A stretch of 64,000 nucleotides of DNA, from positions 544 through 64,543 of the forward strand of contig JALTFR010000032.1 in NCBI GenBank assembly GCA_027006785.1, read 5' to 3'. Source of the DNA: Thermoplasmata archaeon (GTDB lineage Archaea > Thermoplasmatota > Thermoplasmata > WALJ01). A program made the position numbers and the translations under genes. Of the stretch, positions 1 to 64,000 are shown one piece after another. Every line of letters begins with the position of its first letter. Positions within the stretch are counted from its first letter, which is position 1. The notes beneath the pieces are model-generated. The model did no database searches. It saw nothing but the letters and a program-made list of their open reading frames with translations, and was not told the origin of the DNA.

Positions 1-1
1 T

Positions 2-832
2 TTCACGCCTTTTCAGCTCTTTCTCCCTTCTCTTTATCTCTTCTTCCATCTCTTCGAGATTCTTCCTCTCCTCTCTGAGGGCATCCATGTCGCTTTCTAT
101 TTTCTTCTCCATCTTGAGAACTCTTTCCTCTCTTTTCACGTGCTCTTCTATCTCCCTCTCGAGACGGCGTCTGACCCTTTCGTTCTTGTCTTCCATATCT
201 CTCAGGGTTGCCCAGGATTCATCCAGTCTGGCTTTCTCATCATCAATCTCTTTTTTTCTTCTTATAAGCTCTATTTCCAGTTCTTCAACATCTTTTTCTT
301 TTTTTCTCAGCCTTTCCTCTCTCTCCCGGAGCTCACTCTCCAGTCTGTTCAGCTCCCTACGCTCCCTTTCAAGGTCCTCTTTCTCATAATCCCTGCGAAC
401 TGCAACTATACGTTCTATTCCATCTCCCTCATCATCCACAACTACCTTTCTTGATACTCTCCCGCCTTCTCTTAGAACGTCATCCCTTCTGTATGTTGCG
501 GCCCAGTCCGAGAATATCTTCTGCAGGTATGCGACATCTATGGATGAGCTGCGGTATGAATAGGTGAACACCTCTATAACGGTATCCGCATCCATGGAAT
601 CTTCAACTATAGAGGATATGGCCTCATCTCCAAAGAGTTCCTCCTGTCCGTGATAATATGCCATAGGGCACCTTTTACCCTTAATCACAAGGAAGCCTTC
701 GGCAACTTTATCCGAGACAGAGGTAGTCTTGACATATCCTTCAAAGTCATCCGGCAGGTCATCAAAGATATTTCGGAGCGCATCGAAACCTCCAAAGGAG
801 CTTCTTATCATTTTTCCGGTGGGCAGCCTCAT
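2..832 (-). CDS. DUF2226-like N-terminal domain plus long charged coiled coil (partial, runs off left edge)
   Basis: Open frame from ATG at 832 (MRLPTGKMIRSSF...FEGYVK...GDEAISSIVE...IEVFTY) continues into an E/K/R-rich helix to the window edge. It is absent from the ORF track because there is no stop codon in the window. The LPxG / FxGY / GDEA pattern resembles DUF2226. Confidence 0.7.
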   Translation of the reverse strand, partial: MRLPTGKMIRSSFGGFDALRNIFDDLPDDFEGYVKTTSVSDKVAEGFLVIKGKRCPMAYYHGQEELFGDEAISSIVEDSMDADTVIEVFTYSYRSSSIDVAYLQKIFSDWAATYRRDDVLREGGRVSRKVVVDDEGDGIERIVAVRRDYEKEDLERERRELNRLESELREREERLRKKEKDVEELEIELIRRKKEIDDEKARLDESWATLRDMEDKNERVRRRLEREIEEHVKREERVLKMEKKIESDMDALREERKNLEEMEEEIKRREKELKRRE

Positions 833-895
833 GGCAGCTGAATGGGATTGACTTATAATATACTTTACCCCAGGGGCTAGCTCTGAGGGAAAGAG

Positions 896-903
896 TTTTA
901 TAC
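896..903 (+). promoter_or_regulatory. TATA box of rpl7ae operon
   Basis: TTTTATAC preceded by purine-rich GAAAGAG, about 25 nt upstream of the structured leader. Confidence 0.55.
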
Positions 904-927
904 AGGTGGGAAGTAGGTGACATCTCA

Positions 928-964
928 CCTGTGAATGATGCGGCTGAAAGGCCACACAGGAGGT
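928..964 (+). promoter_or_regulatory. Putative L7Ae-binding K-turn / Shine-Dalgarno-sequestering 5' UTR element
   Basis: CCTGTG(928-933)/CACAGG(955-960) stem encloses box C-like ATGATG and box D CTGA; the 3' arm overlaps the SD AGGAGGT (958-964) of rpl7ae. Confidence 0.65.
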
Positions 965-970
965 AATAAA

Positions 971-1339
971 ATGGCAGCAATATTTGTAAGATTCGAAACA
1001 CCGAAGGAACTGGCGGACAAGATCTACAAAGCAGTGGAACTTGCCAGAGATACAGGAAAGATAAGGAAGGGATCCAACGAGGTCACAAAGATAGTCGAGA
1101 GAGGAGAGGCAGCCTTCGTCGTTATGGCAGAGGATGTTTCACCACCCGAGATACTGGCGCACATGCCCCTTCTCTGCGAGGAGAAGTCCGTGCCATACGG
1201 ATATGTTCCCGAGAAACTGAATCTCGGGCTTTCCGCAGGAATAAAGAAAGGCACAGCCTCCATAGCCATAACCGAGCCGGGAAAGGCGGCAGAGCTCCTG
1301 AAGGAGATATCTGCAGAGATCGAGAAGCTCAGGAAGTAA
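971..1339 (+). CDS. rpl7ae: 50S ribosomal protein L7Ae
   Basis: [38 protein letters not shown] motifs; ATG 971 follows SD. Confidence 0.97.
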
Positions 1340-1351
1340 AGAGGGATTCAA

Positions 1352-1564
1352 TTGGGCGAAGATAACGGAATTCCGGTTGAAGTGGTCGAACTCATCGGCA
1401 GGACCGGGATGACAGGCGAGGCCATGCAGGTCAAGGTCCGTGTTCTGGACGGAAGGGACAAGGGAAGGATAATCACCCGCAATGTCATGGGCCCTGTTCA
1501 GGTCGGCGACATACTCATGCTCAAAGAGACCGCCAGAGAGGCCAAGAAGATGAGGCCGAGGTGA
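1352..1564 (+). CDS. rps28e: 30S ribosomal protein S28e
   Basis: [42 protein letters not shown]; TTG start. Confidence 0.97.
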
Positions 1565-1568
1565 TTTA

Positions 1569-1877
1569 ATGGTCGATAGAAGAGTCTGCTCTTTCTGCGG
1601 AAAGGAGATCGAACCCGGCACAGGCCGCATGTATGTCAGAAAGGATGGCAGTGTGCTCTATTTCTGCAGCAGTAAGTGCTACAAGAACATGATAGAGCTC
1701 AAGAGAGTTCCCAGAAGAGTCACATGGACTGCCGAATATGAGAAGGAAAAGAAGGTTCGAACCAGCTCAAAGGAAGAAGAGAAGAAGCCAGAGAAGAAAT
1801 CATTGAAGAAGATTAAAAAATCTGTCAAATCAAGTGGTGAAAAGCCAGAGAAAGGCGGAAATAAAAAGAAGGAATAG
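1569..1877 (+). CDS. rpl24e: 50S ribosomal protein L24e with Lys/Glu-rich C-terminal tail
   Basis: [31 protein letters not shown]. Confidence 0.97.
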
Positions 1878-1879
1878 AG

Positions 1880-2329
1880 ATGGAAAGAACCTTTGTGATG
1901 CTCAAGCCGGATGCGGTTTCCAGGGGACTCATGGGCGAGATAATCTCCCGTCTCGAGAAAAAGGGACTTAAGATGCTTGCCGCCAGATTCATGAAGATAA
2001 CCCCTGATATCGCATCCAGGCACTATGCGGAGCATGTGAACAAACCCTTTTACCCGAAACTTCTGAATTTTATAACCTCCGGCCCGGTACTCGCAATGGT
2101 ATGGGAAGGAGAGGATGCCGTATCCGTCGTGAGAACAGTGGTTGGTAAAACAGACCCGAAGGAGGCGGCCCCGGGAACAATAAGAGGCGACTACGGCATG
2201 ATAAAGACCATGAACCTGATACACGCATCGGATTCCACCGAAAGTGCGGAGCGTGAGATTTCCATATTTTTCTCTCCGCAGGAGCTGGTAGAGTGGAAAA
2301 GGGCGGATGAGGAGTGGCTTTCCTTCTAA
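1880..2329 (+). CDS. ndk: Nucleoside diphosphate kinase
   Basis: ERTFVMLKPD, GTIRGDYG, NLIHASDS (catalytic His). Confidence 0.98.
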   Translation: MERTFVMLKPDAVSRGLMGEIISRLEKKGLKMLAARFMKITPDIASRHYAEHVNKPFYPKLLNFITSGPVLAMVWEGEDAVSVVRTVVGKTDPKEAAPGTIRGDYGMIKTMNLIHASDSTESAEREISIFFSPQELVEWKRADEEWLSF

Positions 2330-2398
2330 GAATATGGAGAAATGGGAAAAATTAAATACCACGATTCTCTTAATCCCTCATAAAGCAGGGGGACAAAT

Positions 2399-2752
2399 GT
2401 GAAAAGCAGCATGTATGAGGGCCTCTTCAGAGCCCTCAAGAAAGAGAAGGTACGAGCCTGCGTGATATCGTCAAGGCGAGGCACACCGATAGCGTGGTAT
2501 GGAATAGAAAGGAAGAAGATAGATACAATATCAACCCTCTCGGCTGCCATGTACGGGGCCTCTCTCGTCCTCCACAGGGAAAGTGAACTCCCATCGCCAG
2601 ACATTGTCATGTCGGATTCGGATGACAAGGTCTTCATGATAAAGGGAATGAAGAACGGCAATATACTGGCGGTTATAGGCGAGGGAGATCAGAAGAAGAT
2701 TATGAAGGATATGAACAGAGTTATAGATGAATTCGGAGGTGCAGGTCTATGA
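2399..2752 (+). CDS. Roadblock/LC7 (MglB-like) domain protein
   Basis: 117 aa with ACVISSRRGTPIA...STLSAAMYGAS...MSDSDDKVFMI...NILAVIG, the typical roadblock pattern; GTG start. Confidence 0.75.
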   Translation: MKSSMYEGLFRALKKEKVRACVISSRRGTPIAWYGIERKKIDTISTLSAAMYGASLVLHRESELPSPDIVMSDSDDKVFMIKGMKNGNILAVIGEGDQKKIMKDMNRVIDEFGGAGL

Positions 2753-4278
2753 AAGAGGTCAATATACCGGGTGAAATAAGAAGGTTTTTCGAACTGAAAG
2801 GCAGCAGGTCGCTCCTGATAAAAGGGCCGGCAGGCACAGGTAAAACCACCTTGGCTCTTCAGATAATGGAGGATCTTGGCAACCCCAGTTCCAGCTTTTA
2901 TCTCACGACAAGAGTCTCTGACGAGTCCCTTTTCCAGCAGTTTCCATGGCTGAGGGATGAGGAAAGGAGGAGAAAGGTGGTGGATGCAGGAAAAGTGCTT
3001 CTCGAGGCACTCTACGGGAAGAAAAAAGAGCCTGAACTGCCGCCCGAGGCAAGTGAGACTATAGGTGTTGCAAAGAAATTCCTGAAGAACATAACCGAGA
3101 CCGATATACCCGAAAAAGTAGACAGGACCTATCTTAACAGAGTTTTCTCGAAATATGGCAGAATTCCTGAGATTGAATACACCTATGACCGCATAGATAC
3201 CATGCTTCCCGAGAGAACAATGGTGGTCATAGACAGTGTGGAGGGAATCACACACAAATACTCTGTTGACCCCGAGGATTTCATCATGATGCTTCAGAAG
3301 GACCTTGTGGAGTCTTCCAACACCAATGTGGTCTTCGTCCTTGAGAAGAATGAAGCGCCCGAACTGGAATATCTCGTTGATGGTGTGGTAAATCTCCATG
3401 CCGAATCGGAGAACTCGAAGAGAATACGCGAGATAAGCCTTGAAAAGCTGAGGTCGATAAAGATAGAACAGCCGAAGTACGTATTCACACTCAACAGAGG
3501 GAAGTTCAGGAGCTTTGACATATCTGACAGTACTTCTGATAAGAAAAGCAGGGAATGGAAGCCGTGCACTGAAAAAGAAGGGATGTACAGCACGGGAATA
3601 TCAGACCTTGACAGGATTCTCGGGGGCGGATATCGCAAAGGAAGCTATAATGCGCTGGAACTGGACCCAAATGTTTCTCTTGAGGATTTCTATCTCATCG
3701 TCCGACCGATATGGATGAACTTTGTACTTCAGAAGAGAGGCATTGTGGCAGTACCCGTAGGTGGTGACACATCGGAGCACATAATACAAGACGCCATGCA
3801 CTTTCTGGGAAAGGAGAAGGCGCACTCCCTTGCTGAGAACTATATAAGAATAGTAGATTATTTTTCGGAAGAGTCCGAGAGTCCATTTGTCATGCCCATG
3901 GCAGGAAAGGACACAGATGAGATAATACGTCTCTATACCGAGAATCTGCAGCACATAAGGGGCCCTGAGAACCGGCCGATAATGGACTATGTCGGTTTCG
4001 ACACCATAGAGTATCTGAGAGGAGACAACATCGCTATAAAGGACCTGCTTTCAACAGTATCCAGAACCAAGAGGTCAGATGACATAGGCCTCTGTGTCGT
4101 ACGTCCGGGCCTGAAACTTACCCAGGAGATAATGAACCTTTCAGATACCTACATAAGGCTATTTGTAAAGGACAGGGTACTCTTTATCTACGGCATAAAG
4201 CCAAAGACGGGCATGTATGTCGTTATAGTGGATGAAGAGCGCGGTCTTCCACACATACGTCTGGAACCCATGGTCTAA
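2749..4278 (+). CDS. GvpD-like double-domain RecA/KaiC-superfamily ATPase
   Basis: N-terminal Walker A GPAGTGKTT and Walker B VVIDS; second domain STGISDLDRILGGG has a degenerate P-loop; ATGA overlap with roadblock gene. Confidence 0.85.
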   Translation: MKEVNIPGEIRRFFELKGSRSLLIKGPAGTGKTTLALQIMEDLGNPSSSFYLTTRVSDESLFQQFPWLRDEERRRKVVDAGKVLLEALYGKKKEPELPPEASETIGVAKKFLKNITETDIPEKVDRTYLNRVFSKYGRIPEIEYTYDRIDTMLPERTMVVIDSVEGITHKYSVDPEDFIMMLQKDLVESSNTNVVFVLEKNEAPELEYLVDGVVNLHAESENSKRIREISLEKLRSIKIEQPKYVFTLNRGKFRSFDISDSTSDKKSREWKPCTEKEGMYSTGISDLDRILGGGYRKGSYNALELDPNVSLEDFYLIVRPIWMNFVLQKRGIVAVPVGGDTSEHIIQDAMHFLGKEKAHSLAENYIRIVDYFSEESESPFVMPMAGKDTDEIIRLYTENLQHIRGPENRPIMDYVGFDTIEYLRGDNIAIKDLLSTVSRTKRSDDIGLCVVRPGLKLTQEIMNLSDTYIRLFVKDRVLFIYGIKPKTGMYVVIVDEERGLPHIRLEPMV

Positions 4279-4291
4279 AAACAAATCTCAA

Positions 4292-4298
4292 TTTTTTT
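4292..4298 (+). terminator. Oligo-T terminator between convergent operons
   Basis: T7 run 14 nt after the stop at 4278. Confidence 0.4.
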
Positions 4299-4305
4299 AT
4301 TCTTA

Positions 4306-4848
4306 TTATTTTTTCTTTTTTAGGTTCTTCAGTTCTTCCACCATTTTTTCCCGGATATAAGGTGGAAGTATCACATAATTCGGCTGTTTGCTCAGGTCCA
4401 GAGGAGGATTCATGAAATCATCCTTTGATTTGAAGCCTGCTTTTCTGAAGAAAGAGGAACCTTCGCGGGTAAGAGGTTTTGTTATCATGTATCCGTTCAC
4501 TTCTTTCAATGCCAGAAGCAGGAGCATCCGGCCTATGCCTTTTTTTCTCAGCTCGGGATGGACTTCAATGGCTCTGAGTACATATACCGGCATCCCATTA
4601 TATGCGCTCTCTGTCCATTCCTCCACATACACCCACCCTAACACAAGCGTCTCCTTCATAGCCACTATAAGCACCGGTCTGGGAAACCTTCGGAGCCACA
4701 TCTTGAATGCCAGATCATAGCCGACTATGCCGAGGCCGTGGAAGAAATCAAAACCGCCCTCTTCCTCGGGAATCTCGAGTTTATCCACCTCTCGTGCATT
4801 TTCAATCTTGTAATAAGATATGTTTCCGCTTTTCAGAAGTTCCTTCAA
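4306..4848 (-). CDS. GNAT family N-acetyltransferase
   Basis: IEVHPELRKKGIGRMLL acetyl-CoA motif; FFRKAGF. Confidence 0.85.
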   Translation of the reverse strand: MKELLKSGNISYYKIENAREVDKLEIPEEEGGFDFFHGLGIVGYDLAFKMWLRRFPRPVLIVAMKETLVLGWVYVEEWTESAYNGMPVYVLRAIEVHPELRKKGIGRMLLLLALKEVNGYMITKPLTREGSSFFRKAGFKSKDDFMNPPLDLSKQPNYVILPPYIREKMVEELKNLKKKK

Positions 4849-4879
4849 AATCTCACCACAAAAGTGGAAGAAAAGGGGT

Positions 4880-5488
4880 TTATTCGGTGTACACTATCCA
4901 GACGCTGGCGTTGTTCCTCATTATCATGTTCAGCATAGTCTGACTTATGCCCGCTTTTTCCAGAAGTATAGGGAGCCACTCGTCCGGAGCTATTTTTTTG
5001 GTTCCGTCAGGGGCTACGGTTGCAATATGTGCAACTCTCAGTTGCTTTCCCTCAACCTTTATCCTTTTAGCCATCTCTGCCCTGTATGTCTGGATGATGA
5101 TGTCCTGACTGTCTATGGCACCGGGTTTTACCGTTGAGTTATAGTATTCTGCGACCTCGTAGTGTATGCTTGCAAAGTTCCCTATCCTTTTGGTGTACTC
5201 CTGCCACCCTCTCAGGAAAGGAGATTCGACAGTCACAACACAGTGTTTTGTGGGCATTTCAACCTCTTCAAAGGTGGAGAGAGCAGAATCTCCGTTCTTC
5301 AGCGCATCGACAAAGTCTTCCCAGCTTTCGTACTCCTCTTCCGGCATGCTCCTTGCCAGTGCTGCCGCCAGGCTCATCAAGTATGTGTTCATTCCTGCGG
5401 CACCCTGTTTGTCCGCTATGTCCTCAAGGAAGAGGTAGGCTGCAACATCAACCAGCGGGTTGTCCTTCACAAGGTCCTTCTTTCTCAT
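4880..5488 (-). CDS. V4R/methanogen-output-domain-like protein, Cys-depleted paralogue
   Basis: Aligns along its length with 5485-6114 (DVA..D..K.G..G..Y....LAR.M..E.Y..W..F..AL..G). Confidence 0.65.
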   Translation of the reverse strand: MRKKDLVKDNPLVDVAAYLFLEDIADKQGAAGMNTYLMSLAAALARSMPEEEYESWEDFVDALKNGDSALSTFEEVEMPTKHCVVTVESPFLRGWQEYTKRIGNFASIHYEVAEYYNSTVKPGAIDSQDIIIQTYRAEMAKRIKVEGKQLRVAHIATVAPDGTKKIAPDEWLPILLEKAGISQTMLNMIMRNNASVWIVYTE

Positions 5489-6114
5489 TCTTCTTCCTCC
5501 TCACCTTTGAGCCTTGCTCCGTGCATGATTATCGCATAAACGCAGGCATAGTTCCTGAGCAGGCTTCTGACATATTCCTCATTCACTCCTATCTTCTTCA
5601 GGTTCGGCTTGTCTATCTTCGTTTCTCCGGTGAAGCCTCTGTCAGCCAGCTGATAGGATTCCAGCTGCTGGCCGGCTACTGTTATATTTTTTGCCACCTC
5701 GTCCCTGAACTTCTGGTGTATCACGCAGAAGTTGCAGACAGCCGTGTCCCTTATGCTGTTGTTGTACTCCTCAGCCACAAGGCGGTCGGCCTCGGGAACC
5801 TCTCCGACGCTGTACCTTATCCTCGTTATCGTCGGGTTGAACACACACTCGCGGAGCGCGTATATGTAGCCGACCACATCTCCGTCCACATCCGTTATCG
5901 CAAGGTCCGTAAGGGCGGTCACATCCCCCTCTATGGAGAATGCGGTCCTCCCTTCCCTGAGAGCCACATTGAAGGAGGGCCATCCCATGTAGGCTTCCTT
6001 GCCCATCCTTCTGGCCAGGTTCTCGCCGACCCTCAGCCAGTACTGTATCGTTCCTTCTACTCCTGCCTTCTCGCTCATGTCCTGGATGAGCGATACAAGC
6101 GCCACATCAAGCAT
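5485..6114 (-). CDS. V4R/methanogen-output-domain-like protein, Cys-rich paralogue
   Basis: VGENLARRMG, RECVF, VCNFCVIH, YACVY; Cys spacing resembles V4R-clan small-ligand/metal-binding domains. Confidence 0.65.
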   Translation of the reverse strand: MLDVALVSLIQDMSEKAGVEGTIQYWLRVGENLARRMGKEAYMGWPSFNVALREGRTAFSIEGDVTALTDLAITDVDGDVVGYIYALRECVFNPTITRIRYSVGEVPEADRLVAEEYNNSIRDTAVCNFCVIHQKFRDEVAKNITVAGQQLESYQLADRGFTGETKIDKPNLKKIGVNEEYVRSLLRNYACVYAIIMHGARLKGEEEEE

Positions 6115-7753
6115 CTTTTTCGCCTCCTTTTTCTTCTTTCTTCACATATATCGTATACCTTCCTCTGGTCGTTTTGTCCAGTCGTCCTTCTTCGACAAGC
6201 ATATTCACAATATTCTCCACATCTTCACCTTTCATGCTTTTAGCCAGGGCCTTTTTCAGTCTGTTGATGGTGCATCCGCGCTCCGGTATTGCATCCAGTA
6301 TTCTGGCACTCATCTCTTCCGCCATTTCAGAGGATTCGACATCTTTCTCCGCTATGTCTCCTGCTTTAACGGGTTTTTCTCCGGTATCTATCTTAGTGAC
6401 AGGGAAAAACCTGCGGGTCCTGCCCTTTTTATCCTCTATGATAAGACCTTTCTTAATAAGCGAAGAAAGTATGTCATCGAGAGGAGAGGATATGAATGAA
6501 AGAACCAGTTTTTTCAGTTTAGTATAACTGATTCCATCCGAAGGCACCGCCGAAGAAACAAAACGCTCCTCTTCGCTCAAAGATTGAGAATCTTCAGTTT
6601 CACGAGTTCCTGTTTTCCCCTTTACTGCTTTACCACTTTTTCCCGATTCCACACCGTCCAATCTTTTTGAGATGGCCTCTATGGTGATAGCGTTCTCTTT
6701 AAGGGACTCTTGCACTGAGTTCAAGGAGACGGAATACTCCTCGCGCAGGCTGTTCAAAGCTCTCTCAAGAGAATCCAGTCTGGAATCCCTTCTGGAAAGT
6801 TCGTCCATCAGTATTTTTTCTGTCTCTTCTTTCAACCTATTTTCCAGCTGAGCTATTCTTTCTGCCTGTGATGAGAGGCCAGAGACGGTGGAGGACAGCA
6901 TAGTATCTATTCTGGATATCCTTTCTTCCATCATCTCCATGCGCTCCAGAAGACTTGTTGTTTTGTCCACGGTGTATTCCTGACTCTTCAGTTTTATCAT
7001 GGCCTTGAAGTTCTTTGGCTTGTATGAAGGTACATGCTCGCTGAGTGCTTTTATAAGCGCCTCGTAGGTGTCCTGAAGCTGTTTTGCCGATATCATACCT
7101 CTCTTTATGTTCTTTGCAACGTCTCTGGTGCGTATGAATCTTCCATCGTAATAGAACATCTCGCTTCCGCTGGTCTCAAGTCTTATTCTCTCGAGAGTGT
7201 CAATTATGATGTTCTCCGCTCCCGGTCCGAATTCCTTCCACAGGTTCATGCTCAGGTCCTTAAGAGTTGTGTCATAGACGATTTCAAGTATGTTCGGAGG
7301 TATCTTTGTGACATCTATTATCTCGCCGAAGCCGGTCTCTTCCATGACAGAGAGTAGTTTTTTGTTCATCTTCAGCATATCTTTTTTCAGGAGTTTCATT
7401 CTGGTATTGTCAACTTTGCTTTCAAGTTCCTTCATGAGCTCATCATTCTTCCCCACCACAAAGTCGGTGAACTCCTTTATCTTCGTCATCAGCCTTTCGT
7501 CTTCCTCCTTGAGATGTGCTATTTCAGACTCTAAAACATCCATTCTCTCAAGAACATCTCTCTTCCAGTTCTCAAGGTCGGCCAGATCCGAGCTTTTTGC
7601 TCTTTTTTCCACCTCTTTCTTAAGTTCTTCCAGTTCCTTCAGAAAATCAGGTCCTTCTCCCTTTTCAAGGCCTTCCGGCGCATATTCCTCGCTGTTTTCA
7701 GGGCTTTTTTCCTCGATCACAGGTCCTTTTTCTATCTCAATTTCTTCCGTCAT
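6107..7753 (-). CDS. Coiled-coil protein with two C-terminal winged-helix-like domains
   Basis: Start placed at ATG 7753 (MTEEIEIEK). Two long heptad segments; C-terminal repeats ...LSSLIKKGLIIEDKKGRTRRFF and ...VNMLVEEGRLDKTTRGRYTIY. Confidence 0.75.
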   Translation of the reverse strand: MTEEIEIEKGPVIEEKSPENSEEYAPEGLEKGEGPDFLKELEELKKEVEKRAKSSDLADLENWKRDVLERMDVLESEIAHLKEEDERLMTKIKEFTDFVVGKNDELMKELESKVDNTRMKLLKKDMLKMNKKLLSVMEETGFGEIIDVTKIPPNILEIVYDTTLKDLSMNLWKEFGPGAENIIIDTLERIRLETSGSEMFYYDGRFIRTRDVAKNIKRGMISAKQLQDTYEALIKALSEHVPSYKPKNFKAMIKLKSQEYTVDKTTSLLERMEMMEERISRIDTMLSSTVSGLSSQAERIAQLENRLKEETEKILMDELSRRDSRLDSLERALNSLREEYSVSLNSVQESLKENAITIEAISKRLDGVESGKSGKAVKGKTGTRETEDSQSLSEEERFVSSAVPSDGISYTKLKKLVLSFISSPLDDILSSLIKKGLIIEDKKGRTRRFFPVTKIDTGEKPVKAGDIAEKDVESSEMAEEMSARILDAIPERGCTINRLKKALAKSMKGEDVENIVNMLVEEGRLDKTTRGRYTIYVKKEEKGGEKDA

Positions 7754-7757
7754 TCGA

Positions 7758-8567
7758 TCACATAAAGCTCCTGAGTTTCTTATCCAGTTCGGGCATCCAT
7801 GCCCGGTAGCATTCATCTGCCATTATCTCTCCACTCATGGCCTTAACATGCTTCTGGATGGCTTTTTCAAGGAACATCCTCCATAACTGGTCGGTCATGT
7901 AAGGGGCAGATGTCCCTATTTCATTGAAGGTAAGGGTTATTATTTCATCAACAGCACCGACACCCACAACGTCTTTCAGCTTATCCTTTATGAATTGAAG
8001 TATCTCCATGTTCTTTTTGTATTGTTTTGTCTGTTCAAAGCGCTCCACGAACAAAAGCCTGCTCAGTTTTCTCAGTTCGTCAGCCACATCTTTCGGATAT
8101 TTGTTCAGTATGTCCTCGTTTATGGGTTTCAGTTCCAGTATGTGTTTCATCACAGTGCTACCTTTCATGGACGTGCTGACAATATTCTGAAAATCCGCCG
8201 GCACTATTGGCCTTGAGAACTCAAGCGTCATGAATGCATTGTCACCCACACCTGCTATGACAACAGTCCCTTCTTTGTACTGTTCTATGGCTATTCTGAG
8301 GTTTTCTCTTCTTAACTGTCCGCATATGTGCTGCATATTGGCTTTCAGAAGGTTCAGCATGTAGAATTGTTTGGCATTAAGGTCTCTGGGTATAACGGAT
8401 GAGAATGTCCTTCCATCCACCCCCATGAGGAATATCATGTCGCAGCCTGCCTCGTCCTTCAGGCGCTTCAGTTCCATGCTCAGAAGGTGTTTAAGGAGTG
8501 CGACATTCTCGGCTTCGAGTCTTCGGTCCAGTGTTTTCCTCAGATTGGGTTCCATGCTATCACTCAT
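7758..8567 (-). CDS. Roadblock/longin-like N-terminal domain plus helical C-terminal domain
   Basis: CDMIFLMGVDGRTFSS...IAIEQYKEGTVVIAGVGDNAFMTL roadblock-like pattern; stop/start overlap with the KaiC gene. Confidence 0.6.
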   Translation of the reverse strand: MSDSMEPNLRKTLDRRLEAENVALLKHLLSMELKRLKDEAGCDMIFLMGVDGRTFSSVIPRDLNAKQFYMLNLLKANMQHICGQLRRENLRIAIEQYKEGTVVIAGVGDNAFMTLEFSRPIVPADFQNIVSTSMKGSTVMKHILELKPINEDILNKYPKDVADELRKLSRLLFVERFEQTKQYKKNMEILQFIKDKLKDVVGVGAVDEIITLTFNEIGTSAPYMTDQLWRMFLEKAIQKHVKAMSGEIMADECYRAWMPELDKKLRSFM

Positions 8568-9439
8568 TTGAAGTTATAGGAATCAAAGATAATCTGGATG
8601 GCTTCCTCCGGCGAATACGGGTATGTCCAGCCTTCCTTCATCTTCTTCAGTTTCTCAAGGACATAATCGGGGGCCTTCATGTGCTCGGCGGTCCTTATGG
8701 CCTCGTCGAATATCTCATCGTAGTTCTTCTTTTCATCCTTTTCAATCTCGACAGGGCTGCTTCTCACGATAACACCGGCGCCTCTCGAGAACATGTACGG
8801 ATAAACGTCCTCTCCATGGGCCGTCCCTCTCATCTTAACTATCTTCAGGGTCCTGTTAAAGGCACCACCTATAGGATAATACTCGAGGTGGATGACGCCA
8901 TCCGACAGGTATATCGGGAGCAGGACATCCTCTCCTATGGTCTCGCCGGGCCTTGCGTGCTCCTCAACCGTGGCAACCACAACCCCAAGTTCCTTCAGGG
9001 TGTAGAAGAGCTTTCCGATGAGTTCCCTCTGTATCAGTTTGTCCTCCGTGGCCCATATGACCGGCGTCATCGGGTCTATGACAACCCTGGTCTTTATGTC
9101 GTAGTCGCTCCGAACTTTCACAAGCTGGGGCAGTTGTTCCTCTATCATCTTCTTGAAGTTCTTTCCTTTCAGGTGTATGAAGAACAGGTCCTTCTCATAG
9201 TGCTTCTCCATGTCCCAGCCCATCATCTTTGCCTCTTTCATTATCTGTTCAGGGCTCTCTTCCATCGTTATGTACAGGCCCTGTTCCCCTATGTTTATCC
9301 CGTGCATGAGGAACTGCATTGCGAATGTTGTCTTTCCCGTACCGCTTGAACCTACGATAACGATGGCGCTCTTGTCTATTATCCCTCCTTCGATGAGGGA
9401 GTCGAGTCCGTATATTCCAGTTTTTATTCTTTCTACCAT
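8564..9439 (-). CDS. Single-domain KaiC/RAD55-family ATPase
   Basis: IKTGIYGLDSLIEGG, Walker A GSSGTGKT, YITMEESP, RVVIDP, SDGVIHL, KIVKMRG. Confidence 0.92.
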   Translation of the reverse strand: MVERIKTGIYGLDSLIEGGIIDKSAIVIVGSSGTGKTTFAMQFLMHGINIGEQGLYITMEESPEQIMKEAKMMGWDMEKHYEKDLFFIHLKGKNFKKMIEEQLPQLVKVRSDYDIKTRVVIDPMTPVIWATEDKLIQRELIGKLFYTLKELGVVVATVEEHARPGETIGEDVLLPIYLSDGVIHLEYYPIGGAFNRTLKIVKMRGTAHGEDVYPYMFSRGAGVIVRSSPVEIEKDEKKNYDEIFDEAIRTAEHMKAPDYVLEKLKKMKEGWTYPYSPEEAIQIIFDSYNFK

Positions 9440-9441
9440 TT

Positions 9442-10335
9442 TTATTCCTCCTTTCCTTCCTTCATCTGTTTTGCCAGAAGCTCGGCAAAGCTCCTGCTCT
9501 TTTTACTTTCCTCAACAAGGTTGACTATTTTCTCCTCTTCTTCGGGGGTAAGTACTTTCTTTTCCTGATTAAATTGCTCGCTCATGGCCTCCGCAAAGCT
9601 TCTTGCAGCGGCTATGGCAGAGGATATCTCTCTCATCATGGTCCACGGAGGGTCAAAATCGTCCTCATCTTTTATGGGAGTGTTGAGCCTGTACTTGTAA
9701 TAAGTATTGCCAATCTCCGTAGCCTTCATGTCCTCGTCCAGTATTCCGTATCTCTGGAGTACATCCATTCTGTAAGCGACCTCATCCTCATTCATGTGCA
9801 GTCTGGCAGATATCTCAAGGATGTCCATCCCGGCATCGTCTATCTTCAGTCCGATAATCTTCCGGTCATATTCGTCCAGAGCTATCTGGTATGCCTGAAG
9901 AGGATTGGCTTTTACAAGGAACTCGCACTGTTCATACCCTTCACTGACACATCTTATCTCCTCGGAATTCGCAGATATTCCGAGGTCGTCCGAGAAGAAA
10001 CTGGAAAACATATCTGCAGTTATGTAGCATGTCTTCTTTCCCTTGGCATCGGGAATAAGCCCGGGAACAGGAGAATCTTTAACGCTGAAGAGATACGAAA
10101 AGTCGCCGACCTTTTCTATGTCAAGCTCACCAAGGTCAGTCTCTCTGAATATGAATTGCATGAATTGAAATAGAGGCGTGTTTCTGACCTGTTCCTCGTC
10201 ACTCGCAGTAAGCATCTTTTTTGTCTCTTTCGGCGGGACTCTGGACATCTTTATGACGGTGTTTATACCCGTTTCCAGCTTTGTCATATGGTCAAGGGCT
10301 GCCATCCTGTGTGCAAAACTGCGATAAGGGCTCAT
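9442..10335 (-). CDS. V4R domain plus winged-helix protein
   Basis: TCYITADMFSSFF...SEEIRCVSEGYEQCEFLV is the V4R C...E..C...G...C.F signature; followed by HTH LHMNEDEVAYRMDVLQRYGILD...TEIG. Confidence 0.8.
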   Translation of the reverse strand: MSPYRSFAHRMAALDHMTKLETGINTVIKMSRVPPKETKKMLTASDEEQVRNTPLFQFMQFIFRETDLGELDIEKVGDFSYLFSVKDSPVPGLIPDAKGKKTCYITADMFSSFFSDDLGISANSEEIRCVSEGYEQCEFLVKANPLQAYQIALDEYDRKIIGLKIDDAGMDILEISARLHMNEDEVAYRMDVLQRYGILDEDMKATEIGNTYYKYRLNTPIKDEDDFDPPWTMMREISSAIAAARSFAEAMSEQFNQEKKVLTPEEEEKIVNLVEESKKSRSFAELLAKQMKEGKEE

Positions 10336-10868
10336 TCTCTCTGCACCTCCTCCATTGCAGCATCCTCGAGCAGTTCTATCTCCTCGGGTGAAAGAAGGCT
10401 TTTCCCTTTTTCGGTCACGTCTTTTCCATGTATGAGTCCATTCTCCTCGGCTTTTTTAAGTCCATCCCGTATTTCATCCTCATCAACCTTCAGTACGGAC
10501 GCCATGATTTTTTCGTCTTTAATACCGAGCAGCATCAGTTTGACTATGCTCTCTGCAAGTTCCTCTCCTCCACCCTCGCCCTCGATCAGAGGAAGAAGCA
10601 GATGTCTCAGAGCAAGGAGCCTCTCGGCGTTTTTCCCTTTTATTGTAAGGCTCATGCTTTCGACTTCAAAACTCAGCGTTCCTTCTCTGTTCTCTATATT
10701 CTGAAGGTCCTTTATGGGTATCTCGTACCATATGTCTCCATCTGTGAGCATAAGGTTGTTCAATGTAAGATAGAGCGCTCCGTCTTTCCATACAAATCCC
10801 ATGTCGACATTGCTGTCAACTATGCGGAATGTGACATTGCCTACCTTCTGCATCTTACTGCTCATCAT
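10332..10868 (-). CDS. CheF-like protein (one PH-like domain plus C-terminal winged helix)
   Basis: Start placed at ATG 10868, about 22 nt below a TATA-like element. WKDGALYLTLNNLML...EIPIKDLQNIE and ...LLGI...DEDEIRDGLKKAEENGLI...VTEKGK resemble the CheF N- and C-terminal patterns. Confidence 0.55.
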   Translation of the reverse strand: MMSSKMQKVGNVTFRIVDSNVDMGFVWKDGALYLTLNNLMLTDGDIWYEIPIKDLQNIENREGTLSFEVESMSLTIKGKNAERLLALRHLLLPLIEGEGGGEELAESIVKLMLLGIKDEKIMASVLKVDEDEIRDGLKKAEENGLIHGKDVTEKGKSLLSPEEIELLEDAAMEEVQRE

Positions 10869-10885
10869 GCTTGTATGGGAGTTTA

Positions 10886-10900
10886 CCTTTAAATATTTTT
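10886..10900 (-). promoter_or_regulatory. TATA-like element of the KaiC-type operon
   Basis: Minus strand AAAAATATTTAAAGG about 22 nt upstream of ATG 10868, within an AT-rich divergent spacer. Confidence 0.45.
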
Positions 10901-11051
10901 CGTAGAGATGGGCATTTATATAACTATGGTTTAGTTTTTGAATAATGATAACAGTAATGAAAAAAAGATATATGGTATTTTTTAGGAATATCTTTTCGGA
11001 AGCGCCAATCACAATCTTTATATCTCAAATTTGGATGGGCAATGGATAGCG

Positions 11052-12962
11052 ATGGCAGATATTGCGGAGTCACTTGCAGAAAAGCAGAAGGAAATATCGG
11101 TTTCAGAGTTCTTCGAGAGGAACAGGCATGTTCTGGGCTTTGATTCCATGCCGAAATCCCTGATAACGGCGGTCAAAGAGGGTGTGGACAATGCTCTGGA
11201 TGCCTGTGAAGAGGCCGGCATCCTCCCTGAACTATACGTCGAACTGAAAAAGGAAGAGGACAATGAATATCTCATAGTAATACAGGACAATGGCCCGGGC
11301 ATCGTTCGCAAGAACATACCGAAGGTCTTCGGCCAGCTTCTTTACGGTTCAAGGTTCCATGCCATAAGGCAAAGCAGGGGACAGCAGGGAATCGGAATAT
11401 CCGGTGTCGTTATGTACGGTTTCCTCAGCACAGGAAGGCCGGCGAGGATAGTTTCAAAGACCAAGGGGAAGAGCGCTGCCACCGAGGTGGTGCTCCGCAT
11501 AGACACCAAGAAGAACAGGGCTGAGATAATAAAAGAGGACGTCCTTCTATGGGATGAGGTCGAGCACGGAACAAGGATAGAGGTCCATATAAAGGGGAGG
11601 CTAATAAAGGGTAAGCAGTCTGTATACGAGTATTTGAGAAGAACGGCCATAGTGAACCCACACACCAGGATAACCTATGTTGAGAACGGGACGAAATATA
11701 TCTTTGAAAGGGCTACGGAGATCCTTCCAAGGAGTACTGTGGAGATAAAGCCGCACCCATATGGAGTAGAGCTCGGAACTCTCATAAAGATGCTTAAATC
11801 CGCCAAAAACAGGAAGGTGAAGGCCTTTCTTACGGACGAGTTTTCAAGGGTCAGCTCTTCCGTGGCAGAGGAGATATGCAGGAAGGCAGGCGTGGATCCT
11901 TCAAAAAAGCCTGCCGAACTCACTCCGCAGGAGGCAAAATCCCTTCACCGTGCAATGAACAAGGTCAGGATAATGGCTCCCCCTTCGGATTGCCTGTCAC
12001 CCATCGGCGCTCCCCTGATAAAGAAGGGATTGAAGAATGTGATGAAGGAGTACAAGCCAGAGTACTATGTCCCGCCGGTCACAAGGGAACCCTCGGTGTA
12101 CCGGGGCAATCCTTTTCAGGTGGAGGTTGGGATTGTATATGGAGGCGACCTTCCGAAGGACAGGCCGGTGGAGATACTGAGGTTTGCGAACCGCGTGCCG
12201 TTGCTCTATCAGCAGGGTGCCTGCGCTCTCACCCATGCTGTTGAAAGGATGAACTGGAAGCAGTACGGTCTGGAGCAGAAGGGAGGTAAGGGGATACCAT
12301 CAGGCCCCGCGGTCATACTGATACACATCGCTTCCACAAGGGTGCCCTTCACATCCGAGGCAAAGGAGGCTGTTGCGGACATACCCGAGATACTGGACGA
12401 GACCACCAAGGCCCTGAAGGAATGTGCTCGCCATCTCCGTCTTCACATAAACAAGCTTCAGAAGAAGAAAAAGACAAGTGAGAAGTTTGTGATAGTCAGG
12501 AAGATAATACCCGAGATAGCGAGGAAATCCGCTGAGATAACCGGCAACCCTGTGCCACCCATAGATAGAACGATAACGAGCATCATGGGTGTGCTATGGG
12601 TGGATGACGATGCGAAGTACTCAAAGAACGGCTACGATGTGTCGGTGAAGGTGATAAACTACACTCCCAAGAGGCTGAGGATACCTCTGTATCTGGATAT
12701 AGAGCCGGAGGTGGTGGAGAGCATGGAGCCGCAGGCCGAGAGGGACGGAAGAGGCCTCAGGTATGACCTGGACCTTCAGAGCACCGAGGAACTGGACATA
12801 AAGTTGAGGCTAAGGCTTGAGAAAGGAGAGTACAGCATGGACATATACACGGACAAGATAAACCCGGTGCTCGTGGTGGGCGCAGACCCGCTTCCGGGGG
12901 ACTGGGACATAGAGGCCGAGAAGGTCATAGTCAGCGGAGCGGAGGTGAGCGGAGATGAGTGA
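11052..12962 (+). CDS. top6B: DNA topoisomerase VI subunit B
   Basis: [57 protein letters not shown]; C-terminal extension. Confidence 0.97.
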
Positions 12963-14049
12963 GCAGAGCCAGAGCGAGGCGGTCAAGGAGCTTGAGAAGA
13001 TAGCGGAGGACATATACCGGCAGATAAAGGAGGGAAAGATTCCCGAGATGAAGATACCGGTCAGGACGAAGAACAACATCGTCTTCGACATAAGGCACGG
13101 TGTCTGGAAGTATGGCGGGAATTTCGGGAAGAGGAGCGCGAAGAAGCTGGACGGCGCATACATGCTTCTCCGGACCCTCTACATTCTGGACTTCATCAAG
13201 GAGATGATAGAGCAGAGAAAATCATCCACGCTAAGGGAGATGTACTACATTTCCGAGGGATGGAACGAGGCCAAGTTCCATGCGCAGGACGAGTCCAACA
13301 ACCTTGTTGAAGATCTGGAGATCGTAACGCGCTACATGAGGGAGGACTTCAAACTGAGACCCGAGGAGGACGGTGCGAGGGTCATCGGCAACATAACGAT
13401 AAACGAGACCAATAGAAAGGGAGTGAAGAAGAGGATAAACTGCAGGGACGACGTTGGCGATTCTGGGTATACTATACCCTACAATGTGGAGAGGGAGAAG
13501 ATAGAGTTCCTGGATGTGGATGCTGACTTCGTGATAGCCATAGAGACTGGCGGTATGTTCGACAGGCTCGTCGAGAACGGTTTCGATGAGAAGGAGAGGG
13601 CCGTGCTGGTGCACCTGAAAGGCCAGCCGGCCAGAAGCACCCGAAGATTCCTCAAAAGGATGAACGAGGAGATGGGACTTCCGGTGGTGGTCTTCACCGA
13701 TGGGGACCCGTGGTCATTCAGGATATTCGCATCGGTTGCCTACGGGGCGATAAAGACCGCTCACCTTTCCGAGTACCTTGCGACGCCCACCGCGGAGTTC
13801 GTGGGGATAACCGCATCAGACATACTGAACTACGACCTTCCCACAGATAAACTCAGCGAGAGGGATGTGGATGCCCTTAAAGCAGAGCTATCGGACCCCC
13901 GTTTCCAGACCGAGTTCTGGACATCCGAGATAAAGGCAATGCTGGAACTGAAGAAGAAGGCAGAACAGCAGGCCCTTGCCAAGTACGGACTGGACTTTGT
14001 AACGGACACCTATCTGCCTGAGAAACTGAGCGACATGGGGATACTCTAG
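12955..14049 (+). CDS. top6A: DNA topoisomerase VI subunit A
   Basis: TLREMYY (catalytic Tyr), [29 protein letters not shown]. Confidence 0.98.
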
Positions 14050-15443
14050 ACCCATTTCCTGTCCATCATCCTTCCCGATAGATGCACCGAGAGGTAGAGA
14101 AGGAAGGCGCTCCAGTCCAGCAGGAAGATGACCAGAAGTAAGCCGGGGAATCCCATTTCAAGCCCTTTTTTGATGCCGTAGGAACCTATGGAGATGAGGC
14201 TGAATATAACGATGGAAACGCTGTAAAGGAGGAGAACATCAGATCTTTTTCCGGAATACCTTATTCCGAAGGGGAGTGCTATGGCAAGGGAAAGGAAGAA
14301 GGAGAGAATGAGGATCGCAAATGCCATCGGAAGATAGGAATAACCGGTATATATCGCAAAGTAGAAGGGAAATGAGAGAGCTGCTATGAATGGTAGAACA
14401 AGGCTTCCAAGCTTTCCGGTGACTATGGCCCTGCCGGATATTGGAAGGTTCTTCAGTATCCAGAGCGTGTCCTCCTCGGCCAGAAATATGTTCAATCCGG
14501 GAAATACGAAGAGGTAGGACGCCAGTATGAAGGCTCCGAGGAAGAGGAAGATGAAGGGCAGGTGCGGGACTATATGCGGCCTTATCTCGGGAGGGAAGAT
14601 GTCAGGGTCCATGTTGATTGCGAGATATCCGCTAAGGAAGCCGACCATGACAGAGGTGAAAACGAAACTGGTGACCAGCCTGTCCCTCCAGAGAACAGTC
14701 ATCTCTTTCCATCTCAGCGACTGAACCGGGTCCCTGATTACCTTTGAATAGGGCGCAGCGCTCCCCCTTTCCTTTCTTATGATATATCCGAAGGAGTTCG
14801 GGGCCATGTGAAGCAGCCATATGAGATACGGAATCGAGGCAAGTATGAGAAGTGCGATTTGCCAGGGCTCGTGGAAATACCAGAGAGCGCTCATGAACAG
14901 GACAGGAATGAGCATGTACCTTCTCTTAGAGCTGAAATAATGAAGTCCGACACCGGCACCCAGGACCATGGAAAGAACAACGCCTCCGGTGAACTTCGCA
15001 TAGAGTTCTGGATATCCGATGGGCACATGGTAGATGTGCAGAAGCACGATGTATGAGGATGAGAAAAGGGCCCAGAGCCCGAGGTTCACCCAGAAAATCA
15101 TGGAAAAGATGCCGAGCGAGACGCCCGTGCGCCTTACAGGAGATGCGAACAGGTACTCAATATGTCTGGATGTCACGAAATATCGGTGCATGTCCGCCGA
15201 GGCCTTGAGCATGAAGAGGAAGAAGACCACCATGAAAATCTGGTCCATGTTCACAGGAAGTTTGGCATCCATCTCGAAAACGGTCAGCCTCGCCGCCATT
15301 ATTACGGAGAATGCGATGATGATGGAGAACCACGAGTAAAGAACAGGGCTGTCCCGGGCCCTGGCCTTCAGGGAACGGGATGCCTCGGCGAGCTCAAGAG
15401 CGAATATTCGGTGGCCTTCCCTTAACAAGCGAGAAATAGGCAT
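14046..15443 (-). CDS. ABC-2 type exporter permease (multi-TM)
   Basis: Many hydrophobic helices, [10 protein letters not shown] motif, overlaps upstream ABC ATPase; start uncertain. Confidence 0.7.
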
Positions 15444-16110
15444 TCTCAACGCTCCCGTATTCCTTCATCAATTCGTCCTTTCTTCCGTGGAAGATGACCT
15501 TACCTTTCTTCATGATATAGACGGTATCCGCTATGTTCTCGACAAGGCCGGTGGAATGCGTGGCTATGACGGTGGTGCCGGACCTCTCCTTTATGAAATC
15601 CTGAAGGGTTCTTGATGTAAGTGGGTCGAGGCCGTAAACCGGCTCATCCAGCAGAAGATTCTTCGGAGAGTGCATTATCGCAGCTATGATCGATATCTTC
15701 TGCTTCATTCCCTTGGAGTATGTGCCTATCTCGTAATCCATGAAATCCAGGATTCCCAGGTTTCCAGCAAGTGTGTCTATCCTTTTATCAGCATTTTCCA
15801 CCTCTCTCACCGATGCGATGAAGTGAAGGAACTCGCGGCCGGTGAGCCTCTCATACAGATAGGGCATCTCGGGCAGGTATCCCGTTATCCTTCTGGCATC
15901 TATGGAATCCCCTTCAACCGGTATGCCATCCACCTCTATGCTCCCCGAGTCGAAGGGAATGATGTTCGCGCATATCTTAAGAAGCGTGCTCTTTCCGGCA
16001 CCGTTCTCTCCGAGTATCGCTGTAACCTCCCCGTCCCTGAAGTCCAGGCTCACCATGTCCAGTGCCCGTATCTCACCGTATTCCTTCAAAAGTCCTCTTA
16101 TCTCTATCAT
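15394..16110 (-). CDS. ABC transporter ATP-binding protein
   Basis: GENGAGKST, YSKGMKQK, LLLDEP. Confidence 0.93.
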   Translation of the reverse strand: MIEIRGLLKEYGEIRALDMVSLDFRDGEVTAILGENGAGKSTLLKICANIIPFDSGSIEVDGIPVEGDSIDARRITGYLPEMPYLYERLTGREFLHFIASVREVENADKRIDTLAGNLGILDFMDYEIGTYSKGMKQKISIIAAIMHSPKNLLLDEPVYGLDPLTSRTLQDFIKERSGTTVIATHSTGLVENIADTVYIMKKGKVIFHGRKDELMKEYGSVENAYFSLVKGRPPNIRS

Positions 16111-16158
16111 TCGGTACCCCTCCCGTCTCGCACTATATAAGAATTTCAGGCAGGCAGC

Positions 16159-17172
16159 TCACAGTACTTTACTGACCTCTTCCTTCAGTTCCTTGATTAC
16201 ATCGACAGGTGTCGGGTCAACCTCCCTCAGTATCGCTAGATAATAGCTCACGAAGTCACCTACGTAAATCAGAGACATTATCTTCTCGAGTGTGCTCTCA
16301 CCCCGGGCTCTTACGTCTATAACCTGTGCACCTGCCTTTTTCATGACAGTTCGGTTGAATTCGGTTATCTTCCTCAGTATGTCGTTCTCATCCGCCCGGA
16401 GGAATACTGCGGAGAATCCCTTTCCACCCTCATTCCACCCGACTATCTCGTTGTGGTCCATCTCGGTGAGAGCCCCGTAGAATGCTAGCATCTTTGAGTT
16501 CTCGTTTATCTGGGTGTGCCAGCGGTTCGCTGCCGAGACATAAGGGCCGTAGGAATATATCACCGGAATCCTTTCAGCCAGCTGTGCGGCTATTCTTTTT
16601 GCCTCGTTATCTTCTAAAGGCACCGAAGGATTCAGGCTCTCTCTCATTTTTTTCAGGAGAGCGCTCACCTTCATCATCTCGACTTCGGGGTCGTAGATGT
16701 TGAGGGATTTCATGATGCTACCTATGGCAGAAACAAGGTATCCTAGGGCAGCCCTCGGCTGAAGGCCTTTCGGAACCTCTATGAAGTATCCTCCTTTTTC
16801 CTCCATGAGCTCTTTTAGCTTCCCTCCTGACGATATCGCAATCACCGTGGCCTTTCTCTCGAAGGCCTCCCTCACCATGTTAAGTGTCTCATAGGTGTTT
16901 CCAGAGTAGGAAAGGGCTATAACAAGGCTTTTTTTGGATACAAAGCTCGGTATAACGTATTTTCTGTTTGTTACGAATGGCATATGCAGCCTTTCGCATA
17001 ACCATGCAGCTGCTATCTCTCCTGCAATGGCGGAACCGCCCATCCCGCATGCCACTATATTTTCCGGGCGGAAATAGGGTATGTCAACCCTGTTTCCATG
17101 CATGCCCTGTATGAGATGTTCGGGAAGCGAGAATATGGAAGAGAGCATATCTTCTCTGTCTATCGCCTCCAT
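16159..17172 (-). CDS. Bifunctional phosphoglucose/phosphomannose isomerase
   Basis: GMGGSAIAG, SYSGNTYET, QPRAALGY, QINENSK, EMDHNEIVG, DPTPVDVIKELK. Confidence 0.93.
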   Translation of the reverse strand: MEAIDREDMLSSIFSLPEHLIQGMHGNRVDIPYFRPENIVACGMGGSAIAGEIAAAWLCERLHMPFVTNRKYVIPSFVSKKSLVIALSYSGNTYETLNMVREAFERKATVIAISSGGKLKELMEEKGGYFIEVPKGLQPRAALGYLVSAIGSIMKSLNIYDPEVEMMKVSALLKKMRESLNPSVPLEDNEAKRIAAQLAERIPVIYSYGPYVSAANRWHTQINENSKMLAFYGALTEMDHNEIVGWNEGGKGFSAVFLRADENDILRKITEFNRTVMKKAGAQVIDVRARGESTLEKIMSLIYVGDFVSYYLAILREVDPTPVDVIKELKEEVSKVL

Positions 17173-17230
17173 TTTCGCTCTGTCCTCCAGAACATCAAAG
17201 TTTTCTGTCAGTATATCACCTCATTTGGAG

Positions 17231-17334
17231 TGCCGAGGACGGGGTTTGAACCCGTGACCTTCGGATTTCCCGGGAACGAGCGTCCGCATCAGTCCCTATG
17301 AGTCCGACGCTCCACCAGGCTGAGCCACCTCGGC
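17231..17334 (-). tRNA. tRNA-Met(CAT), elongator type, 30-nt intron at 37/38 (17267-17296); CCA not encoded
   Basis: GCCGAGG acceptor, GCTC/GAGC D arm, TCGGA-CTCATA-[intron]-A-TCCGA anticodon arm, ACGGG-TTCAAAC-CCCGT T arm. Confidence 0.93.
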
Positions 17335-17342
17335 TTGGGGTT

Positions 17343-18197
17343 TTACTCCTCGGAGGGGCTCTCCTCTTCGGAGTTTTCAGGGTGAAGGGCAGAATATATC
17401 TTTCCTGCCGCAGCTTTACCCAGTTTTTCTATGGACTCAAGGTCCTCGAGGCTGGCGCTCTTCAGGGATTCAAGGCTCTTATAGCCCGCATCGTAGACAA
17501 GTCTGGCCTTAGCAGGGCCGATTCCGTCTATGGACTCAAGGGCCTCCATGACAGCCTCTTCGTTCTCCTCCTTTATGGCCTCCTGTCTCTCATCCACAGC
17601 AGGCTTTCTGAGGATTTCGGACTTCCTTATCTCAACCCTTTTCACAGGCCTTATCTTCTTACAGTCCTTTGCAACCGCCTTGGAAAGCTCTCCGGATACC
17701 ATCGCCTTTACTAGCTCAGGCATCGTCATGTTTGCAGTTAGGGCCCTGATGGTCTCACGGGACTGCATCCTTATGGCATGCTGATGTGATGAGGATATCC
17801 TGCCGATGGATATGGCTACGAGCTTCACCCTTACCTTGTAACCGTCCTTTGTTCTGACATCCACCACATCCTCTATCTTGGAGCTCCTCCTTCTGGTGAG
17901 CCGGCGCACATAATCGCTGGTCATGTCATGCCCTATGAACTCGGTCGTGGCGTCTGTACCCTTTATTCCATTGATCTTGAAATAGAGCTTGATATGTGAT
18001 TTTGTGAAATCTCCCGATATATCCTGAAGACTGGTCTCGCTCACCCTTCCAAGCAGCATCTCGGGCTCTCTGGCCGGAGTCTCACCTATCTCGGCGTTGT
18101 TGAACATGCCGGGAGCGAGTACTCTGTACCACTGCTTGGCTTTCCATGCTTCTCGTGTCTTACGGGCAGCGACCCTTGCTCTTGCCTTTTTTGCCAT
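17343..18197 (-). CDS. rps3ae: 30S ribosomal protein S3Ae (eS1) with C-terminal helix-hairpin-helix extension
   Basis: WKAKQWYRVLAP, DYVRRLTRRRSSKI, PVKRVEIRKSE; tail LESIDGIGPAKA...LESIEKLGKAAA. Confidence 0.95.
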   Translation of the reverse strand: MAKKARARVAARKTREAWKAKQWYRVLAPGMFNNAEIGETPAREPEMLLGRVSETSLQDISGDFTKSHIKLYFKINGIKGTDATTEFIGHDMTSDYVRRLTRRRSSKIEDVVDVRTKDGYKVRVKLVAISIGRISSSHQHAIRMQSRETIRALTANMTMPELVKAMVSGELSKAVAKDCKKIRPVKRVEIRKSEILRKPAVDERQEAIKEENEEAVMEALESIDGIGPAKARLVYDAGYKSLESLKSASLEDLESIEKLGKAAAGKIYSALHPENSEEESPSEE

Positions 18198-18312
18198 GTT
18201 TTGCCTCCTTGAAACTGAGGTTAGCGCTCTCCTACTGCTAACCCTTTATAATACTTTTGTTCGGGAAGCCGCAAATCGCCAACTGTTATATATGCCCTTC
18301 GGATGCTCCATT

Positions 18313-19632
18313 ATGCTCGATATCAGGCTCATAAGGGAGAATCCAGACATCGTGAGGGAATCGCAGAGGCGCAGGAGAGCCGACATTTCAATAGTTGACA
18401 GGGTTCTCGAGTACGACAATCTGTGGAAGGATGCGTTAAAGAGGATAAACGAGCTCAGGGCCCTGCGCAACTCGAAGAGCCGCGAGATAGGCCAGATAAA
18501 GAAATCGGGTGGCGACATATCGCAGGTCACCGCTGAGATGAAGTCCATTTCATCTGAGATAAAGCAACTCGAGGTGAAGGTGGACGAGTACCTGTCGGAG
18601 AGGGACAGGCTGCTGAGGTCGATACCGAACCTTCTTGACCCTGATGTTCCGGACGGAGAGGATGAGGATGACAACCTTCCCATAAGGTTCTGGGGAAGGG
18701 CCAGGGTGAAGCCGGACGATATCGAGCATTTCAATGAGGAATCCCTTGGAAAGATGGAACACGAGGTGCTTTCATTCGAGGCGGTCAGCCATGTGGACAT
18801 TATGGAAGACAAAGGGCTGGCGGACATAGCGAGGGCCGCAAAGGTCTCGGCATCCAGATTCTACTACATGAAGGGAAAACTGACGATACTGGACCTCGCA
18901 CTGCAGCGCTTCGCACTGGACATGCTGATGAAGAAGGGGTATGCGCCCGTTCTCCCGCCATACATGCTCAGGAAGGAGGCTGAGGAGGGGGTGACGGACC
19001 TGAGCGCTTTCGAGGACACCATCTACAAGATTGAGGGAGAGGACCTCTATATGATACCGACATCAGAGCACCCTCTGGCCGCAATGTACATGAACGAGAT
19101 ACTGGAGCCCGACATGCTGCCCGTGAAGTACGCGGGGGTGAGCACCTGCTTCAGAAAGGAGGCGGGAGCGCACGGAAAGGACACGAAGGGCATATTCAGG
19201 GTGCACCAGTTCAACAAGGTGGAGCAGTTCGTGTTCTCGAAGCCGGAGGATTCAAAGGAGATCCATGAGGAACTGATAGCCAATGCGGAGGAGATATTCA
19301 AGGCCCTGGAGATACCGTACAGGATAGTGAATGTCTGCTCAGGTGACCTGGGGGCCGTGGCATCGAAGAAATACGACCTGGAGGCGTGGATGCCGGTGCA
19401 GGGGAAGTTCAGGGAGATGGTGTCTGCCAGCAATGTCCTTGAATATCAGGCGCGCAGGCTGAACATAAGGTACCGCGGAAAGGGAGAGAACATATTCGTT
19501 CACACGCTGAACAGCACTGCCATTGCCACCACGAGGGCCGCCGTAGCAATAATGGAGAACCACCAGACCGAGGACGGAAGGATAATCATACCGAAGGCGC
19601 TCCGCCCTTACACAGGGTTCGACGAGATATGA
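18313..19632 (+). CDS. serS: Seryl-tRNA synthetase (bacterial/eukaryal type)
   Basis: MLDIRLIRENPD, IPTSEHPL, FRKEAG, GIFRVHQFNK, HTLNSTA. Confidence 0.97.
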   Translation: MLDIRLIRENPDIVRESQRRRRADISIVDRVLEYDNLWKDALKRINELRALRNSKSREIGQIKKSGGDISQVTAEMKSISSEIKQLEVKVDEYLSERDRLLRSIPNLLDPDVPDGEDEDDNLPIRFWGRARVKPDDIEHFNEESLGKMEHEVLSFEAVSHVDIMEDKGLADIARAAKVSASRFYYMKGKLTILDLALQRFALDMLMKKGYAPVLPPYMLRKEAEEGVTDLSAFEDTIYKIEGEDLYMIPTSEHPLAAMYMNEILEPDMLPVKYAGVSTCFRKEAGAHGKDTKGIFRVHQFNKVEQFVFSKPEDSKEIHEELIANAEEIFKALEIPYRIVNVCSGDLGAVASKKYDLEAWMPVQGKFREMVSASNVLEYQARRLNIRYRGKGENIFVHTLNSTAIATTRAAVAIMENHQTEDGRIIIPKALRPYTGFDEI

Positions 19633-19781
19633 AAAACGGATAACAATGATTTTCAGGGAAAATTACTTATAGCGATGAATGGATATGGGCATGGTGAGAT
19701 ACTGAGAAATAAGGGAAAAGAGAGCAAGCAACCTGAGCAGGTGGATAGCATTTTGGCCCACACTTACCTTTAGGTGATAAA

Positions 19782-20423
19782 ATGAACTTAAGTGAAAAGA
19801 GGCTTAAAATTGCAATCCCGGCCATTGTCATGGCAATTCTGGTACTTGCAGCCCTGTTTTTCCCGTTCCAGGGAGATGAAAGCGAGGAATCAGAGATGCA
19901 CACGAGCTATGTCATAAAAACCATGGCCCCAGATGACGAGAGCTACACCCTTATACTGCCAATACCTGTGGATGAAAACGGAGACCCATTACCTCTGACA
20001 GAACAGCTTCACATAGAAGGAAACGGAAGTTTTGAAATACTCAATGAAAGCTATGGATGGGTGGTAAGAGTGGACGGGAGGGGCGATCTGGTTGTTAGTG
20101 GAGAGATGAACTATTTCAGTGAGCCGACCTTCCCAAGCATAGTGAATTCCACCGGGCCGCCAGTCCAGAATCCCAAGTATTCGTGGGAAGAGAAGATCCC
20201 AGGGTACTGGAACACCACGATATACTCCAGCAAAAGAGACATCCTTTTATCGATCTCATATTCTTCAAATAAAATCTGTGGATACGAGGCTGAAGGGATA
20301 AGCTGGGGGACATTCAAATGGAATGAAGAAGAAGGCAAATGGGACGATTCCATATATCTGAATGAAAACGGATGGGTGCCTTTGACCCTCAATGTAACGG
20401 AACTTCTGAGAAATGTGTATTAG
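19782..20423 (+). CDS. Hypothetical membrane-anchored or secreted protein
   Basis: N-terminal basic plus hydrophobic segment, then Trp/Asn-rich beta-type domain with several N-x-S/T sequons; SD GGTGA. Confidence 0.7.
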   Translation: MNLSEKRLKIAIPAIVMAILVLAALFFPFQGDESEESEMHTSYVIKTMAPDDESYTLILPIPVDENGDPLPLTEQLHIEGNGSFEILNESYGWVVRVDGRGDLVVSGEMNYFSEPTFPSIVNSTGPPVQNPKYSWEEKIPGYWNTTIYSSKRDILLSISYSSNKICGYEAEGISWGTFKWNEEEGKWDDSIYLNENGWVPLTLNVTELLRNVY

Positions 20424-20594
20424 CGGAACCGTTTTTATGCCAGCTCTGCCCCCACCTCCGGTTTCTCAGGAATGGAATGAGGGGATGGATGACCGATAAG
20501 GGCAGTAAGCGATGCTGAGGAAAAGAAGGAAATAAGACACCCCCGTCATTCTTATATTCCATTGCCCGCTCTTCCTTAAAGGAGCCGAAGAGAT

Positions 20595-20786
20595 ATGACC
20601 TGCAAATGGTATTGCTGCTGCCCTGTCCGGAGATTCACCGAGGAGGGAAAGATTGAGAGGAGATGGGTCGAGGAGTACTGCCTCGGGGACAGATGGAGGG
20701 AATGCGTAAGGTATCGGATGGAAGAGAACGGGGAGTACCACCCGGACAACATGCTTCCCGATGGCAGCATACGGGAAGGGCTGTAG
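20595..20786 (+). CDS. Small Cys-rich hypothetical protein
   Basis: CKWYCCCP...W...YC...W..CVRY.MEE.GEYHPDNMLPDG; SD GGAG; sits at the head of the ipk operon. Confidence 0.7.
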   Translation: MTCKWYCCCPVRRFTEEGKIERRWVEEYCLGDRWRECVRYRMEENGEYHPDNMLPDGSIREGL

Positions 20787-20821
20787 GGCAAACTAATAAA
20801 ACCAGAACCCTTTTTCCACCC

Positions 20822-21595
20822 ATGCAGATAATCAAGCTCGGAGGCAGCCTGATAACCGACAAGAAGAAGGCGAAAAGGCCGAGAAAAGGCGTTATGGAGC
20901 GTCTTGCGAATGAGATGGCGGCATCCGGGGAGAAGCTCATGGTCGTGCACGGCGCGGGCTCCTACGGGCACCACCTAGCGAAGGAAGGGAAATTGAACGA
21001 GGGATTCATCGGCGAGTGGCAGATGGAGTATCTCTCAAAGGTGCACAGGGACATGAGGGAACTGAACCTGATGGTGATGAACGCCATGATAGACGCCGGC
21101 CTGAACCCGATATCCATACCTCCTTCCAGCATAGCGGTGTACGAGGCAGGGAACCTCTCGCATTTTCCAACGCAGCTCTTCGAGATGTACTCACGCATGG
21201 GCCTGACCCCGCTCAGTTTCGGCGACATGGTGCCCGACACCAAAAGGCTGTTCTCAATATGCTCCGGAGACCATATCATGAGGGAACTGGCAGGGCTGGA
21301 AGGTGTCGAAAGGGCCATATTCGCAACCGATGTGGACGGCATCTACGACAGGCCGCCAACCGAGAAAGGAGCGGAGCTCCTTGAGGAGATATATCCTGAT
21401 AAGCAGGTTCTCACTGAGGTCATGTACACAGACACCACTGGCGGAATGGCGCAGAAGATAGCCGACGGCCTCGCTATCGCAAGGAAAGGCGTCGAGGTAC
21501 TGGTCATAAACGGGCTTTTCGAAGGAAGGCTGGAAAAGGCTATTAAGGGCGAGAGAGTACCGGGTACACGCATAAGGTGGAAGAAAGATGATTGA
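20822..21595 (+). CDS. ipk: Isopentenyl phosphate kinase
   Basis: IIKLGGSLITDK, VHGAGSYGHH, SGDHIM, TDVDGIY, DTTGGMAQKI; adjacent to fni. Confidence 0.93.
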   Translation: MQIIKLGGSLITDKKKAKRPRKGVMERLANEMAASGEKLMVVHGAGSYGHHLAKEGKLNEGFIGEWQMEYLSKVHRDMRELNLMVMNAMIDAGLNPISIPPSSIAVYEAGNLSHFPTQLFEMYSRMGLTPLSFGDMVPDTKRLFSICSGDHIMRELAGLEGVERAIFATDVDGIYDRPPTEKGAELLEEIYPDKQVLTEVMYTDTTGGMAQKIADGLAIARKGVEVLVINGLFEGRLEKAIKGERVPGTRIRWKKDD

Positions 21596-22643
21596 GAAGC
21601 GCAAGAACGAGCACATCGAGATATGCCTCGGAAGGAACACGAAGGCCCACCACAATCACTGGGATGACATAGATCTGGTTCACAGAGCGCTCCCCGAGGT
21701 GGATTTTGACAACATAGACCTCAGCACTGAACTGTTCGGTGTCGAACTCAAGGCACCGATCATCATATCCGCGATGACCGGGGGCACTGAACTTGGAAAG
21801 AGGATAAACGAGAACCTGGCGATAGCCGCGGAGAAACTGGGCATCGGCATGGGTGTGGGCAGCCAGAGGCCGTATCTCGTGGACAGGAGCCTTGGCGAGA
21901 CATACAGCATAGTGAAGGAGCACAGGGTCCCGCTCTTGCTGGGCAACATCGGAGCGCCTCAGTTGATAGACCAGAAGAGAAGCCCGGGGGTCACGAGAAA
22001 ACAGCTTGAGAAGCTCATGATAATGCTGGATGCGGACATCCTTGCGGTGCATCTCAATTTCCTTCAGGAAGCCGTTCAGCCCGAGGGTGACATGAGGGCA
22101 GAGGGAATCCTCTCCGCTATAAGCTCCCTTTCAAAGTCATTCCCTGTCATCGTTAAGGAAACCGGCGCAGGCATATCCCGCGGAATGGCCCTGAAGCTCA
22201 AGAGGGCAGGTGTCATGGGAATAGATGTGGGCGGCATGGGCGGAACATCCTTCGCTGCGGTTGAGAAGTACAGGGCAGAGGCCAGAGGCGACAGGAGAAA
22301 GGCGGAGCTCGGTGAGATATTCTGGGACTGGGGAATACCCACGCCTGCGTCCGTTCTTGAGGCATCGGTTGGAATACCGGTTATCGCAACGGGCGGAATA
22401 AGGAACGGACTGGACGCTGCAAAGGCCCTGTCTCTGGGGGCGAGCGCTGTGGGCATCGCCGGGGAACTTCTGAAGCCTGCCACGGAATCGCCCGAGGCGG
22501 TCATTGAGAAACTGGAGGGCATAATACATCAACTGAAGGTGGCCATGTTCCTTGTGGGCGCTCGGAATGTCTACACCATGAAGAACACGAGGGTGATAGT
22601 CCACGGAAGGCTGAGGGACTGGTTCGAGCAGGTGGAGGTCTGA
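21588..22643 (+). CDS. fni: Type 2 isopentenyl-diphosphate isomerase
   Basis: RKNEHIEIC, SAMTGG, GSQR, HLNFLQE, VKETGAG, GGTSFAAVE. Confidence 0.97.
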   Translation: MIEKRKNEHIEICLGRNTKAHHNHWDDIDLVHRALPEVDFDNIDLSTELFGVELKAPIIISAMTGGTELGKRINENLAIAAEKLGIGMGVGSQRPYLVDRSLGETYSIVKEHRVPLLLGNIGAPQLIDQKRSPGVTRKQLEKLMIMLDADILAVHLNFLQEAVQPEGDMRAEGILSAISSLSKSFPVIVKETGAGISRGMALKLKRAGVMGIDVGGMGGTSFAAVEKYRAEARGDRRKAELGEIFWDWGIPTPASVLEASVGIPVIATGGIRNGLDAAKALSLGASAVGIAGELLKPATESPEAVIEKLEGIIHQLKVAMFLVGARNVYTMKNTRVIVHGRLRDWFEQVEV

Positions 22644-22645
22644 GC

Positions 22646-23797
22646 ATGGAGATGGTCTGTCCGAAGTGCGGCTCACAGATGGAGCCCATGGAGAAGAGCG
22701 ATATACTTGGCGTACACACATGGTATCATTGCCCGAAGTGTGACGAGAGACACCACATATTCGAAGGAGTTCTCAAGAAGTACAGGGAACCGATATGGAA
22801 GGAGATAGAATCGTATTTCTACGGGGATTTCAAAGCAGTATCAGATCTAAGGAACGAGGAAGTGGAGAAACTGCACTGGGAGATGGTCACCGACTACCCG
22901 AAGAGAAAGGGAAAATACACGAGGCCAACACTTCTGGCTCTCACTGCCGGGGCCATGGGAGTTCCGCTTGAGAAGAGCATAAAGACCGCCGCTGCCATGC
23001 AGACATCCGAGGACTGGATACTGATACACGACGACTGGCAGGACGGCTCAACGATGAGAAGGGGGAAGCCCGCCCTTCACCTGATATACGGGCCCGAACT
23101 TGCGATAAACGCAGGGGATTCCCTTCACATAATCATGTGGAGGATGCTAAGGGACAACTTAGATATTCTGGACCGTGATGTCGCGCTCCGCATAATTGAC
23201 GAGTTCTACGACATGATGCAGAGGACCACTCTCGGGCAGACAGCGGAGATGCTCTGGATACAGGAAAAGAGGTATGATTTGAAGGAAGAGGATGCGTACT
23301 ACATCATAGACGGAAAGACCTCATATTACAGCCTCGCAGGGCCCATGAGGCTCGGGGCCATACTCGCAGGGGCCGATGAAGACACTCTGGACGTGCTCTC
23401 CGAGTTCGGCACCTATCTCGGAAGGGCGTTTCAGATAAGGGACGACCTTCTTGACCTGAAGACCGATTTCAGAGGTCTAAAGGAAAGAGGAGGCGACATA
23501 AGGGAGGGCAAGAGGTCCCTTATGCTCATACACCTCCTGAACCACGCCAGCGAGGATGACAGGCAGGCTGTGATATCCATACTTGAGAAACCGAGGGATA
23601 AAATAGGAAAGGAGGATATAGACACCGTCATAGGCCTTATGGAAAGATACGGCTCCCTGGAGCACGGAGAGAGCGAAGCTAGGAAATGGGCTGAGAAGGC
23701 CCTCCACACCCTTAGAACAAAGATGGACTTCCTTAAAGGAGATGAGAGAGAGGCGATAGAATGGGCCGTGGACTTTATGCTCACACGGGATTTCTGA
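22646..23797 (+). CDS. Polyprenyl diphosphate synthase with N-terminal zinc ribbon
   Basis: LIHDDWQD..MRRG (FARM), GQTAE, DGKTS, FQIRDDLLD (SARM), EGKRS; N-terminal CPKC-x20-CPKC. Confidence 0.9.
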   Translation: MEMVCPKCGSQMEPMEKSDILGVHTWYHCPKCDERHHIFEGVLKKYREPIWKEIESYFYGDFKAVSDLRNEEVEKLHWEMVTDYPKRKGKYTRPTLLALTAGAMGVPLEKSIKTAAAMQTSEDWILIHDDWQDGSTMRRGKPALHLIYGPELAINAGDSLHIIMWRMLRDNLDILDRDVALRIIDEFYDMMQRTTLGQTAEMLWIQEKRYDLKEEDAYYIIDGKTSYYSLAGPMRLGAILAGADEDTLDVLSEFGTYLGRAFQIRDDLLDLKTDFRGLKERGGDIREGKRSLMLIHLLNHASEDDRQAVISILEKPRDKIGKEDIDTVIGLMERYGSLEHGESEARKWAEKALHTLRTKMDFLKGDEREAIEWAVDFMLTRDF

Positions 23798-23806
23798 GGA
23801 GGGCAC

Positions 23807-24754
23807 ATGCCTAAGCCAGCATACAGGCCTGCCATCATAATGGCCATGACTTTCCTCATTGCTCAATTCCTTGCGCTCCTGATAATTCCGCTTTATCCCC
23901 AGGAATACAGGGCCTTCGGAGACCCGAACAATGTTATGAACCCGATATACTACGTCCTCCTGGTACTCGTAACCACGGCTATAATGCTATTTTTCGCAAA
24001 GAAGGGCATGGATATATTGATTCAGTACTTTATGATAGCCTCCGTGTGGGGAACCGTGGTTTTCGTGCTTTATCCTGTGATATACACGCTTATCCCGCTG
24101 GTGCCCTTTATGATGCTCGGTTTCATAGACATACCCCTGATAGTCTCCATAATAGTGGCAACTCTCATATCCGGAGCACTCTACATAAAGCCGGAATGGT
24201 ATGTGATAGACATAGCCGGAGTTGTTATGGGTTCAGGCATAATTGCAGTGCTCGGCCTATCATTCGGCATACTTCCCACCATAGTACTTCTTATCATCAT
24301 GGCTGTCTATGACTTCATATCGGTCTACCGCACGAAGCACATGCTTGACCTTGCCGATGCGGTGCTTGAAACCAAACTGCCCATCGTTATGGTTGCCCCC
24401 AAGGAAAGGAACTACTCATTCGTCGAGGACACTATAAAGATAAAGAAGGAGGACAGGGGCGCGGGAGGCGAAAGGGAAGCGATGTTCATGGGCCTTGGTG
24501 ACATAATCATACCCGGAATCCTGCCGGCATCCATATTCCTCAACTCAGGGGCGCCCCACGACATCGCATTCGGAATCGCTACATTCTCGATAATTGGCGC
24601 TTTCATGGGCTACCTACTTCTCCTTCACTTCGTGTTCAAGGGAAAGGCGCATGCAGGCCTCCCTCCGCTGAACACCGGTGCGATACTCGGATACATGATA
24701 GGGGCGTTCATCCTGACCGGGAACCCGATATTCGGAATTGCGTTCGGGTGGTGA
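23807..24754 (+). CDS. Presenilin-family intramembrane aspartyl protease (PSH)
   Basis: AVYDFISV, MGLGDII, AGLPPLN; multiple TM helices. Confidence 0.93.
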   Translation: MPKPAYRPAIIMAMTFLIAQFLALLIIPLYPQEYRAFGDPNNVMNPIYYVLLVLVTTAIMLFFAKKGMDILIQYFMIASVWGTVVFVLYPVIYTLIPLVPFMMLGFIDIPLIVSIIVATLISGALYIKPEWYVIDIAGVVMGSGIIAVLGLSFGILPTIVLLIIMAVYDFISVYRTKHMLDLADAVLETKLPIVMVAPKERNYSFVEDTIKIKKEDRGAGGEREAMFMGLGDIIIPGILPASIFLNSGAPHDIAFGIATFSIIGAFMGYLLLLHFVFKGKAHAGLPPLNTGAILGYMIGAFILTGNPIFGIAFGW

Positions 24755-24755
24755 G

Positions 24756-25385
24756 ATGAGGGACAAGGTCGAGAAGAGATACGACAGGTTCAGCAGCTTC
24801 TATGATTTTCTCGATACCTTTCCGGGTCTCGGTTCCGCAGAAGAAAAGTGGAGAAGACAGGCCATAGATATGCTGCGAATAGAGAGGGGCTCCATTGTGG
24901 TGGACATAGCTACCGGAACAGGGCTGATCCTACCATGGATAGCGGAGAAAAGGCCGAAGACGGTCATCGGCATAGACATATCCAGAAACATGCTGCTCAA
25001 GGCTAAGAAGAGGATGGAGGGTATGGGGGAGCACATGATAATCAGAGGGGATGTCGAAGCGCTCCCGTTCAGGGATGACAGCATAGACAGGGTGATAAGC
25101 ACCTTTTCCCTGACAACCATTCCTGGATATGAGAAGGCCATAGACGAGATGCTCAGGGTGATGTCCATACACGGAAGAGGGGTGATAATGGACACCGGAA
25201 GACCGAAGAAGGCATGGGCGAAGGTGATGCACGGCCTGATAACTCCGGTTGCAAAGCTCTTCGGAAGGACGCACTTCGACAGGGATATTGAGGGAGCTCT
25301 CCGCAGCAGGGCAAAGATAATAGAGAGAAGCGAGTTCTACGGTGGAATGGTGTATGCCCTCGTTTTCGAGAAGGTGAGAGATTGA
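24756..25385 (+). CDS. Class I SAM methyltransferase (UbiE/MenG-like)
   Basis: VVDIATGTG, GIDISRNML, GDVEALPF. Confidence 0.85.
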   Translation: MRDKVEKRYDRFSSFYDFLDTFPGLGSAEEKWRRQAIDMLRIERGSIVVDIATGTGLILPWIAEKRPKTVIGIDISRNMLLKAKKRMEGMGEHMIIRGDVEALPFRDDSIDRVISTFSLTTIPGYEKAIDEMLRVMSIHGRGVIMDTGRPKKAWAKVMHGLITPVAKLFGRTHFDRDIEGALRSRAKIIERSEFYGGMVYALVFEKVRD

Positions 25386-26392
25386 ACCTGCAGGAACTGG
25401 TCAGGTCGCTGAGGCCTGAGAGCCCAAGGGAATTCGATGAAACGAAGCCCATCGCAATGTGGACCGAGAAGGACACATCGAAGGGAGAGATAGTGGACGC
25501 CTTCGTCCTGATACTTCGTACAAGGGGCTGTTACTGGGCGCTCAACTCGGGATGCACCATGTGCGGGTACATCAACGATGCAAGGATGGAACCGGTCTCC
25601 GATGAGAACATGGAGATCCAGCTTGAAAAGGCACTTAAAAGGTACAGGGGAGAGAAGGTGGTAAAGATATTCACATCTGGCAGTTTCCTTGACCCGAACG
25701 AGATATCACCAGAGATGCAGGTGAGGATAGCCCGAGCGTTCAAGGATGCAGAGCGCTTCATCGTGGAATCGCTGCCAGAATTCGTCACTGAAAAGATACT
25801 CGAACCCGTGGTGCAGGACAATCTTGAGATAGCCATAGGGCTGGAGAGCGCATCCGACGAGGTTCTGGAAAGGAATGTGAACAAGTCATTCAGGGTGAAG
25901 GACTACATTCGGGCAGCAGAACTGATGAGTGAGATTGGAATAGCGTTGAAGACATACCTTCTCCTGAAGCCTCCCTTCATGACCGAAAATGAGGCCATTG
26001 AGGACGCGGAGCGCTCTGTCCTGTTCGCTGCGAAGTACTCATCCGAGATATCCCTGAACCCGATAAACATACAGTCGCACACCCTTGTGAACCGATTGTG
26101 GAAAAGGGGGGAGTACAGGCCGCCGTGGCTCTGGTCGGTCATAGAGGTCATAAAGGCAACGAAGCCGGAGATAGGCGATGTCCGTCTCGTCTCATGGCCA
26201 ACGGCCGGAGGGCTTCAGAGGGGAGCGCACAACTGCGGGAAATGCGATAAAGACGTCTTGAAGGCAATAGAGGAATTCTCGCTCACGCAGGACCTTTCGG
26301 TCTTCGACGGGCTTTCATGCTCCTGCATTGATGAATGGAAGGATGTTCTGCAAACCGGAGATTCCCTGGGATTCGAGTGGAGAATTGACTAG
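25382..26392 (+). CDS. Archaeosine biosynthesis radical SAM protein RaSEA
   Basis: LRTRGCYW....GCTMCGY, FTSGSFLD, AIGLES, YLLLKP, YRPPWLWS, GAHNCGKC. Confidence 0.9.
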   Translation: MNLQELVRSLRPESPREFDETKPIAMWTEKDTSKGEIVDAFVLILRTRGCYWALNSGCTMCGYINDARMEPVSDENMEIQLEKALKRYRGEKVVKIFTSGSFLDPNEISPEMQVRIARAFKDAERFIVESLPEFVTEKILEPVVQDNLEIAIGLESASDEVLERNVNKSFRVKDYIRAAELMSEIGIALKTYLLLKPPFMTENEAIEDAERSVLFAAKYSSEISLNPINIQSHTLVNRLWKRGEYRPPWLWSVIEVIKATKPEIGDVRLVSWPTAGGLQRGAHNCGKCDKDVLKAIEEFSLTQDLSVFDGLSCSCIDEWKDVLQTGDSLGFEWRID

Positions 26393-27171
26393 ACCCATTC
26401 CGCCAGCTGCTCTGCCTTCGTGAAGACCTTCTTTCTCATGAGATATATGGTGAGCGCCGCCGTTATCATGCCTCCGCCAGTTATCATGAAGTAGATTATC
26501 ATCTGGTACTCCGCTGCGACCAGCGGGTCAGTGCCTGCCATTATGAGGCCTGTCATCGCTCCCGGGATGAAGATTATTCCAAGGGTCTTAAGGCGGTCTA
26601 TGGTCGGCATTATCGCGGCCTTTATCGCCTGCTTCCCGAACTCATCCATCGCTATTTCCGATGGTATCCCGAGGGAGAGAGCGCTCTCCACCCGGTCCTT
26701 TCCGAGCCTTATCTCACGCAGAAACCTCTCGCTCGTAAGTGAGCATATAGTCATGGAGTTCCCGAATACCATGCCTGAAAGAGGGATGATGAACTGGGGA
26801 CTCATCGGCATCGCACCGGACAATGCCAGAACGACTATCACCACAACGGAGCCCGTGAGTATGGCCGGCGTTGTTACAGAGCCGGCATCAGGCATTCCAG
26901 ACGCCCTTTTAGCGGATGTCCTTCCTGCCACGAGCACCATTCCGATGAGCAGTATCCATATCAGAAGGTACCAGTAAGGTGAGGAGAATATGTATGTGAG
27001 GAAAAGGGCGAGGAGGAATATCTGCACACCTCCTTTGAGGAGCGCATACAGGTACTCTTTTTCAGTTCCAAGCCTCTTCATTCTCATGAGCGCAACCGCA
27101 ACGACTATCAGAACACCCGCCATTGCCATAGTTAAAAGGGCCTGCTCCGGCGTGTAGGGTATCCCGCTCAA
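26389..27171 (-). CDS. fetB: FetB/YbbM-like ABC permease
   Basis: QFIIPLSGMVFGNSM, IFIPGAMTGLIMAG.DPL.AA.YQ; start uncertain (TTG 27171 or 27186). Confidence 0.88.
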   Translation of the reverse strand: MSGIPYTPEQALLTMAMAGVLIVVAVALMRMKRLGTEKEYLYALLKGGVQIFLLALFLTYIFSSPYWYLLIWILLIGMVLVAGRTSAKRASGMPDAGSVTTPAILTGSVVVIVVLALSGAMPMSPQFIIPLSGMVFGNSMTICSLTSERFLREIRLGKDRVESALSLGIPSEIAMDEFGKQAIKAAIMPTIDRLKTLGIIFIPGAMTGLIMAGTDPLVAAEYQMIIYFMITGGGMITAALTIYLMRKKVFTKAEQLAEWV

Positions 27172-27860
27172 TAGACCCCCTCCCATTCGAACCCGTCCTT
27201 CTTTCCCACTTTCACCACCTTTCCGTCCTTTATGGATGCTATCCTGTTCCCGACCCGGAGCGCCTGCTCTGTGTCATGGGTGACCCATATCACCGTGAGC
27301 CTCCGTTTTTTCACCATATCCAGTATGCTTCTTTCGATGAGTTCCACCTTCTTCGGGTCAACGCCTGCCGTCGGCTCGTCGAGAAGCAATGCCTCCGGCC
27401 TGAGTGCTATGGCGCGGGCAAGAGCTACCCTCTTTTTCTCTCCTCCTGAGAGCTTTTCGGCATCCCTGTGAAAGAGTTCCTCGGGGACTCCAGAATCCCT
27501 CAGGGCATTCACGACCCTCTTCTCACCCTCTATTCCCGCGATTTTCAGAGGCGTCATAACATTCTCCATGACCGTTCCGGGAAACATCACGCTGTTCTGT
27601 GGCATCAGGACGACACGGCGCCTGAGCTCAACAGGGTCAATTTTCCGTATGTCCTTTCCATCAACCCTTATCTCTCCCGAATCTATGTCTATAAGCCGGT
27701 TTATGCACCTGAGCAGTGTGGATTTTCCAGAGCCAGAGGGACCGACAAGGGAGAGTATCTCGCCTCTGCGCACTGTCAGGTCTATCCCCCTGAGTATCTC
27801 CTTCTTTCCGTAGGATTTCTTCACGCCTTTCAGGCCTATGTGTATGTCCGAGGGATTCAT
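27168..27860 (-). CDS. fetA: FetA-like ABC ATP-binding protein
   Basis: GPSGSGKST, LSGGEKKR, LLDEPT; upstream of fetB. Confidence 0.85.
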   Translation of the reverse strand: MNPSDIHIGLKGVKKSYGKKEILRGIDLTVRRGEILSLVGPSGSGKSTLLRCINRLIDIDSGEIRVDGKDIRKIDPVELRRRVVLMPQNSVMFPGTVMENVMTPLKIAGIEGEKRVVNALRDSGVPEELFHRDAEKLSGGEKKRVALARAIALRPEALLLDEPTAGVDPKKVELIERSILDMVKKRRLTVIWVTHDTEQALRVGNRIASIKDGKVVKVGKKDGFEWEGVY

Positions 27861-27965
27861 GGGTGTGCAGCGCAGTGGGATTAAAAGATATGCGTCACAC
27901 TTTCACCCACCCCTCCTCCATCCTTAAATGTCTGCATACTGTAAGGTCATTTCCAAGGTGATGGA

Positions 27966-28526
27966 ATGGATGAGTTCATTGAATACGAGGACCCGGCATA
28001 TATGGAGGTGGACATCTCAAAGCCATGTGAGAGGCCCGGAGCCTTCAGGGAGGTCATCTTCGGCACGGATGTGAGCAGATTGAAGTATGACATGATGGAA
28101 ACGCTTTTCAGGGTCATGTCTGCCGACTGGGGAAAGGGAATCGCCGCACCATACGGATATCCTGCGGACGGGTGCAGCGCTGAGAAGGTCAGAGAGGAGT
28201 TCGGAAAAGAGGCCCTTGATCTGTTGAAGGAGGCGGAGCGCATCGGAATGGACATTCGATCGGAATGGTCATGGGCGCTCATTACCGCCGCACCTGAAGA
28301 TATGCGGGACAATGTCATAGAGGCTGTGCTTCGCCAGATTCCCTGGGGTCACGTATTCATCGAAGCGCTCCTTCTGGAAGGGGACATATCCAGAGCGGAA
28401 CTGGAAAGGGTGTTCGATGAGAGGATAGGAAGGCTGACATTCGTGGAGCGCACGCCCCTACTGACGGCGGAAGTGACGCTGTCCAGCCTCGATGATGTCG
28501 AGTGGTACAGCCTGAGCAGGTTCTAG
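27966..28526 (+). CDS. Hypothetical protein
   Basis: 186-aa ORF with genome-like codon use filling the gap between fetA and pckG; no motif recognised. Confidence 0.7.
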   Translation: MDEFIEYEDPAYMEVDISKPCERPGAFREVIFGTDVSRLKYDMMETLFRVMSADWGKGIAAPYGYPADGCSAEKVREEFGKEALDLLKEAERIGMDIRSEWSWALITAAPEDMRDNVIEAVLRQIPWGHVFIEALLLEGDISRAELERVFDERIGRLTFVERTPLLTAEVTLSSLDDVEWYSLSRF

Positions 28527-28577
28527 TTTCGCACAAAGCTTTTTACGCAGCACGATTTCCCAGCAAGCGGTGAAGAT

Positions 28578-30425
28578 ATGATATCACCCGAACAGATGGC
28601 AAAGCTAGAGGCCATAGGCAGCGAGGAACTGATGGATTTCGTGAACAGGTATGTTGAACTGATGGAGCCGGATTCCGTCTTCGTATGCACGGATTCGGAT
28701 GAGGATTACAGATATATCCGGGAGAGAGCGCTCCGCGAGGGCGAGGAAAGGCAGTTGAAGGACTTCGGCTCGCACACGGTCCATTTCGACAACTACTACG
28801 ACCAGGCAAGGGACAAGAAGAACACGGCGATACTCACGGACGGGGAGGAAATACCCTTCATAAACACGAAGGACCGCAGCGAGGGCCTTGAGGAGATTCA
28901 CGAGATTATGAAAGAGATAATGAAGGGAAGGGAGATGATAGTTGCTTTCTTCTCGCTCGGCCCCAGAGAGTCCCCTTTCAGCATACTGGGCGTCCAGATA
29001 ACCGATTCCCCCTATGTAGCACACAGCGAGCACATGCTCTACAGGACAGCATACGATGAGTTCAAAAGGATTGGCAAGGGTGTGGAGTTCTTCAAATTCG
29101 TACACTCTGAGGGAGAGCTGGACGAGAGGAAGAGTTCCAAGAACCTCGATAAGAGGCGCGTCTACATAGACCTGAAGGAGAAGAGTGTCTACTCGGTAAA
29201 CACCCAGTATGGCGGAAACACCATAGGCCTCAAGAAACCGGCTTTCAGACTGACCATAGATCAGGCTGCCAGAGAGGGCTGGCTTTCTGAGCACATGTTC
29301 CTGATGGGTGTGAATGGCCCTGATGGAAGGGTCAGTTATTTCACAGGAGCGTTCCCCTCAATGTGCGGAAAGACATCTACATGCATGGTGAGAGGTGAAA
29401 GGCTCGTGGGTGATGACCTCTCATTCATAAGGAACATAGATGGCGAAGCAAGGGCAGTGAATGTGGAGAACGGTGTCTTTGGAATAATTCAGGGCATAAA
29501 TTCAAGGGATGACCCTCAGATATGGAATGTCCTGCACTCCGACAATGAGGTGATATTCTCCAACATTCTTGTCAGCGAGGGGCTACCTTACTGGACCGGC
29601 AAGGACGGAGAGCTCCCGGACAGGGGAGAGAACCATAGCGGAGAGTGGTGGAAGGGAAAGAAGGACGCAGAGGGCAACGAGATACCACCCAGCCATAAGA
29701 ACGCGAGGTTCACCGTCAGGCTCTCCTCTTTTGAGAATTTGGACGCGGACGCTCTTGATGCAGGAAAAGGAGTACCTCTCAGCGGAATAATCTTCGGAGG
29801 AAGGGATGCAGACACATGGCCACCTGTATGTGAGTCATTCAACTGGAAGCACGGCATCATAACGAAGGGGGCCTCTCTCGAGTCCGAGACAACGGCAGCA
29901 ACACTTGGCAAGGAGGGTGTGAGGAAGTTCAATCCCATGGCCATACTGGATTTCATGTCCATAAACCTCGGGAAGTACCTGAGAAACTACCTAGATTTCG
30001 AGAAAAAGCTTCAGAAGGTCCCGAAGGTATTTGCTGTGAATTACTTCATAAGGGATGAGAACGGCAATTTTCTGAATGAGAAGACTGACAAGGCGGTCTG
30101 GCTCAAGTGGATGGAATTGAGGGTTCACGGAGATGTCTCTGCGCTCGAGAGCCCGATAGGATACATACCGATATACCGGGACCTGAAAGCCCTGTTCAAA
30201 GAGGTGCTCAACAAAGACTACAGTGAGGAGGACTACGAGAAGCAGTTTACCATACGCGTACCTGAACTTCTCAACAAGATAGAGCGGATAGAAAAGGCAT
30301 ATCGCGAGATAGATGGAACACCTGAGGAGCTATTTGAGGAACTTGAGGAGGAAAGAGAGAGACTCGAGGAAACACTCAGGCATTATGGAAAGAGATTATC
30401 ACCGTTTGATATAGGATTCATATAA
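28578..30425 (+). CDS. pckG: GTP-dependent phosphoenolpyruvate carboxykinase
   Basis: YGGNTIGLKK, WLSEHM, GAFPSMCGKTST, LVGDD, FGGRD, RKFNPMA. Confidence 0.97.
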   Translation: MISPEQMAKLEAIGSEELMDFVNRYVELMEPDSVFVCTDSDEDYRYIRERALREGEERQLKDFGSHTVHFDNYYDQARDKKNTAILTDGEEIPFINTKDRSEGLEEIHEIMKEIMKGREMIVAFFSLGPRESPFSILGVQITDSPYVAHSEHMLYRTAYDEFKRIGKGVEFFKFVHSEGELDERKSSKNLDKRRVYIDLKEKSVYSVNTQYGGNTIGLKKPAFRLTIDQAAREGWLSEHMFLMGVNGPDGRVSYFTGAFPSMCGKTSTCMVRGERLVGDDLSFIRNIDGEARAVNVENGVFGIIQGINSRDDPQIWNVLHSDNEVIFSNILVSEGLPYWTGKDGELPDRGENHSGEWWKGKKDAEGNEIPPSHKNARFTVRLSSFENLDADALDAGKGVPLSGIIFGGRDADTWPPVCESFNWKHGIITKGASLESETTAATLGKEGVRKFNPMAILDFMSINLGKYLRNYLDFEKKLQKVPKVFAVNYFIRDENGNFLNEKTDKAVWLKWMELRVHGDVSALESPIGYIPIYRDLKALFKEVLNKDYSEEDYEKQFTIRVPELLNKIERIEKAYREIDGTPEELFEELEEERERLEETLRHYGKRLSPFDIGFI

Positions 30426-30484
30426 TGCAACAGATTTGACCGCCATAGCTTTATATAGAGGAAAAATGGGCGAGCGGTGATAGC

Positions 30485-31438
30485 ATGGAGTCCTATGATA
30501 CAGTGATAATAGGTGCCGGCCCGGCAGGTTTGAATGCCGCCATATATGCAGTACGTGCCGGTCTGAGTGCCATAGTGCTGGACGGAAAGACAGCCGGTGG
30601 TCTGGTAGCAGAGTCTCCGGCCATAGAGAACTATCTCGGTTTCAGCAGCATAGACGGTATGAAACTCTCGGCCAAGTTCAAGACACATGCACAGCACTAT
30701 GTCCAGATAAAGGAAATAGAGCCAGTAACGGACATAATCAGAAAAGAAGATGTGTTTCTTGTGAAGACAGAGAGAGGCGAGTACTCCGCGAAGACCATAA
30801 TACTGGCAACGGGGAGCGAGCACCGCCACCTCGGAATACCCGGTGAGGAGGAGTTCTCCGGGCGTGGAGTTTCTTACTGCTCCACATGTGACGGATTCTT
30901 CTTCAGGAACAAGGAGGTTCTGGTCGTGGGTGGTGGAAATACCGCTGTCGGCGACGCTATATACCTTAAAGGTGTCGGCTGCAATGTCAGGCTCGTTCAC
31001 AGAAGGGGCTCACTCCGTGCTGAAAAGGCCCTGCAGGATAAGATGTTCTCCATGGACATACCTGTTATGTGGGATTCCGAGCTTGTGGAGATATATGGTG
31101 ATAGCAAGGTCAAAGGAGTCAGGGTAAGGAACAAAAAGACGGGTGAGATAAGCGATGTGGCGGTTGATGGTATTTTCATATCGATAGGGGAGGACCCGAA
31201 TAACGATCTTGCCAAAAATCTCGGTGTAAAGCTTGCTGATGATGGATACGTGATAATAGATAGGTTCAGCAGGACCAATGTACCGGGAGTGTATGCTGCC
31301 GGTGACCTTACCGGAGGGGTCAAGCAGATAATCGTAGCTGCATCCGAAGGTGCGGTAGCAGCTCTTTCTGCCTACGAGGACATAAACAACCCCTACTGGA
31401 AGAAAGATGAAGGAAGTGTAGAAGGATTTGAAATATGA
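30485..31438 (+). CDS. trxB: Thioredoxin reductase
   Basis: GAGPAG, GVSYCSTCDG, GGGNTA, YAAGD. Confidence 0.95.
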   Translation: MESYDTVIIGAGPAGLNAAIYAVRAGLSAIVLDGKTAGGLVAESPAIENYLGFSSIDGMKLSAKFKTHAQHYVQIKEIEPVTDIIRKEDVFLVKTERGEYSAKTIILATGSEHRHLGIPGEEEFSGRGVSYCSTCDGFFFRNKEVLVVGGGNTAVGDAIYLKGVGCNVRLVHRRGSLRAEKALQDKMFSMDIPVMWDSELVEIYGDSKVKGVRVRNKKTGEISDVAVDGIFISIGEDPNNDLAKNLGVKLADDGYVIIDRFSRTNVPGVYAAGDLTGGVKQIIVAASEGAVAALSAYEDINNPYWKKDEGSVEGFEI

Positions 31439-31448
31439 GGTGAGAAAA

Positions 31449-32099
31449 ATGGAACAACTGATAGATGAGGAATCAAGGCAGGAACTGAAAGAAAAGTTCC
31501 AGAAAGAGATGAAGAGGCCCGTCGAACTCATGGTCTTCATAGACCCGGAGGACAGCGAGCACAAGGATTATTCCGATTTCTCGGTGCAGATATCGAAGGA
31601 ACTGGCCGAGATAGACGACAGAATAAAGGTGAAAGTTTTCAACAAGGGCGACCCCGAGTGTGAGAAATACGATGTAAGCCGCTTTCCTAGCATACTCATA
31701 GACCCTGACTCCGGTTATAAGATAAGGTACACCGGAGCACCAGCCGGGCAGGAGGGCTGGGGATTCGTGGAGACAATAACCCTTGTTTCAAGGGATGACC
31801 CGGGGCTGCTTCCGGTAAATGCTGAGAAGCTCAGAGGCCTCAGCAAGGATGTGAAGGTGCAGGTATATGTAACACCTTCGTGCCCTTATTGCCCGATGGC
31901 AGTCGTTCTGGCCAACAAGGCGGCCATAGCTGCAAAGGGAAAGGTCATGGCAGAGTGTGTGGAAGCATACGAGAACCCGGACCTTGCGGACCTCTACAAT
32001 GTGAGCGCTGTGCCCCAGCAGGTTCACAATGATGGTGCTCTGATATCCGTTGGTGTGCAGCCTGAGGACAAGTTCGTGGACGACATACTGAAGTCCTGA
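31449..32099 (+). CDS. Protein disulfide oxidoreductase (two thioredoxin folds, only C-terminal CPYC present)
   Basis: RYTGAPAGQEGWGF, VTPSCPYCP, VSAVP; ATG follows SD GAGGTGA. Confidence 0.88.
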   Translation: MEQLIDEESRQELKEKFQKEMKRPVELMVFIDPEDSEHKDYSDFSVQISKELAEIDDRIKVKVFNKGDPECEKYDVSRFPSILIDPDSGYKIRYTGAPAGQEGWGFVETITLVSRDDPGLLPVNAEKLRGLSKDVKVQVYVTPSCPYCPMAVVLANKAAIAAKGKVMAECVEAYENPDLADLYNVSAVPQQVHNDGALISVGVQPEDKFVDDILKS

Positions 32100-32109
32100 G
32101 GCAGGAAAA

Positions 32110-32412
32110 ATGTCCGAGAAGGATGAGGAACTGAAGCAGAAGATCATGGATGCGCTCTCCAATGTCATAGACCCGGAGACATTCATAGATGTCGTCACCA
32201 TGAACCTCATCCTGAAACTGGAGGTAAAGGACGGGAATGTGGAGGCGGTCTTCCGCCCATCCGCACCCACCTGCCCTCTCGGCGTCCAGCTGGCATACAG
32301 CGTAAAGAAGGCGATAAAGGATGTCGAGGGGGTCAAATCCGTTAAGCTCACAGTTGTGGATTACATAATGGCAAACGAACTGAACAAGATGCTGGAAGAG
32401 GAAGATGTCTGA
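32110..32412 (+). CDS. DUF59 / SufT-like Fe-S assembly protein
   Basis: LSNVIDPE..IDVV.MNLI, SAPTCPLG. Confidence 0.88.
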   Translation: MSEKDEELKQKIMDALSNVIDPETFIDVVTMNLILKLEVKDGNVEAVFRPSAPTCPLGVQLAYSVKKAIKDVEGVKSVKLTVVDYIMANELNKMLEEEDV

Positions 32413-32848
32413 GATATACCGCATGATTCTTGAATGCCTCTCCGGAAGGGTGCTGGAGATAGGATGTGGTTCCGGGCGACTGACCGATTTTTTGAACGAA
32501 AAAGGGCTTGATGCAACCGGATTAGACCCTTATGCATACGGAAGCAACTGTATCAGGGCCTATGCCGAGGAACTGCCCTTCGATGACGGGGAATTCGATT
32601 CCATCGTATCTGTGAAAAGCCTGCACCACACCGAAGCGCCGAAGGCGCTCAGGGAGGCGCTCCGTGTTCTCAAAAAGGGAGGAAGGATATGCATAGCGGA
32701 CTGGGTATTCGGAGCGCAAACAGGAATACCTGAGCGATATTTCACTCACGATGAGATAAGGAAGATGCTATCCGATGCAGGGTTCGGTTCCATAGAGTTC
32801 ATGGAATCGCCAGAGCGTGATATCTTCATTGTCAGGGCCATCAAATAA
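32405..32848 (+). CDS. Small class I SAM methyltransferase
   Basis: VLEIGCGSG, AEELPFDDGEFD, SLHH, LKKGG. Confidence 0.85.
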   Translation: MSEIYRMILECLSGRVLEIGCGSGRLTDFLNEKGLDATGLDPYAYGSNCIRAYAEELPFDDGEFDSIVSVKSLHHTEAPKALREALRVLKKGGRICIADWVFGAQTGIPERYFTHDEIRKMLSDAGFGSIEFMESPERDIFIVRAIK

Positions 32849-33425
32849 GGCCGGCGAAGAGCGCCAGAAGGTAGTAGGCGAGCGCGGGGAACAGGACCAT
32901 TGTAAAATCGTCGTTGAGCCATCTCAGTTTTTCATGTTTCCCGAGCATCTCCGACCATATGCCGACCCCGGCAACTATTGGGCCGATTATCAACTGCTCG
33001 TAACTGACCATTCCGAAGGGAACTATGGATGTTATATAGAATATCAGGGTGTACAGGATCAGGGCTGAGGGTATCATCCACTTCTTCTTCCGGTAATATC
33101 CCATGAAGGGGTCTATCCATGCCCATGCGAACACGATGGGGACATTCACCCACACAGGAAAGAGGAAGAAGGAAACACCGAGCCCGATAGCGCACCATCC
33201 GAAGCCCGATAGTGTGTTCTTCTCGTAGTTCCTGAAAAGAGGTATGTCGAATCCTAGGAATATGCGCAGAACCTCGAAGAGCATCACGATGCCGACCACC
33301 AGTATGGCTGTAAGGTCCCTGTAGAACTCACCCACAGGGAGCACATAATAGAGCAGAGCGACAAAGCCGAACATATGGATTATCTTCCTCGTTTTCTCGT
33401 ATTCCATCGTTTTCCAATCCTGCAT
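32841..33425 (-). CDS. Dolichol kinase / cytidylyltransferase-like membrane protein
   Basis: RKIIHM, FRNYE, AWIDP, DDFT motifs with TM helices. Confidence 0.7.
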   Translation of the reverse strand: MQDWKTMEYEKTRKIIHMFGFVALLYYVLPVGEFYRDLTAILVVGIVMLFEVLRIFLGFDIPLFRNYEKNTLSGFGWCAIGLGVSFFLFPVWVNVPIVFAWAWIDPFMGYYRKKKWMIPSALILYTLIFYITSIVPFGMVSYEQLIIGPIVAGVGIWSEMLGKHEKLRWLNDDFTMVLFPALAYYLLALFAGLI

Positions 33426-33490
33426 TTCATATTAATAGCTTATGGACATTTCTGGCTCAAAGTTTATCTTCATGAAACTAATGAGTCCGT

Positions 33491-34909
33491 ATGCATGCGA
33501 TATCCTTCCTTGATATGCGAGAGTACGACAGAAACGCCGTGTTCCTCGGTGTTCCGGAGGAATCACTGATGGAGAACGCCGGAAGAGGCGCGGCTGAGAT
33601 AATCGCAGATGAGTACGATGTTAAGGGAAAGAGGATACTGATAATTTGCGGCACAGGGAACAATGCAGGGGACGGAACGGTCGTTGCCAGATACCTGAAG
33701 GAGAAAGGCGCTCTCCCCGCAATATATCTTCTCAAGGGCAGGGTGAGAAGCGAACTGTCCAACATGAACCTGAAAAGGGCAGAGGAGAGGGGGATATCTG
33801 TGCACACATCCGGGCTTAAGGAGCTCATAGAGCGCTCCGATATGCTCATTGATGCCCTGCTGGGAATAGGCGTATCTGGCAATCCTAAGGAGCCGTATAA
33901 GAGCGCAATAGAGATGATGAACTCCTCGGGAAAACCGATAATTTCCATAGACATACCGTCCGGAATGGGCTATGACCCATCTGTAAAACCTGAGCTCACC
34001 ATAACATTCGACTCCCCGAAGGAGGGCATGGAGGGAAATGTGAGGGTCGTGGACATCGGGATTCCCAAGGATGCGAAGGAATATGTCGGACCCGGAGCAT
34101 TCGTGCGCTACCCGAGGCTGAGAAAGGACGCGCACAAAGGGGACGGCGGACGAATAATGATAATCGGAGGCGGGCCGTACCACGGAGCGCCGATAATGGC
34201 AGGAAAGGCGGCATACCGCGCCGGTTCGGACCTCGTCTATCTGACCGTACCGGAGAGGATATACTCAATTGCGGCATCATCCTGTGATAACTTCATAGTC
34301 AGGTCGGCGGGAAATGAGGTGATAGATAAAGGGGCTCTTTCCATAATCGGGAGCATGCAGGACAAGATGCATGCCGTTCTTATAGGCCCGGGGATCGGCA
34401 GGGATGATAGGACAAAGAGAGCCATAGCTTCCTTGCTGGAGAAGGTGAAGGCCCCTATGATAATAGATGCCGATGCGCTCCACATGATAGACCTCAATAA
34501 AGTCCCTGAGGGAACGGTTATAACCCCGCACAGGGGCGAGTTCAGGGCGTTGTTCGGCGAGCATCCTCCCGAGGACATCGCGGAGAGAAAGGAGATGGTG
34601 ATGCAGAAAGCGAAGGAATATGGGATAACGATAGTTCTCAAAGGCCCGGTGGATGTGATATCAGATGGAGAAAGGGCGATGCTCAACAGGTCCGGCGTTC
34701 CACGGATGGCCGTGGGCGGAACAGGAGATGTTCTGGCAGGCGTGATAACATCCCTCATCGGCAGGGGAATGGAGCCCTACCATGCGGCAAGGCTGGGTTC
34801 TTTCATTACAGGATATGCCGGGGAAAAGGCCTTCGCAGAGAAGAGCTACGGGATGATCGCCACCGATGTGATAGAGAGGATACCGGAGGTCCTGAAGGAG
34901 TTCCTGTGA
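33491..34909 (+). CDS. nnr: Bifunctional NAD(P)H-hydrate epimerase/dehydratase
   Basis: LMENAG, GNNAGDG, DALLGIG, SIDIPSG, HKGDGG, IDADAL, TPHRGEF, GGTGDVLAG. Confidence 0.96.
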   Translation: MHAISFLDMREYDRNAVFLGVPEESLMENAGRGAAEIIADEYDVKGKRILIICGTGNNAGDGTVVARYLKEKGALPAIYLLKGRVRSELSNMNLKRAEERGISVHTSGLKELIERSDMLIDALLGIGVSGNPKEPYKSAIEMMNSSGKPIISIDIPSGMGYDPSVKPELTITFDSPKEGMEGNVRVVDIGIPKDAKEYVGPGAFVRYPRLRKDAHKGDGGRIMIIGGGPYHGAPIMAGKAAYRAGSDLVYLTVPERIYSIAASSCDNFIVRSAGNEVIDKGALSIIGSMQDKMHAVLIGPGIGRDDRTKRAIASLLEKVKAPMIIDADALHMIDLNKVPEGTVITPHRGEFRALFGEHPPEDIAERKEMVMQKAKEYGITIVLKGPVDVISDGERAMLNRSGVPRMAVGGTGDVLAGVITSLIGRGMEPYHAARLGSFITGYAGEKAFAEKSYGMIATDVIERIPEVLKEFL

Positions 34910-34940
34910 AAACCTTTTAACCTGAGGCCCATTCATTACT

Positions 34941-35075
34941 ATGATAGCGGGAGTGTGCTACATCTGCGGAGCGCCTGCCCTTCACACATGCTCGATATGC
35001 GGGAGAATGGTGTGCGATGCACATTATGACAGTTCATTGATGGCCTGCACCGAGTGCGCGAAGGGACGGCATTAA
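34941..35075 (+). CDS. 44-aa zinc-finger microprotein
   Basis: MIAGVCYICGAPALHTCSICGRMVCDAHYDSSLMACTECAKGRH*; three CxxC plus CxxH; stop overlaps that of pdaD; below ORF-track cutoff. Confidence 0.8.
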   Translation: MIAGVCYICGAPALHTCSICGRMVCDAHYDSSLMACTECAKGRH

Positions 35076-35566
35076 AGTATGAAGATGGCAGCGGCCAGGG
35101 CCGTCACCCAGTGCTCGTCATCGCCCTGTATCGAGGCACCTACGGAGCGCACATCGTTCACCTCATCCTCCTCTATGTCCGTGAGGGATGCGAGCATATA
35201 TGTCGCCATATCTTCTGCAACCTGCCGGGCTTCGTCAAGGCCTATGTGTCCGTGATATTCTGAGATATAGCCATAATGCTCTTTATCTGCCGTCCGGGCA
35301 AGGCCAACCGCAGCGCTCACCACACCTCTTTCATATGTCGTTATTCTGGACATTACGCAGAATGTTATCTGTCCGTCCAGAAGTTCTTTCAGCCCCTCCT
35401 TCTTGGAGATTATCTTCGCTCCGGGCGGGTATATGGATGAAACCGTTACGAGATTGAGCCTCTCTATGCCCGCTTCTCGCAGTGCCATCTCGAAACTGAG
35501 AAGTTCCTCATCTGCCTTTCCTTTTCCGGAGGTGAAGAAGACCTTTTTCGGAACAAGTACGGTCAT
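35072..35566 (-). CDS. pdaD: Pyruvoyl-dependent arginine decarboxylase
   Basis: SFEMALREAGI..LNLVTVSSI (Ser-Ser self-cleavage site), GYISEYH; TTTAAATA about 22 nt upstream of ATG 35566. Confidence 0.93.
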   Translation of the reverse strand: MTVLVPKKVFFTSGKGKADEELLSFEMALREAGIERLNLVTVSSIYPPGAKIISKKEGLKELLDGQITFCVMSRITTYERGVVSAAVGLARTADKEHYGYISEYHGHIGLDEARQVAEDMATYMLASLTDIEEDEVNDVRSVGASIQGDDEHWVTALAAAIFIL

Positions 35567-35607
35567 AGATGGGAGAGCGCGATATCTGTATTTAAACTTT
35601 ACAGGGT

Positions 35608-36093
35608 TCATTCATCAACGCAGTCAAACTCTCCCTCTTCCATCATTATTATACGGTTCAGAACGCACTTCAGTGACTCCAGATTTTTAAGGAGATCTTC
35701 CAGTTTCATATGGTATTCCTCATTCTCCGATTTTGCAGCCAGTTTTTCAGTTATCTGCATGAGGGGAAGCACCTCCTTCTCAAGCAACTCCCTGGGCTGT
35801 TCAAGGAATTTCTCGAGAAATGATGGAATGATGGAGAAGTACTTGACACGGCCTTTCTTCTTAACTGTTATCATGTAGTCCTTGAGGAGCCTGTTAAGTG
35901 AGGTTGACACGGATGAACGGCTGAGACCGGTCTCTTCCGCTATCTCATCTATTGTCAGGGGCCTGTCCGATATTCCGAGTATGCCGTATATCCTTCCGTC
36001 CGTGTGGGTATAGCCCCACCTGACCATTATCCTCTCGATGAGGTCCATGAACTTCTGTTTTTTTCTCGTTACAGGCATACTATCACGCTCCAC
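35608..36093 (-). CDS. GbsR/MarR-like transcriptional regulator
   Basis: WGYTHTDGRIYGIL...LTIDEIAEETGLSRSSVSTSL. Confidence 0.88.
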   Translation of the reverse strand: MERDSMPVTRKKQKFMDLIERIMVRWGYTHTDGRIYGILGISDRPLTIDEIAEETGLSRSSVSTSLNRLLKDYMITVKKKGRVKYFSIIPSFLEKFLEQPRELLEKEVLPLMQITEKLAAKSENEEYHMKLEDLLKNLESLKCVLNRIIMMEEGEFDCVDE

Positions 36094-36133
36094 AAAGAAA
36101 ATAAAAAGGGTTTAAATGGTTTTCCAGCCCCGT

Positions 36134-36478
36134 TTATTTCTCATAGGCTATGAGGGCCCCACCTATCAGGGCTATCCATGCTCCCAGGGTCCAGAAGCCA
36201 CCGTCGAAGGGCATGGTTATCAGTGCGAGAAGTACTATGGACCATCCCGCACCCTTCGGGCTCTTTTCATAGTAGTAGGCGGCTACCATCATTATGAGGC
36301 TGAGTATTATTTCGGTCCAGCCTGTGGCCGTTACTCCGACAACGCTCCATCCATAGAGGGTATTCGCTGCCAGAACGGCTATTCCATCCGTCAGTATGAT
36401 GAGCGCCCCCAGAAGGGCGGTCCAGAGCCCGTATTTCGTTCCGTTTCCTGTTGAGATTTCGTCGGTCATTTTTATCAC
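36134..36478 (-). CDS. Small multi-TM membrane protein
   Basis: About four hydrophobic helices, GGFWTLGAWIALIGGAL; SD and TATA upstream. Confidence 0.8.
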   Translation of the reverse strand: MIKMTDEISTGNGTKYGLWTALLGALIILTDGIAVLAANTLYGWSVVGVTATGWTEIILSLIMMVAAYYYEKSPKGAGWSIVLLALITMPFDGGFWTLGAWIALIGGALIAYEK

Positions 36479-36524
36479 CGATTATCCACTATGCATCGGT
36501 TATATTTAAAGATTTCTGTCATAT

Positions 36525-36550
36525 CTGATATATCAGTTATAACTGACATA
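36525..36550. promoter_or_regulatory. Overlapping palindromic operator-like site
   Basis: CTGATATATCAG (36525-36536) and TCAGTTATAACTGA (36533-36546) are both perfect palindromes, just upstream of minus-strand TTTAAATATA (36501-36510). Confidence 0.6.
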
Positions 36551-36653
36551 AACGTTATTTATTGAAATTAGCGCGCAATGTGGAACCACGTGAAACAGCA
36601 ACAAAACACCAAAGTGCCTATAAAGGAAAAAATGAGGGATCAAAGAAAAGGAT

Positions 36654-37946
36654 TCAGAGCCCCACGAGCTCCTCGTAATCGTAGGCCCTGGTTCCTTCTG
36701 CGAAGCAGTAGTGTATCGTCTGGAACCCTTCCTTGAAGGCCGCGACATCCTGCCCGACCTTCTTTGGCTCTTCCTTGTCTATCACTATGCGCTTCATGAA
36801 CTCTGCCACATCCTTCATATCGCTCTCTTTCATTCCTATGCGGGTCAGCTCCTGGGTTCCGAGCCTGAGCCCGCTCGGGTCCAGAGCGCTGTTCACATCA
36901 TCCCACGGAAGCAGGTTCTTGTTCACGATGATGTATGCCTTTTCAAGGGCCTCGGAAGCGAACTTTCCACCTCCGTGCTCCCTGACATCCACCACAAGGG
37001 TGTGTGATTCAGTGAATCCCTTCTTCTCCGCCAGAACTTTGAATCCCCTTTCGTAGAGCGCCTGTCCGAGCGCCTTGGCGTTCCTGACTATCTGATCGGC
37101 ATATCTCTCGCCGAACTCTATGTGCTCCGCAAGGGCGACACCGAGCGCTGCCATTGCGTTCAGGTGGTGGTTGCTTAAAACTCCGGGGAACACGGCGTAT
37201 TTGAGCTTCCTTCTGGTCTTGTCATCCCTCGGGTTCGCGACTATCATTCCGTGCTGCGGTCCCGGAAGGGTCTTGTGGGTGCTCATCGTCATCATCTCGG
37301 CTCCCTCTCTCAACGGGTCCTGGAACTTCCCGCCTGCTATGAGCCCTGCCACATGTGCGGCGTCGTACCAGACATGGCTCCCGACCTCTTGGAACGCATC
37401 CTGAAACTCCTTGAGCGGCGTCGGGAAGAGATAGACGGACTGCCCGAAGAGCGCAAGTTTTGGCTTGACTTCCATTATCGTGTGTATCGTGCCGTCTATG
37501 TCAAGGTTCATCTCATCCACATCGAAGGGATATTCCACGGGCTCAAGCCCTCTAAGACCGACGGCTCCGAACTTCGCACTGCTTATATGGGCTCCCGCCG
37601 CAACGCTCGGGACCGTTATTCTATCGCCCGGCTTCGTGAGAGCGAAAAGGACCGCCATGTTGGCATTGGTCCCTGATATCGGCCTGACATCCGCATATTC
37701 CGATTTGAAAAGCTTCTTAGCAAGTTCAGTGACCTTTATCTCTATGAGGTCCACGAACTCGTTTCCCTGATAGTACCTCTCACCCGGGGTTCCCTCGGCA
37801 TACCTGTTGTGCAGGTCCGTTGCCATGACCTCCCTCGCCAGCGGGCTGAGAAGGTTCTCCGAGGCTATCATCGGTATTGAGTTCCTGAAGAGTTCAGTGT
37901 GCTTCTTAGCCATTTGCCTTATGTAGAGCGCTTCGTCCAGCATCAT
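36654..37946 (-). CDS. glyA: Serine hydroxymethyltransferase
   Basis: IASEN, RYAEG, RYYQG, YDAAHV, STHKTLPGPQHG, FPG..SNHH, SGLRLGT. Confidence 0.97.
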   Translation of the reverse strand: MMLDEALYIRQMAKKHTELFRNSIPMIASENLLSPLAREVMATDLHNRYAEGTPGERYYQGNEFVDLIEIKVTELAKKLFKSEYADVRPISGTNANMAVLFALTKPGDRITVPSVAAGAHISSAKFGAVGLRGLEPVEYPFDVDEMNLDIDGTIHTIMEVKPKLALFGQSVYLFPTPLKEFQDAFQEVGSHVWYDAAHVAGLIAGGKFQDPLREGAEMMTMSTHKTLPGPQHGMIVANPRDDKTRRKLKYAVFPGVLSNHHLNAMAALGVALAEHIEFGERYADQIVRNAKALGQALYERGFKVLAEKKGFTESHTLVVDVREHGGGKFASEALEKAYIIVNKNLLPWDDVNSALDPSGLRLGTQELTRIGMKESDMKDVAEFMKRIVIDKEEPKKVGQDVAAFKEGFQTIHYCFAEGTRAYDYEELVGL

Positions 37947-37973
37947 ATCACCGCTCCGGTATATGTTCCAGCA

Positions 37974-38357
37974 TTAAAAAGGGTTTCCCGCATCCTTTTC
38001 GGTCATGCCGTTGAGGATGTCCTCCATCCGGTCACCTGTTATCTCTCCGATTTTTTCACCCATAAGGTCCATGGAGACCGGCTTTCCTATCTGTCCCGCT
38101 ATGGCTCCTATCTCCGCCTTTATCCCCTCGACAAGCGGTGCATCGTGCTCAAATCCAAGCTCGGGAAAATCAACTGCAACGAGTATCGAGTCTATGTCTT
38201 CTCTCTCCCCCATCCTTCTGACAGCCATCGGAAGGTCTATTAGGCGGGTGACCGGCGCTATGTCCATCCCGACATTAAGCGACATGGCCTTCTCCCTCAT
38301 GCGCTCTATGACATCCATCATTCCGGTGTCAAGGTTGGATACGACAGCAATCTTCAT
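37974..38357 (-). CDS. Divergent lumazine synthase / archaeal riboflavin synthase-fold protein
   Basis: KIAVV...V..LIDLPMAV....E.EDIDSILVA...GKPV...DAG recalls archaeal RibC, but the TTFARVDM segment is absent. Confidence 0.45.
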   Translation of the reverse strand: MKIAVVSNLDTGMMDVIERMREKAMSLNVGMDIAPVTRLIDLPMAVRRMGEREDIDSILVAVDFPELGFEHDAPLVEGIKAEIGAIAGQIGKPVSMDLMGEKIGEITGDRMEDILNGMTEKDAGNPF

Positions 38358-38394
38358 GATTGGCAGAAGGGGATGTAGCATTTAAGTATTGAGG

Positions 38395-39369
38395 TCAGGC
38401 GGGCCAGTATATCTTAACGAGAGGAAGCAGGCCTCTCGTTTCAATGTCGAAATCATCGTAATACTGGATGATCAGCCTCAGAAGAAGGTCAATGTCCACC
38501 AGAGTGATAGGGATATTAGAGCGCTCCGCCTCATATCTCGCCTCCTTTGAAAAGCCTCCGGTTGAAACATAGAGACCCTTGTTTCCCTGCCTCAGCGCAC
38601 CTACAAAGCTCCGTATCTCATGGGAGCCCATCTGGCCGTTCCTGTGTTTGACCTCAACCACTATTCTGGGCTCTTCAAGCCCGAGCCCATCGGGAGATGC
38701 CACGACATCTTTTCCCCTGTCCGAGCCTCTCGGAGAGACTATGGTCTTATAGCCCATTGCCCTGAGAAGACCGGCCACGAGTTCCTGCATCTGCTCCCAG
38801 TTCAGGGCCATTATCCTGTCCTTCACGAACTCTCTGGAGCGCTCTTCCATATCTTCTTTGATCTCCTCGATTTCCTCACGATCTTCTTCAGACACCTGTT
38901 TCTTTCCCTCAAGAATGGCCAGAATCTCAGTCTTTGCCTCATCAGGAACAAGAAACAGGGCGGATATCGCGCCCAGACTGTTCTTCGTGGAGACGGAAAG
39001 CAGGTCTCTGCTGACCGCTCCGACCCATTCAACCTTCCTTACATGGCGGTATTCAACCCTTTTACTGTCATACTCATATTCTCCTGACACCTTTCCGATA
39101 TGGTATGTCCTCGTGCTCGGCTGATAGGTGATGACATAATCTCCAATATTGATCTCAAACAGAAATCTCACGAGCTGTCCGCTTGAAATGGCGATTTTTC
39201 CCCTGCTATATTCTCCGTATTTTTCTTTCATCAATCTTTTGATATCGCTCTTTTTCTTTCCTGAAAGGTCTCCGAGCTCATCCCATCCCATCGCCACGAT
39301 TCCGTTCTCAAGGAAGTCATCTATGAGATGGGCTCCTTCTCCTGCCCGTATCATCCACATCTTTGGCAT
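38395..39369 (-). CDS. Mrr-family (type IV) restriction endonuclease
   Basis: N-terminal MWMIRAG...VAMGW domain; C-terminal DRGKD...IVVEVKHR, GLYVSTGGFS.EAR.EA. Confidence 0.9.
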   Translation of the reverse strand: MPKMWMIRAGEGAHLIDDFLENGIVAMGWDELGDLSGKKKSDIKRLMKEKYGEYSRGKIAISSGQLVRFLFEINIGDYVITYQPSTRTYHIGKVSGEYEYDSKRVEYRHVRKVEWVGAVSRDLLSVSTKNSLGAISALFLVPDEAKTEILAILEGKKQVSEEDREEIEEIKEDMEERSREFVKDRIMALNWEQMQELVAGLLRAMGYKTIVSPRGSDRGKDVVASPDGLGLEEPRIVVEVKHRNGQMGSHEIRSFVGALRQGNKGLYVSTGGFSKEARYEAERSNIPITLVDIDLLLRLIIQYYDDFDIETRGLLPLVKIYWPA

Positions 39370-39487
39370 GAATATGATATATGGTCTCCCGTATTTGAGC
39401 ATTGTCCTCTCTTTCCATACAATAACACGAATTAATAAACCCATATATGACCGCAACCTTTATACGCATTTCCCTGTGCCAGCACCC

Positions 39488-40207
39488 ATGCTTCTCCAGC
39501 TGAAGAATGTCGAGGTGGAGCGAGACGGAAAGAAGATAGTCCAGTTCGCGAACATCGCGGTGAAAAAGGGAGAGATACACGGCCTTGTCGGCCTTAACGG
39601 AGCGGGAAAGAGCACTCTGGCCTATGCCATAATGGGCATAATCCCGATATCATCTGGAAGCATCATCTACAGGGGAGAGGATATAAGCCACCTTTCAATT
39701 ACAGAGAGGGCAAGAAAGGGAATAACCATGGCATGGCAGGAACCCGCTCGTTTTGAGGGAATAACGGTCAGAAAATACCTTGAGATAAGCAGGAAGAAAA
39801 AGGAGGATTCCATAGAAGAGGCCCTGGAACTCGTCACACTTGAACCCAAAAAATATCTCAACAGGGAACTGGGAGAAGGTCTGAGCGGCGGGGAGAGGAA
39901 GCGCATAGAACTGGCCGCGGTCTACCTCATGAGACCTGAGCTCGCAATACTTGACGAACCGGACAGCGGTATAGACATGATGTCCATCTACGACATAATC
40001 GGTCTGATAAAGACCATAAATTCAAAGGGAAGCACGGTTCTAATGATAACCCACAGGGACGAGATGTCCGAGATAGCGGACCGAAACACACTGATGTGCA
40101 ATGGAACACCCGCTATAACGGACACACCGATAAAGGTGAGCCGCATATTCAGGGAGATGTGCAGGAACTGTGACGAACACGACTTCGAAAAGAAGGGGGG
40201 GTGCTGA
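39488..40207 (+). CDS. sufC: SufC-like ATPase (SmsC type)
   Basis: GLNGAGKST, AWQEPARFEG, LSGGERKRIELA, LDEPDSGID; C-terminal C-x20-CxxC. Confidence 0.9.
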   Translation: MLLQLKNVEVERDGKKIVQFANIAVKKGEIHGLVGLNGAGKSTLAYAIMGIIPISSGSIIYRGEDISHLSITERARKGITMAWQEPARFEGITVRKYLEISRKKKEDSIEEALELVTLEPKKYLNRELGEGLSGGERKRIELAAVYLMRPELAILDEPDSGIDMMSIYDIIGLIKTINSKGSTVLMITHRDEMSEIADRNTLMCNGTPAITDTPIKVSRIFREMCRNCDEHDFEKKGGC

Positions 40208-41166
40208 TGGACATGCGAAAGATATACGAGAAGGAATATGAGATGCTGGTAAAGGCATACGAGGAAGCGGGAGAGGATGCGGAACCCTTCAAGAACATGG
40301 ACTTCGCGACACTGGCGATAAACGGCGATAAGATTCTAGCATCCAAGGGAACAGAGGGCATAGAGATGGAGGCAGAGAACAGGGATGATGGGGCGATAGT
40401 GGCACACATAAGGATAGAGCCCGGTGTCAAGCTGAAGAACCCGGTGCATGTCTGCTTCGGAATGCTCCCGCAGGAGGGCAGGCAGTGGGTGATAAGTCAC
40501 ATAGATGTGGGCGAAGGAGCCGAAGCGGAACTGGTATCTCACTGCTTCTTTCCCAATGCAGTGAAGGTTGAGCACATCTCAGAGGGCTACATAACCGTCA
40601 GAAAAGGTGCGAAGTTCACCTACGGTGAGGAGCATTTCCACAGCGACCACGGCGGCGTCGTTGTGAAGCCGTACACTGGAGTCAAGGTGGAAGAAGGGGC
40701 GGAGTTCACCAACACATTCACCATGAAACACGGAAGGATGGGCGAACTGTACATAGACTATGAGGCAGATGTGGACAGGAACGGAAAGGCGCTCATGATA
40801 ACTAAGGTCTATGGAAAGGGCACAGACATAGTCAACGGAAAGGAGGTCATAAGGCTCAACGGAGAGCATGCCTCCGGAATCATAAAGACAAGGGTCGCTC
40901 TCAAGGACGAGGCCACCAGTGAGGTCATAAACATAACCGAGGGAAATGCTGCCTACTGCAGGGGGCATGTGGACTGCACTGAGATACTTATGGACAATGC
41001 TAAGGCCACCTCAATACCGCAGATAAGTGCCACACACCCTAAAGCAAAGGTCACCCACGAGGCAGCCATAGGCAGCGTTGATAAGAAGCAGTTGCAGACG
41101 CTTATGGCCAGGGGGCTCACCGAGGACGAGGCGATAGATATGATAGTTCAGGGAATTCTGGCATAG
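40207..41166 (+). CDS. sufB: SufB/D-like Fe-S scaffold (SmsB type)
   Basis: PVHVCFG, SHCFFPN, GHVDCTEI, KVTHEAAIG, LMARGL. Confidence 0.9.
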   Translation: MDMRKIYEKEYEMLVKAYEEAGEDAEPFKNMDFATLAINGDKILASKGTEGIEMEAENRDDGAIVAHIRIEPGVKLKNPVHVCFGMLPQEGRQWVISHIDVGEGAEAELVSHCFFPNAVKVEHISEGYITVRKGAKFTYGEEHFHSDHGGVVVKPYTGVKVEEGAEFTNTFTMKHGRMGELYIDYEADVDRNGKALMITKVYGKGTDIVNGKEVIRLNGEHASGIIKTRVALKDEATSEVINITEGNAAYCRGHVDCTEILMDNAKATSIPQISATHPKAKVTHEAAIGSVDKKQLQTLMARGLTEDEAIDMIVQGILA

Positions 41167-41225
41167 AGTTCTCACACATGTTCGGATAAATCTATTAATA
41201 CAGCCTCCAACTTTTCTCTTTTACC

Positions 41226-42521
41226 ATGGATGCACAGGTAATTGCAGGTCTTTCAGTACTAATACTGGTCTATGTGCTCATAGGCTTCAATCTGATAAAC
41301 AGGACAGTTGCAGCGCTCTTCGGTGCCTTTCTGGTGGGACTTTTAGCTCTCATATTCGGGTTTGCAGGGCTTGACGATATCATTGATTACATAGATTTTG
41401 AAACCATAATCCTCCTCATGAGCATGATGATAATAGTTGGAATCCTCGGGAGAACAGGATTCTTTCAGGTTGTATCCTATAAAACAGCAAAGCTTGCAGG
41501 GGGTAGTTCGTGGAAGATACTTGTCGCCATAGCGCTCCTCACAGCCACACTCTCCGCATTTCTGGACAATGTCACCACCATACTCCTGGTTCTGCCGATA
41601 ACTCTGGAACTCACCAAGGCTATGGATATAAACCCGACACCATTCATACTTTCCGAGATTTTCGCATCCAACATAGGCGGAACAGCCACACTAGTGGGTG
41701 ACCCGCCGAATATAATGATAGGAACACAGGCCAATCTTGCTTTTATGGACTTCATATACAACCTTGCACCAATCGTTTTCATCGACCTCGGCGTGCTCAT
41801 TCTAATAATGTTTTTGATATACGGTAAAGAAATAATGTCTGCCAGTAAACTTTCCGAGGAAAAGCTCAGGGATATGGAGAAAAAGTACAGAATAGTGGAC
41901 CGCTCCCTGTATCACAAGTCCATAGGAATTCTCGTATTCACCATCGCTCTTTTCATAGTCGGAGAGGATTTTAACATCTCCTCGGCGGCTGCGGCGTTCA
42001 CCGGAGCCACCCTGCTTCTTCTCCTTACTCGCGAAGACATATACGGCGCTCTGGAACATGTGGAATGGCCGACCCTCCTCTTCTTCGCAGGGCTTTTCGT
42101 TGTTGTTGGCGGGGTGAACAGCATGGGTGTGCTGGACCTTATTGCCAATGGCATACTTGAGATTTCCCATGATAACATTGTACTCGCTATAATAGCAATA
42201 GTCTGGGTCTCTGCATTTACATCGGCAATAATAGACAACATACCATTCACAGCCACGATGATACCCGTGATATTCGTGATGTCCTCAAACCTGAATGTGC
42301 CCTCAGCCCCCCTGTTCTGGGCTCTCTCCCTTGGAGCATGTATGGGCGGAAACGGCACACTTATCGGCGCATCTGCCAATGTTGTAGGGGTGAGCATAGC
42401 GGAAAGGAATGGGATTATCATAGGTTTCAAGGGATTTTTGAGGAATGGAATGATTGTTATGATCAGTACCGTGGCGGTAGCCACGATATATCTCATAGTA
42501 AGATATGTATGGTTGGGGTGA
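41226..42521 (+). CDS. ArsB/NhaD-family (SLC13-like) ion transporter
   Basis: SAFLDNVTT, NIGGTATLVGDPPN, SAIIDNIP, GGNGTLIGASAN. Confidence 0.9.
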   Translation: MDAQVIAGLSVLILVYVLIGFNLINRTVAALFGAFLVGLLALIFGFAGLDDIIDYIDFETIILLMSMMIIVGILGRTGFFQVVSYKTAKLAGGSSWKILVAIALLTATLSAFLDNVTTILLVLPITLELTKAMDINPTPFILSEIFASNIGGTATLVGDPPNIMIGTQANLAFMDFIYNLAPIVFIDLGVLILIMFLIYGKEIMSASKLSEEKLRDMEKKYRIVDRSLYHKSIGILVFTIALFIVGEDFNISSAAAAFTGATLLLLLTREDIYGALEHVEWPTLLFFAGLFVVVGGVNSMGVLDLIANGILEISHDNIVLAIIAIVWVSAFTSAIIDNIPFTATMIPVIFVMSSNLNVPSAPLFWALSLGACMGGNGTLIGASANVVGVSIAERNGIIIGFKGFLRNGMIVMISTVAVATIYLIVRYVWLG

Positions 42522-42525
42522 AAAG

Positions 42526-43371
42526 ATGTACTCGCTGGCAGATAAGGAAGAAATGTATGCTCTGATTTCAAGGGTTCTCATGGTGGCTAATAAAAACCCT
42601 GTTATGATGAAAGCTGCGGAATACATGGGAAAACTTCTCCCTGAGGCGGAATATCACCTGATATATGTGATAGATACGTCCCAGAGAGGCATGGCGCTGA
42701 CCAAGGATATGGAACTCGCATCCGAGGAAATAGGAAAAAACTCGATAAAAGACATGGAGGATATACTGAAAACTGAAGGTGTCAGAAGTGTGAAAAGCAC
42801 TATAACAGAGGGAAAACCCCATGAAAGGACGCTGTGGTATGCACATAAATCAGGCATAGACCTGATAATCCTCAGCACTGATATTGAGCCTGAAAGGAAA
42901 AAACCGTGCTTGGGAAGGATAACAAAGAGCATTCTGGAAAGGACTGATATCCCCGCAATGGTCTTCACCCCGTATTTCAAAGAGGGAGCGCCCAGACAAA
43001 TACTGAACGTGAACAGCGGGGTTAATGAGTCATTCAGGGCCACGGAGATTGGGTTGAGGCTGTGCAGAGCCATAGGTGCGGAGATGCTAACATTGTACAT
43101 CGGAGAGGAGATTTCCTCTCACAGGATGGATGAGATGAAGAGAAAGGCTGAAGGGATGGGCGTTAGATATTCTGTTAAAATAGTTGATGGAAATCCTGTG
43201 GATATGGTTCTGAAAGAGTCTGAAAAAGCGGACCTTCTTGTGATGAGCAGAGGAATACCGAGTCTTAGATACCGCAGCCTGAGAAAGATATACCCCGGAT
43301 TCTCCTTTGACGCTGCAAAGAGGGAGATACTCAAGAAATCGAGCATTCCCGTGCTCCTGATACCCAAGTGA
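42526..43371 (+). CDS. Universal stress protein (tandem USP domains)
   Basis: EGKPHERTL..AH..GIDLIIL; GNPVDMVLKESEKADLLVM. Confidence 0.85.
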   Translation: MYSLADKEEMYALISRVLMVANKNPVMMKAAEYMGKLLPEAEYHLIYVIDTSQRGMALTKDMELASEEIGKNSIKDMEDILKTEGVRSVKSTITEGKPHERTLWYAHKSGIDLIILSTDIEPERKKPCLGRITKSILERTDIPAMVFTPYFKEGAPRQILNVNSGVNESFRATEIGLRLCRAIGAEMLTLYIGEEISSHRMDEMKRKAEGMGVRYSVKIVDGNPVDMVLKESEKADLLVMSRGIPSLRYRSLRKIYPGFSFDAAKREILKKSSIPVLLIPK

Positions 43372-43431
43372 TGTAAATGAAGGGAAGATTATTAAAGGTC
43401 TTTATCTATGTCGAAGTAGAAGGGGGATGAA

Positions 43432-44274
43432 ATGCACAGCATAACCAACGTAGAGGACCTGTACTCGGCGGTATCGAGAATCGTCATAGCGGCTGACAAA
43501 AGCCCTGTGATATTCAGGGGGGCCGCCTATACCGCCAGACTCTTTCCAGAGGCCATATACTACATAATAAATGTCATCAACACGACCGATAGGGCCATAG
43601 TGCTGAGCAAGGAATATGAGAACACCCTGAGAAAGATGGGCGAAGAGGCAATAGAATCCATAAAGGAGATACTGACACGTGAAGGTGTTAAAAAAATCGA
43701 AGAAAATATAGAAAGAGGCAGGCCATCCACGAGGATACTCACATATGCCAGAAATGTAGGTGCCAATCTCATAGTCCTCGCCACGCACTCTAAGATGGGC
43801 TCTCAGGCTCTAGGTCTCGGAGCAACATCCAGAGGCATAATAGAGAAGACGAAGATACCACTGCTCATCTTCACTCCTTTCTCAAGAGAAAGAGAGCCCA
43901 AGGTTATACTAAATCCTAGCAGTGGTGTCAAATATTCTTTCAAGGCAAGCATGCTTGCCATCCGTCTGGCACATGATCTCGGTGCCGAACTGGTAACCCT
44001 CTACACAGGTCATGGTGATGTGAGAAAGAAATACGGGACTGTCATAGATTATGCCAACCAGATGGACGTGAAATACACCATTGAAGTTGCAGAAGGAAGC
44101 CTCGCTGAAGCCATTCTGGAATACTCGAAGAAAGCGGACCTGATGGTGGCCAGCAGAGGAAGGCCCGGATTGGGATACAAATTCAGGGCTCTGTCCAAGG
44201 AACTGGCACTGGGAAAGCTGGAAAAAGAAGTTCTGGGCATGGTCGAAATACCGATTATTCTCATACCTGATTAA
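43432..44274 (+). CDS. Universal stress protein (tandem USP domains), paralogue of previous gene
   Basis: GRPSTRILTYA...ANLIVLATH; GSLAEAILEYSKKADLMVASRG. Confidence 0.85.
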   Translation: MHSITNVEDLYSAVSRIVIAADKSPVIFRGAAYTARLFPEAIYYIINVINTTDRAIVLSKEYENTLRKMGEEAIESIKEILTREGVKKIEENIERGRPSTRILTYARNVGANLIVLATHSKMGSQALGLGATSRGIIEKTKIPLLIFTPFSREREPKVILNPSSGVKYSFKASMLAIRLAHDLGAELVTLYTGHGDVRKKYGTVIDYANQMDVKYTIEVAEGSLAEAILEYSKKADLMVASRGRPGLGYKFRALSKELALGKLEKEVLGMVEIPIILIPD

Positions 44275-45357
44275 CTACGGTATTATCTCTGTGGTGTTGT
44301 TCACTTCCGGGTAATTCAGGTCAGACTCCGATATCAGGCCGCTGTCCAGGGCCTTTTCCACCCTCGGCTTTATCTCTTTCATCAAATCTATGAGGTATTT
44401 CACGGTCTCGCATATAAGTTCAAACCCATCATCACCCCACAGCCTTTCCTTGTTTGCGAACAGGCATCTTCCACCGCAGACATCGTAATATGGACAGGAA
44501 GGGCACGGCTCATCGGGAAACACTGAGTTGCGGACATCTTCAGGCTCGCTCTTCTCTATGTTTCCAACATGGTTCCATTCAAATTCCCCTCCTATGGGGC
44601 AGGCAAGTATCTCCCCATCGGTTGATATTGCAAAGGCATCCCTTCCTGAACCGCAGGGAAGACCGGGTTTCTCAAGACCGAACAATCTCTTCATGACCCC
44701 CTGAAAAGGTACTATTCCCGGGACCTTTCCCATATTCTCTATTGAATCTATCCAGAAATCAGCCAGTTTTTTGAGGCCGGGATAGTAGGATTCGCTCAGC
44801 CATCGGTTAAAGTCCTTCCATGAGTCATCCGGATCCCACACCACATTGAGCTGCCAGTGCACATGGTCGAAAGGACGGAGAGAAAGAAGATGCATGACAT
44901 CTCTGTAGATGTCGCTCTCCTGTGAGACAGCCATTCTCGCAATAAGGTCCCCTTCAAAACCTCTTTTTCTTATAAGTTCAGCATTTTTTACCGCCGCTTT
45001 ATACACTCCTTTTCCACGGTAATAGTCCGTTATTTCCTCCGCCCCGTCCAGAGATATAAGTATCGTATGCATCCTTTTCAGCATCCCGGGTCTCAGAACA
45101 TGGAGGAAGATGCCGTTGGTCTGGAGAAAGAAATTTCTGGCAGGGATTTCCTTCATGATTCTCTCCATGTAATCCATATTCAGAAGTGGCTCTCCGCCGT
45201 AGAAGGCTATGTCAGCTTCGGGGTCATTCTCTATGAACCTCTTCAGGTGATCGAAATCATAGCTTATCTCGTGTGGCATGACCTCTTCGGGTATGCTTCC
45301 GCCGCAGTATCGGCAGTTCAGGTTGCATACCGGTGTCGTGAATATGAACCAGAGCAC
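44275..45357 (-). CDS. Radical SAM/SPASM protein (AF0577/TIGR04084-like)
   Basis: CNLNCRYC, FYGGEPL, LQTNG, SLDG, CGSG...CP, CPSCPYYDVCGGRC; GTG start. Confidence 0.85.
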   Translation of the reverse strand: MLWFIFTTPVCNLNCRYCGGSIPEEVMPHEISYDFDHLKRFIENDPEADIAFYGGEPLLNMDYMERIMKEIPARNFFLQTNGIFLHVLRPGMLKRMHTILISLDGAEEITDYYRGKGVYKAAVKNAELIRKRGFEGDLIARMAVSQESDIYRDVMHLLSLRPFDHVHWQLNVVWDPDDSWKDFNRWLSESYYPGLKKLADFWIDSIENMGKVPGIVPFQGVMKRLFGLEKPGLPCGSGRDAFAISTDGEILACPIGGEFEWNHVGNIEKSEPEDVRNSVFPDEPCPSCPYYDVCGGRCLFANKERLWGDDGFELICETVKYLIDLMKEIKPRVEKALDSGLISESDLNYPEVNNTTEIIP

Positions 45358-45495
45358 AGGGTGGGATTGCAGGTTAGATATTACTTTTTCCCCACCTCTG
45401 AATTCATCACTTCCAGTACACGAAAATGTCCTTCTGCACGCAGATAAAGAATATTGTTATATAGGAAAAGGATTTTGCCCGCCTTAGGCGTTAAA

Positions 45496-45792
45496 ATGGT
45501 AACGCAAACAGAAATTAAGAAGATGCTGGAGAACGGGACCTCCCAAGTTCCGCATGGAGAGGTCTACATAGTAGAGGAAAGATGCAAAGGTTGCGGTCTG
45601 TGCATAGCGTTCTGTCCCAAGCATGTGCTGGTTCAGTCAGACAGGATAAACGAAAAGGGATACCATCCACCTGAACTGGTGGAAGTACCACCCACCGATA
45701 TATGTATAGGGTGCGGGATGTGCGAGCGCATATGTCCGGATTTCGCCATTTTTGTGAAAACAGACAAGGACAAGGAGAAAAAGAGGGATTGA
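45496..45792 (+). CDS. korD: 2-oxoacid:ferredoxin oxidoreductase delta subunit (2x[4Fe-4S])
   Basis: CKGCGLCIAFCP, CIGCGMCERICPDFAI. Confidence 0.88.
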   Translation: MVTQTEIKKMLENGTSQVPHGEVYIVEERCKGCGLCIAFCPKHVLVQSDRINEKGYHPPELVEVPPTDICIGCGMCERICPDFAIFVKTDKDKEKKRD

Positions 45793-45793
45793 T

Positions 45794-46933
45794 GTGAGCA
45801 ATGAAATCCTTGAAGGAGAGTATTTTTTGAGCGGAGATGCAGCTGCAGCAGAGGGTGCCGTGGCCGCAGGTTGCAAGGTCTTTGCCGGATACCCAATAAC
45901 TCCATCCAGTGAGGTGGCGGAAAAGCTAGCAAGAAGGCTCCCGCAGGTAGGGGGCGTGTTCATACAGATGGAAGACGAACTCGGTTCAATAGCTGCCATA
46001 CTTGGTGCCTCGTGGGGAGGAAAGAAGAGCATGACAGCCACTTCAGGCCCGGGTTTCAGCCTTATGATGGAGAACTACGGCCTTGGAATGATGACAGAGA
46101 CGCCAACGGTCATCGTGAATGTTCAGAGGGGCGGCCCCTCCACAGGATTGCCCACACTTCTGGGCCAGGGAGAGTTCATGCAGGCCAAGTTCGGTTCCCA
46201 CGGGGTCTTTGAAGCAATAGCACTGGCACCTGAATCACCGCAGGAATGCTTCGATTTCACCATAAAGGCCTTCAATCTGGCCGAGAAGTACCGACAGCCC
46301 GTCGTCGTATTGATGGATGAATCCACAGGTCACCTTTTCGAGAAGGTCAGGATTCCTCCGGAGGACGAGATTGAGATAATAAACAGAAAGAAGCCAAAAG
46401 AGGTCCCCTATCCACCGTTCATGCCAGATGATGACTTGATACCGCCAATGCCGATTGTTGGCGAAGGCCACCAGATACATGCCACCGGCCTCACGCATGA
46501 CGAGTACGGAAGGCCCACCATAACTGCCGAAGCACAGGAAAAATACGTGAAGCGCTTGGTCGAGAAGATAAGAAAGCATGCCGACGAGATAATGGATTAT
46601 GAAGAGGTCATGACAGATGATGCGGATGTGATCGTCGTGGCATATGGAATAACCGCAAGGTCGGCCAGGAGAGCCATAATACAGGCAAGAGAGAAAGGAA
46701 TAAAGGCCGGTCTCATAAGGCTGAAGGTGGTGTGGCCGTTCCCGGACAAGATTCTCCAGAAATACGCGGATAAGAAGTTTGTAGTTGCGGAGGTCAATCA
46801 GGGCCAGGCCCTTATCATGGTAGAGAGAGCCATAAGAAAGAGCGCCACCTTCGTTGGGAAGATGGGCGGAGAACCACACAGGCCGGAAGAGATTCTCAAA
46901 GGAATAGAGGAGGCATACAATGCCAATTCATAA
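45794..46933 (+). CDS. korA: 2-oxoacid:ferredoxin oxidoreductase alpha subunit
   Basis: FAGYPITPSSE, QMEDELGS, TATSGPGFSLM, QRGGPSTG. Confidence 0.92.
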   Translation: MSNEILEGEYFLSGDAAAAEGAVAAGCKVFAGYPITPSSEVAEKLARRLPQVGGVFIQMEDELGSIAAILGASWGGKKSMTATSGPGFSLMMENYGLGMMTETPTVIVNVQRGGPSTGLPTLLGQGEFMQAKFGSHGVFEAIALAPESPQECFDFTIKAFNLAEKYRQPVVVLMDESTGHLFEKVRIPPEDEIEIINRKKPKEVPYPPFMPDDDLIPPMPIVGEGHQIHATGLTHDEYGRPTITAEAQEKYVKRLVEKIRKHADEIMDYEEVMTDDADVIVVAYGITARSARRAIIQAREKGIKAGLIRLKVVWPFPDKILQKYADKKFVVAEVNQGQALIMVERAIRKSATFVGKMGGEPHRPEEILKGIEEAYNANS

Positions 46934-47843
46934 GGCAGAACACCATCCTCTGGATGCGTATCTCAGGACAGAAAGGCTCCCGCATGTATGGTGTCCGGGC
47001 TGCGGTCTGGGAATAGCGCTGGGTGCCTATCTAAGAGCGCTCCAGAATGTCGGTTTTGACCCGCAGGAAACCGTCATGGTCTCGGGAATAGGCTGCTCCG
47101 GAAGGGCGGCCGGATATGTCAAGATGGACTCCTTCCACACAACTCACGGAAGGGCAATACCCTTTGCCGTGGGGCTCAAGGCCGCAAGGCCGGAGTTGAA
47201 CGTGACCGTGTTCAGCGGTGATGGAGACCTGTTCTCCATAGGTGGCAACCACATACTCCACGCTGCTAGAAGGAATGTGAACATCACTGTGCTTGCCATA
47301 AACAACTATGTCTACGGAATGACCGGTGGCCAGCTTGCGCCGACGACCCCGGAGTCATCCATAACTACGACATCCCCCTACGGTAACATAGAGTCGCCAT
47401 TCAACATAGCCGGGCTCATGGCCGTGGCAGGTGCATCCTATGTGGCCCGCTGGACCACGGTTCACGAGAGAAGGCTTCAGAAGTCCATAGAGAAGGCACT
47501 GACCAAGAGGGGATTCTCAATAGTCGAGATAATGTCCCCGTGCCCCACAACATTCGGAAGAAGGAACAACATGAGGGGCATAGTGGACTCCATGATGTAT
47601 TACAAGAAGTATTCGGTAATAAAAGAGCATCCGAACCCGCTGGACGGAGTTATAAAGCCGGGTGAGAAGTTCATAGTAGGGGAGTTCATGGACGCCCCGG
47701 ATGAGCCCACCTTCGAGGACAAGCTTGAGGAGCTGAAGAACAAGGAGTTCCTGAAGACAAGTCAGGCTGACAGAACAACATGGATACTGGAGCACAGAAG
47801 ACATCTTGAGACACTTGCTAAGATAATCGGAGGTGAGCAGTGA
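46920..47843 (+). CDS. korB: 2-oxoacid:ferredoxin oxidoreductase beta subunit
   Basis: WCPGCG, GIGCSGR, HGRA, GDGDLFSIGGNH, YGMTGGQ, SPCPT. Confidence 0.92.
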   Translation: MPIHKAEHHPLDAYLRTERLPHVWCPGCGLGIALGAYLRALQNVGFDPQETVMVSGIGCSGRAAGYVKMDSFHTTHGRAIPFAVGLKAARPELNVTVFSGDGDLFSIGGNHILHAARRNVNITVLAINNYVYGMTGGQLAPTTPESSITTTSPYGNIESPFNIAGLMAVAGASYVARWTTVHERRLQKSIEKALTKRGFSIVEIMSPCPTTFGRRNNMRGIVDSMMYYKKYSVIKEHPNPLDGVIKPGEKFIVGEFMDAPDEPTFEDKLEELKNKEFLKTSQADRTTWILEHRRHLETLAKIIGGEQ

Positions 47844-48388
47844 TGGCCCGCATAGAGATGCAGATAGGTGGTTTCGGAGGCCAAGGTGTCATACTGGCAG
47901 GCCTGGTAATAGCCAGAGCGCTCTCCCTCTACGACGGAAGGGAAGCGGTGTTCACACAGGCGTATGGGCCCGAGGCCAGGGGTGGAGCGTCTGCGTCCGG
48001 AATAGTCGTGGACGATGAAAGGGTTGACTACCCGTACCCCCTGCACCCCGAGATACTGGTGCTCATGTCGCAGGAAGCAATGACGACATACCTTCCAAAC
48101 ATGAGAAAGGGAGGCATTCTGATAATAGAGGAGAACCTGGTGCACCTTGATGGTGAGCCGGATGTTTCCGAACTTCATAAGATTCCTGCCACGAAGATAG
48201 CTGAGGAACTAGGGAACAAGATAGTCACCAACATAGTCATGGTCGGCTTCATAGCGAAGGTCGTAGGAGACAGGATAGGCCTGAAGAAGGAGAGTATCAA
48301 GAAGTCGGTGCTCGAAATGGTCCCTGCAAAGGTCAGGGAATTGAACGAAAAAGCGTTTGAGATGGGATATAACTACGAGGAGGCATGA
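47840..48388 (+). CDS. korC: 2-oxoacid:ferredoxin oxidoreductase gamma subunit
   Basis: GFGGQGVIL, YGPEARGG, NIVMVG. Confidence 0.92.
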   Translation: MMARIEMQIGGFGGQGVILAGLVIARALSLYDGREAVFTQAYGPEARGGASASGIVVDDERVDYPYPLHPEILVLMSQEAMTTYLPNMRKGGILIIEENLVHLDGEPDVSELHKIPATKIAEELGNKIVTNIVMVGFIAKVVGDRIGLKKESIKKSVLEMVPAKVRELNEKAFEMGYNYEEA

Positions 48389-48389
48389 A

Positions 48390-49112
48390 ATGTCCAAAGA
48401 GAAAGAGAATGATATGAAGATGATAACCGTGTACATAATGGGAAAGGCCTACAAGGTGCCTTTCGGGCTAACGATAATGAAGGCCATGGAGTATGCGGGA
48501 TACAGGTTCATAAGAGGATCAGGGTGCAGGGCAGGATTCTGCGGTGCCTGCGCCACGGTCTACAGGAGAAAGGGAGAGTACAAGCTCAGGACCGCCCTTG
48601 CCTGCCAGACCACTGTCGAGGACGGAATGTACCTGGCACAGCTTCCCTTTGTGCCATCCAACAGGAAGGAGTACGACATAGAGGAACTTGACCCGAAGAA
48701 GAATGTCCTTTCAGAGTATTACCCTGAGATAAACAGGTGCGTTTCGTGCAACACATGTACCAAGGCCTGCCCGCAGGAACTTCAGGTCATGGACTATATT
48801 CAGGCCTCAATAAGGGGGGACTATAAGCTGGTGACCTCCCTCTCATTTGACTGCATACAGTGTGGCCTTTGCGTCGTGAGGTGCCCCGCCGAGATAACCC
48901 ACTACCATGTGGCACAGCTTGCCAGAAGGCTCTATGGAAAATACTATTCACCCGTACCCCAGCACCTTCTGGACAGGTTGAAGGAGATAGAGGAAGGGAA
49001 GTTCGATTCAGAGATAGAGGAGCTGAAAAAGATGGATGCTAAGAAGCTTGAAGAGGTCTATGTCGCAAGGGACATACAGAAGATACCCAGAGGGGAGGTG
49101 GCTGGAGAATGA
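48390..49112 (+). CDS. Fumarate reductase-type Fe-S subunit ([2Fe-2S] plus 2x[4Fe-4S])
   Basis: GCRAGFCGAC...LAC; CVSCNTCTKACP; CIQCGLCVVRCP. Confidence 0.88.
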   Translation: MSKEKENDMKMITVYIMGKAYKVPFGLTIMKAMEYAGYRFIRGSGCRAGFCGACATVYRRKGEYKLRTALACQTTVEDGMYLAQLPFVPSNRKEYDIEELDPKKNVLSEYYPEINRCVSCNTCTKACPQELQVMDYIQASIRGDYKLVTSLSFDCIQCGLCVVRCPAEITHYHVAQLARRLYGKYYSPVPQHLLDRLKEIEEGKFDSEIEELKKMDAKKLEEVYVARDIQKIPRGEVAGE

Positions 49113-50758
49113 AGCTCATAGACGGATACACCGAGGAGATGCGCGAGTCCATAGAGAAGGTCGAGAAGACAAGGGCGGAGCGCATGAAGAAGAGCTATCC
49201 TGCCCTGACGATGGAGGAAAGGGAGGAGGTTCTCAATAAATACCATCCTGACTACAAGCCGGACAAAAAGAGGGCTGTCAGGGTCGGACCAAATAAGGGG
49301 GAAGTCGCGCCACATGAGGTCGTTGACCTTCTGGAGGCCTATCCTCTGATAACTGCAAAAGATGTTGACCTCAAGACCATAGACTACGATGTGGACCTCC
49401 TGATAATCGGAGGAGGTGGAGCTGGAACTGTGGCCGCGCTCTGGGCCAATGATAACGGCATATCTGCCGAGAACATACTGATGGCCACAAAGCTCAGGCA
49501 CGGAGATGCCAACTCAATGATGGCGCAGGGAGGCATACAGGCGGCGGATACACCTGAGGACAGCCCTGCAAGGCATTATCTCGATGTCATAGGAGGAGGT
49601 CACTTCGCGAACAAGCCGGAACTTGTGGAAGCGCTCGTCAAGGACGCTCCTTTCATACTCAAATGGCACGAGGAACTGGGCGTCATATATGACAAGGACG
49701 AGAACGGGAACTACATAGAGAGGCCCGGCGGCGGAACATCAAGGTTCAGGCTCCATTCTGCCAAGGACTACACCGGAATGGAGATAATGAGGGTCATCAG
49801 GGATGAGTTCAGGAACAGGCAGATACCTGTTCTAGAGTTCACACCTGCAGTGGAACTTCTAAAAGATGAGTCCGGAAATGTGGCAGGAGCGGTCCTCTTC
49901 AACATGGAGACCGAGCAGTACTACACCGTGCGTGCAAAGGCCACCGTGCTTGCGACAGGCGGTTTCGGAAGGCTTCACATACAGCAGTTCCCAACGACGA
50001 ACCATTACGGAGCGACTGCAGACGGGCTTGTGATGGCATACAGGGCCGGAGCGAAGCTCAGGGACCTTGACACCGTCCAGTACCACCCGACAGGCGCAGC
50101 ATATCCGGAGCAGATAGTCGGTCTCCTGATAACCGAGAAGGTAAGGGGAATGGGAGCGCAGCCTGTGGACAAGAACGGAGACCTCTTCGTCTTCCCGATG
50201 GAACCGAGGGATGTTGAGGCCGCCTCATTCATAAAGCGCTGTGCCGACGGAAAATGCGTGCAGACGCCCACGGGAATGCATGGAATCTGGCTCGACTCCC
50301 CGATGATAGAGGAAATCGAAGGTGAGGGTGCAATAAGGAAGAATCTCGATGCCATGTACAGGATGTACAAGCGCTTTGGAATAGACATGACCAAGGACCC
50401 GATACTCGTCTTCCCCACACTGCACTACCAGAACGGAGGAGTTGAGATAGATGCGAGCGCTCAGACATCCATACCAGGACTGTTCGCAGGAGGAGAGGTC
50501 GAAGGTGGAGTGCATGGAAAGAACAGGCTGATGGGAAATTCGCTGCTCGATTACAATGTCTTCGGAAGAAGGGCTGGAATAAGCGCTGCCCAGTGGGCCT
50601 CCAAGCGCTCCAAGCCCGGAAAGCTGAGCCTCGCCCATGTGGATTCCTTCGTAAAGGAACTGGAAAAGGCGAAGATACCTCCGGAGCGCAGGTCTCCGAT
50701 GCTTCTGCCAGAGTATAGAGGCGAAAAGGTTCTCGCAAGGATGCTTGATATCCTCTAA
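49109..50758 (+). CDS. Fumarate reductase / succinate dehydrogenase-family flavoprotein (TfrA-like)
   Basis: IGGGGAG, ANSMMAQGG, QYHPTG, TEKVRG, PRD, HYQNGG, NRLMGNSL. Confidence 0.9.
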   Translation: MKLIDGYTEEMRESIEKVEKTRAERMKKSYPALTMEEREEVLNKYHPDYKPDKKRAVRVGPNKGEVAPHEVVDLLEAYPLITAKDVDLKTIDYDVDLLIIGGGGAGTVAALWANDNGISAENILMATKLRHGDANSMMAQGGIQAADTPEDSPARHYLDVIGGGHFANKPELVEALVKDAPFILKWHEELGVIYDKDENGNYIERPGGGTSRFRLHSAKDYTGMEIMRVIRDEFRNRQIPVLEFTPAVELLKDESGNVAGAVLFNMETEQYYTVRAKATVLATGGFGRLHIQQFPTTNHYGATADGLVMAYRAGAKLRDLDTVQYHPTGAAYPEQIVGLLITEKVRGMGAQPVDKNGDLFVFPMEPRDVEAASFIKRCADGKCVQTPTGMHGIWLDSPMIEEIEGEGAIRKNLDAMYRMYKRFGIDMTKDPILVFPTLHYQNGGVEIDASAQTSIPGLFAGGEVEGGVHGKNRLMGNSLLDYNVFGRRAGISAAQWASKRSKPGKLSLAHVDSFVKELEKAKIPPERRSPMLLPEYRGEKVLARMLDIL

Positions 50759-50769
50759 GAGGGTTTGAC

Positions 50770-53175
50770 ATGGCTGAAAAGAAGAAGCCGAGGATTGGCG
50801 TATATGTCTGCCACTGCGGCGGTAACATCTCAGACACAGTGTATGTTGACCAGGTGGCGGAATATGCCAAGAACATGGAAGACGTTGTGGTCGTACGCAG
50901 CATCTCACACATGTGCTCCGAAGAGGGACAGAATGCAATAATCGAAGATATCGGAAAGGAGCACCTCGACAGGGTGGTAGTGGCAGCATGCTCCCCTCAG
51001 TTTCAGGGAGAGACATTCAAGAAGGCAGCTGCGAAGGCGGGCCTCAACCCGTACATGATAGAGATGGCCAACATAAGGGAACAGAGCGCATGGCCGCACT
51101 TCGAGGACAGGCAGAAGGCAACTGAGAAGGCAGAGGTACTTACGAGGATGGCTGTAGAGCGGATGAGGGAGGCAGAGCCCGCCAAACCCGAGAAGATAGA
51201 GATAGGAAAGACCGTACTGGTAATCGGAGCCGGAATCGCAGGTATTCAGGCCTCACTCGACCTTGCCGATGCTGGCTTTGATGTCCATCTTGTGGAGAAG
51301 AAACCAGTCATAGGCGGCCACATGGCACAGCTTTCCAGAACATTTCCTACAAACGACTGTGCATCGTGCATTCTTTCTCCAAAGATGGCGGATGTCGTGG
51401 AGCATCCGGGAATACACCTTCACAGGAATTCAGAGATTGTGGAGGCCAAGGGGACCGTCGGAAATTTCCAGATAAAGATCAAGGAAAATCCGGTCTATGT
51501 AGACCCGGTTGCATGTACTGCATGTAACAGGTGTGCGGAGGTCTGCCCCGTACTGGTGCCAAACGAGAACGACCTCGGTCTGACTCTCAGAAAGGCCATA
51601 GACATACCTTCGGGCATTGCGGTGCCTCACGCATATGTGCTTGATGACAAGGCCTGCCTAGGTCTGGAGCCGCTGGCATGTGGAAAATGCGCCGAGGTCT
51701 GTGACGTGAATGCGATAAACTATGACCAGAAGCCAAAGGAGATAGATGTGAAAGCAGATACCATAATCGTAGCAACAGGTTATGATATCTTCGACGCAAA
51801 GCTCAAGCCACAGTACGGCTATGGAAAGTTCGAAAATGTCCTGAACGCCCTTGAACTTGAAAGAATACTTGTGCATATGGGCGAAGGCAAGATGATAAAG
51901 AAGCTCGGAAAGAAGATCGCTTTCGTGCAGTGCGTCGGCTCCAGGGATGCACAGGTCGGGAACCTTTATTGTTCAAGGATATGCTGCATGTACGCGACGA
52001 AACTGGCGCTCATGCTTAAGAGTGCGGATCCATCAAAAGACATTTACATATTCTACACTGACCTGAGGGCCTATGGAAAGGGATTCGAGGAGTATTATCG
52101 CAGGGCTCAGGAGCTGGGTATTAAATATGTGAGAGGAAGGCCGGGAGAGCTGCATGAGAATCCTGAGAACAAGAAGATAATCGTTAAGGTTGAGGATACC
52201 CTTACGAGAAACATACTCCAGGGAGAGTTCGACCAGGTGATACTCTCAGTGGGACTGACGCCCAGTAAGGGAACCATAGAGATTGCGGAGATGCTCAAGC
52301 TCCCGAGAAGCCCGGACGGATTCCTGCAGGAAGCACATGCAAAGTTCAAACCGCTGGATACTGCTGTCGAAGGTATATTCATAGCCGGAACCGCTCAGGG
52401 ACCGAAGGATATACCTGATAGCGTTGCACAGGCGAGTGGGGCCGCTGCAAGGGCCATAAGGCTGATGAACCGCGGAGAACTGGAACTCAGCCCCGTCAAG
52501 GCCACCATAGACACTGAACTCTGTGATGGTTGTGGAAAGTGTGTAGAGGCCTGCCCTGCGGATGCGATATATATGATGGGTGGATTCGCCGCTGTCAATA
52601 CCCCAGCATGTAAGGGCTGCGGAGCATGTATATCATCCTGTCACACCGGCGCCATAGACCTGAAGGTATTCAGCAATGCCAAGGTTATGGAAGAGATCGA
52701 GGCAGCGCTCGAGGACAAGAAGCCCGGAGAGAACAGGATACTGCTCTTTGCTGACGATATGTGCACATACAGGCTGGCGGATGGTGTAGGTACTGCCAAG
52801 ATGAAATATTCACCAGATGTCCTCATAATACGGGTACCATCCAGTTCAAGGGTCACTCCTGAGATGATGGCAAAGGCATTCGAGCTCGGCGCAGATGGAA
52901 TAATGCTGGGAGAATGTGAGCCAGCCGTTTCACCCTATCTGGGAACAGGGCCGGTCATAGCCAGACAGGTGGAGGAACTCAAATCAATGCTTGAAAAGGC
53001 AGGTATAGAGAAGGAGAGGGTTCTTTTCACCCAGTATGTCACAGTGATGCTCTCCGCATTTGTAAACCACACGAACAGGATGTCGGACCTCACGAGAAAG
53101 CTGGGCAACATACCTGAGGAGAAGAGAAAGAAACTGGCCGAGATAGTCAAACAGATGAAGGAGGAATCTAAGTGA
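50770..53175 (+). CDS. hdrA: Heterodisulfide reductase subunit A with fused, degenerate MvhD domain
   Basis: VCHCGGNI, AACSP, IGAGIAG, KTFPTNDC-type RTFPTNDCASC, inserted ferredoxin, QCVGSRD, CSRICC, C-terminal ferredoxin, then MvhD-like domain. Confidence 0.95.
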   Translation: MAEKKKPRIGVYVCHCGGNISDTVYVDQVAEYAKNMEDVVVVRSISHMCSEEGQNAIIEDIGKEHLDRVVVAACSPQFQGETFKKAAAKAGLNPYMIEMANIREQSAWPHFEDRQKATEKAEVLTRMAVERMREAEPAKPEKIEIGKTVLVIGAGIAGIQASLDLADAGFDVHLVEKKPVIGGHMAQLSRTFPTNDCASCILSPKMADVVEHPGIHLHRNSEIVEAKGTVGNFQIKIKENPVYVDPVACTACNRCAEVCPVLVPNENDLGLTLRKAIDIPSGIAVPHAYVLDDKACLGLEPLACGKCAEVCDVNAINYDQKPKEIDVKADTIIVATGYDIFDAKLKPQYGYGKFENVLNALELERILVHMGEGKMIKKLGKKIAFVQCVGSRDAQVGNLYCSRICCMYATKLALMLKSADPSKDIYIFYTDLRAYGKGFEEYYRRAQELGIKYVRGRPGELHENPENKKIIVKVEDTLTRNILQGEFDQVILSVGLTPSKGTIEIAEMLKLPRSPDGFLQEAHAKFKPLDTAVEGIFIAGTAQGPKDIPDSVAQASGAAARAIRLMNRGELELSPVKATIDTELCDGCGKCVEACPADAIYMMGGFAAVNTPACKGCGACISSCHTGAIDLKVFSNAKVMEEIEAALEDKKPGENRILLFADDMCTYRLADGVGTAKMKYSPDVLIIRVPSSSRVTPEMMAKAFELGADGIMLGECEPAVSPYLGTGPVIARQVEELKSMLEKAGIEKERVLFTQYVTVMLSAFVNHTNRMSDLTRKLGNIPEEKRKKLAEIVKQMKEESK

Positions 53176-53576
53176 CACGTGTTGTGATGCTGAATGATAA
53201 TAGCGAGGCCTTCACAAAGAAGGTCAATGAGATGACGAACGACATGATAACCCTCTGTGAACAGTGCGGAATATGCAGTACCAGTTGCCCTGTTGCAGAG
53301 GACATGGATATACCTCCTTCGGAGATAATGAGGCTGGTACAGCTGGGAGACGAGTATGTTCTGGAGACAAAGGCGATATGGGTCTGTGCATCATGCTACA
53401 CATGTACGGTGCGCTGCCCGAGAGGAGTGGACCTTTCCAAGGTTACCGAGGCATTGAGGCAGATAAATCTGAGAACGAACGTCAATTATCTGGATATTGA
53501 CAATCTCGATTCCGAGGAAGTCGAGGAGTTACCGGCAATAGCGCTCGTCAGTGCCATGAGGAAGTATACAGGGTGA
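53172..53576 (+). CDS. hdrC: Heterodisulfide reductase subunit C
   Basis: CEQCGICSTSCP, IWVCASCYTCTVRCPRG. Confidence 0.93.
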   Translation: MTRVVMLNDNSEAFTKKVNEMTNDMITLCEQCGICSTSCPVAEDMDIPPSEIMRLVQLGDEYVLETKAIWVCASCYTCTVRCPRGVDLSKVTEALRQINLRTNVNYLDIDNLDSEEVEELPAIALVSAMRKYTG

Positions 53577-53577
53577 T

Positions 53578-54480
53578 ATGATGAAGAAGTTTCCATACTA
53601 CCCGGGATGCACGCTGAAACAGTATCCAAAGAAGTTCGGAATACCATCCGAGGAGTCTGCCAGAGCACTGGGACTGGAGATGGTCGAGATTCCGAGGTGG
53701 AACTGCTGCGGTGCTGTCGCATCCCTTACTGCAGATGATATGATGCATCAGGTGGCTCCGATACGAAACCTGATAAGGGTTCAGGAGATGAATGACGAGG
53801 GTCTTGTGGACAACGAGTACAGGCTTGTGGTTTTCTGCTCCATGTGTTTCAACACACTGAAAAGGGCAAACATGATGGTAAAGGAGAACGAAGCTGCCCT
53901 CAATACCATAAACGAGTTCATGGACAGAGAGCAGGACTACAAGGCCAATGTTGAAGTCGTTCATTTCCTTGAAATACTCCGGGACATGGGCTTTTACAGG
54001 CTGGAAGACATGATAAAGAAGCCACTGAAGGGTCTGAAAATAGCTCCTTACTACGGATGCAACCTTCTCAGGCCGAAAGAGGTCGGTATAGACAACCCCG
54101 AGGCTCCGACAATAATGGAGAACTTCGTGGAGGCTCTGGGCGCAGAGGTCATTGATAACCCGCTGAAGTCACTGTGTTGTGGAAGCTATCATACCGTTGG
54201 CGGTCACAAGGACATAGTTGCGGAAAGGACATACGCCATTGTCAATGCAGCCAGAAAAGCCGGTGCCGATATGATGATAACGGCATGTCCGCTCTGTGCT
54301 TTCAATCTGGACGACCGGCAGGCCCTGACCAAGGAACTCCATCCTGAGTTTCAGCATATGCCGGTTCTGTACTTCACACAGATTCTGGCCTTTGCTCTCG
54401 GACTGGAGGACAAAGCCGGCCTCGAGGAGAACTATGTGGATGCCCGCCCGATTCTTAGAGAAAAGGGCCTGATGGACTGA
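53578..54480 (+). CDS. hdrB: Heterodisulfide reductase subunit B
   Basis: Two CCG domains: YYPGC...WNCCG...CSMC and YYGC...CCG...ACPLC. Confidence 0.94.
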   Translation: MMKKFPYYPGCTLKQYPKKFGIPSEESARALGLEMVEIPRWNCCGAVASLTADDMMHQVAPIRNLIRVQEMNDEGLVDNEYRLVVFCSMCFNTLKRANMMVKENEAALNTINEFMDREQDYKANVEVVHFLEILRDMGFYRLEDMIKKPLKGLKIAPYYGCNLLRPKEVGIDNPEAPTIMENFVEALGAEVIDNPLKSLCCGSYHTVGGHKDIVAERTYAIVNAARKAGADMMITACPLCAFNLDDRQALTKELHPEFQHMPVLYFTQILAFALGLEDKAGLEENYVDARPILREKGLMD

Positions 54481-54514
54481 AAACCCTTTTAAACACCATT
54501 CCTTTCCCTTTTCC

Positions 54515-55147
54515 GTGAGAGTCATAATCAACTGCGCTGCATCCGTTGACGGGAAGATAGCACTGCCGAGCAGGAAGCAGACAAGGATATCCAGCGAGGA
54601 TGACATAGCAAGGGTGCACAGGCTGCGGGCCGAGGCGGACGCCATTCTCGTGGGCGTCGGAACGATCCTTTCAGACGATCCGAAACTCACGGTAAAGGAG
54701 AAGTATGCTCGGGGAAAGAACCCTCTGCGCGTCGTTCTGGACACGCATCTCCGCACACCTGAGGGCGCCATGGTGCTCAACGACATGGCACCCACCCTCA
54801 TATTCAACTCCCTGAAGGACGGAAGCTACGGAAATGCGGAACTGTTCAGATGTCCTGAGAACAACGGGCATGTGGATCTGAACTGCGTCCTTTCGGAACT
54901 GGAGAGAAGAGGAATAGGAACCCTCATGGTCGAGGGTGGCTCAACTGTGATATGGGAGTTTCTCAGGCAGGGAAAGGCAGATGAACTGAACATATTCTTG
55001 GGAGATATGGTGATAGGCGGAAGGGATTCGCCAACAGTCGCAGACGGCAGGGGAGCGCAGTCTATCGAGGATATCGTAAAACTTGAGTTCATAGAGGCCA
55101 GGAGGATGGGTGGAGGTGTACTGCTCAGGTACCGCCTGCCTTCATGA
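54515..55147 (+). CDS. 2,5-diamino-6-ribosylamino-4(3H)-pyrimidinone 5'-phosphate reductase (RibD C-terminal type)
   Basis: AASVDGKIA, DAILVGVGTILSDDP, RVVLD, LMVEGG. Confidence 0.9.
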   Translation: MRVIINCAASVDGKIALPSRKQTRISSEDDIARVHRLRAEADAILVGVGTILSDDPKLTVKEKYARGKNPLRVVLDTHLRTPEGAMVLNDMAPTLIFNSLKDGSYGNAELFRCPENNGHVDLNCVLSELERRGIGTLMVEGGSTVIWEFLRQGKADELNIFLGDMVIGGRDSPTVADGRGAQSIEDIVKLEFIEARRMGGGVLLRYRLPS

Positions 55148-56410
55148 GTTCAGGTACTTCGCCACCCTTTCCATTCCTTCCACTATTTTGTCTGTGTCAT
55201 TCACCAGAGGGCCGTATGATATACGAACTGCATTCTTGAGGGTCTGTCCGAAGCCTCCGCCGGGTATGAAAAGGACTCCGGTGTGCTTAAGAACCTCAGG
55301 AACGAACTCGTCCGCATCCCTTCCGACATCCATAACCGTGTAAAGCCCTCCTTTTGGAACCAATCTCCTCATTCCAAGGTTCTCGTCTATGGCCTTCAGG
55401 GTTATCTTTGCGGCGTTCTCATACTCCTTCTTGGTCTGCTCTATGTACCTTACAAGTGAGCCGTCGTCGAGAGAGGTGTTGATGTACTGAGTTATCGCCA
55501 TCTGGTGCAGGGTGTCCGGGCAGAGTATGGATATCTGCTGGGTCCTCTCCATCCCGGATATGACATCCTCGGACGCCTCTATCCAACCCATCCTTCTACC
55601 TAGCCCTCTGGCCCACTTGGAGTTGGAGTGTATCGCTATCAGGTTCTCGTGATCCTTCGGTGACCATGAGAAATACTCGGGCTCTTTCCCGAAGACCTGG
55701 GTCTTGTATGCGAAGTCAAGAACCAGATAACCCCCATGCTCCGTAACTATATCCAAGACTGCTCTGGCAAAGGCATCCGGAGGAATCTGGCTTGTCGGGT
55801 TGTCAGGTGCGGGGAACAGGACAACTTTCGGTCTTTTTGCATAGTATAGCTTCTCAAAGCGCTCTATGGCATCATCAACATCAGGCATGAACTCCCATTT
55901 CTCTGTGTCCATGGCCCTCAGGAAATAGACTTTTGGAGCTATCGGATGCACTCCCCTGATTCCGACGGCATACACCAGTTGCCCGTAGTAATTTGCATAG
56001 GTGGGGTCGAGAAGAACTATGCCGTCACCGGGGTCAGCGATGGTCACGAAAAGGTCATGGGTGAGCTGGCTGCTGGACTGACCGACTATGATGTTCTCGG
56101 GCCCTATGTCCATTCCGAATATCTCATGTTCCATTCGGGCGAGCGCCTCCCTCATCTCCATCGTTCCGGGTGTTGCGCTGTACGCTCCGCTGGCATGGAA
56201 CTTCTCCACATCGGACACTATGTCCATGTATGCCTCCCTCATCTCCTCAGGCGCTCTGTGGTTAACCCACCCTCCACCGAAGGAAATGACATCATCAGGG
56301 TCAAGGCCCATGTTTATGATGTTCTTCCTGTCTGCCATCTTCATTATCTGCCTGATTGGAGACGGGCTCTTTATCTGCTGCTGGACTATCTTTGAAAGTG
56401 ACGGCTTCAT
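55142..56410 (-). CDS. PLP-dependent aminotransferase class I/II
   Basis: PDNPT, LDFAY, SNSKWARGLGRRMGW, VRISY. Confidence 0.9.
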   Translation of the reverse strand: MKPSLSKIVQQQIKSPSPIRQIMKMADRKNIINMGLDPDDVISFGGGWVNHRAPEEMREAYMDIVSDVEKFHASGAYSATPGTMEMREALARMEHEIFGMDIGPENIIVGQSSSQLTHDLFVTIADPGDGIVLLDPTYANYYGQLVYAVGIRGVHPIAPKVYFLRAMDTEKWEFMPDVDDAIERFEKLYYAKRPKVVLFPAPDNPTSQIPPDAFARAVLDIVTEHGGYLVLDFAYKTQVFGKEPEYFSWSPKDHENLIAIHSNSKWARGLGRRMGWIEASEDVISGMERTQQISILCPDTLHQMAITQYINTSLDDGSLVRYIEQTKKEYENAAKITLKAIDENLGMRRLVPKGGLYTVMDVGRDADEFVPEVLKHTGVLFIPGGGFGQTLKNAVRISYGPLVNDTDKIVEGMERVAKYLNS

Positions 56411-56534
56411 TCTTTCACCATGCGCTTATCTTCCACTGTGATAAAAGGATTGTCATGGCGATTTGTAGTCATTTGAGCGACAAAACTTATATCTTATGGG
56501 CGTGTGTTTGAGGCGCATATTAAAAGGTGATATC

Positions 56535-57731
56535 ATGAGCAGGAACATAGTTGTTTCCCAGATTGAGGAACCTCCGATATCGAGGACACCCACCGAGATG
56601 GTGGAAAGAAAGGGAATAGGTCACCCCGACAGTGTGGCGGACGGAATAGCCGAAGCGGTTTCACGTGAGCTATCAAAGTATTATCTTGATGAATATGGTA
56701 CCATATTTCATCACAATACCGATCAGGTGGAGATAGTCGGAGGACAGTCCAAGCCGGAGTTCGGAGGGGGCTCGGTACTTGAACCCGTGTATATCCTGCT
56801 TTCGGGAAGGGCCACCACGATGGTGGATGGAAAGAGGGTTCCGTACAGGACCATAGCTCTCAGGGCAGCCAAGGAGCAGATAAGCCAAAATTTTCTGAAT
56901 ATAGACCTTGACGAGGACGTTACATTCGATTGCAGGATAGGACAGGGTTCCGTGGACCTCAGAGGGGTGTATGACACCAAGAAGTTCCTCGCGAACGACA
57001 CATCCTTCGGAGTGGGATATGCACCACTTTCCGATGTGGAGCGTCTTGTTCTGGAGACCGAGAGATACATAAATGGAAAACTGAGGTTTGATATGCCCGG
57101 ACTGGGAGAGGATGTCAAGGTCATGGGAGCCCGTATCGAGGAAAAAATCATAATAACTATCGCCATAGCAATGGTCGGAAAGCACCTCTCATCTCCCGAG
57201 GCGTACATGGAGCTCAAGGAGAAGCTGTATGAAAGGGTCAAAGCCCACGGAGAGGAACTTCTCGGAAGGGACTTCGAGCTCTACATAAACACGGCGGACA
57301 TACCAGAGAACAATGTCTATTATCTCACAGTAACAGGCCTCAGCATGGAGAACGGCGACGACGGCTCCGTAGGCAGGGGAAACAGGGTGAATGGCCTCAT
57401 AACTCCATACAGACCCATGAGCATGGAGGCTGCCTCGGGAAAGAACCCTGTGACCCACGTAGGCAAACTCTACAACCTTCTCTCCACGAAGATAGCCGAG
57501 GACATCATAAAGGAGACAGCTGGAGATGTAGAGGAGGCCAGAGTGCGCATTCTGGCACAGATAGGACACCCTATAGACCATCCATTGCTGGCCAGCACCA
57601 ACTTGATAATGGCGGACGGAGTGCCTCTCTCAAAGGTGAAGGGCGAGGTCGAGGGCATAGTGGATAATTGGCTGGCAAACATAGACAGGATAACACAGTT
57701 GCTTGTCGAAGGCAAGCTGAACACATACTGA
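56535..57731 (+). CDS. mat: Archaeal methionine adenosyltransferase
   Basis: [49 protein letters not shown]. Confidence 0.96.
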
Positions 57732-57735
57732 CCCC

Positions 57736-57756
57736 TTTCCTTTTTTCTTGTTTTTC
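57736..57756 (+). terminator. Pyrimidine / oligo-T terminator after mat
   Basis: TTTCCTTTTTTCTTGTTTTTC directly after the stop codon. Confidence 0.55.
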
Positions 57757-57780
57757 ATCAGGTAACCCTTAAATGCCGGG

Positions 57781-59058
57781 TTGCATTCCGCTTATGTGAA
57801 ATGTGCAGTCTTCACAACCGACAGAGATATGCCAGAATTGGAGGAACTCCTTCTCACTCTGGAGATGGATGTTGAGAGGGTTTTCTTTCAGGATAGGCAG
57901 GCATCACCCAGAACCTTCTTCGGGAGAGGAAAGATAGAGGAGATAAAGGACTGGCTGGATTCTCATGAGGACATAGAGGCAATAGTGGTGAACCACGAAC
58001 TGAGGCCGGCACAGCTGTATTTTCTCGAAAAGACCTTTGGAAAGCGCGTTTTCGACAGGGTGGGGATAATACTCGAGATATTCATGAAAAATGCGCACAG
58101 CAGGGAGGCAAAACTGCAGGTCGAACTTGCGGAGATGAAGTATCAGCTGTCATTCATACGTGAATACGTCCATTCTGCTAAGGAGGGGGAGCACCCCGGA
58201 TTTATGGCCGGAGGAGAGTATGCTGTGGATGACTATTATCTCTTCATAAAGCGCCGGATAACCCGCATTAAGAGTGAGCTTGACAGCATACGGCGGGACA
58301 GAGAGGCCAAGAGGAGAGCAAGAAGAAGGAAGGGGTTCTATCTCGTGGCCATAGCAGGATACACCAACGCAGGAAAGAGCACCCTTCTGAACACCCTGAC
58401 AGGAGAGCGGATTCTCGTGGAAGACAGGATGTTTTCCACACTTTCAACCACCACAAGGCGTATAGAGTCCCCATACAGGATACTTGTCACTGACACGGTG
58501 GGATTTATCAAAGAACTTCCTCCATGGATAATAGAGGCATTCAAGGCCACGCTTGAGGAAGTATTTCAGGCCGATGCTATAATACTGGTTCTTGATGCAT
58601 CGGAGGATGATTTCACTATGAAAACCAAACTCAAAGCCTCCGAGGAGGTTCTTTTCCCTGACATCGGCGGGATACCCGTGATACTGGCCCTCAACAAATG
58701 CGATTCCATGGATGAGAACGAATGCGATAGAAAGAAGAGGATGATGGAAGGAGGGCGATATGAAGTCGTGCCAATCTCTGCAAGAACTGGAAAAGGAACC
58801 GATGCGCTTGTAAAACTGCTGGAATCCATTTTCAGTCCGGAGATAAGTATGTCCGTATGGCTTCCTGCAGGGGAGGAATCCACGGTCAGCTGGGCCTATG
58901 ACCACGGAATGGTCAGAGATATTGACAGGAAGGAGGGGATAAAGCTTGAAGTGGAGATATATGAGCGCTCTGCTGCGGTTCTGGAGAAAAAGGTCAAAGA
59001 GGCCGGAGGAAAGGTTATTCGGGTGGAGCGTCACGATGCCCCCGAACAAAATCTATAA
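57781..59058 (+). CDS. hflX: Ribosome-splitting GTPase HflX
   Basis: [37 protein letters not shown]; start uncertain. Confidence 0.95.
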
Positions 59059-59096
59059 ATAGGGAATGGAGATGGGATGGAAGCCGAGGTGATTTG

Positions 59097-59603
59097 ATGG
59101 CAAGAAAACCTGGTAGAATGTATACGAAGATATCCGGTCCCGCATATACGCGCAGAGAGTACATGGGAGGTGTCCCAGCACCGAGAATAATTCATTTCGA
59201 CTTCGGAAACAAGTCAAGGGATTTTTCTCTGGCAGTCTCACTCATTGTGGAAGAGGCATGTCAGATAAGGCATACGGCACTTGAAGCCGCACGTATCACC
59301 TCAAACAGATATCTCAACAAGAGCCTCGGCACTACGAACTATCGGATGAAGATAAGGACATATCCGCACCATGTAATAAGGGAGAACAAACAGGCAACTG
59401 GCGCAGGTGCTGACAGGGTTTCACAGGGTATGAGAAAGGCCTTCGGCAAGCCGGTGGGAACCGCTGCAAGGGTCAAACCCGGTCAGAAGGTAATGACGGT
59501 CTATGTGGATGAACAGAACCTCGAGGTTGCCAAGAAGGCTCTGAGAAAGGCATCCATGAAACTACCGACGCCATGCAGAATACTTCCCGAGAAACTAAAC
59601 TGA
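59097..59603 (+). CDS. rpl10e: 50S ribosomal protein L10e (uL16)
   Basis: [37 protein letters not shown]. Confidence 0.97.
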
Positions 59604-60298
59604 AAACCGCATATTCCCTTCTTTATTCCGCTTTTGGCCCTCAGGGTTGGTGGCCAGTATATTCTGACGGAGGCGGAGGATATCATAAAGGCGATTTTTC
59701 ACTTCCGTCCACTGAGAAGCAGAGGCTTGAGATAGCATTCGGGGCCATATTGACACAGCAGACCTCATGGCAGAACGCTCAGAAAGCGGTTCTGAACCTC
59801 ATCACTAGGGATCTTCTTTCTCCGGAGCGCATACTGGGGGTGCACGATGAAGAAATGCATGCTATAATCCGCTCATCGGGTTATTTCAGGCAGAAAACAG
59901 AGAGGCTGAAGGCCTTTTCCGCATTTTTGGTGGACAGATACGGTGGAAGCATATCCGAGATGCTCTCTGGAGAAGTTGAATCGGTCAGAAAGGAACTTCT
60001 GTCCCTGAAAGGAATAGGTAAGGAGACAGCGGACTCGATTATGCTCTATGCAGGGAACATCCCGACATTCGTGGTGGATGCATACACATTCAGGATGGCG
60101 GAGCGCACGGGCATAATGCCGGACAGGGACTATGAAGCCCTGAAATCTGAATTTGAAGATGCTCTTGGTGGGGATTTCAGATTATACAACGAGTATCATG
60201 CGCTCCTCGTGGAACTGGGTAAAAGGCACTGTCGTACCAGAGCATTGTGTGAGGGATGCCCACTGCAGGCTGTGTGTCCATATCATAAAAAACTTTAA
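59573..60298 (+). CDS. Endonuclease III-related HhH-GPD protein with [4Fe-4S] motif
   Basis: [42 protein letters not shown]-x6-C-x2-C-x5-C; start uncertain. Confidence 0.9.
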
Positions 60299-60331
60299 AT
60301 GCCATTACACACTTAATCCTTCGGTGATTCC

Positions 60332-61030
60332 ATGGTGGTCAAGAAGAATCCTTCCAGATTGAAAAAGCTTGAGAACGAGGGTAAAAAAGGCAAAGAGCCT
60401 GCCTCATCCGGAGATAAAGATTACGATATCACAAAGATACTCGATGAGGAAGAGAATAAGCCTGATAATTCTGAGCCAGAACTAGAACCTGCCACCGTGG
60501 AAGAGGCACATGTGAAGAAATTGAAGATACAGGAGACCAAGGACATCTCTCTTCTCAGAAGGCTTGCTGCGGATGCAAGGAAGGATGCCAGCGATAACAT
60601 GGCAAAATACACGAAGATCAATGCAAAGGCCGAGAAGCTAATAGCAAGTGCGGAGAAGGAGAAGGAGAAGGCAGAAGCGCTCATGGAGAAGGCAGAAGCC
60701 CTGAAAGAGAAGGCAGATATGGACCGAGAGATGGCAAAGATAGAGGAGGGTTCAAAGGCCGCCAAACTGAAGGCAAGGGCAGAGAAGACCGAGGCAAAGA
60801 GGAGGGCGATTCTAGCAAAGGCAGACAGGCACAGGGCAAAATCGGAGAGTCTCCGGGAAAAGGCTATGAAATACAAAGAAGAAGCAGCCGAGTACTACGA
60901 GAAAGCCAAGATATTTGAGAGAACGGAGAGAGAGTACACCCTCAGGGCAGACAGACTTGAGGGAAAAAGCAGCGAGCACCTCTCTTCTGCAAAATCGGCA
61001 GGAGCCGTCAAGACGAAGAAGAGGCTCTGA
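60332..61030 (+). CDS. Hypothetical charged alpha-helical (coiled-coil) protein
   Basis: K/E/A-rich heptads; own TATA-like element upstream. Confidence 0.75.
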   Translation: MVVKKNPSRLKKLENEGKKGKEPASSGDKDYDITKILDEEENKPDNSEPELEPATVEEAHVKKLKIQETKDISLLRRLAADARKDASDNMAKYTKINAKAEKLIASAEKEKEKAEALMEKAEALKEKADMDREMAKIEEGSKAAKLKARAEKTEAKRRAILAKADRHRAKSESLREKAMKYKEEAAEYYEKAKIFERTEREYTLRADRLEGKSSEHLSSAKSAGAVKTKKRL

Positions 61031-61241
61031 TAGAGTTCTCTGCAGCTTTCAGGCATGCAAGCAGGTCATTCGCTGTGTGATACAGTGACATTGGATTGGA
61101 AGAGTTCATAGAGAAGAAAAGTTCTTTTCCTCTGATTTCTCCTCTCACAAATTTATCATTATCCATTTTAAGAGAGTCGAAGACAGCCTTTGCCATTTTT
61201 TCATCATCATATCTGATGTGTATTTCGCAGGATACATTCAT
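61008..61241 (-). CDS. pcc1: KEOPS complex subunit Pcc1
   Basis: 77 aa; AVFDSLKMDN...SLYHTANDLLACLKAAE. Confidence 0.8.
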   Translation of the reverse strand: MNVSCEIHIRYDDEKMAKAVFDSLKMDNDKFVRGEIRGKELFFSMNSSNPMSLYHTANDLLACLKAAENSIRASSSS

Positions 61242-62077
61242 GAGCGCATCATCTCGTATGCTTTCAGAAGGTTTGAAAGAAGGGTGTATCTGGTCACGGG
61301 CCCGACACCACCGGGAACAGGCGTTATGAAGGATGCCTTTTCCTTCACTGCATCGAAGTCCACATCACCCACCACCTTTCCGTTCACCCGGTTCATCCCG
61401 ACATCTATGACAACCGCACCCTCTTTTACCATGTCCGCAGTTATCAGGCCCGGAACCCCTGCGGCGACCACTATGATGTCCGCATTCCTTGAATGCTCTG
61501 CAGTGTCCTTCGTGAAGACATGGCAGACATGCACCGTTGCGTTCTCGTTGAGAAGAAGCATTGCCAGCGGCCTTCCGATGGACGCACTGTGATTGATTAT
61601 ACAGACCTCTGAGCCCTTCAGCTCCGTGCCAGACTCCTCAATTATCCTCATTATCGCCATCGGTGTGGGGGGGACAAAAAGGGGCTTTCCCTGCAGTATC
61701 CTTCCGATATTTGCAGGGTTCTGGACATCCACGTCCTTATTTTCAGAGATGTGCGGCGATATCTCCGCCATGTTCCAGCCATCAGGAAGGGGGAGTTCGA
61801 CCATTATCCCGTGCACATCGCTATCCGCGTTCAGTTCCCCTATGGTTTCAAGCACGGATGAGAGTTCTGTGTCAGAGGGAAAGCTGTGGACGAAAAGCCT
61901 GCCACCGATCCCTTCCAGACTCCTCTTTTTCATGCGAATGTATATCTCAGAGCCTTCATTGGAGCCTATAAAAATAGTATGAAGGTTTAATGATGGGTTT
62001 CCGAGGGCCTCAAGTTCCCTGCGTATCTCCTTTTCGATATCTGAGGCCAGCCTCTTTCCGTCGAATATGCGGGCCAT
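61238..62077 (-). CDS. folD: Methylene-THF dehydrogenase/cyclohydrolase
   Basis: YIRMK, ELPLP, KDVD, GRPLAMLL, IDVGMNR, TPVPGGVGPVT. Confidence 0.95.
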   Translation of the reverse strand: MARIFDGKRLASDIEKEIRRELEALGNPSLNLHTIFIGSNEGSEIYIRMKKRSLEGIGGRLFVHSFPSDTELSSVLETIGELNADSDVHGIMVELPLPDGWNMAEISPHISENKDVDVQNPANIGRILQGKPLFVPPTPMAIMRIIEESGTELKGSEVCIINHSASIGRPLAMLLLNENATVHVCHVFTKDTAEHSRNADIIVVAAGVPGLITADMVKEGAVVIDVGMNRVNGKVVGDVDFDAVKEKASFITPVPGGVGPVTRYTLLSNLLKAYEMMRS

Positions 62078-62078
62078 A

Positions 62079-63182
62079 TCATGAAACTATGTCCACGGCA
62101 TCGGATTTTACGGGCGCATCGCCTTTACCGACTATCTGCTTGGACTTCACGCCGGTTATTACCACCATGACCTTCAGTCTGTGCTCTATGGTCGGGTCAA
62201 CGGAAGCGCCCCATATTATCCTTGCATTCTTGCTCACGCGCCTCTGTATCTCCTCTGCGACCCTCTGAGCCTCTGAAACGGTCATATCCGCACCGCCGGT
62301 GACATTCACGAGCACACCTGTTGCCTCGCTGATGTCCGCCTCTATCATCGGGGAGTTTATGGCCTCCTCTATGGCTTCTAGCGCTCTGTTCTCGCCCATT
62401 GCCTCGGACTGCCCCATTCCGATGTATGCAACTCCGCTTCCCTTCATGATGGTCTTCAGGTCGTTGAAGTCGAGATTGACCATGCCGGGCTTGGTGATTA
62501 TCTCTGTTATTCCGGTTATGGAGCGCATGAGTATCTCGTCCGCAACTTTGAATGCCTTGTCCAGAGGAAGCCTTGGAACGAGCTCTATCAGCTTGTCGTT
62601 GGGTATGACTATGACCGTGTCGGCAACCCTTCTCAGCCTCTCAAGTCCCCATGCAGCGTTCTTCTGCCTTGCGATTCCCTCTGCTGCGAACGGGGTGGAT
62701 ACAACGGCTATCGTCAGGGCACCTTCCTCTTTTGCGAGCTGAGCAACAAAACCTGATGAGCCTGTTCCGCTACCTCCTCCGAGCCCGCATGTCACGAAGA
62801 CCATGTCGGCACCCTTGATTACGGAACGGAGCTCTTCTTCTGCCTCTCTTGCTGCCTTTTCCCCCATTTGAGGAACCGCCCCTGCTCCGAGACCTCTCGT
62901 GGTTCTTCTTCCGAGCAGTATCTTCTTCTGTGCCTTTATTGTCAGAAGGTGCTGTGCATCCGTGTTTGCAGCAACCATCTCCACTCCGGTTATGCCTTCC
63001 TTCATCATCCTGTCTATGGTGTTGGAGCCAGCCCCACCAAGACCTATGACGACAATCTTCGTCCTCAGATTCCGAAGTATCTCTTCCAGTTCCTTGTCGT
63101 CGTCAGTTATCATTCCGGCAGTATCCAGAGCATTTGTGGGCTCAGGGCCCTTTGAAAGCGCCTCTTCTATTATGGATTTCAT
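62079..63182 (-). CDS. ftsZ: Cell division protein FtsZ
   Basis: GLGGAGSN, NTDAQHL, GLGGGSGTG, PFAAEG, IPNDKL, NLDFND. Confidence 0.97.
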   Translation of the reverse strand: MKSIIEEALSKGPEPTNALDTAGMITDDDKELEEILRNLRTKIVVIGLGGAGSNTIDRMMKEGITGVEMVAANTDAQHLLTIKAQKKILLGRRTTRGLGAGAVPQMGEKAAREAEEELRSVIKGADMVFVTCGLGGGSGTGSSGFVAQLAKEEGALTIAVVSTPFAAEGIARQKNAAWGLERLRRVADTVIVIPNDKLIELVPRLPLDKAFKVADEILMRSITGITEIITKPGMVNLDFNDLKTIMKGSGVAYIGMGQSEAMGENRALEAIEEAINSPMIEADISEATGVLVNVTGGADMTVSEAQRVAEEIQRRVSKNARIIWGASVDPTIEHRLKVMVVITGVKSKQIVGKGDAPVKSDAVDIVS

Positions 63183-63299
63183 TTATACACCTCGTGCATC
63201 CCGGCATATTATAAGAGGCTAATACACCTACAATATATAAGAATTACTCAGAATGCACTCAGGAGCGCACGGCAGCTTTAAATAAAGGCTATCACTTGC

Positions 63300-64000
63300 A
63301 TGCTGGTGCAAAAGAAGATAGCATCCTATCCGCTTCCCGAAACAGGGAGAAGGAACAACATACCGGTCAGTTTTCTCGCTAGATACAGGGGCTTCGGGAG
63401 GGATGCACACCGCCTCCTGTACATTGCCCTTTTCGGTTCAATAAGCGGTTCGATAATCTGGTTCATACTGGTCTTATACCTCTCGGAACTCGGATTCAGG
63501 CCGGCCTTCGTGGGCTATGTCTTCTTCCTTCAGGGGATGTCACAGGCACTGGTGGCCATACCTGCGGGTCGCTTGTCCGATTTCTACGGCCGGAAGAAGC
63601 CGATAATCATAGGCTCATTCCTCTCGTTCATCGGCGCTCTCCTCCTTGTCTTTCCTCTCACAGCGATAATGGCCTTCTCAGCAGCGATACTCATGGGAAC
63701 GGGGATGGCGATATTCTCTCCCGCATTCTCATCCATACTCGCAGAGAGGACCAGCACATCCCGCAGAAAATACCTTTACTCCCTTCAGAGCATATCCATG
63801 ATGGTTGGGAGCGCTCTGGCCATGCTATTTGCAGGGTCTCTTCCGGACATTTTCAGAGGGATGGGGGATGCAATACTCGGCTACCGCATAGTGATAGGGG
63901 TGAGCGCATTCTTCATGCTCATCCGTGCGGTGTTGAGCCTCTTCGTCAGGGAATCGGAGAGGGAGAGCAGGCCCGAGACAAGCATGCCAAAATCACTGAG
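63300..64000 (+). CDS. MFS transporter (partial, runs off right edge)
   Basis: ATG 63300; PAGRLSDFYGRKKP (MFS motif A) and TM helices. Confidence 0.88.
   Translation, partial: MLVQKKIASYPLPETGRRNNIPVSFLARYRGFGRDAHRLLYIALFGSISGSIIWFILVLYLSELGFRPAFVGYVFFLQGMSQALVAIPAGRLSDFYGRKKPIIIGSFLSFIGALLLVFPLTAIMAFSAAILMGTGMAIFSPAFSSILAERTSTSRRKYLYSLQSISMMVGSALAMLFAGSLPDIFRGMGDAILGYRIVIGVSAFFMLIRAVLSLFVRESERESRPETSMPKSL

Follow-up and report, generated by a model that had tools for sequence, protein, structure and literature searches.

An HdrA subfamily whose fused MvhD-fold domain lacks the [2Fe-2S] ligand set, encoded beside fumarate-reductase-like genes in a Thermoplasmata archaeon and in related loci of other archaea and bacteria

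Results and discussion

The hdrA* locus

The window, i.e. the whole stretch of 64 kb from a Thermoplasmata archaeon that was analysed, contains a gene for an HdrA-type flavoprotein with a fused MvhD-fold domain, here called hdrA*. It is part of a string of genes on the same strand, and the following features are considered (positions are those of the window).

45454..48388, + strand: korDABC, four-subunit 2-oxoacid (2-oxoglutarate-type):ferredoxin oxidoreductase, directly upstream of the Fe-S gene
48390..49112, + strand: Fe-S subunit with a [2Fe-2S] domain (Fer2_4) and two [4Fe-4S] motifs, similar to TfrB/SdhB over their N-terminal half
49109..50758, + strand: TfrA/FrdA-like flavoprotein of 549 aa (TfrA, 2e-97)
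50770..53175, + strand: hdrA*, 801-aa HdrA-type flavoprotein fused to an MvhD-fold domain (assigned by ORF, Pfam and the match to 5odc_A)
51085..51087, + strand: S106 codon (AGC) in NIREQS; Cys in most relatives
51358..51369, + strand: C197-x-x-C200 pair (FPTNDCASC), retained
52738..53106, + strand: MvhD/FlpD-fold domain, aa 657-779 (Pfam), without the [2Fe-2S] ligand set
53172..53576, + strand: hdrC, 134 aa, two [4Fe-4S] (HdrC, E 9.5e-21); synteny kept in almost every related locus
53578..54480, + strand: hdrB, 300 aa, two complete CCG motifs (CCG, E 2.9e-20, two stretches)

The Fe-S gene likely starts at the ATG at 48390, the mechanical ORF start being 48357, and its product is 58% identical to that of the syntenic gene in the related locus L003. 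TfrB is matched only in parts, by the Fe-S protein (2.3e-10) and by HdrB (9.3e-09), and HdrB also matches the SdhE-type profile (1.4e-46) and the HdrB profile TIGR03288 (3e-44). The flavoprotein scores 327 bits for TfrA against a cutoff of 718 and also stays below the curated cutoffs for FrdA/SdhA and NadB, for which reason we only infer fumarate as its substrate. Aligned to E. coli SdhA (1nek_A), it has an Asn in place of the covalent-FAD His and keeps the His/Arg/His/Arg of the dicarboxylate site (HPTG His, RG Arg, HY His and NRL Arg). Its best 120 relatives are 67-100% identical, and there are no cultured organisms among them.

The gene that the earlier note had taken for a ferredoxin gene is instead the delta subunit of the four-subunit 2-oxoacid:ferredoxin oxidoreductase. 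Besides the Kor genes seen here, neighbours belonging to the TCA branch are PEPCK and a CitMHS transporter in the window, SucCD in the related locus L003 and malic enzyme in the related locus L053. No methanogenesis genes were found in the 64-kb window, and no genes for hydrogenase, Fdh or Elp partners are located near hdrA*.

The HdrA core

HdrA* is composed of an N-terminal cluster domain, a TrxR-like FAD domain, inserted and C-terminal ferredoxin domains and the MvhD-fold domain, in this order. Residues 5-649 align to the solved chain 5odc_A with an E-value of 1e-211. The best NCBIfam model is that of HdrA2 (NF040770), to which residues 8-781 align over positions 1-774 of 777 with 917.7 bits, below the cutoff of 1100. 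The 26 Cys of the six [4Fe-4S] sites and the CxxC pair are present and are invariant in 168/168 members of the clade, and so is the flavin Lys K411 (K409 in M. thermolithotrophicus); the Glu of the LELER motif is also aligned. Judged from these residues, the bifurcation signature of the FAD is intact and the six [4Fe-4S] sites are complete.

The HdrA core, the cluster Cys, the CxxC pair and the flavin Lys are thus features shared with the canonical HdrABC-MvhAGD, Fdh-Hdr and Elp-Hdr complexes (5ODC, 7BKB, 8RVU, 9SW2), in which the CxxC pair is located between the MvhD cluster and the FAD (PMC13580544, PMC13518236). Unlike in those complexes, the donor arm of HdrA* ends in a domain that is without the cluster ligands, C106 is replaced by Ser, HdrC is short (134 aa) and the presumed terminal acceptor is a fumarate-reductase-like pair.

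Position 106 is the sole exception among the cluster-Cys positions checked. The Ser in NIREQS had been read correctly in the earlier note; NIREQC, however, is not a strict HdrA motif, since the functional HdrA of M. marburgensis has an Asp at this position (NIREHD, as compared to NIREHC in M. thermolithotrophicus). Within the clade the residue is C in 109, S in 56, D in 2 and A in 1 of the 168 sequences. S106 is also found in the closest (Thermoplasmata-like) relatives, the substitution is independent of the change in the MvhD domain, and C14, C16, C49 and C74 are left for the N-terminal cluster.

The MvhD-fold domain keeps its fold and has its ligands replaced

The Pfam FlpD/MvhD profile (PF02662) is matched with an E-value of 7.8e-27 over 123/123 positions, inside the region (52720-53175) for which a fused, Cys-poor MvhD domain with two remaining Cys had been described. 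Residue alignment to the solved MvhD chains 5odc_D (E 5.5e-17), 9sw2_D, 8rvu_F and 7bkb_F confirmed this description. The canonical FCCNWC[ST]Y reads F660-A-D-D-M-C665-T-Y, RVMCSGR reads R688-V-P-S691-S-S-R and GCHxGDCHY reads E715-C716-E-P-A-V-S721-P-Y. In M. marburgensis numbering, D662, S691 and S721 replace C13, C42 and C72, while C716 (C67) and C665 (C16) are kept and are the only two Cys of the domain. As the earlier note had stated, the codons are ordinary sense codons and not UGA; read directly, they are GCT, GAC, GAT, TGC, TCC, TGT and TCA. In addition, His68 and Asp71, which are conserved in MvhD and face the CxxC pair of HdrA (PMC13580544), are replaced by E717 and V720.

The last Cys of CCNWC is an "additional" conserved Cys that is not a ligand (PMC13580544), and the first Cys of the "CC" is a variable position, occupied by L, A, C or N in 19 published fusions. 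We infer that the [2Fe-2S] ligand set consists of C13, C42, C67 and C72, and that only one of the four (C67, i.e. C716) survives in HdrA*.

The fold itself is retained. The AlphaFold2 model of the domain has a pLDDT of 94.4, and Foldseek superimposes it on MvhD 5odh_D with a TM of 0.88 and an rmsd of 1.7 A. With MvhD, VhuD, ElpC and FlxD the domain shares this fold (TM 0.86-0.88), the place after the C-terminal ferredoxin domain of HdrA and, in the subclade considered here, the extra Cys16; it differs from these stand-alone proteins in being fused and in lacking the ligand set. Structural studies place the MvhD [2Fe-2S] cluster as the last relay from the donor module to the bifurcating FAD (PMC12350162, PMC13580544, PMC13518236), which agrees with the earlier description of the cluster as an electron entry port. 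Because its ligand set is replaced, the domain of HdrA* should not be able to act as this canonical last relay.

Conservation and spread of the clade

The replacement residues are nearly invariant across the clade: D662 and S691 are each found in 167/168 sequences, E717 in 162/168 and S721 in 150/168. The FADD, RVPS, GADG, SPY and FVTVM motifs are conserved and the mean column identity of the domain is 68%, which argues against a pseudogenised domain. A sequencing or assembly error is equally contradicted by the open frame with its ordinary codons and by the identical pattern in 168 independent sequences from many samples, so that artefact or decay, in favour of which nothing was seen and which is already refuted by the clade-wide conservation, retains practically no probability. 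As far as can be told from these alignments, the old cluster pocket is remodelled and under selection, not decayed.

Members of the clade were found in archaea (Thermoplasmata, Bathyarchaeia and others) and in bacteria of no fewer than ten named phyla or candidate phyla, among them Cloacimonadota, WOR-3, Caldisericota and Eisenbacteria. The genomes of all the relatives that were found had been assembled from metagenomes. Since the replacement residues are conserved throughout, there is no loss peculiar to the Thermoplasmata genome. The statement in the earlier note that the domain "has lost" its cysteines is therefore correct insofar as the canonical ligand set is gone, but this is an old, fixed trait of the clade and not an event in this genome. 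The alignment of fusions from the same operon type, which had been suggested as a check, gave the same picture, as all HdrA*-fused FlpD domains in the 59 loci are without ligands; the full-length canonical FlpD copies in these loci, stand-alone or on a second HdrA, carry C13/C16/C42/C67/C72 in 16/16 cases.

Of the 150 best FlpD representatives in a library clustered at 50% identity, 114 show the full C-C-C-C-C pattern, and other cluster-less FlpD lineages are also present in it. The domain search in this library gave 5 matches at E<=1e-30, a number that does not gauge the size of the family; one possible reason for so few strong matches is that full-length HdrA* sequences are clustered under other HdrA representatives.

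It is very improbable that the domain still holds an Fe-S cluster through Asp662, Ser691, Cys716, Ser721 and perhaps Cys665. The replacement residues are all potential O or S donors and strictly conserved, and Asp and Ser occasionally ligate Fe-S clusters in other proteins. However, in 75 of the 168 sequences both variable sites are without Cys, an occasional Cys next to the C42 site being the most that is found, an all-oxygen ligand set for a [2Fe-2S] cluster is not known to us, and the fold is predicted at very high confidence without a cofactor.

Both C665 and C716 are present in 92 sequences and neither of them in 75, and a single sequence is mixed. This pattern needs 3-4 changes on a neighbour-joining tree, and its initial reading as strong covariation was reduced to a weak lead because of the few independent events. 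In the subclade that has both, a redox dithiol/disulfide or a small metal site might replace the [2Fe-2S] cluster as the relay to C197/C200 and the FAD, which we consider quite unlikely. The two residues correspond to C16 and C67 of MvhD, which flank the cluster on the FAD side (PMC13580544), C197/C200 are invariant, and thiol/selenol relays at the CxxC pair of HdrA are now being proposed (PMC13518236). Against such a relay, apart from the small number of changes, almost half of the members have Thr/Ser here, with unchanged synteny and a domain that is conserved in all other respects, so that a function shared by the clade must be independent of C665/C716.

The biochemically studied HdrA2 of M. 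acetivorans (HdrA2B2C2, the "type Ia" fusion) likewise is a colinear HdrA with a C-terminal MvhD-fold domain, has about 790-800 aa and has HdrBC partners. As a JGI homologue is named "subunit A2", it was considered whether HdrA2 shares the Cys-poor pattern; this was rejected, the published alignments showing that the Cys are kept. In HdrA2 and 18 further fusions from the literature, C13/C16/C42/C67/C72 are in place and a [2Fe-2S] cluster is assumed, whereas HdrA* is without three of the ligands. In addition, HdrA* is only 40% identical to HdrA2, and it is tied to a fumarate-reductase-like pair, HdrA2 to methanogenesis. As the published HdrA-MvhD fusions, HdrA2 included, keep these Cys, HdrA* forms a separate subfamily. 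A literature search found no mention of a cluster-less fused MvhD. By its sequences HdrA* is a distinct, old, widespread and apparently undescribed HdrA subfamily, of which the cluster-less MvhD domain is the fixed hallmark.

A conserved five-gene module

The genes for HdrA*, HdrC, HdrB, the Fe-S protein and the flavoprotein are found together in 39 of the 43 loci that were informative among 59 species-level genomes. These span three groups of archaea and, among the bacteria, ten or more named phyla or candidate phyla. The shared synteny substantiates the link to the adjoining Fe-S protein and flavoprotein made in the earlier note. The remaining 4/43 are without the Fe-S and flavoprotein genes nearby. 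Kor genes flank the module in many relatives. The core of hdrCB, Fe-S protein and flavoprotein is also seen without HdrA*, namely with a canonical HdrA, MvhD and MvhGA in an Asgard genome and alone in a Methanofastidiosia genome.

TfrAB of Methanothermobacter is comparable with respect to the TfrA-like flavoprotein, the Fe-S part resembling the N-terminal half of TfrB and the CCG chemistry provided by an HdrB-type protein; the difference is that TfrB is split in the module into a separate Fe-S protein, HdrC and HdrB. By gene content, the locus can also be likened to the kor-tfrAB-(flxABCD-)hdrABC clusters of tubeworm symbionts, Thioflavicoccus and Pseudoclostridium thermosuccinogenes. Such kor-tfrAB-hdrABC clusters have already been proposed to encode fumarate-reducing, possibly bifurcating complexes (PMC6315080, PMC7282089). 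At the locus described here flxABCD is absent, TfrB is split and HdrA has the fused cluster-less domain.

Electron entry into HdrA*

We consider it likely that HdrA* carries a cofactor-less, structural MvhD domain in an Hdr-coupled soluble fumarate reductase and that electrons enter by another route. The most likely reason for the retention of the MvhD-fold domain is a role as a docking surface and as a scaffold in the "mobile arm", which in canonical complexes comprises the N- and C-terminal HdrA domains and MvhD; MvhD/VhuD is documented both as a relay and as a docking element (PMC13518236, PMC13580544). HdrA*, HdrC, HdrB, the protein with one [2Fe-2S] and two [4Fe-4S] clusters and the TfrA-like flavoprotein with non-covalent FAD would together form the soluble fumarate reductase. 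High-potential electrons would leave the FAD over HdrC and then HdrB, reach the Fe-S protein and the flavoprotein and finally reduce fumarate, on a path that may be direct or, as in TfrAB, mediated by a thiol/disulfide carrier. Electrons of the donor would enter not through the fused [2Fe-2S] site but from a hydride donor at or near the flavin or from a separately encoded donor module. The predicted place of the complex is the reductive C4/C5 branch, with PEPCK, the step from fumarate to succinate and 2-oxoglutarate:ferredoxin oxidoreductase. Among the points against this explanation is the C-terminal ferredoxin domain: it feeds the MvhD cluster in canonical enzymes, is fully conserved here and must still have a user, and the explanation names none.

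A different entry site is possible, though rather doubtful. HdrA* might pair with a second, canonical HdrA encoded elsewhere in the genome, which has a Cys-complete MvhD and MvhAG or another donor, so that the other arm feeds the HdrA* flavin and the MvhD copy of HdrA* itself could lose its cluster. This agrees with the cofactor-less reading on the domain and differs on where electrons enter. Indeed, a second HdrA with a Cys-complete canonical MvhD is encoded beside hdrA* in 11 of the 59 related loci. Six of these loci also have MvhG and/or MvhA, and in several the genes form one string that contains a single hdrCB pair. Moreover, in the canonical dimer the FAD of a protomer receives electrons from the MvhD of its partner (PMC12350162), and for ANME archaea a pairing of two different HdrA proteins has been put forward (PMC9012536). 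However, no mvhD, mvhG, mvhA or second hdrA was found in the 64-kb window, where the L003 proteins as queries matched only the fused domain, nor in the 10 kb beyond its right edge, which contain housekeeping genes only; about 74 kb of sequence was covered, and at the left edge the only extension obtained was a 3.9-kb Logan contig. These genes are also missing from most related loci with 8-10 kb of flank, and the N-terminal domain and the CxxC pair are present in HdrA of either type, so that the complementary losses expected of an obligate heterodimer are not seen. An intact mvhD or mvhAG as the partner, which the earlier note had named as a refuting case, thus holds in part of the family, given the intact MvhD encoded in the 11 related loci, and nothing of the kind was found in the window or in the 10 kb to its right.

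Finally, the strict D662/S691/S721/E717 and the paired C665/C716 exceed what a pure scaffold would need, which hints at another ligand or redox function in the pocket. A pocket rebuilt as an Asp-Ser-Ser-Glu site, with the Cys pair in the subclade, might bind another ligand or form a thiol relay to C197/C200 and the flavin, although we regard this as unlikely.

Conclusion

Surveys and reviews count every HdrA-MvhD fusion as [2Fe-2S]-bearing (PMC5296606, PMC5861303, PMC12054007), a count that very probably does not hold for this large separate clade. As its MvhD domain is without the cluster ligand set, cofactor counts and electron-path models derived from methanogen enzymes are very probably wrong for HdrA*. 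The clade provides a natural "cluster-minus" MvhD for probing the role of MvhD outside electron transfer and, as a second point, the loading of the flavin. If the pocket were indeed rebuilt, HdrA* would show how electrons can be delivered to a bifurcating FAD when there is no Fe-S relay; the structural papers of 2025-2026 call this step unresolved. The complex would in that case be a new kind of bifurcating fumarate reductase that supplies reduced ferredoxin to 2-oxoglutarate synthase in many uncultured anaerobes. The five-gene module itself bears on the reductive C4/C5 branch and the ferredoxin balance of uncultured sediment and digester anaerobes.

The MvhD-fold domain of HdrA*

In HdrA*, an HdrA-MvhD fusion, the MvhD domain is remodelled and cluster-less; its gene module was already a suspected Hdr-linked fumarate reductase.

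50770-53175, + strand: hdrA*, open reading frame with an 801-aa product

Residues 5-649 align from end to end with solved HdrA structures (5odc_A, E 1e-211), and residues 657-779 cover all 123 profile positions of Pfam FlpD, the MvhD family (E 7.8e-27). When the last 161 residues were aligned to the solved MvhD/ElpC chains 5odc_D, 9sw2_D, 8rvu_F and 7bkb_F, F-C-C-N-W-C-[ST]-Y was found to read F660-A-D-D-M-C665-T-Y, R-V-M-C-S-G-R to read R688-V-P-S691-S-S-R and G-C-H-x-G-D-C-H-Y to read E715-C716-E-P-A-V-S721-P-Y, leaving C665 and C716 as the only cysteines of the domain. The replacement codons are ordinary (GAC, TCC and TCA among them), as an earlier note had read them when it reported most of these cysteines gone; its interpretation as a whole is supported in part. 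An AlphaFold2 model of the domain, with 25 family members as input (pLDDT 94.4), gives a predicted fold that superimposes on MvhD of 5ODH with a TM of 0.88 and an rmsd of 1.7 A.

For comparison, the 19 HdrA-MvhD fusions aligned in supplementary Figs S1 and S3 of Yan et al. 2017 (PMC5296606) were used. In these the first cysteine of the 'CC' varies (L, A, C or N), and C13, C16, C42, C67 and C72 (M. marburgensis MvhD numbering) are kept almost throughout, apart from a few Methanosarcinales fusions for which the text copy gives Ala instead of C42. Since Cys16 has been described as an 'additional' conserved cysteine between cluster and FAD (PMC13580544) and not as a ligand, we infer that the [2Fe-2S] ligands are C13, C42, C67 and C72. 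The window protein retains one of these four (C716, equivalent to C67) and the extra cysteine C665 (equivalent to C16). Glu and Val take the place of His68 and Asp71, two residues directed towards the HdrA CxxC pair in M. marburgensis (PMC13580544).

The N-terminal NIREQS motif pointed out in the same note is real (S106, codon AGC). Of 168 sequences, 56 have Ser106, the closest, Thermoplasmata-like relatives among them; the remainder have Cys or, in rare cases, Asp or Ala. Asp also occupies the equivalent position of M. marburgensis HdrA, a functional enzyme. The N-terminal domain retains four cysteines (14, 16, 49 and 74), and we see no reason to tie the Ser106 change to that of the MvhD domain.

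Conservation within and outside the HdrA* clade

The pattern FADDxxxY / RVPSxSR / GE[CS]ExxxSPY is found in all of the 120 best full-length homologues (55-100% identity, 785-814 aa). The wording 'has lost', implying a local event, is therefore not appropriate, as the cysteine-poor pattern is common to the whole clade. A scan with one genome per species yielded 59 hdrA* loci, all from MAGs, whose titles carry archaeal names (Thermoplasmata, Hecatellales, Bathyarchaeia) and bacterial ones including Sumerlaeota, Fermentibacteria, KSB1, WOR-3, Aerophobetes, Eisenbacteria, Stahlbacteria, Cloacimonadota, Caldisericota, Coprothermobacterota, Thermotogaceae and Spirochaetales. The ligands are absent from every FlpD domain fused to HdrA* in these loci and present in 16/16 full-length canonical FlpD copies, whether these are free-standing or joined to a second HdrA.

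In the 168-sequence alignment the replacement residues are near-invariant (D662 and S691 each in 167, E717 in 162, E715 in 155 and S721 in 150), and the 26 cysteines that make up the six [4Fe-4S] sites and the C197/C200 pair are all invariant, as is the flavin lysine K411, from which we conclude that the domain is under purifying selection in its remodelled form. C665 and C716 are both present in 92 sequences, both absent in 75 and mixed in one, a co-occurrence pattern that requires only 3-4 events on a neighbour-joining tree.

The best NCBIfam model for the window protein is HdrA2 (917.7 bits, below the cutoff of 1100); however, identity to M. acetivorans HdrA2, which has kept the cysteines, is only 40%. 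This fits the view that HdrA-MvhD fusions arose several times (PMC12054007). The fused domain is treated in the literature as a [2Fe-2S] carrier (PMC5296606, PMC5861303, PMC12054007), and no mention of a cluster-less one was found in a literature search that did not reach Appel et al. 2021.

Among the best 150 FlpD representatives of a 1.8-billion-protein library, 114 have the full cysteine pattern and a few cysteine-poor lineages exist besides HdrA* (P0131, P0240, P0221, P0204, P0216, P0218 and P0164). Their fixed replacements differ from those of HdrA* (D-C-D-C-D, or D-I-S-x with a gap at C72) and some lie within proteins of 700-790 aa, which points to possible repeated losses of the MvhD cluster.

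In the MAG of an Asgard archaeon (L066:614-3019), hdrA and a canonical mvhD lie in one frame with a single stop codon between them and one internal stop in hdrA, and no gene is called there; the stops could be sequencing errors, recoded codons or a recent split or fusion. In two Caldisericota MAGs (L057:6641-10471, L061:6647-10477) the stop-to-stop frame holding HdrA* comprises 1277 aa, and its HdrA match falls into two pieces (residues ~6-320 and ~283-798), pointing to a large insert or additional domain within HdrA*.

Gene neighbourhood

The gene order in the window is korDABC, Fe-S protein, flavoprotein, hdrA*, hdrC, hdrB.

53172-53576: hdrC, 134 aa, short against the ~190-aa methanogen HdrC models

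HdrC matches only the first ~110 positions of these models, the C-terminal part being absent throughout the module, and HdrB has two complete CCG motifs. The Fe-S protein, with motifs for one [2Fe-2S] and two [4Fe-4S] clusters, resembles the N-terminal half of TfrB. The flavoprotein, whose best match is TfrA (2e-97, below cutoff), retains the His/Arg/His/Arg dicarboxylate site but has Asn in place of the His that binds FAD covalently in SdhA, a combination typical of soluble fumarate-reducing enzymes. It is more conserved than HdrA*: its best 120 matches (P0271-P0390) show 67-100% identity and are all from uncultured organisms, those named being Thermoplasmata, Asgard archaea (Thor-, Odin- and Heimdallarchaeota), Theionarchaea, Methanofastidiosia, Thermococci and Acetothermia/Bipolaricaulota.

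The link to these two genes proposed in the earlier note holds, as one or both adjoin hdrA*CB in 39 of 43 informative loci, usually downstream of hdrB; the window and its closest relative have them upstream. Genes for Kor, succinyl-CoA synthetase and malic enzyme often lie nearby, and one bacterial locus has a gene for a GltD/NfnB-like NAD(P)H-type protein directly upstream. The hdrCB, Fe-S and flavoprotein core also occurs without HdrA*, beside canonical HdrA, cysteine-complete MvhD and MvhGA in an Asgard genome and alone in a Methanofastidiosia genome. Where korABCD, tfrAB and (flx)hdrABC cluster, they have been interpreted before as possible bifurcating fumarate reductases (PMC6315080, PMC7282089).

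Further genes were seen in the window.

2749-4278: GvpD-like/KaiC-like ATPase
8564-9439: KaiC-family ATPase
6107-7816, 7758-8567, 9442-10335 and 10332-11012, - strand: four sizeable ORFs without Pfam match, surrounding the ATPases
30485-31438: thioredoxin-reductase-type flavoprotein
31428-32099, directly following: protein with a C-terminal thioredoxin domain
44275-45357, - strand: radical SAM/SPASM protein, TIGR04084 (AF0577) family, E 5e-141

The last lies just upstream of the kor genes, and the closest relative (locus L001) has a radical SAM gene in the corresponding region. The pair at 30485-32099 may form a thiol/disulfide system.

Proposed function

In the canonical path, the C-terminal ferredoxin domain of HdrA hands donor electrons to the MvhD [2Fe-2S] cluster, from which they go on to the flavin of the partner HdrA, and MvhD has a further part in docking of the donor module (PMC13580544, PMC12350162, PMC13518236). 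With three ligands gone, the fused domain of HdrA* cannot be a canonical [2Fe-2S] relay, and to this extent the idea of an entry port 'closed or rewired' stands. Against a general closure, 11 of the 59 loci contain a second HdrA with a canonical MvhD, 6 of them together with MvhG and/or MvhA; neither mvh genes nor a second hdrA were found in the 64-kb window or in the 10 kb beyond its right edge.

The fused domain has most likely been kept as a structural element of the mobile arm, although the strict Asp/Ser/Ser/Glu site suggests a role beyond that of a scaffold. Some partner is still required for the C-terminal ferredoxin domain, which is conserved. The complex would be a five-subunit, soluble, Hdr-coupled fumarate reductase, its high-potential branch leading via HdrC and HdrB to the Fe-S protein and flavoprotein, and its low-potential branch to ferredoxin usable by the neighbouring Kor enzyme. 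Two further genes of the window concern this metabolism.

28578-30425: GTP-type PEP carboxykinase
41226-42521: CitMHS-family di/tricarboxylate transporter

Both are in keeping with a reductive-branch metabolism of C4-dicarboxylates around the fumarate-reductase-like module.
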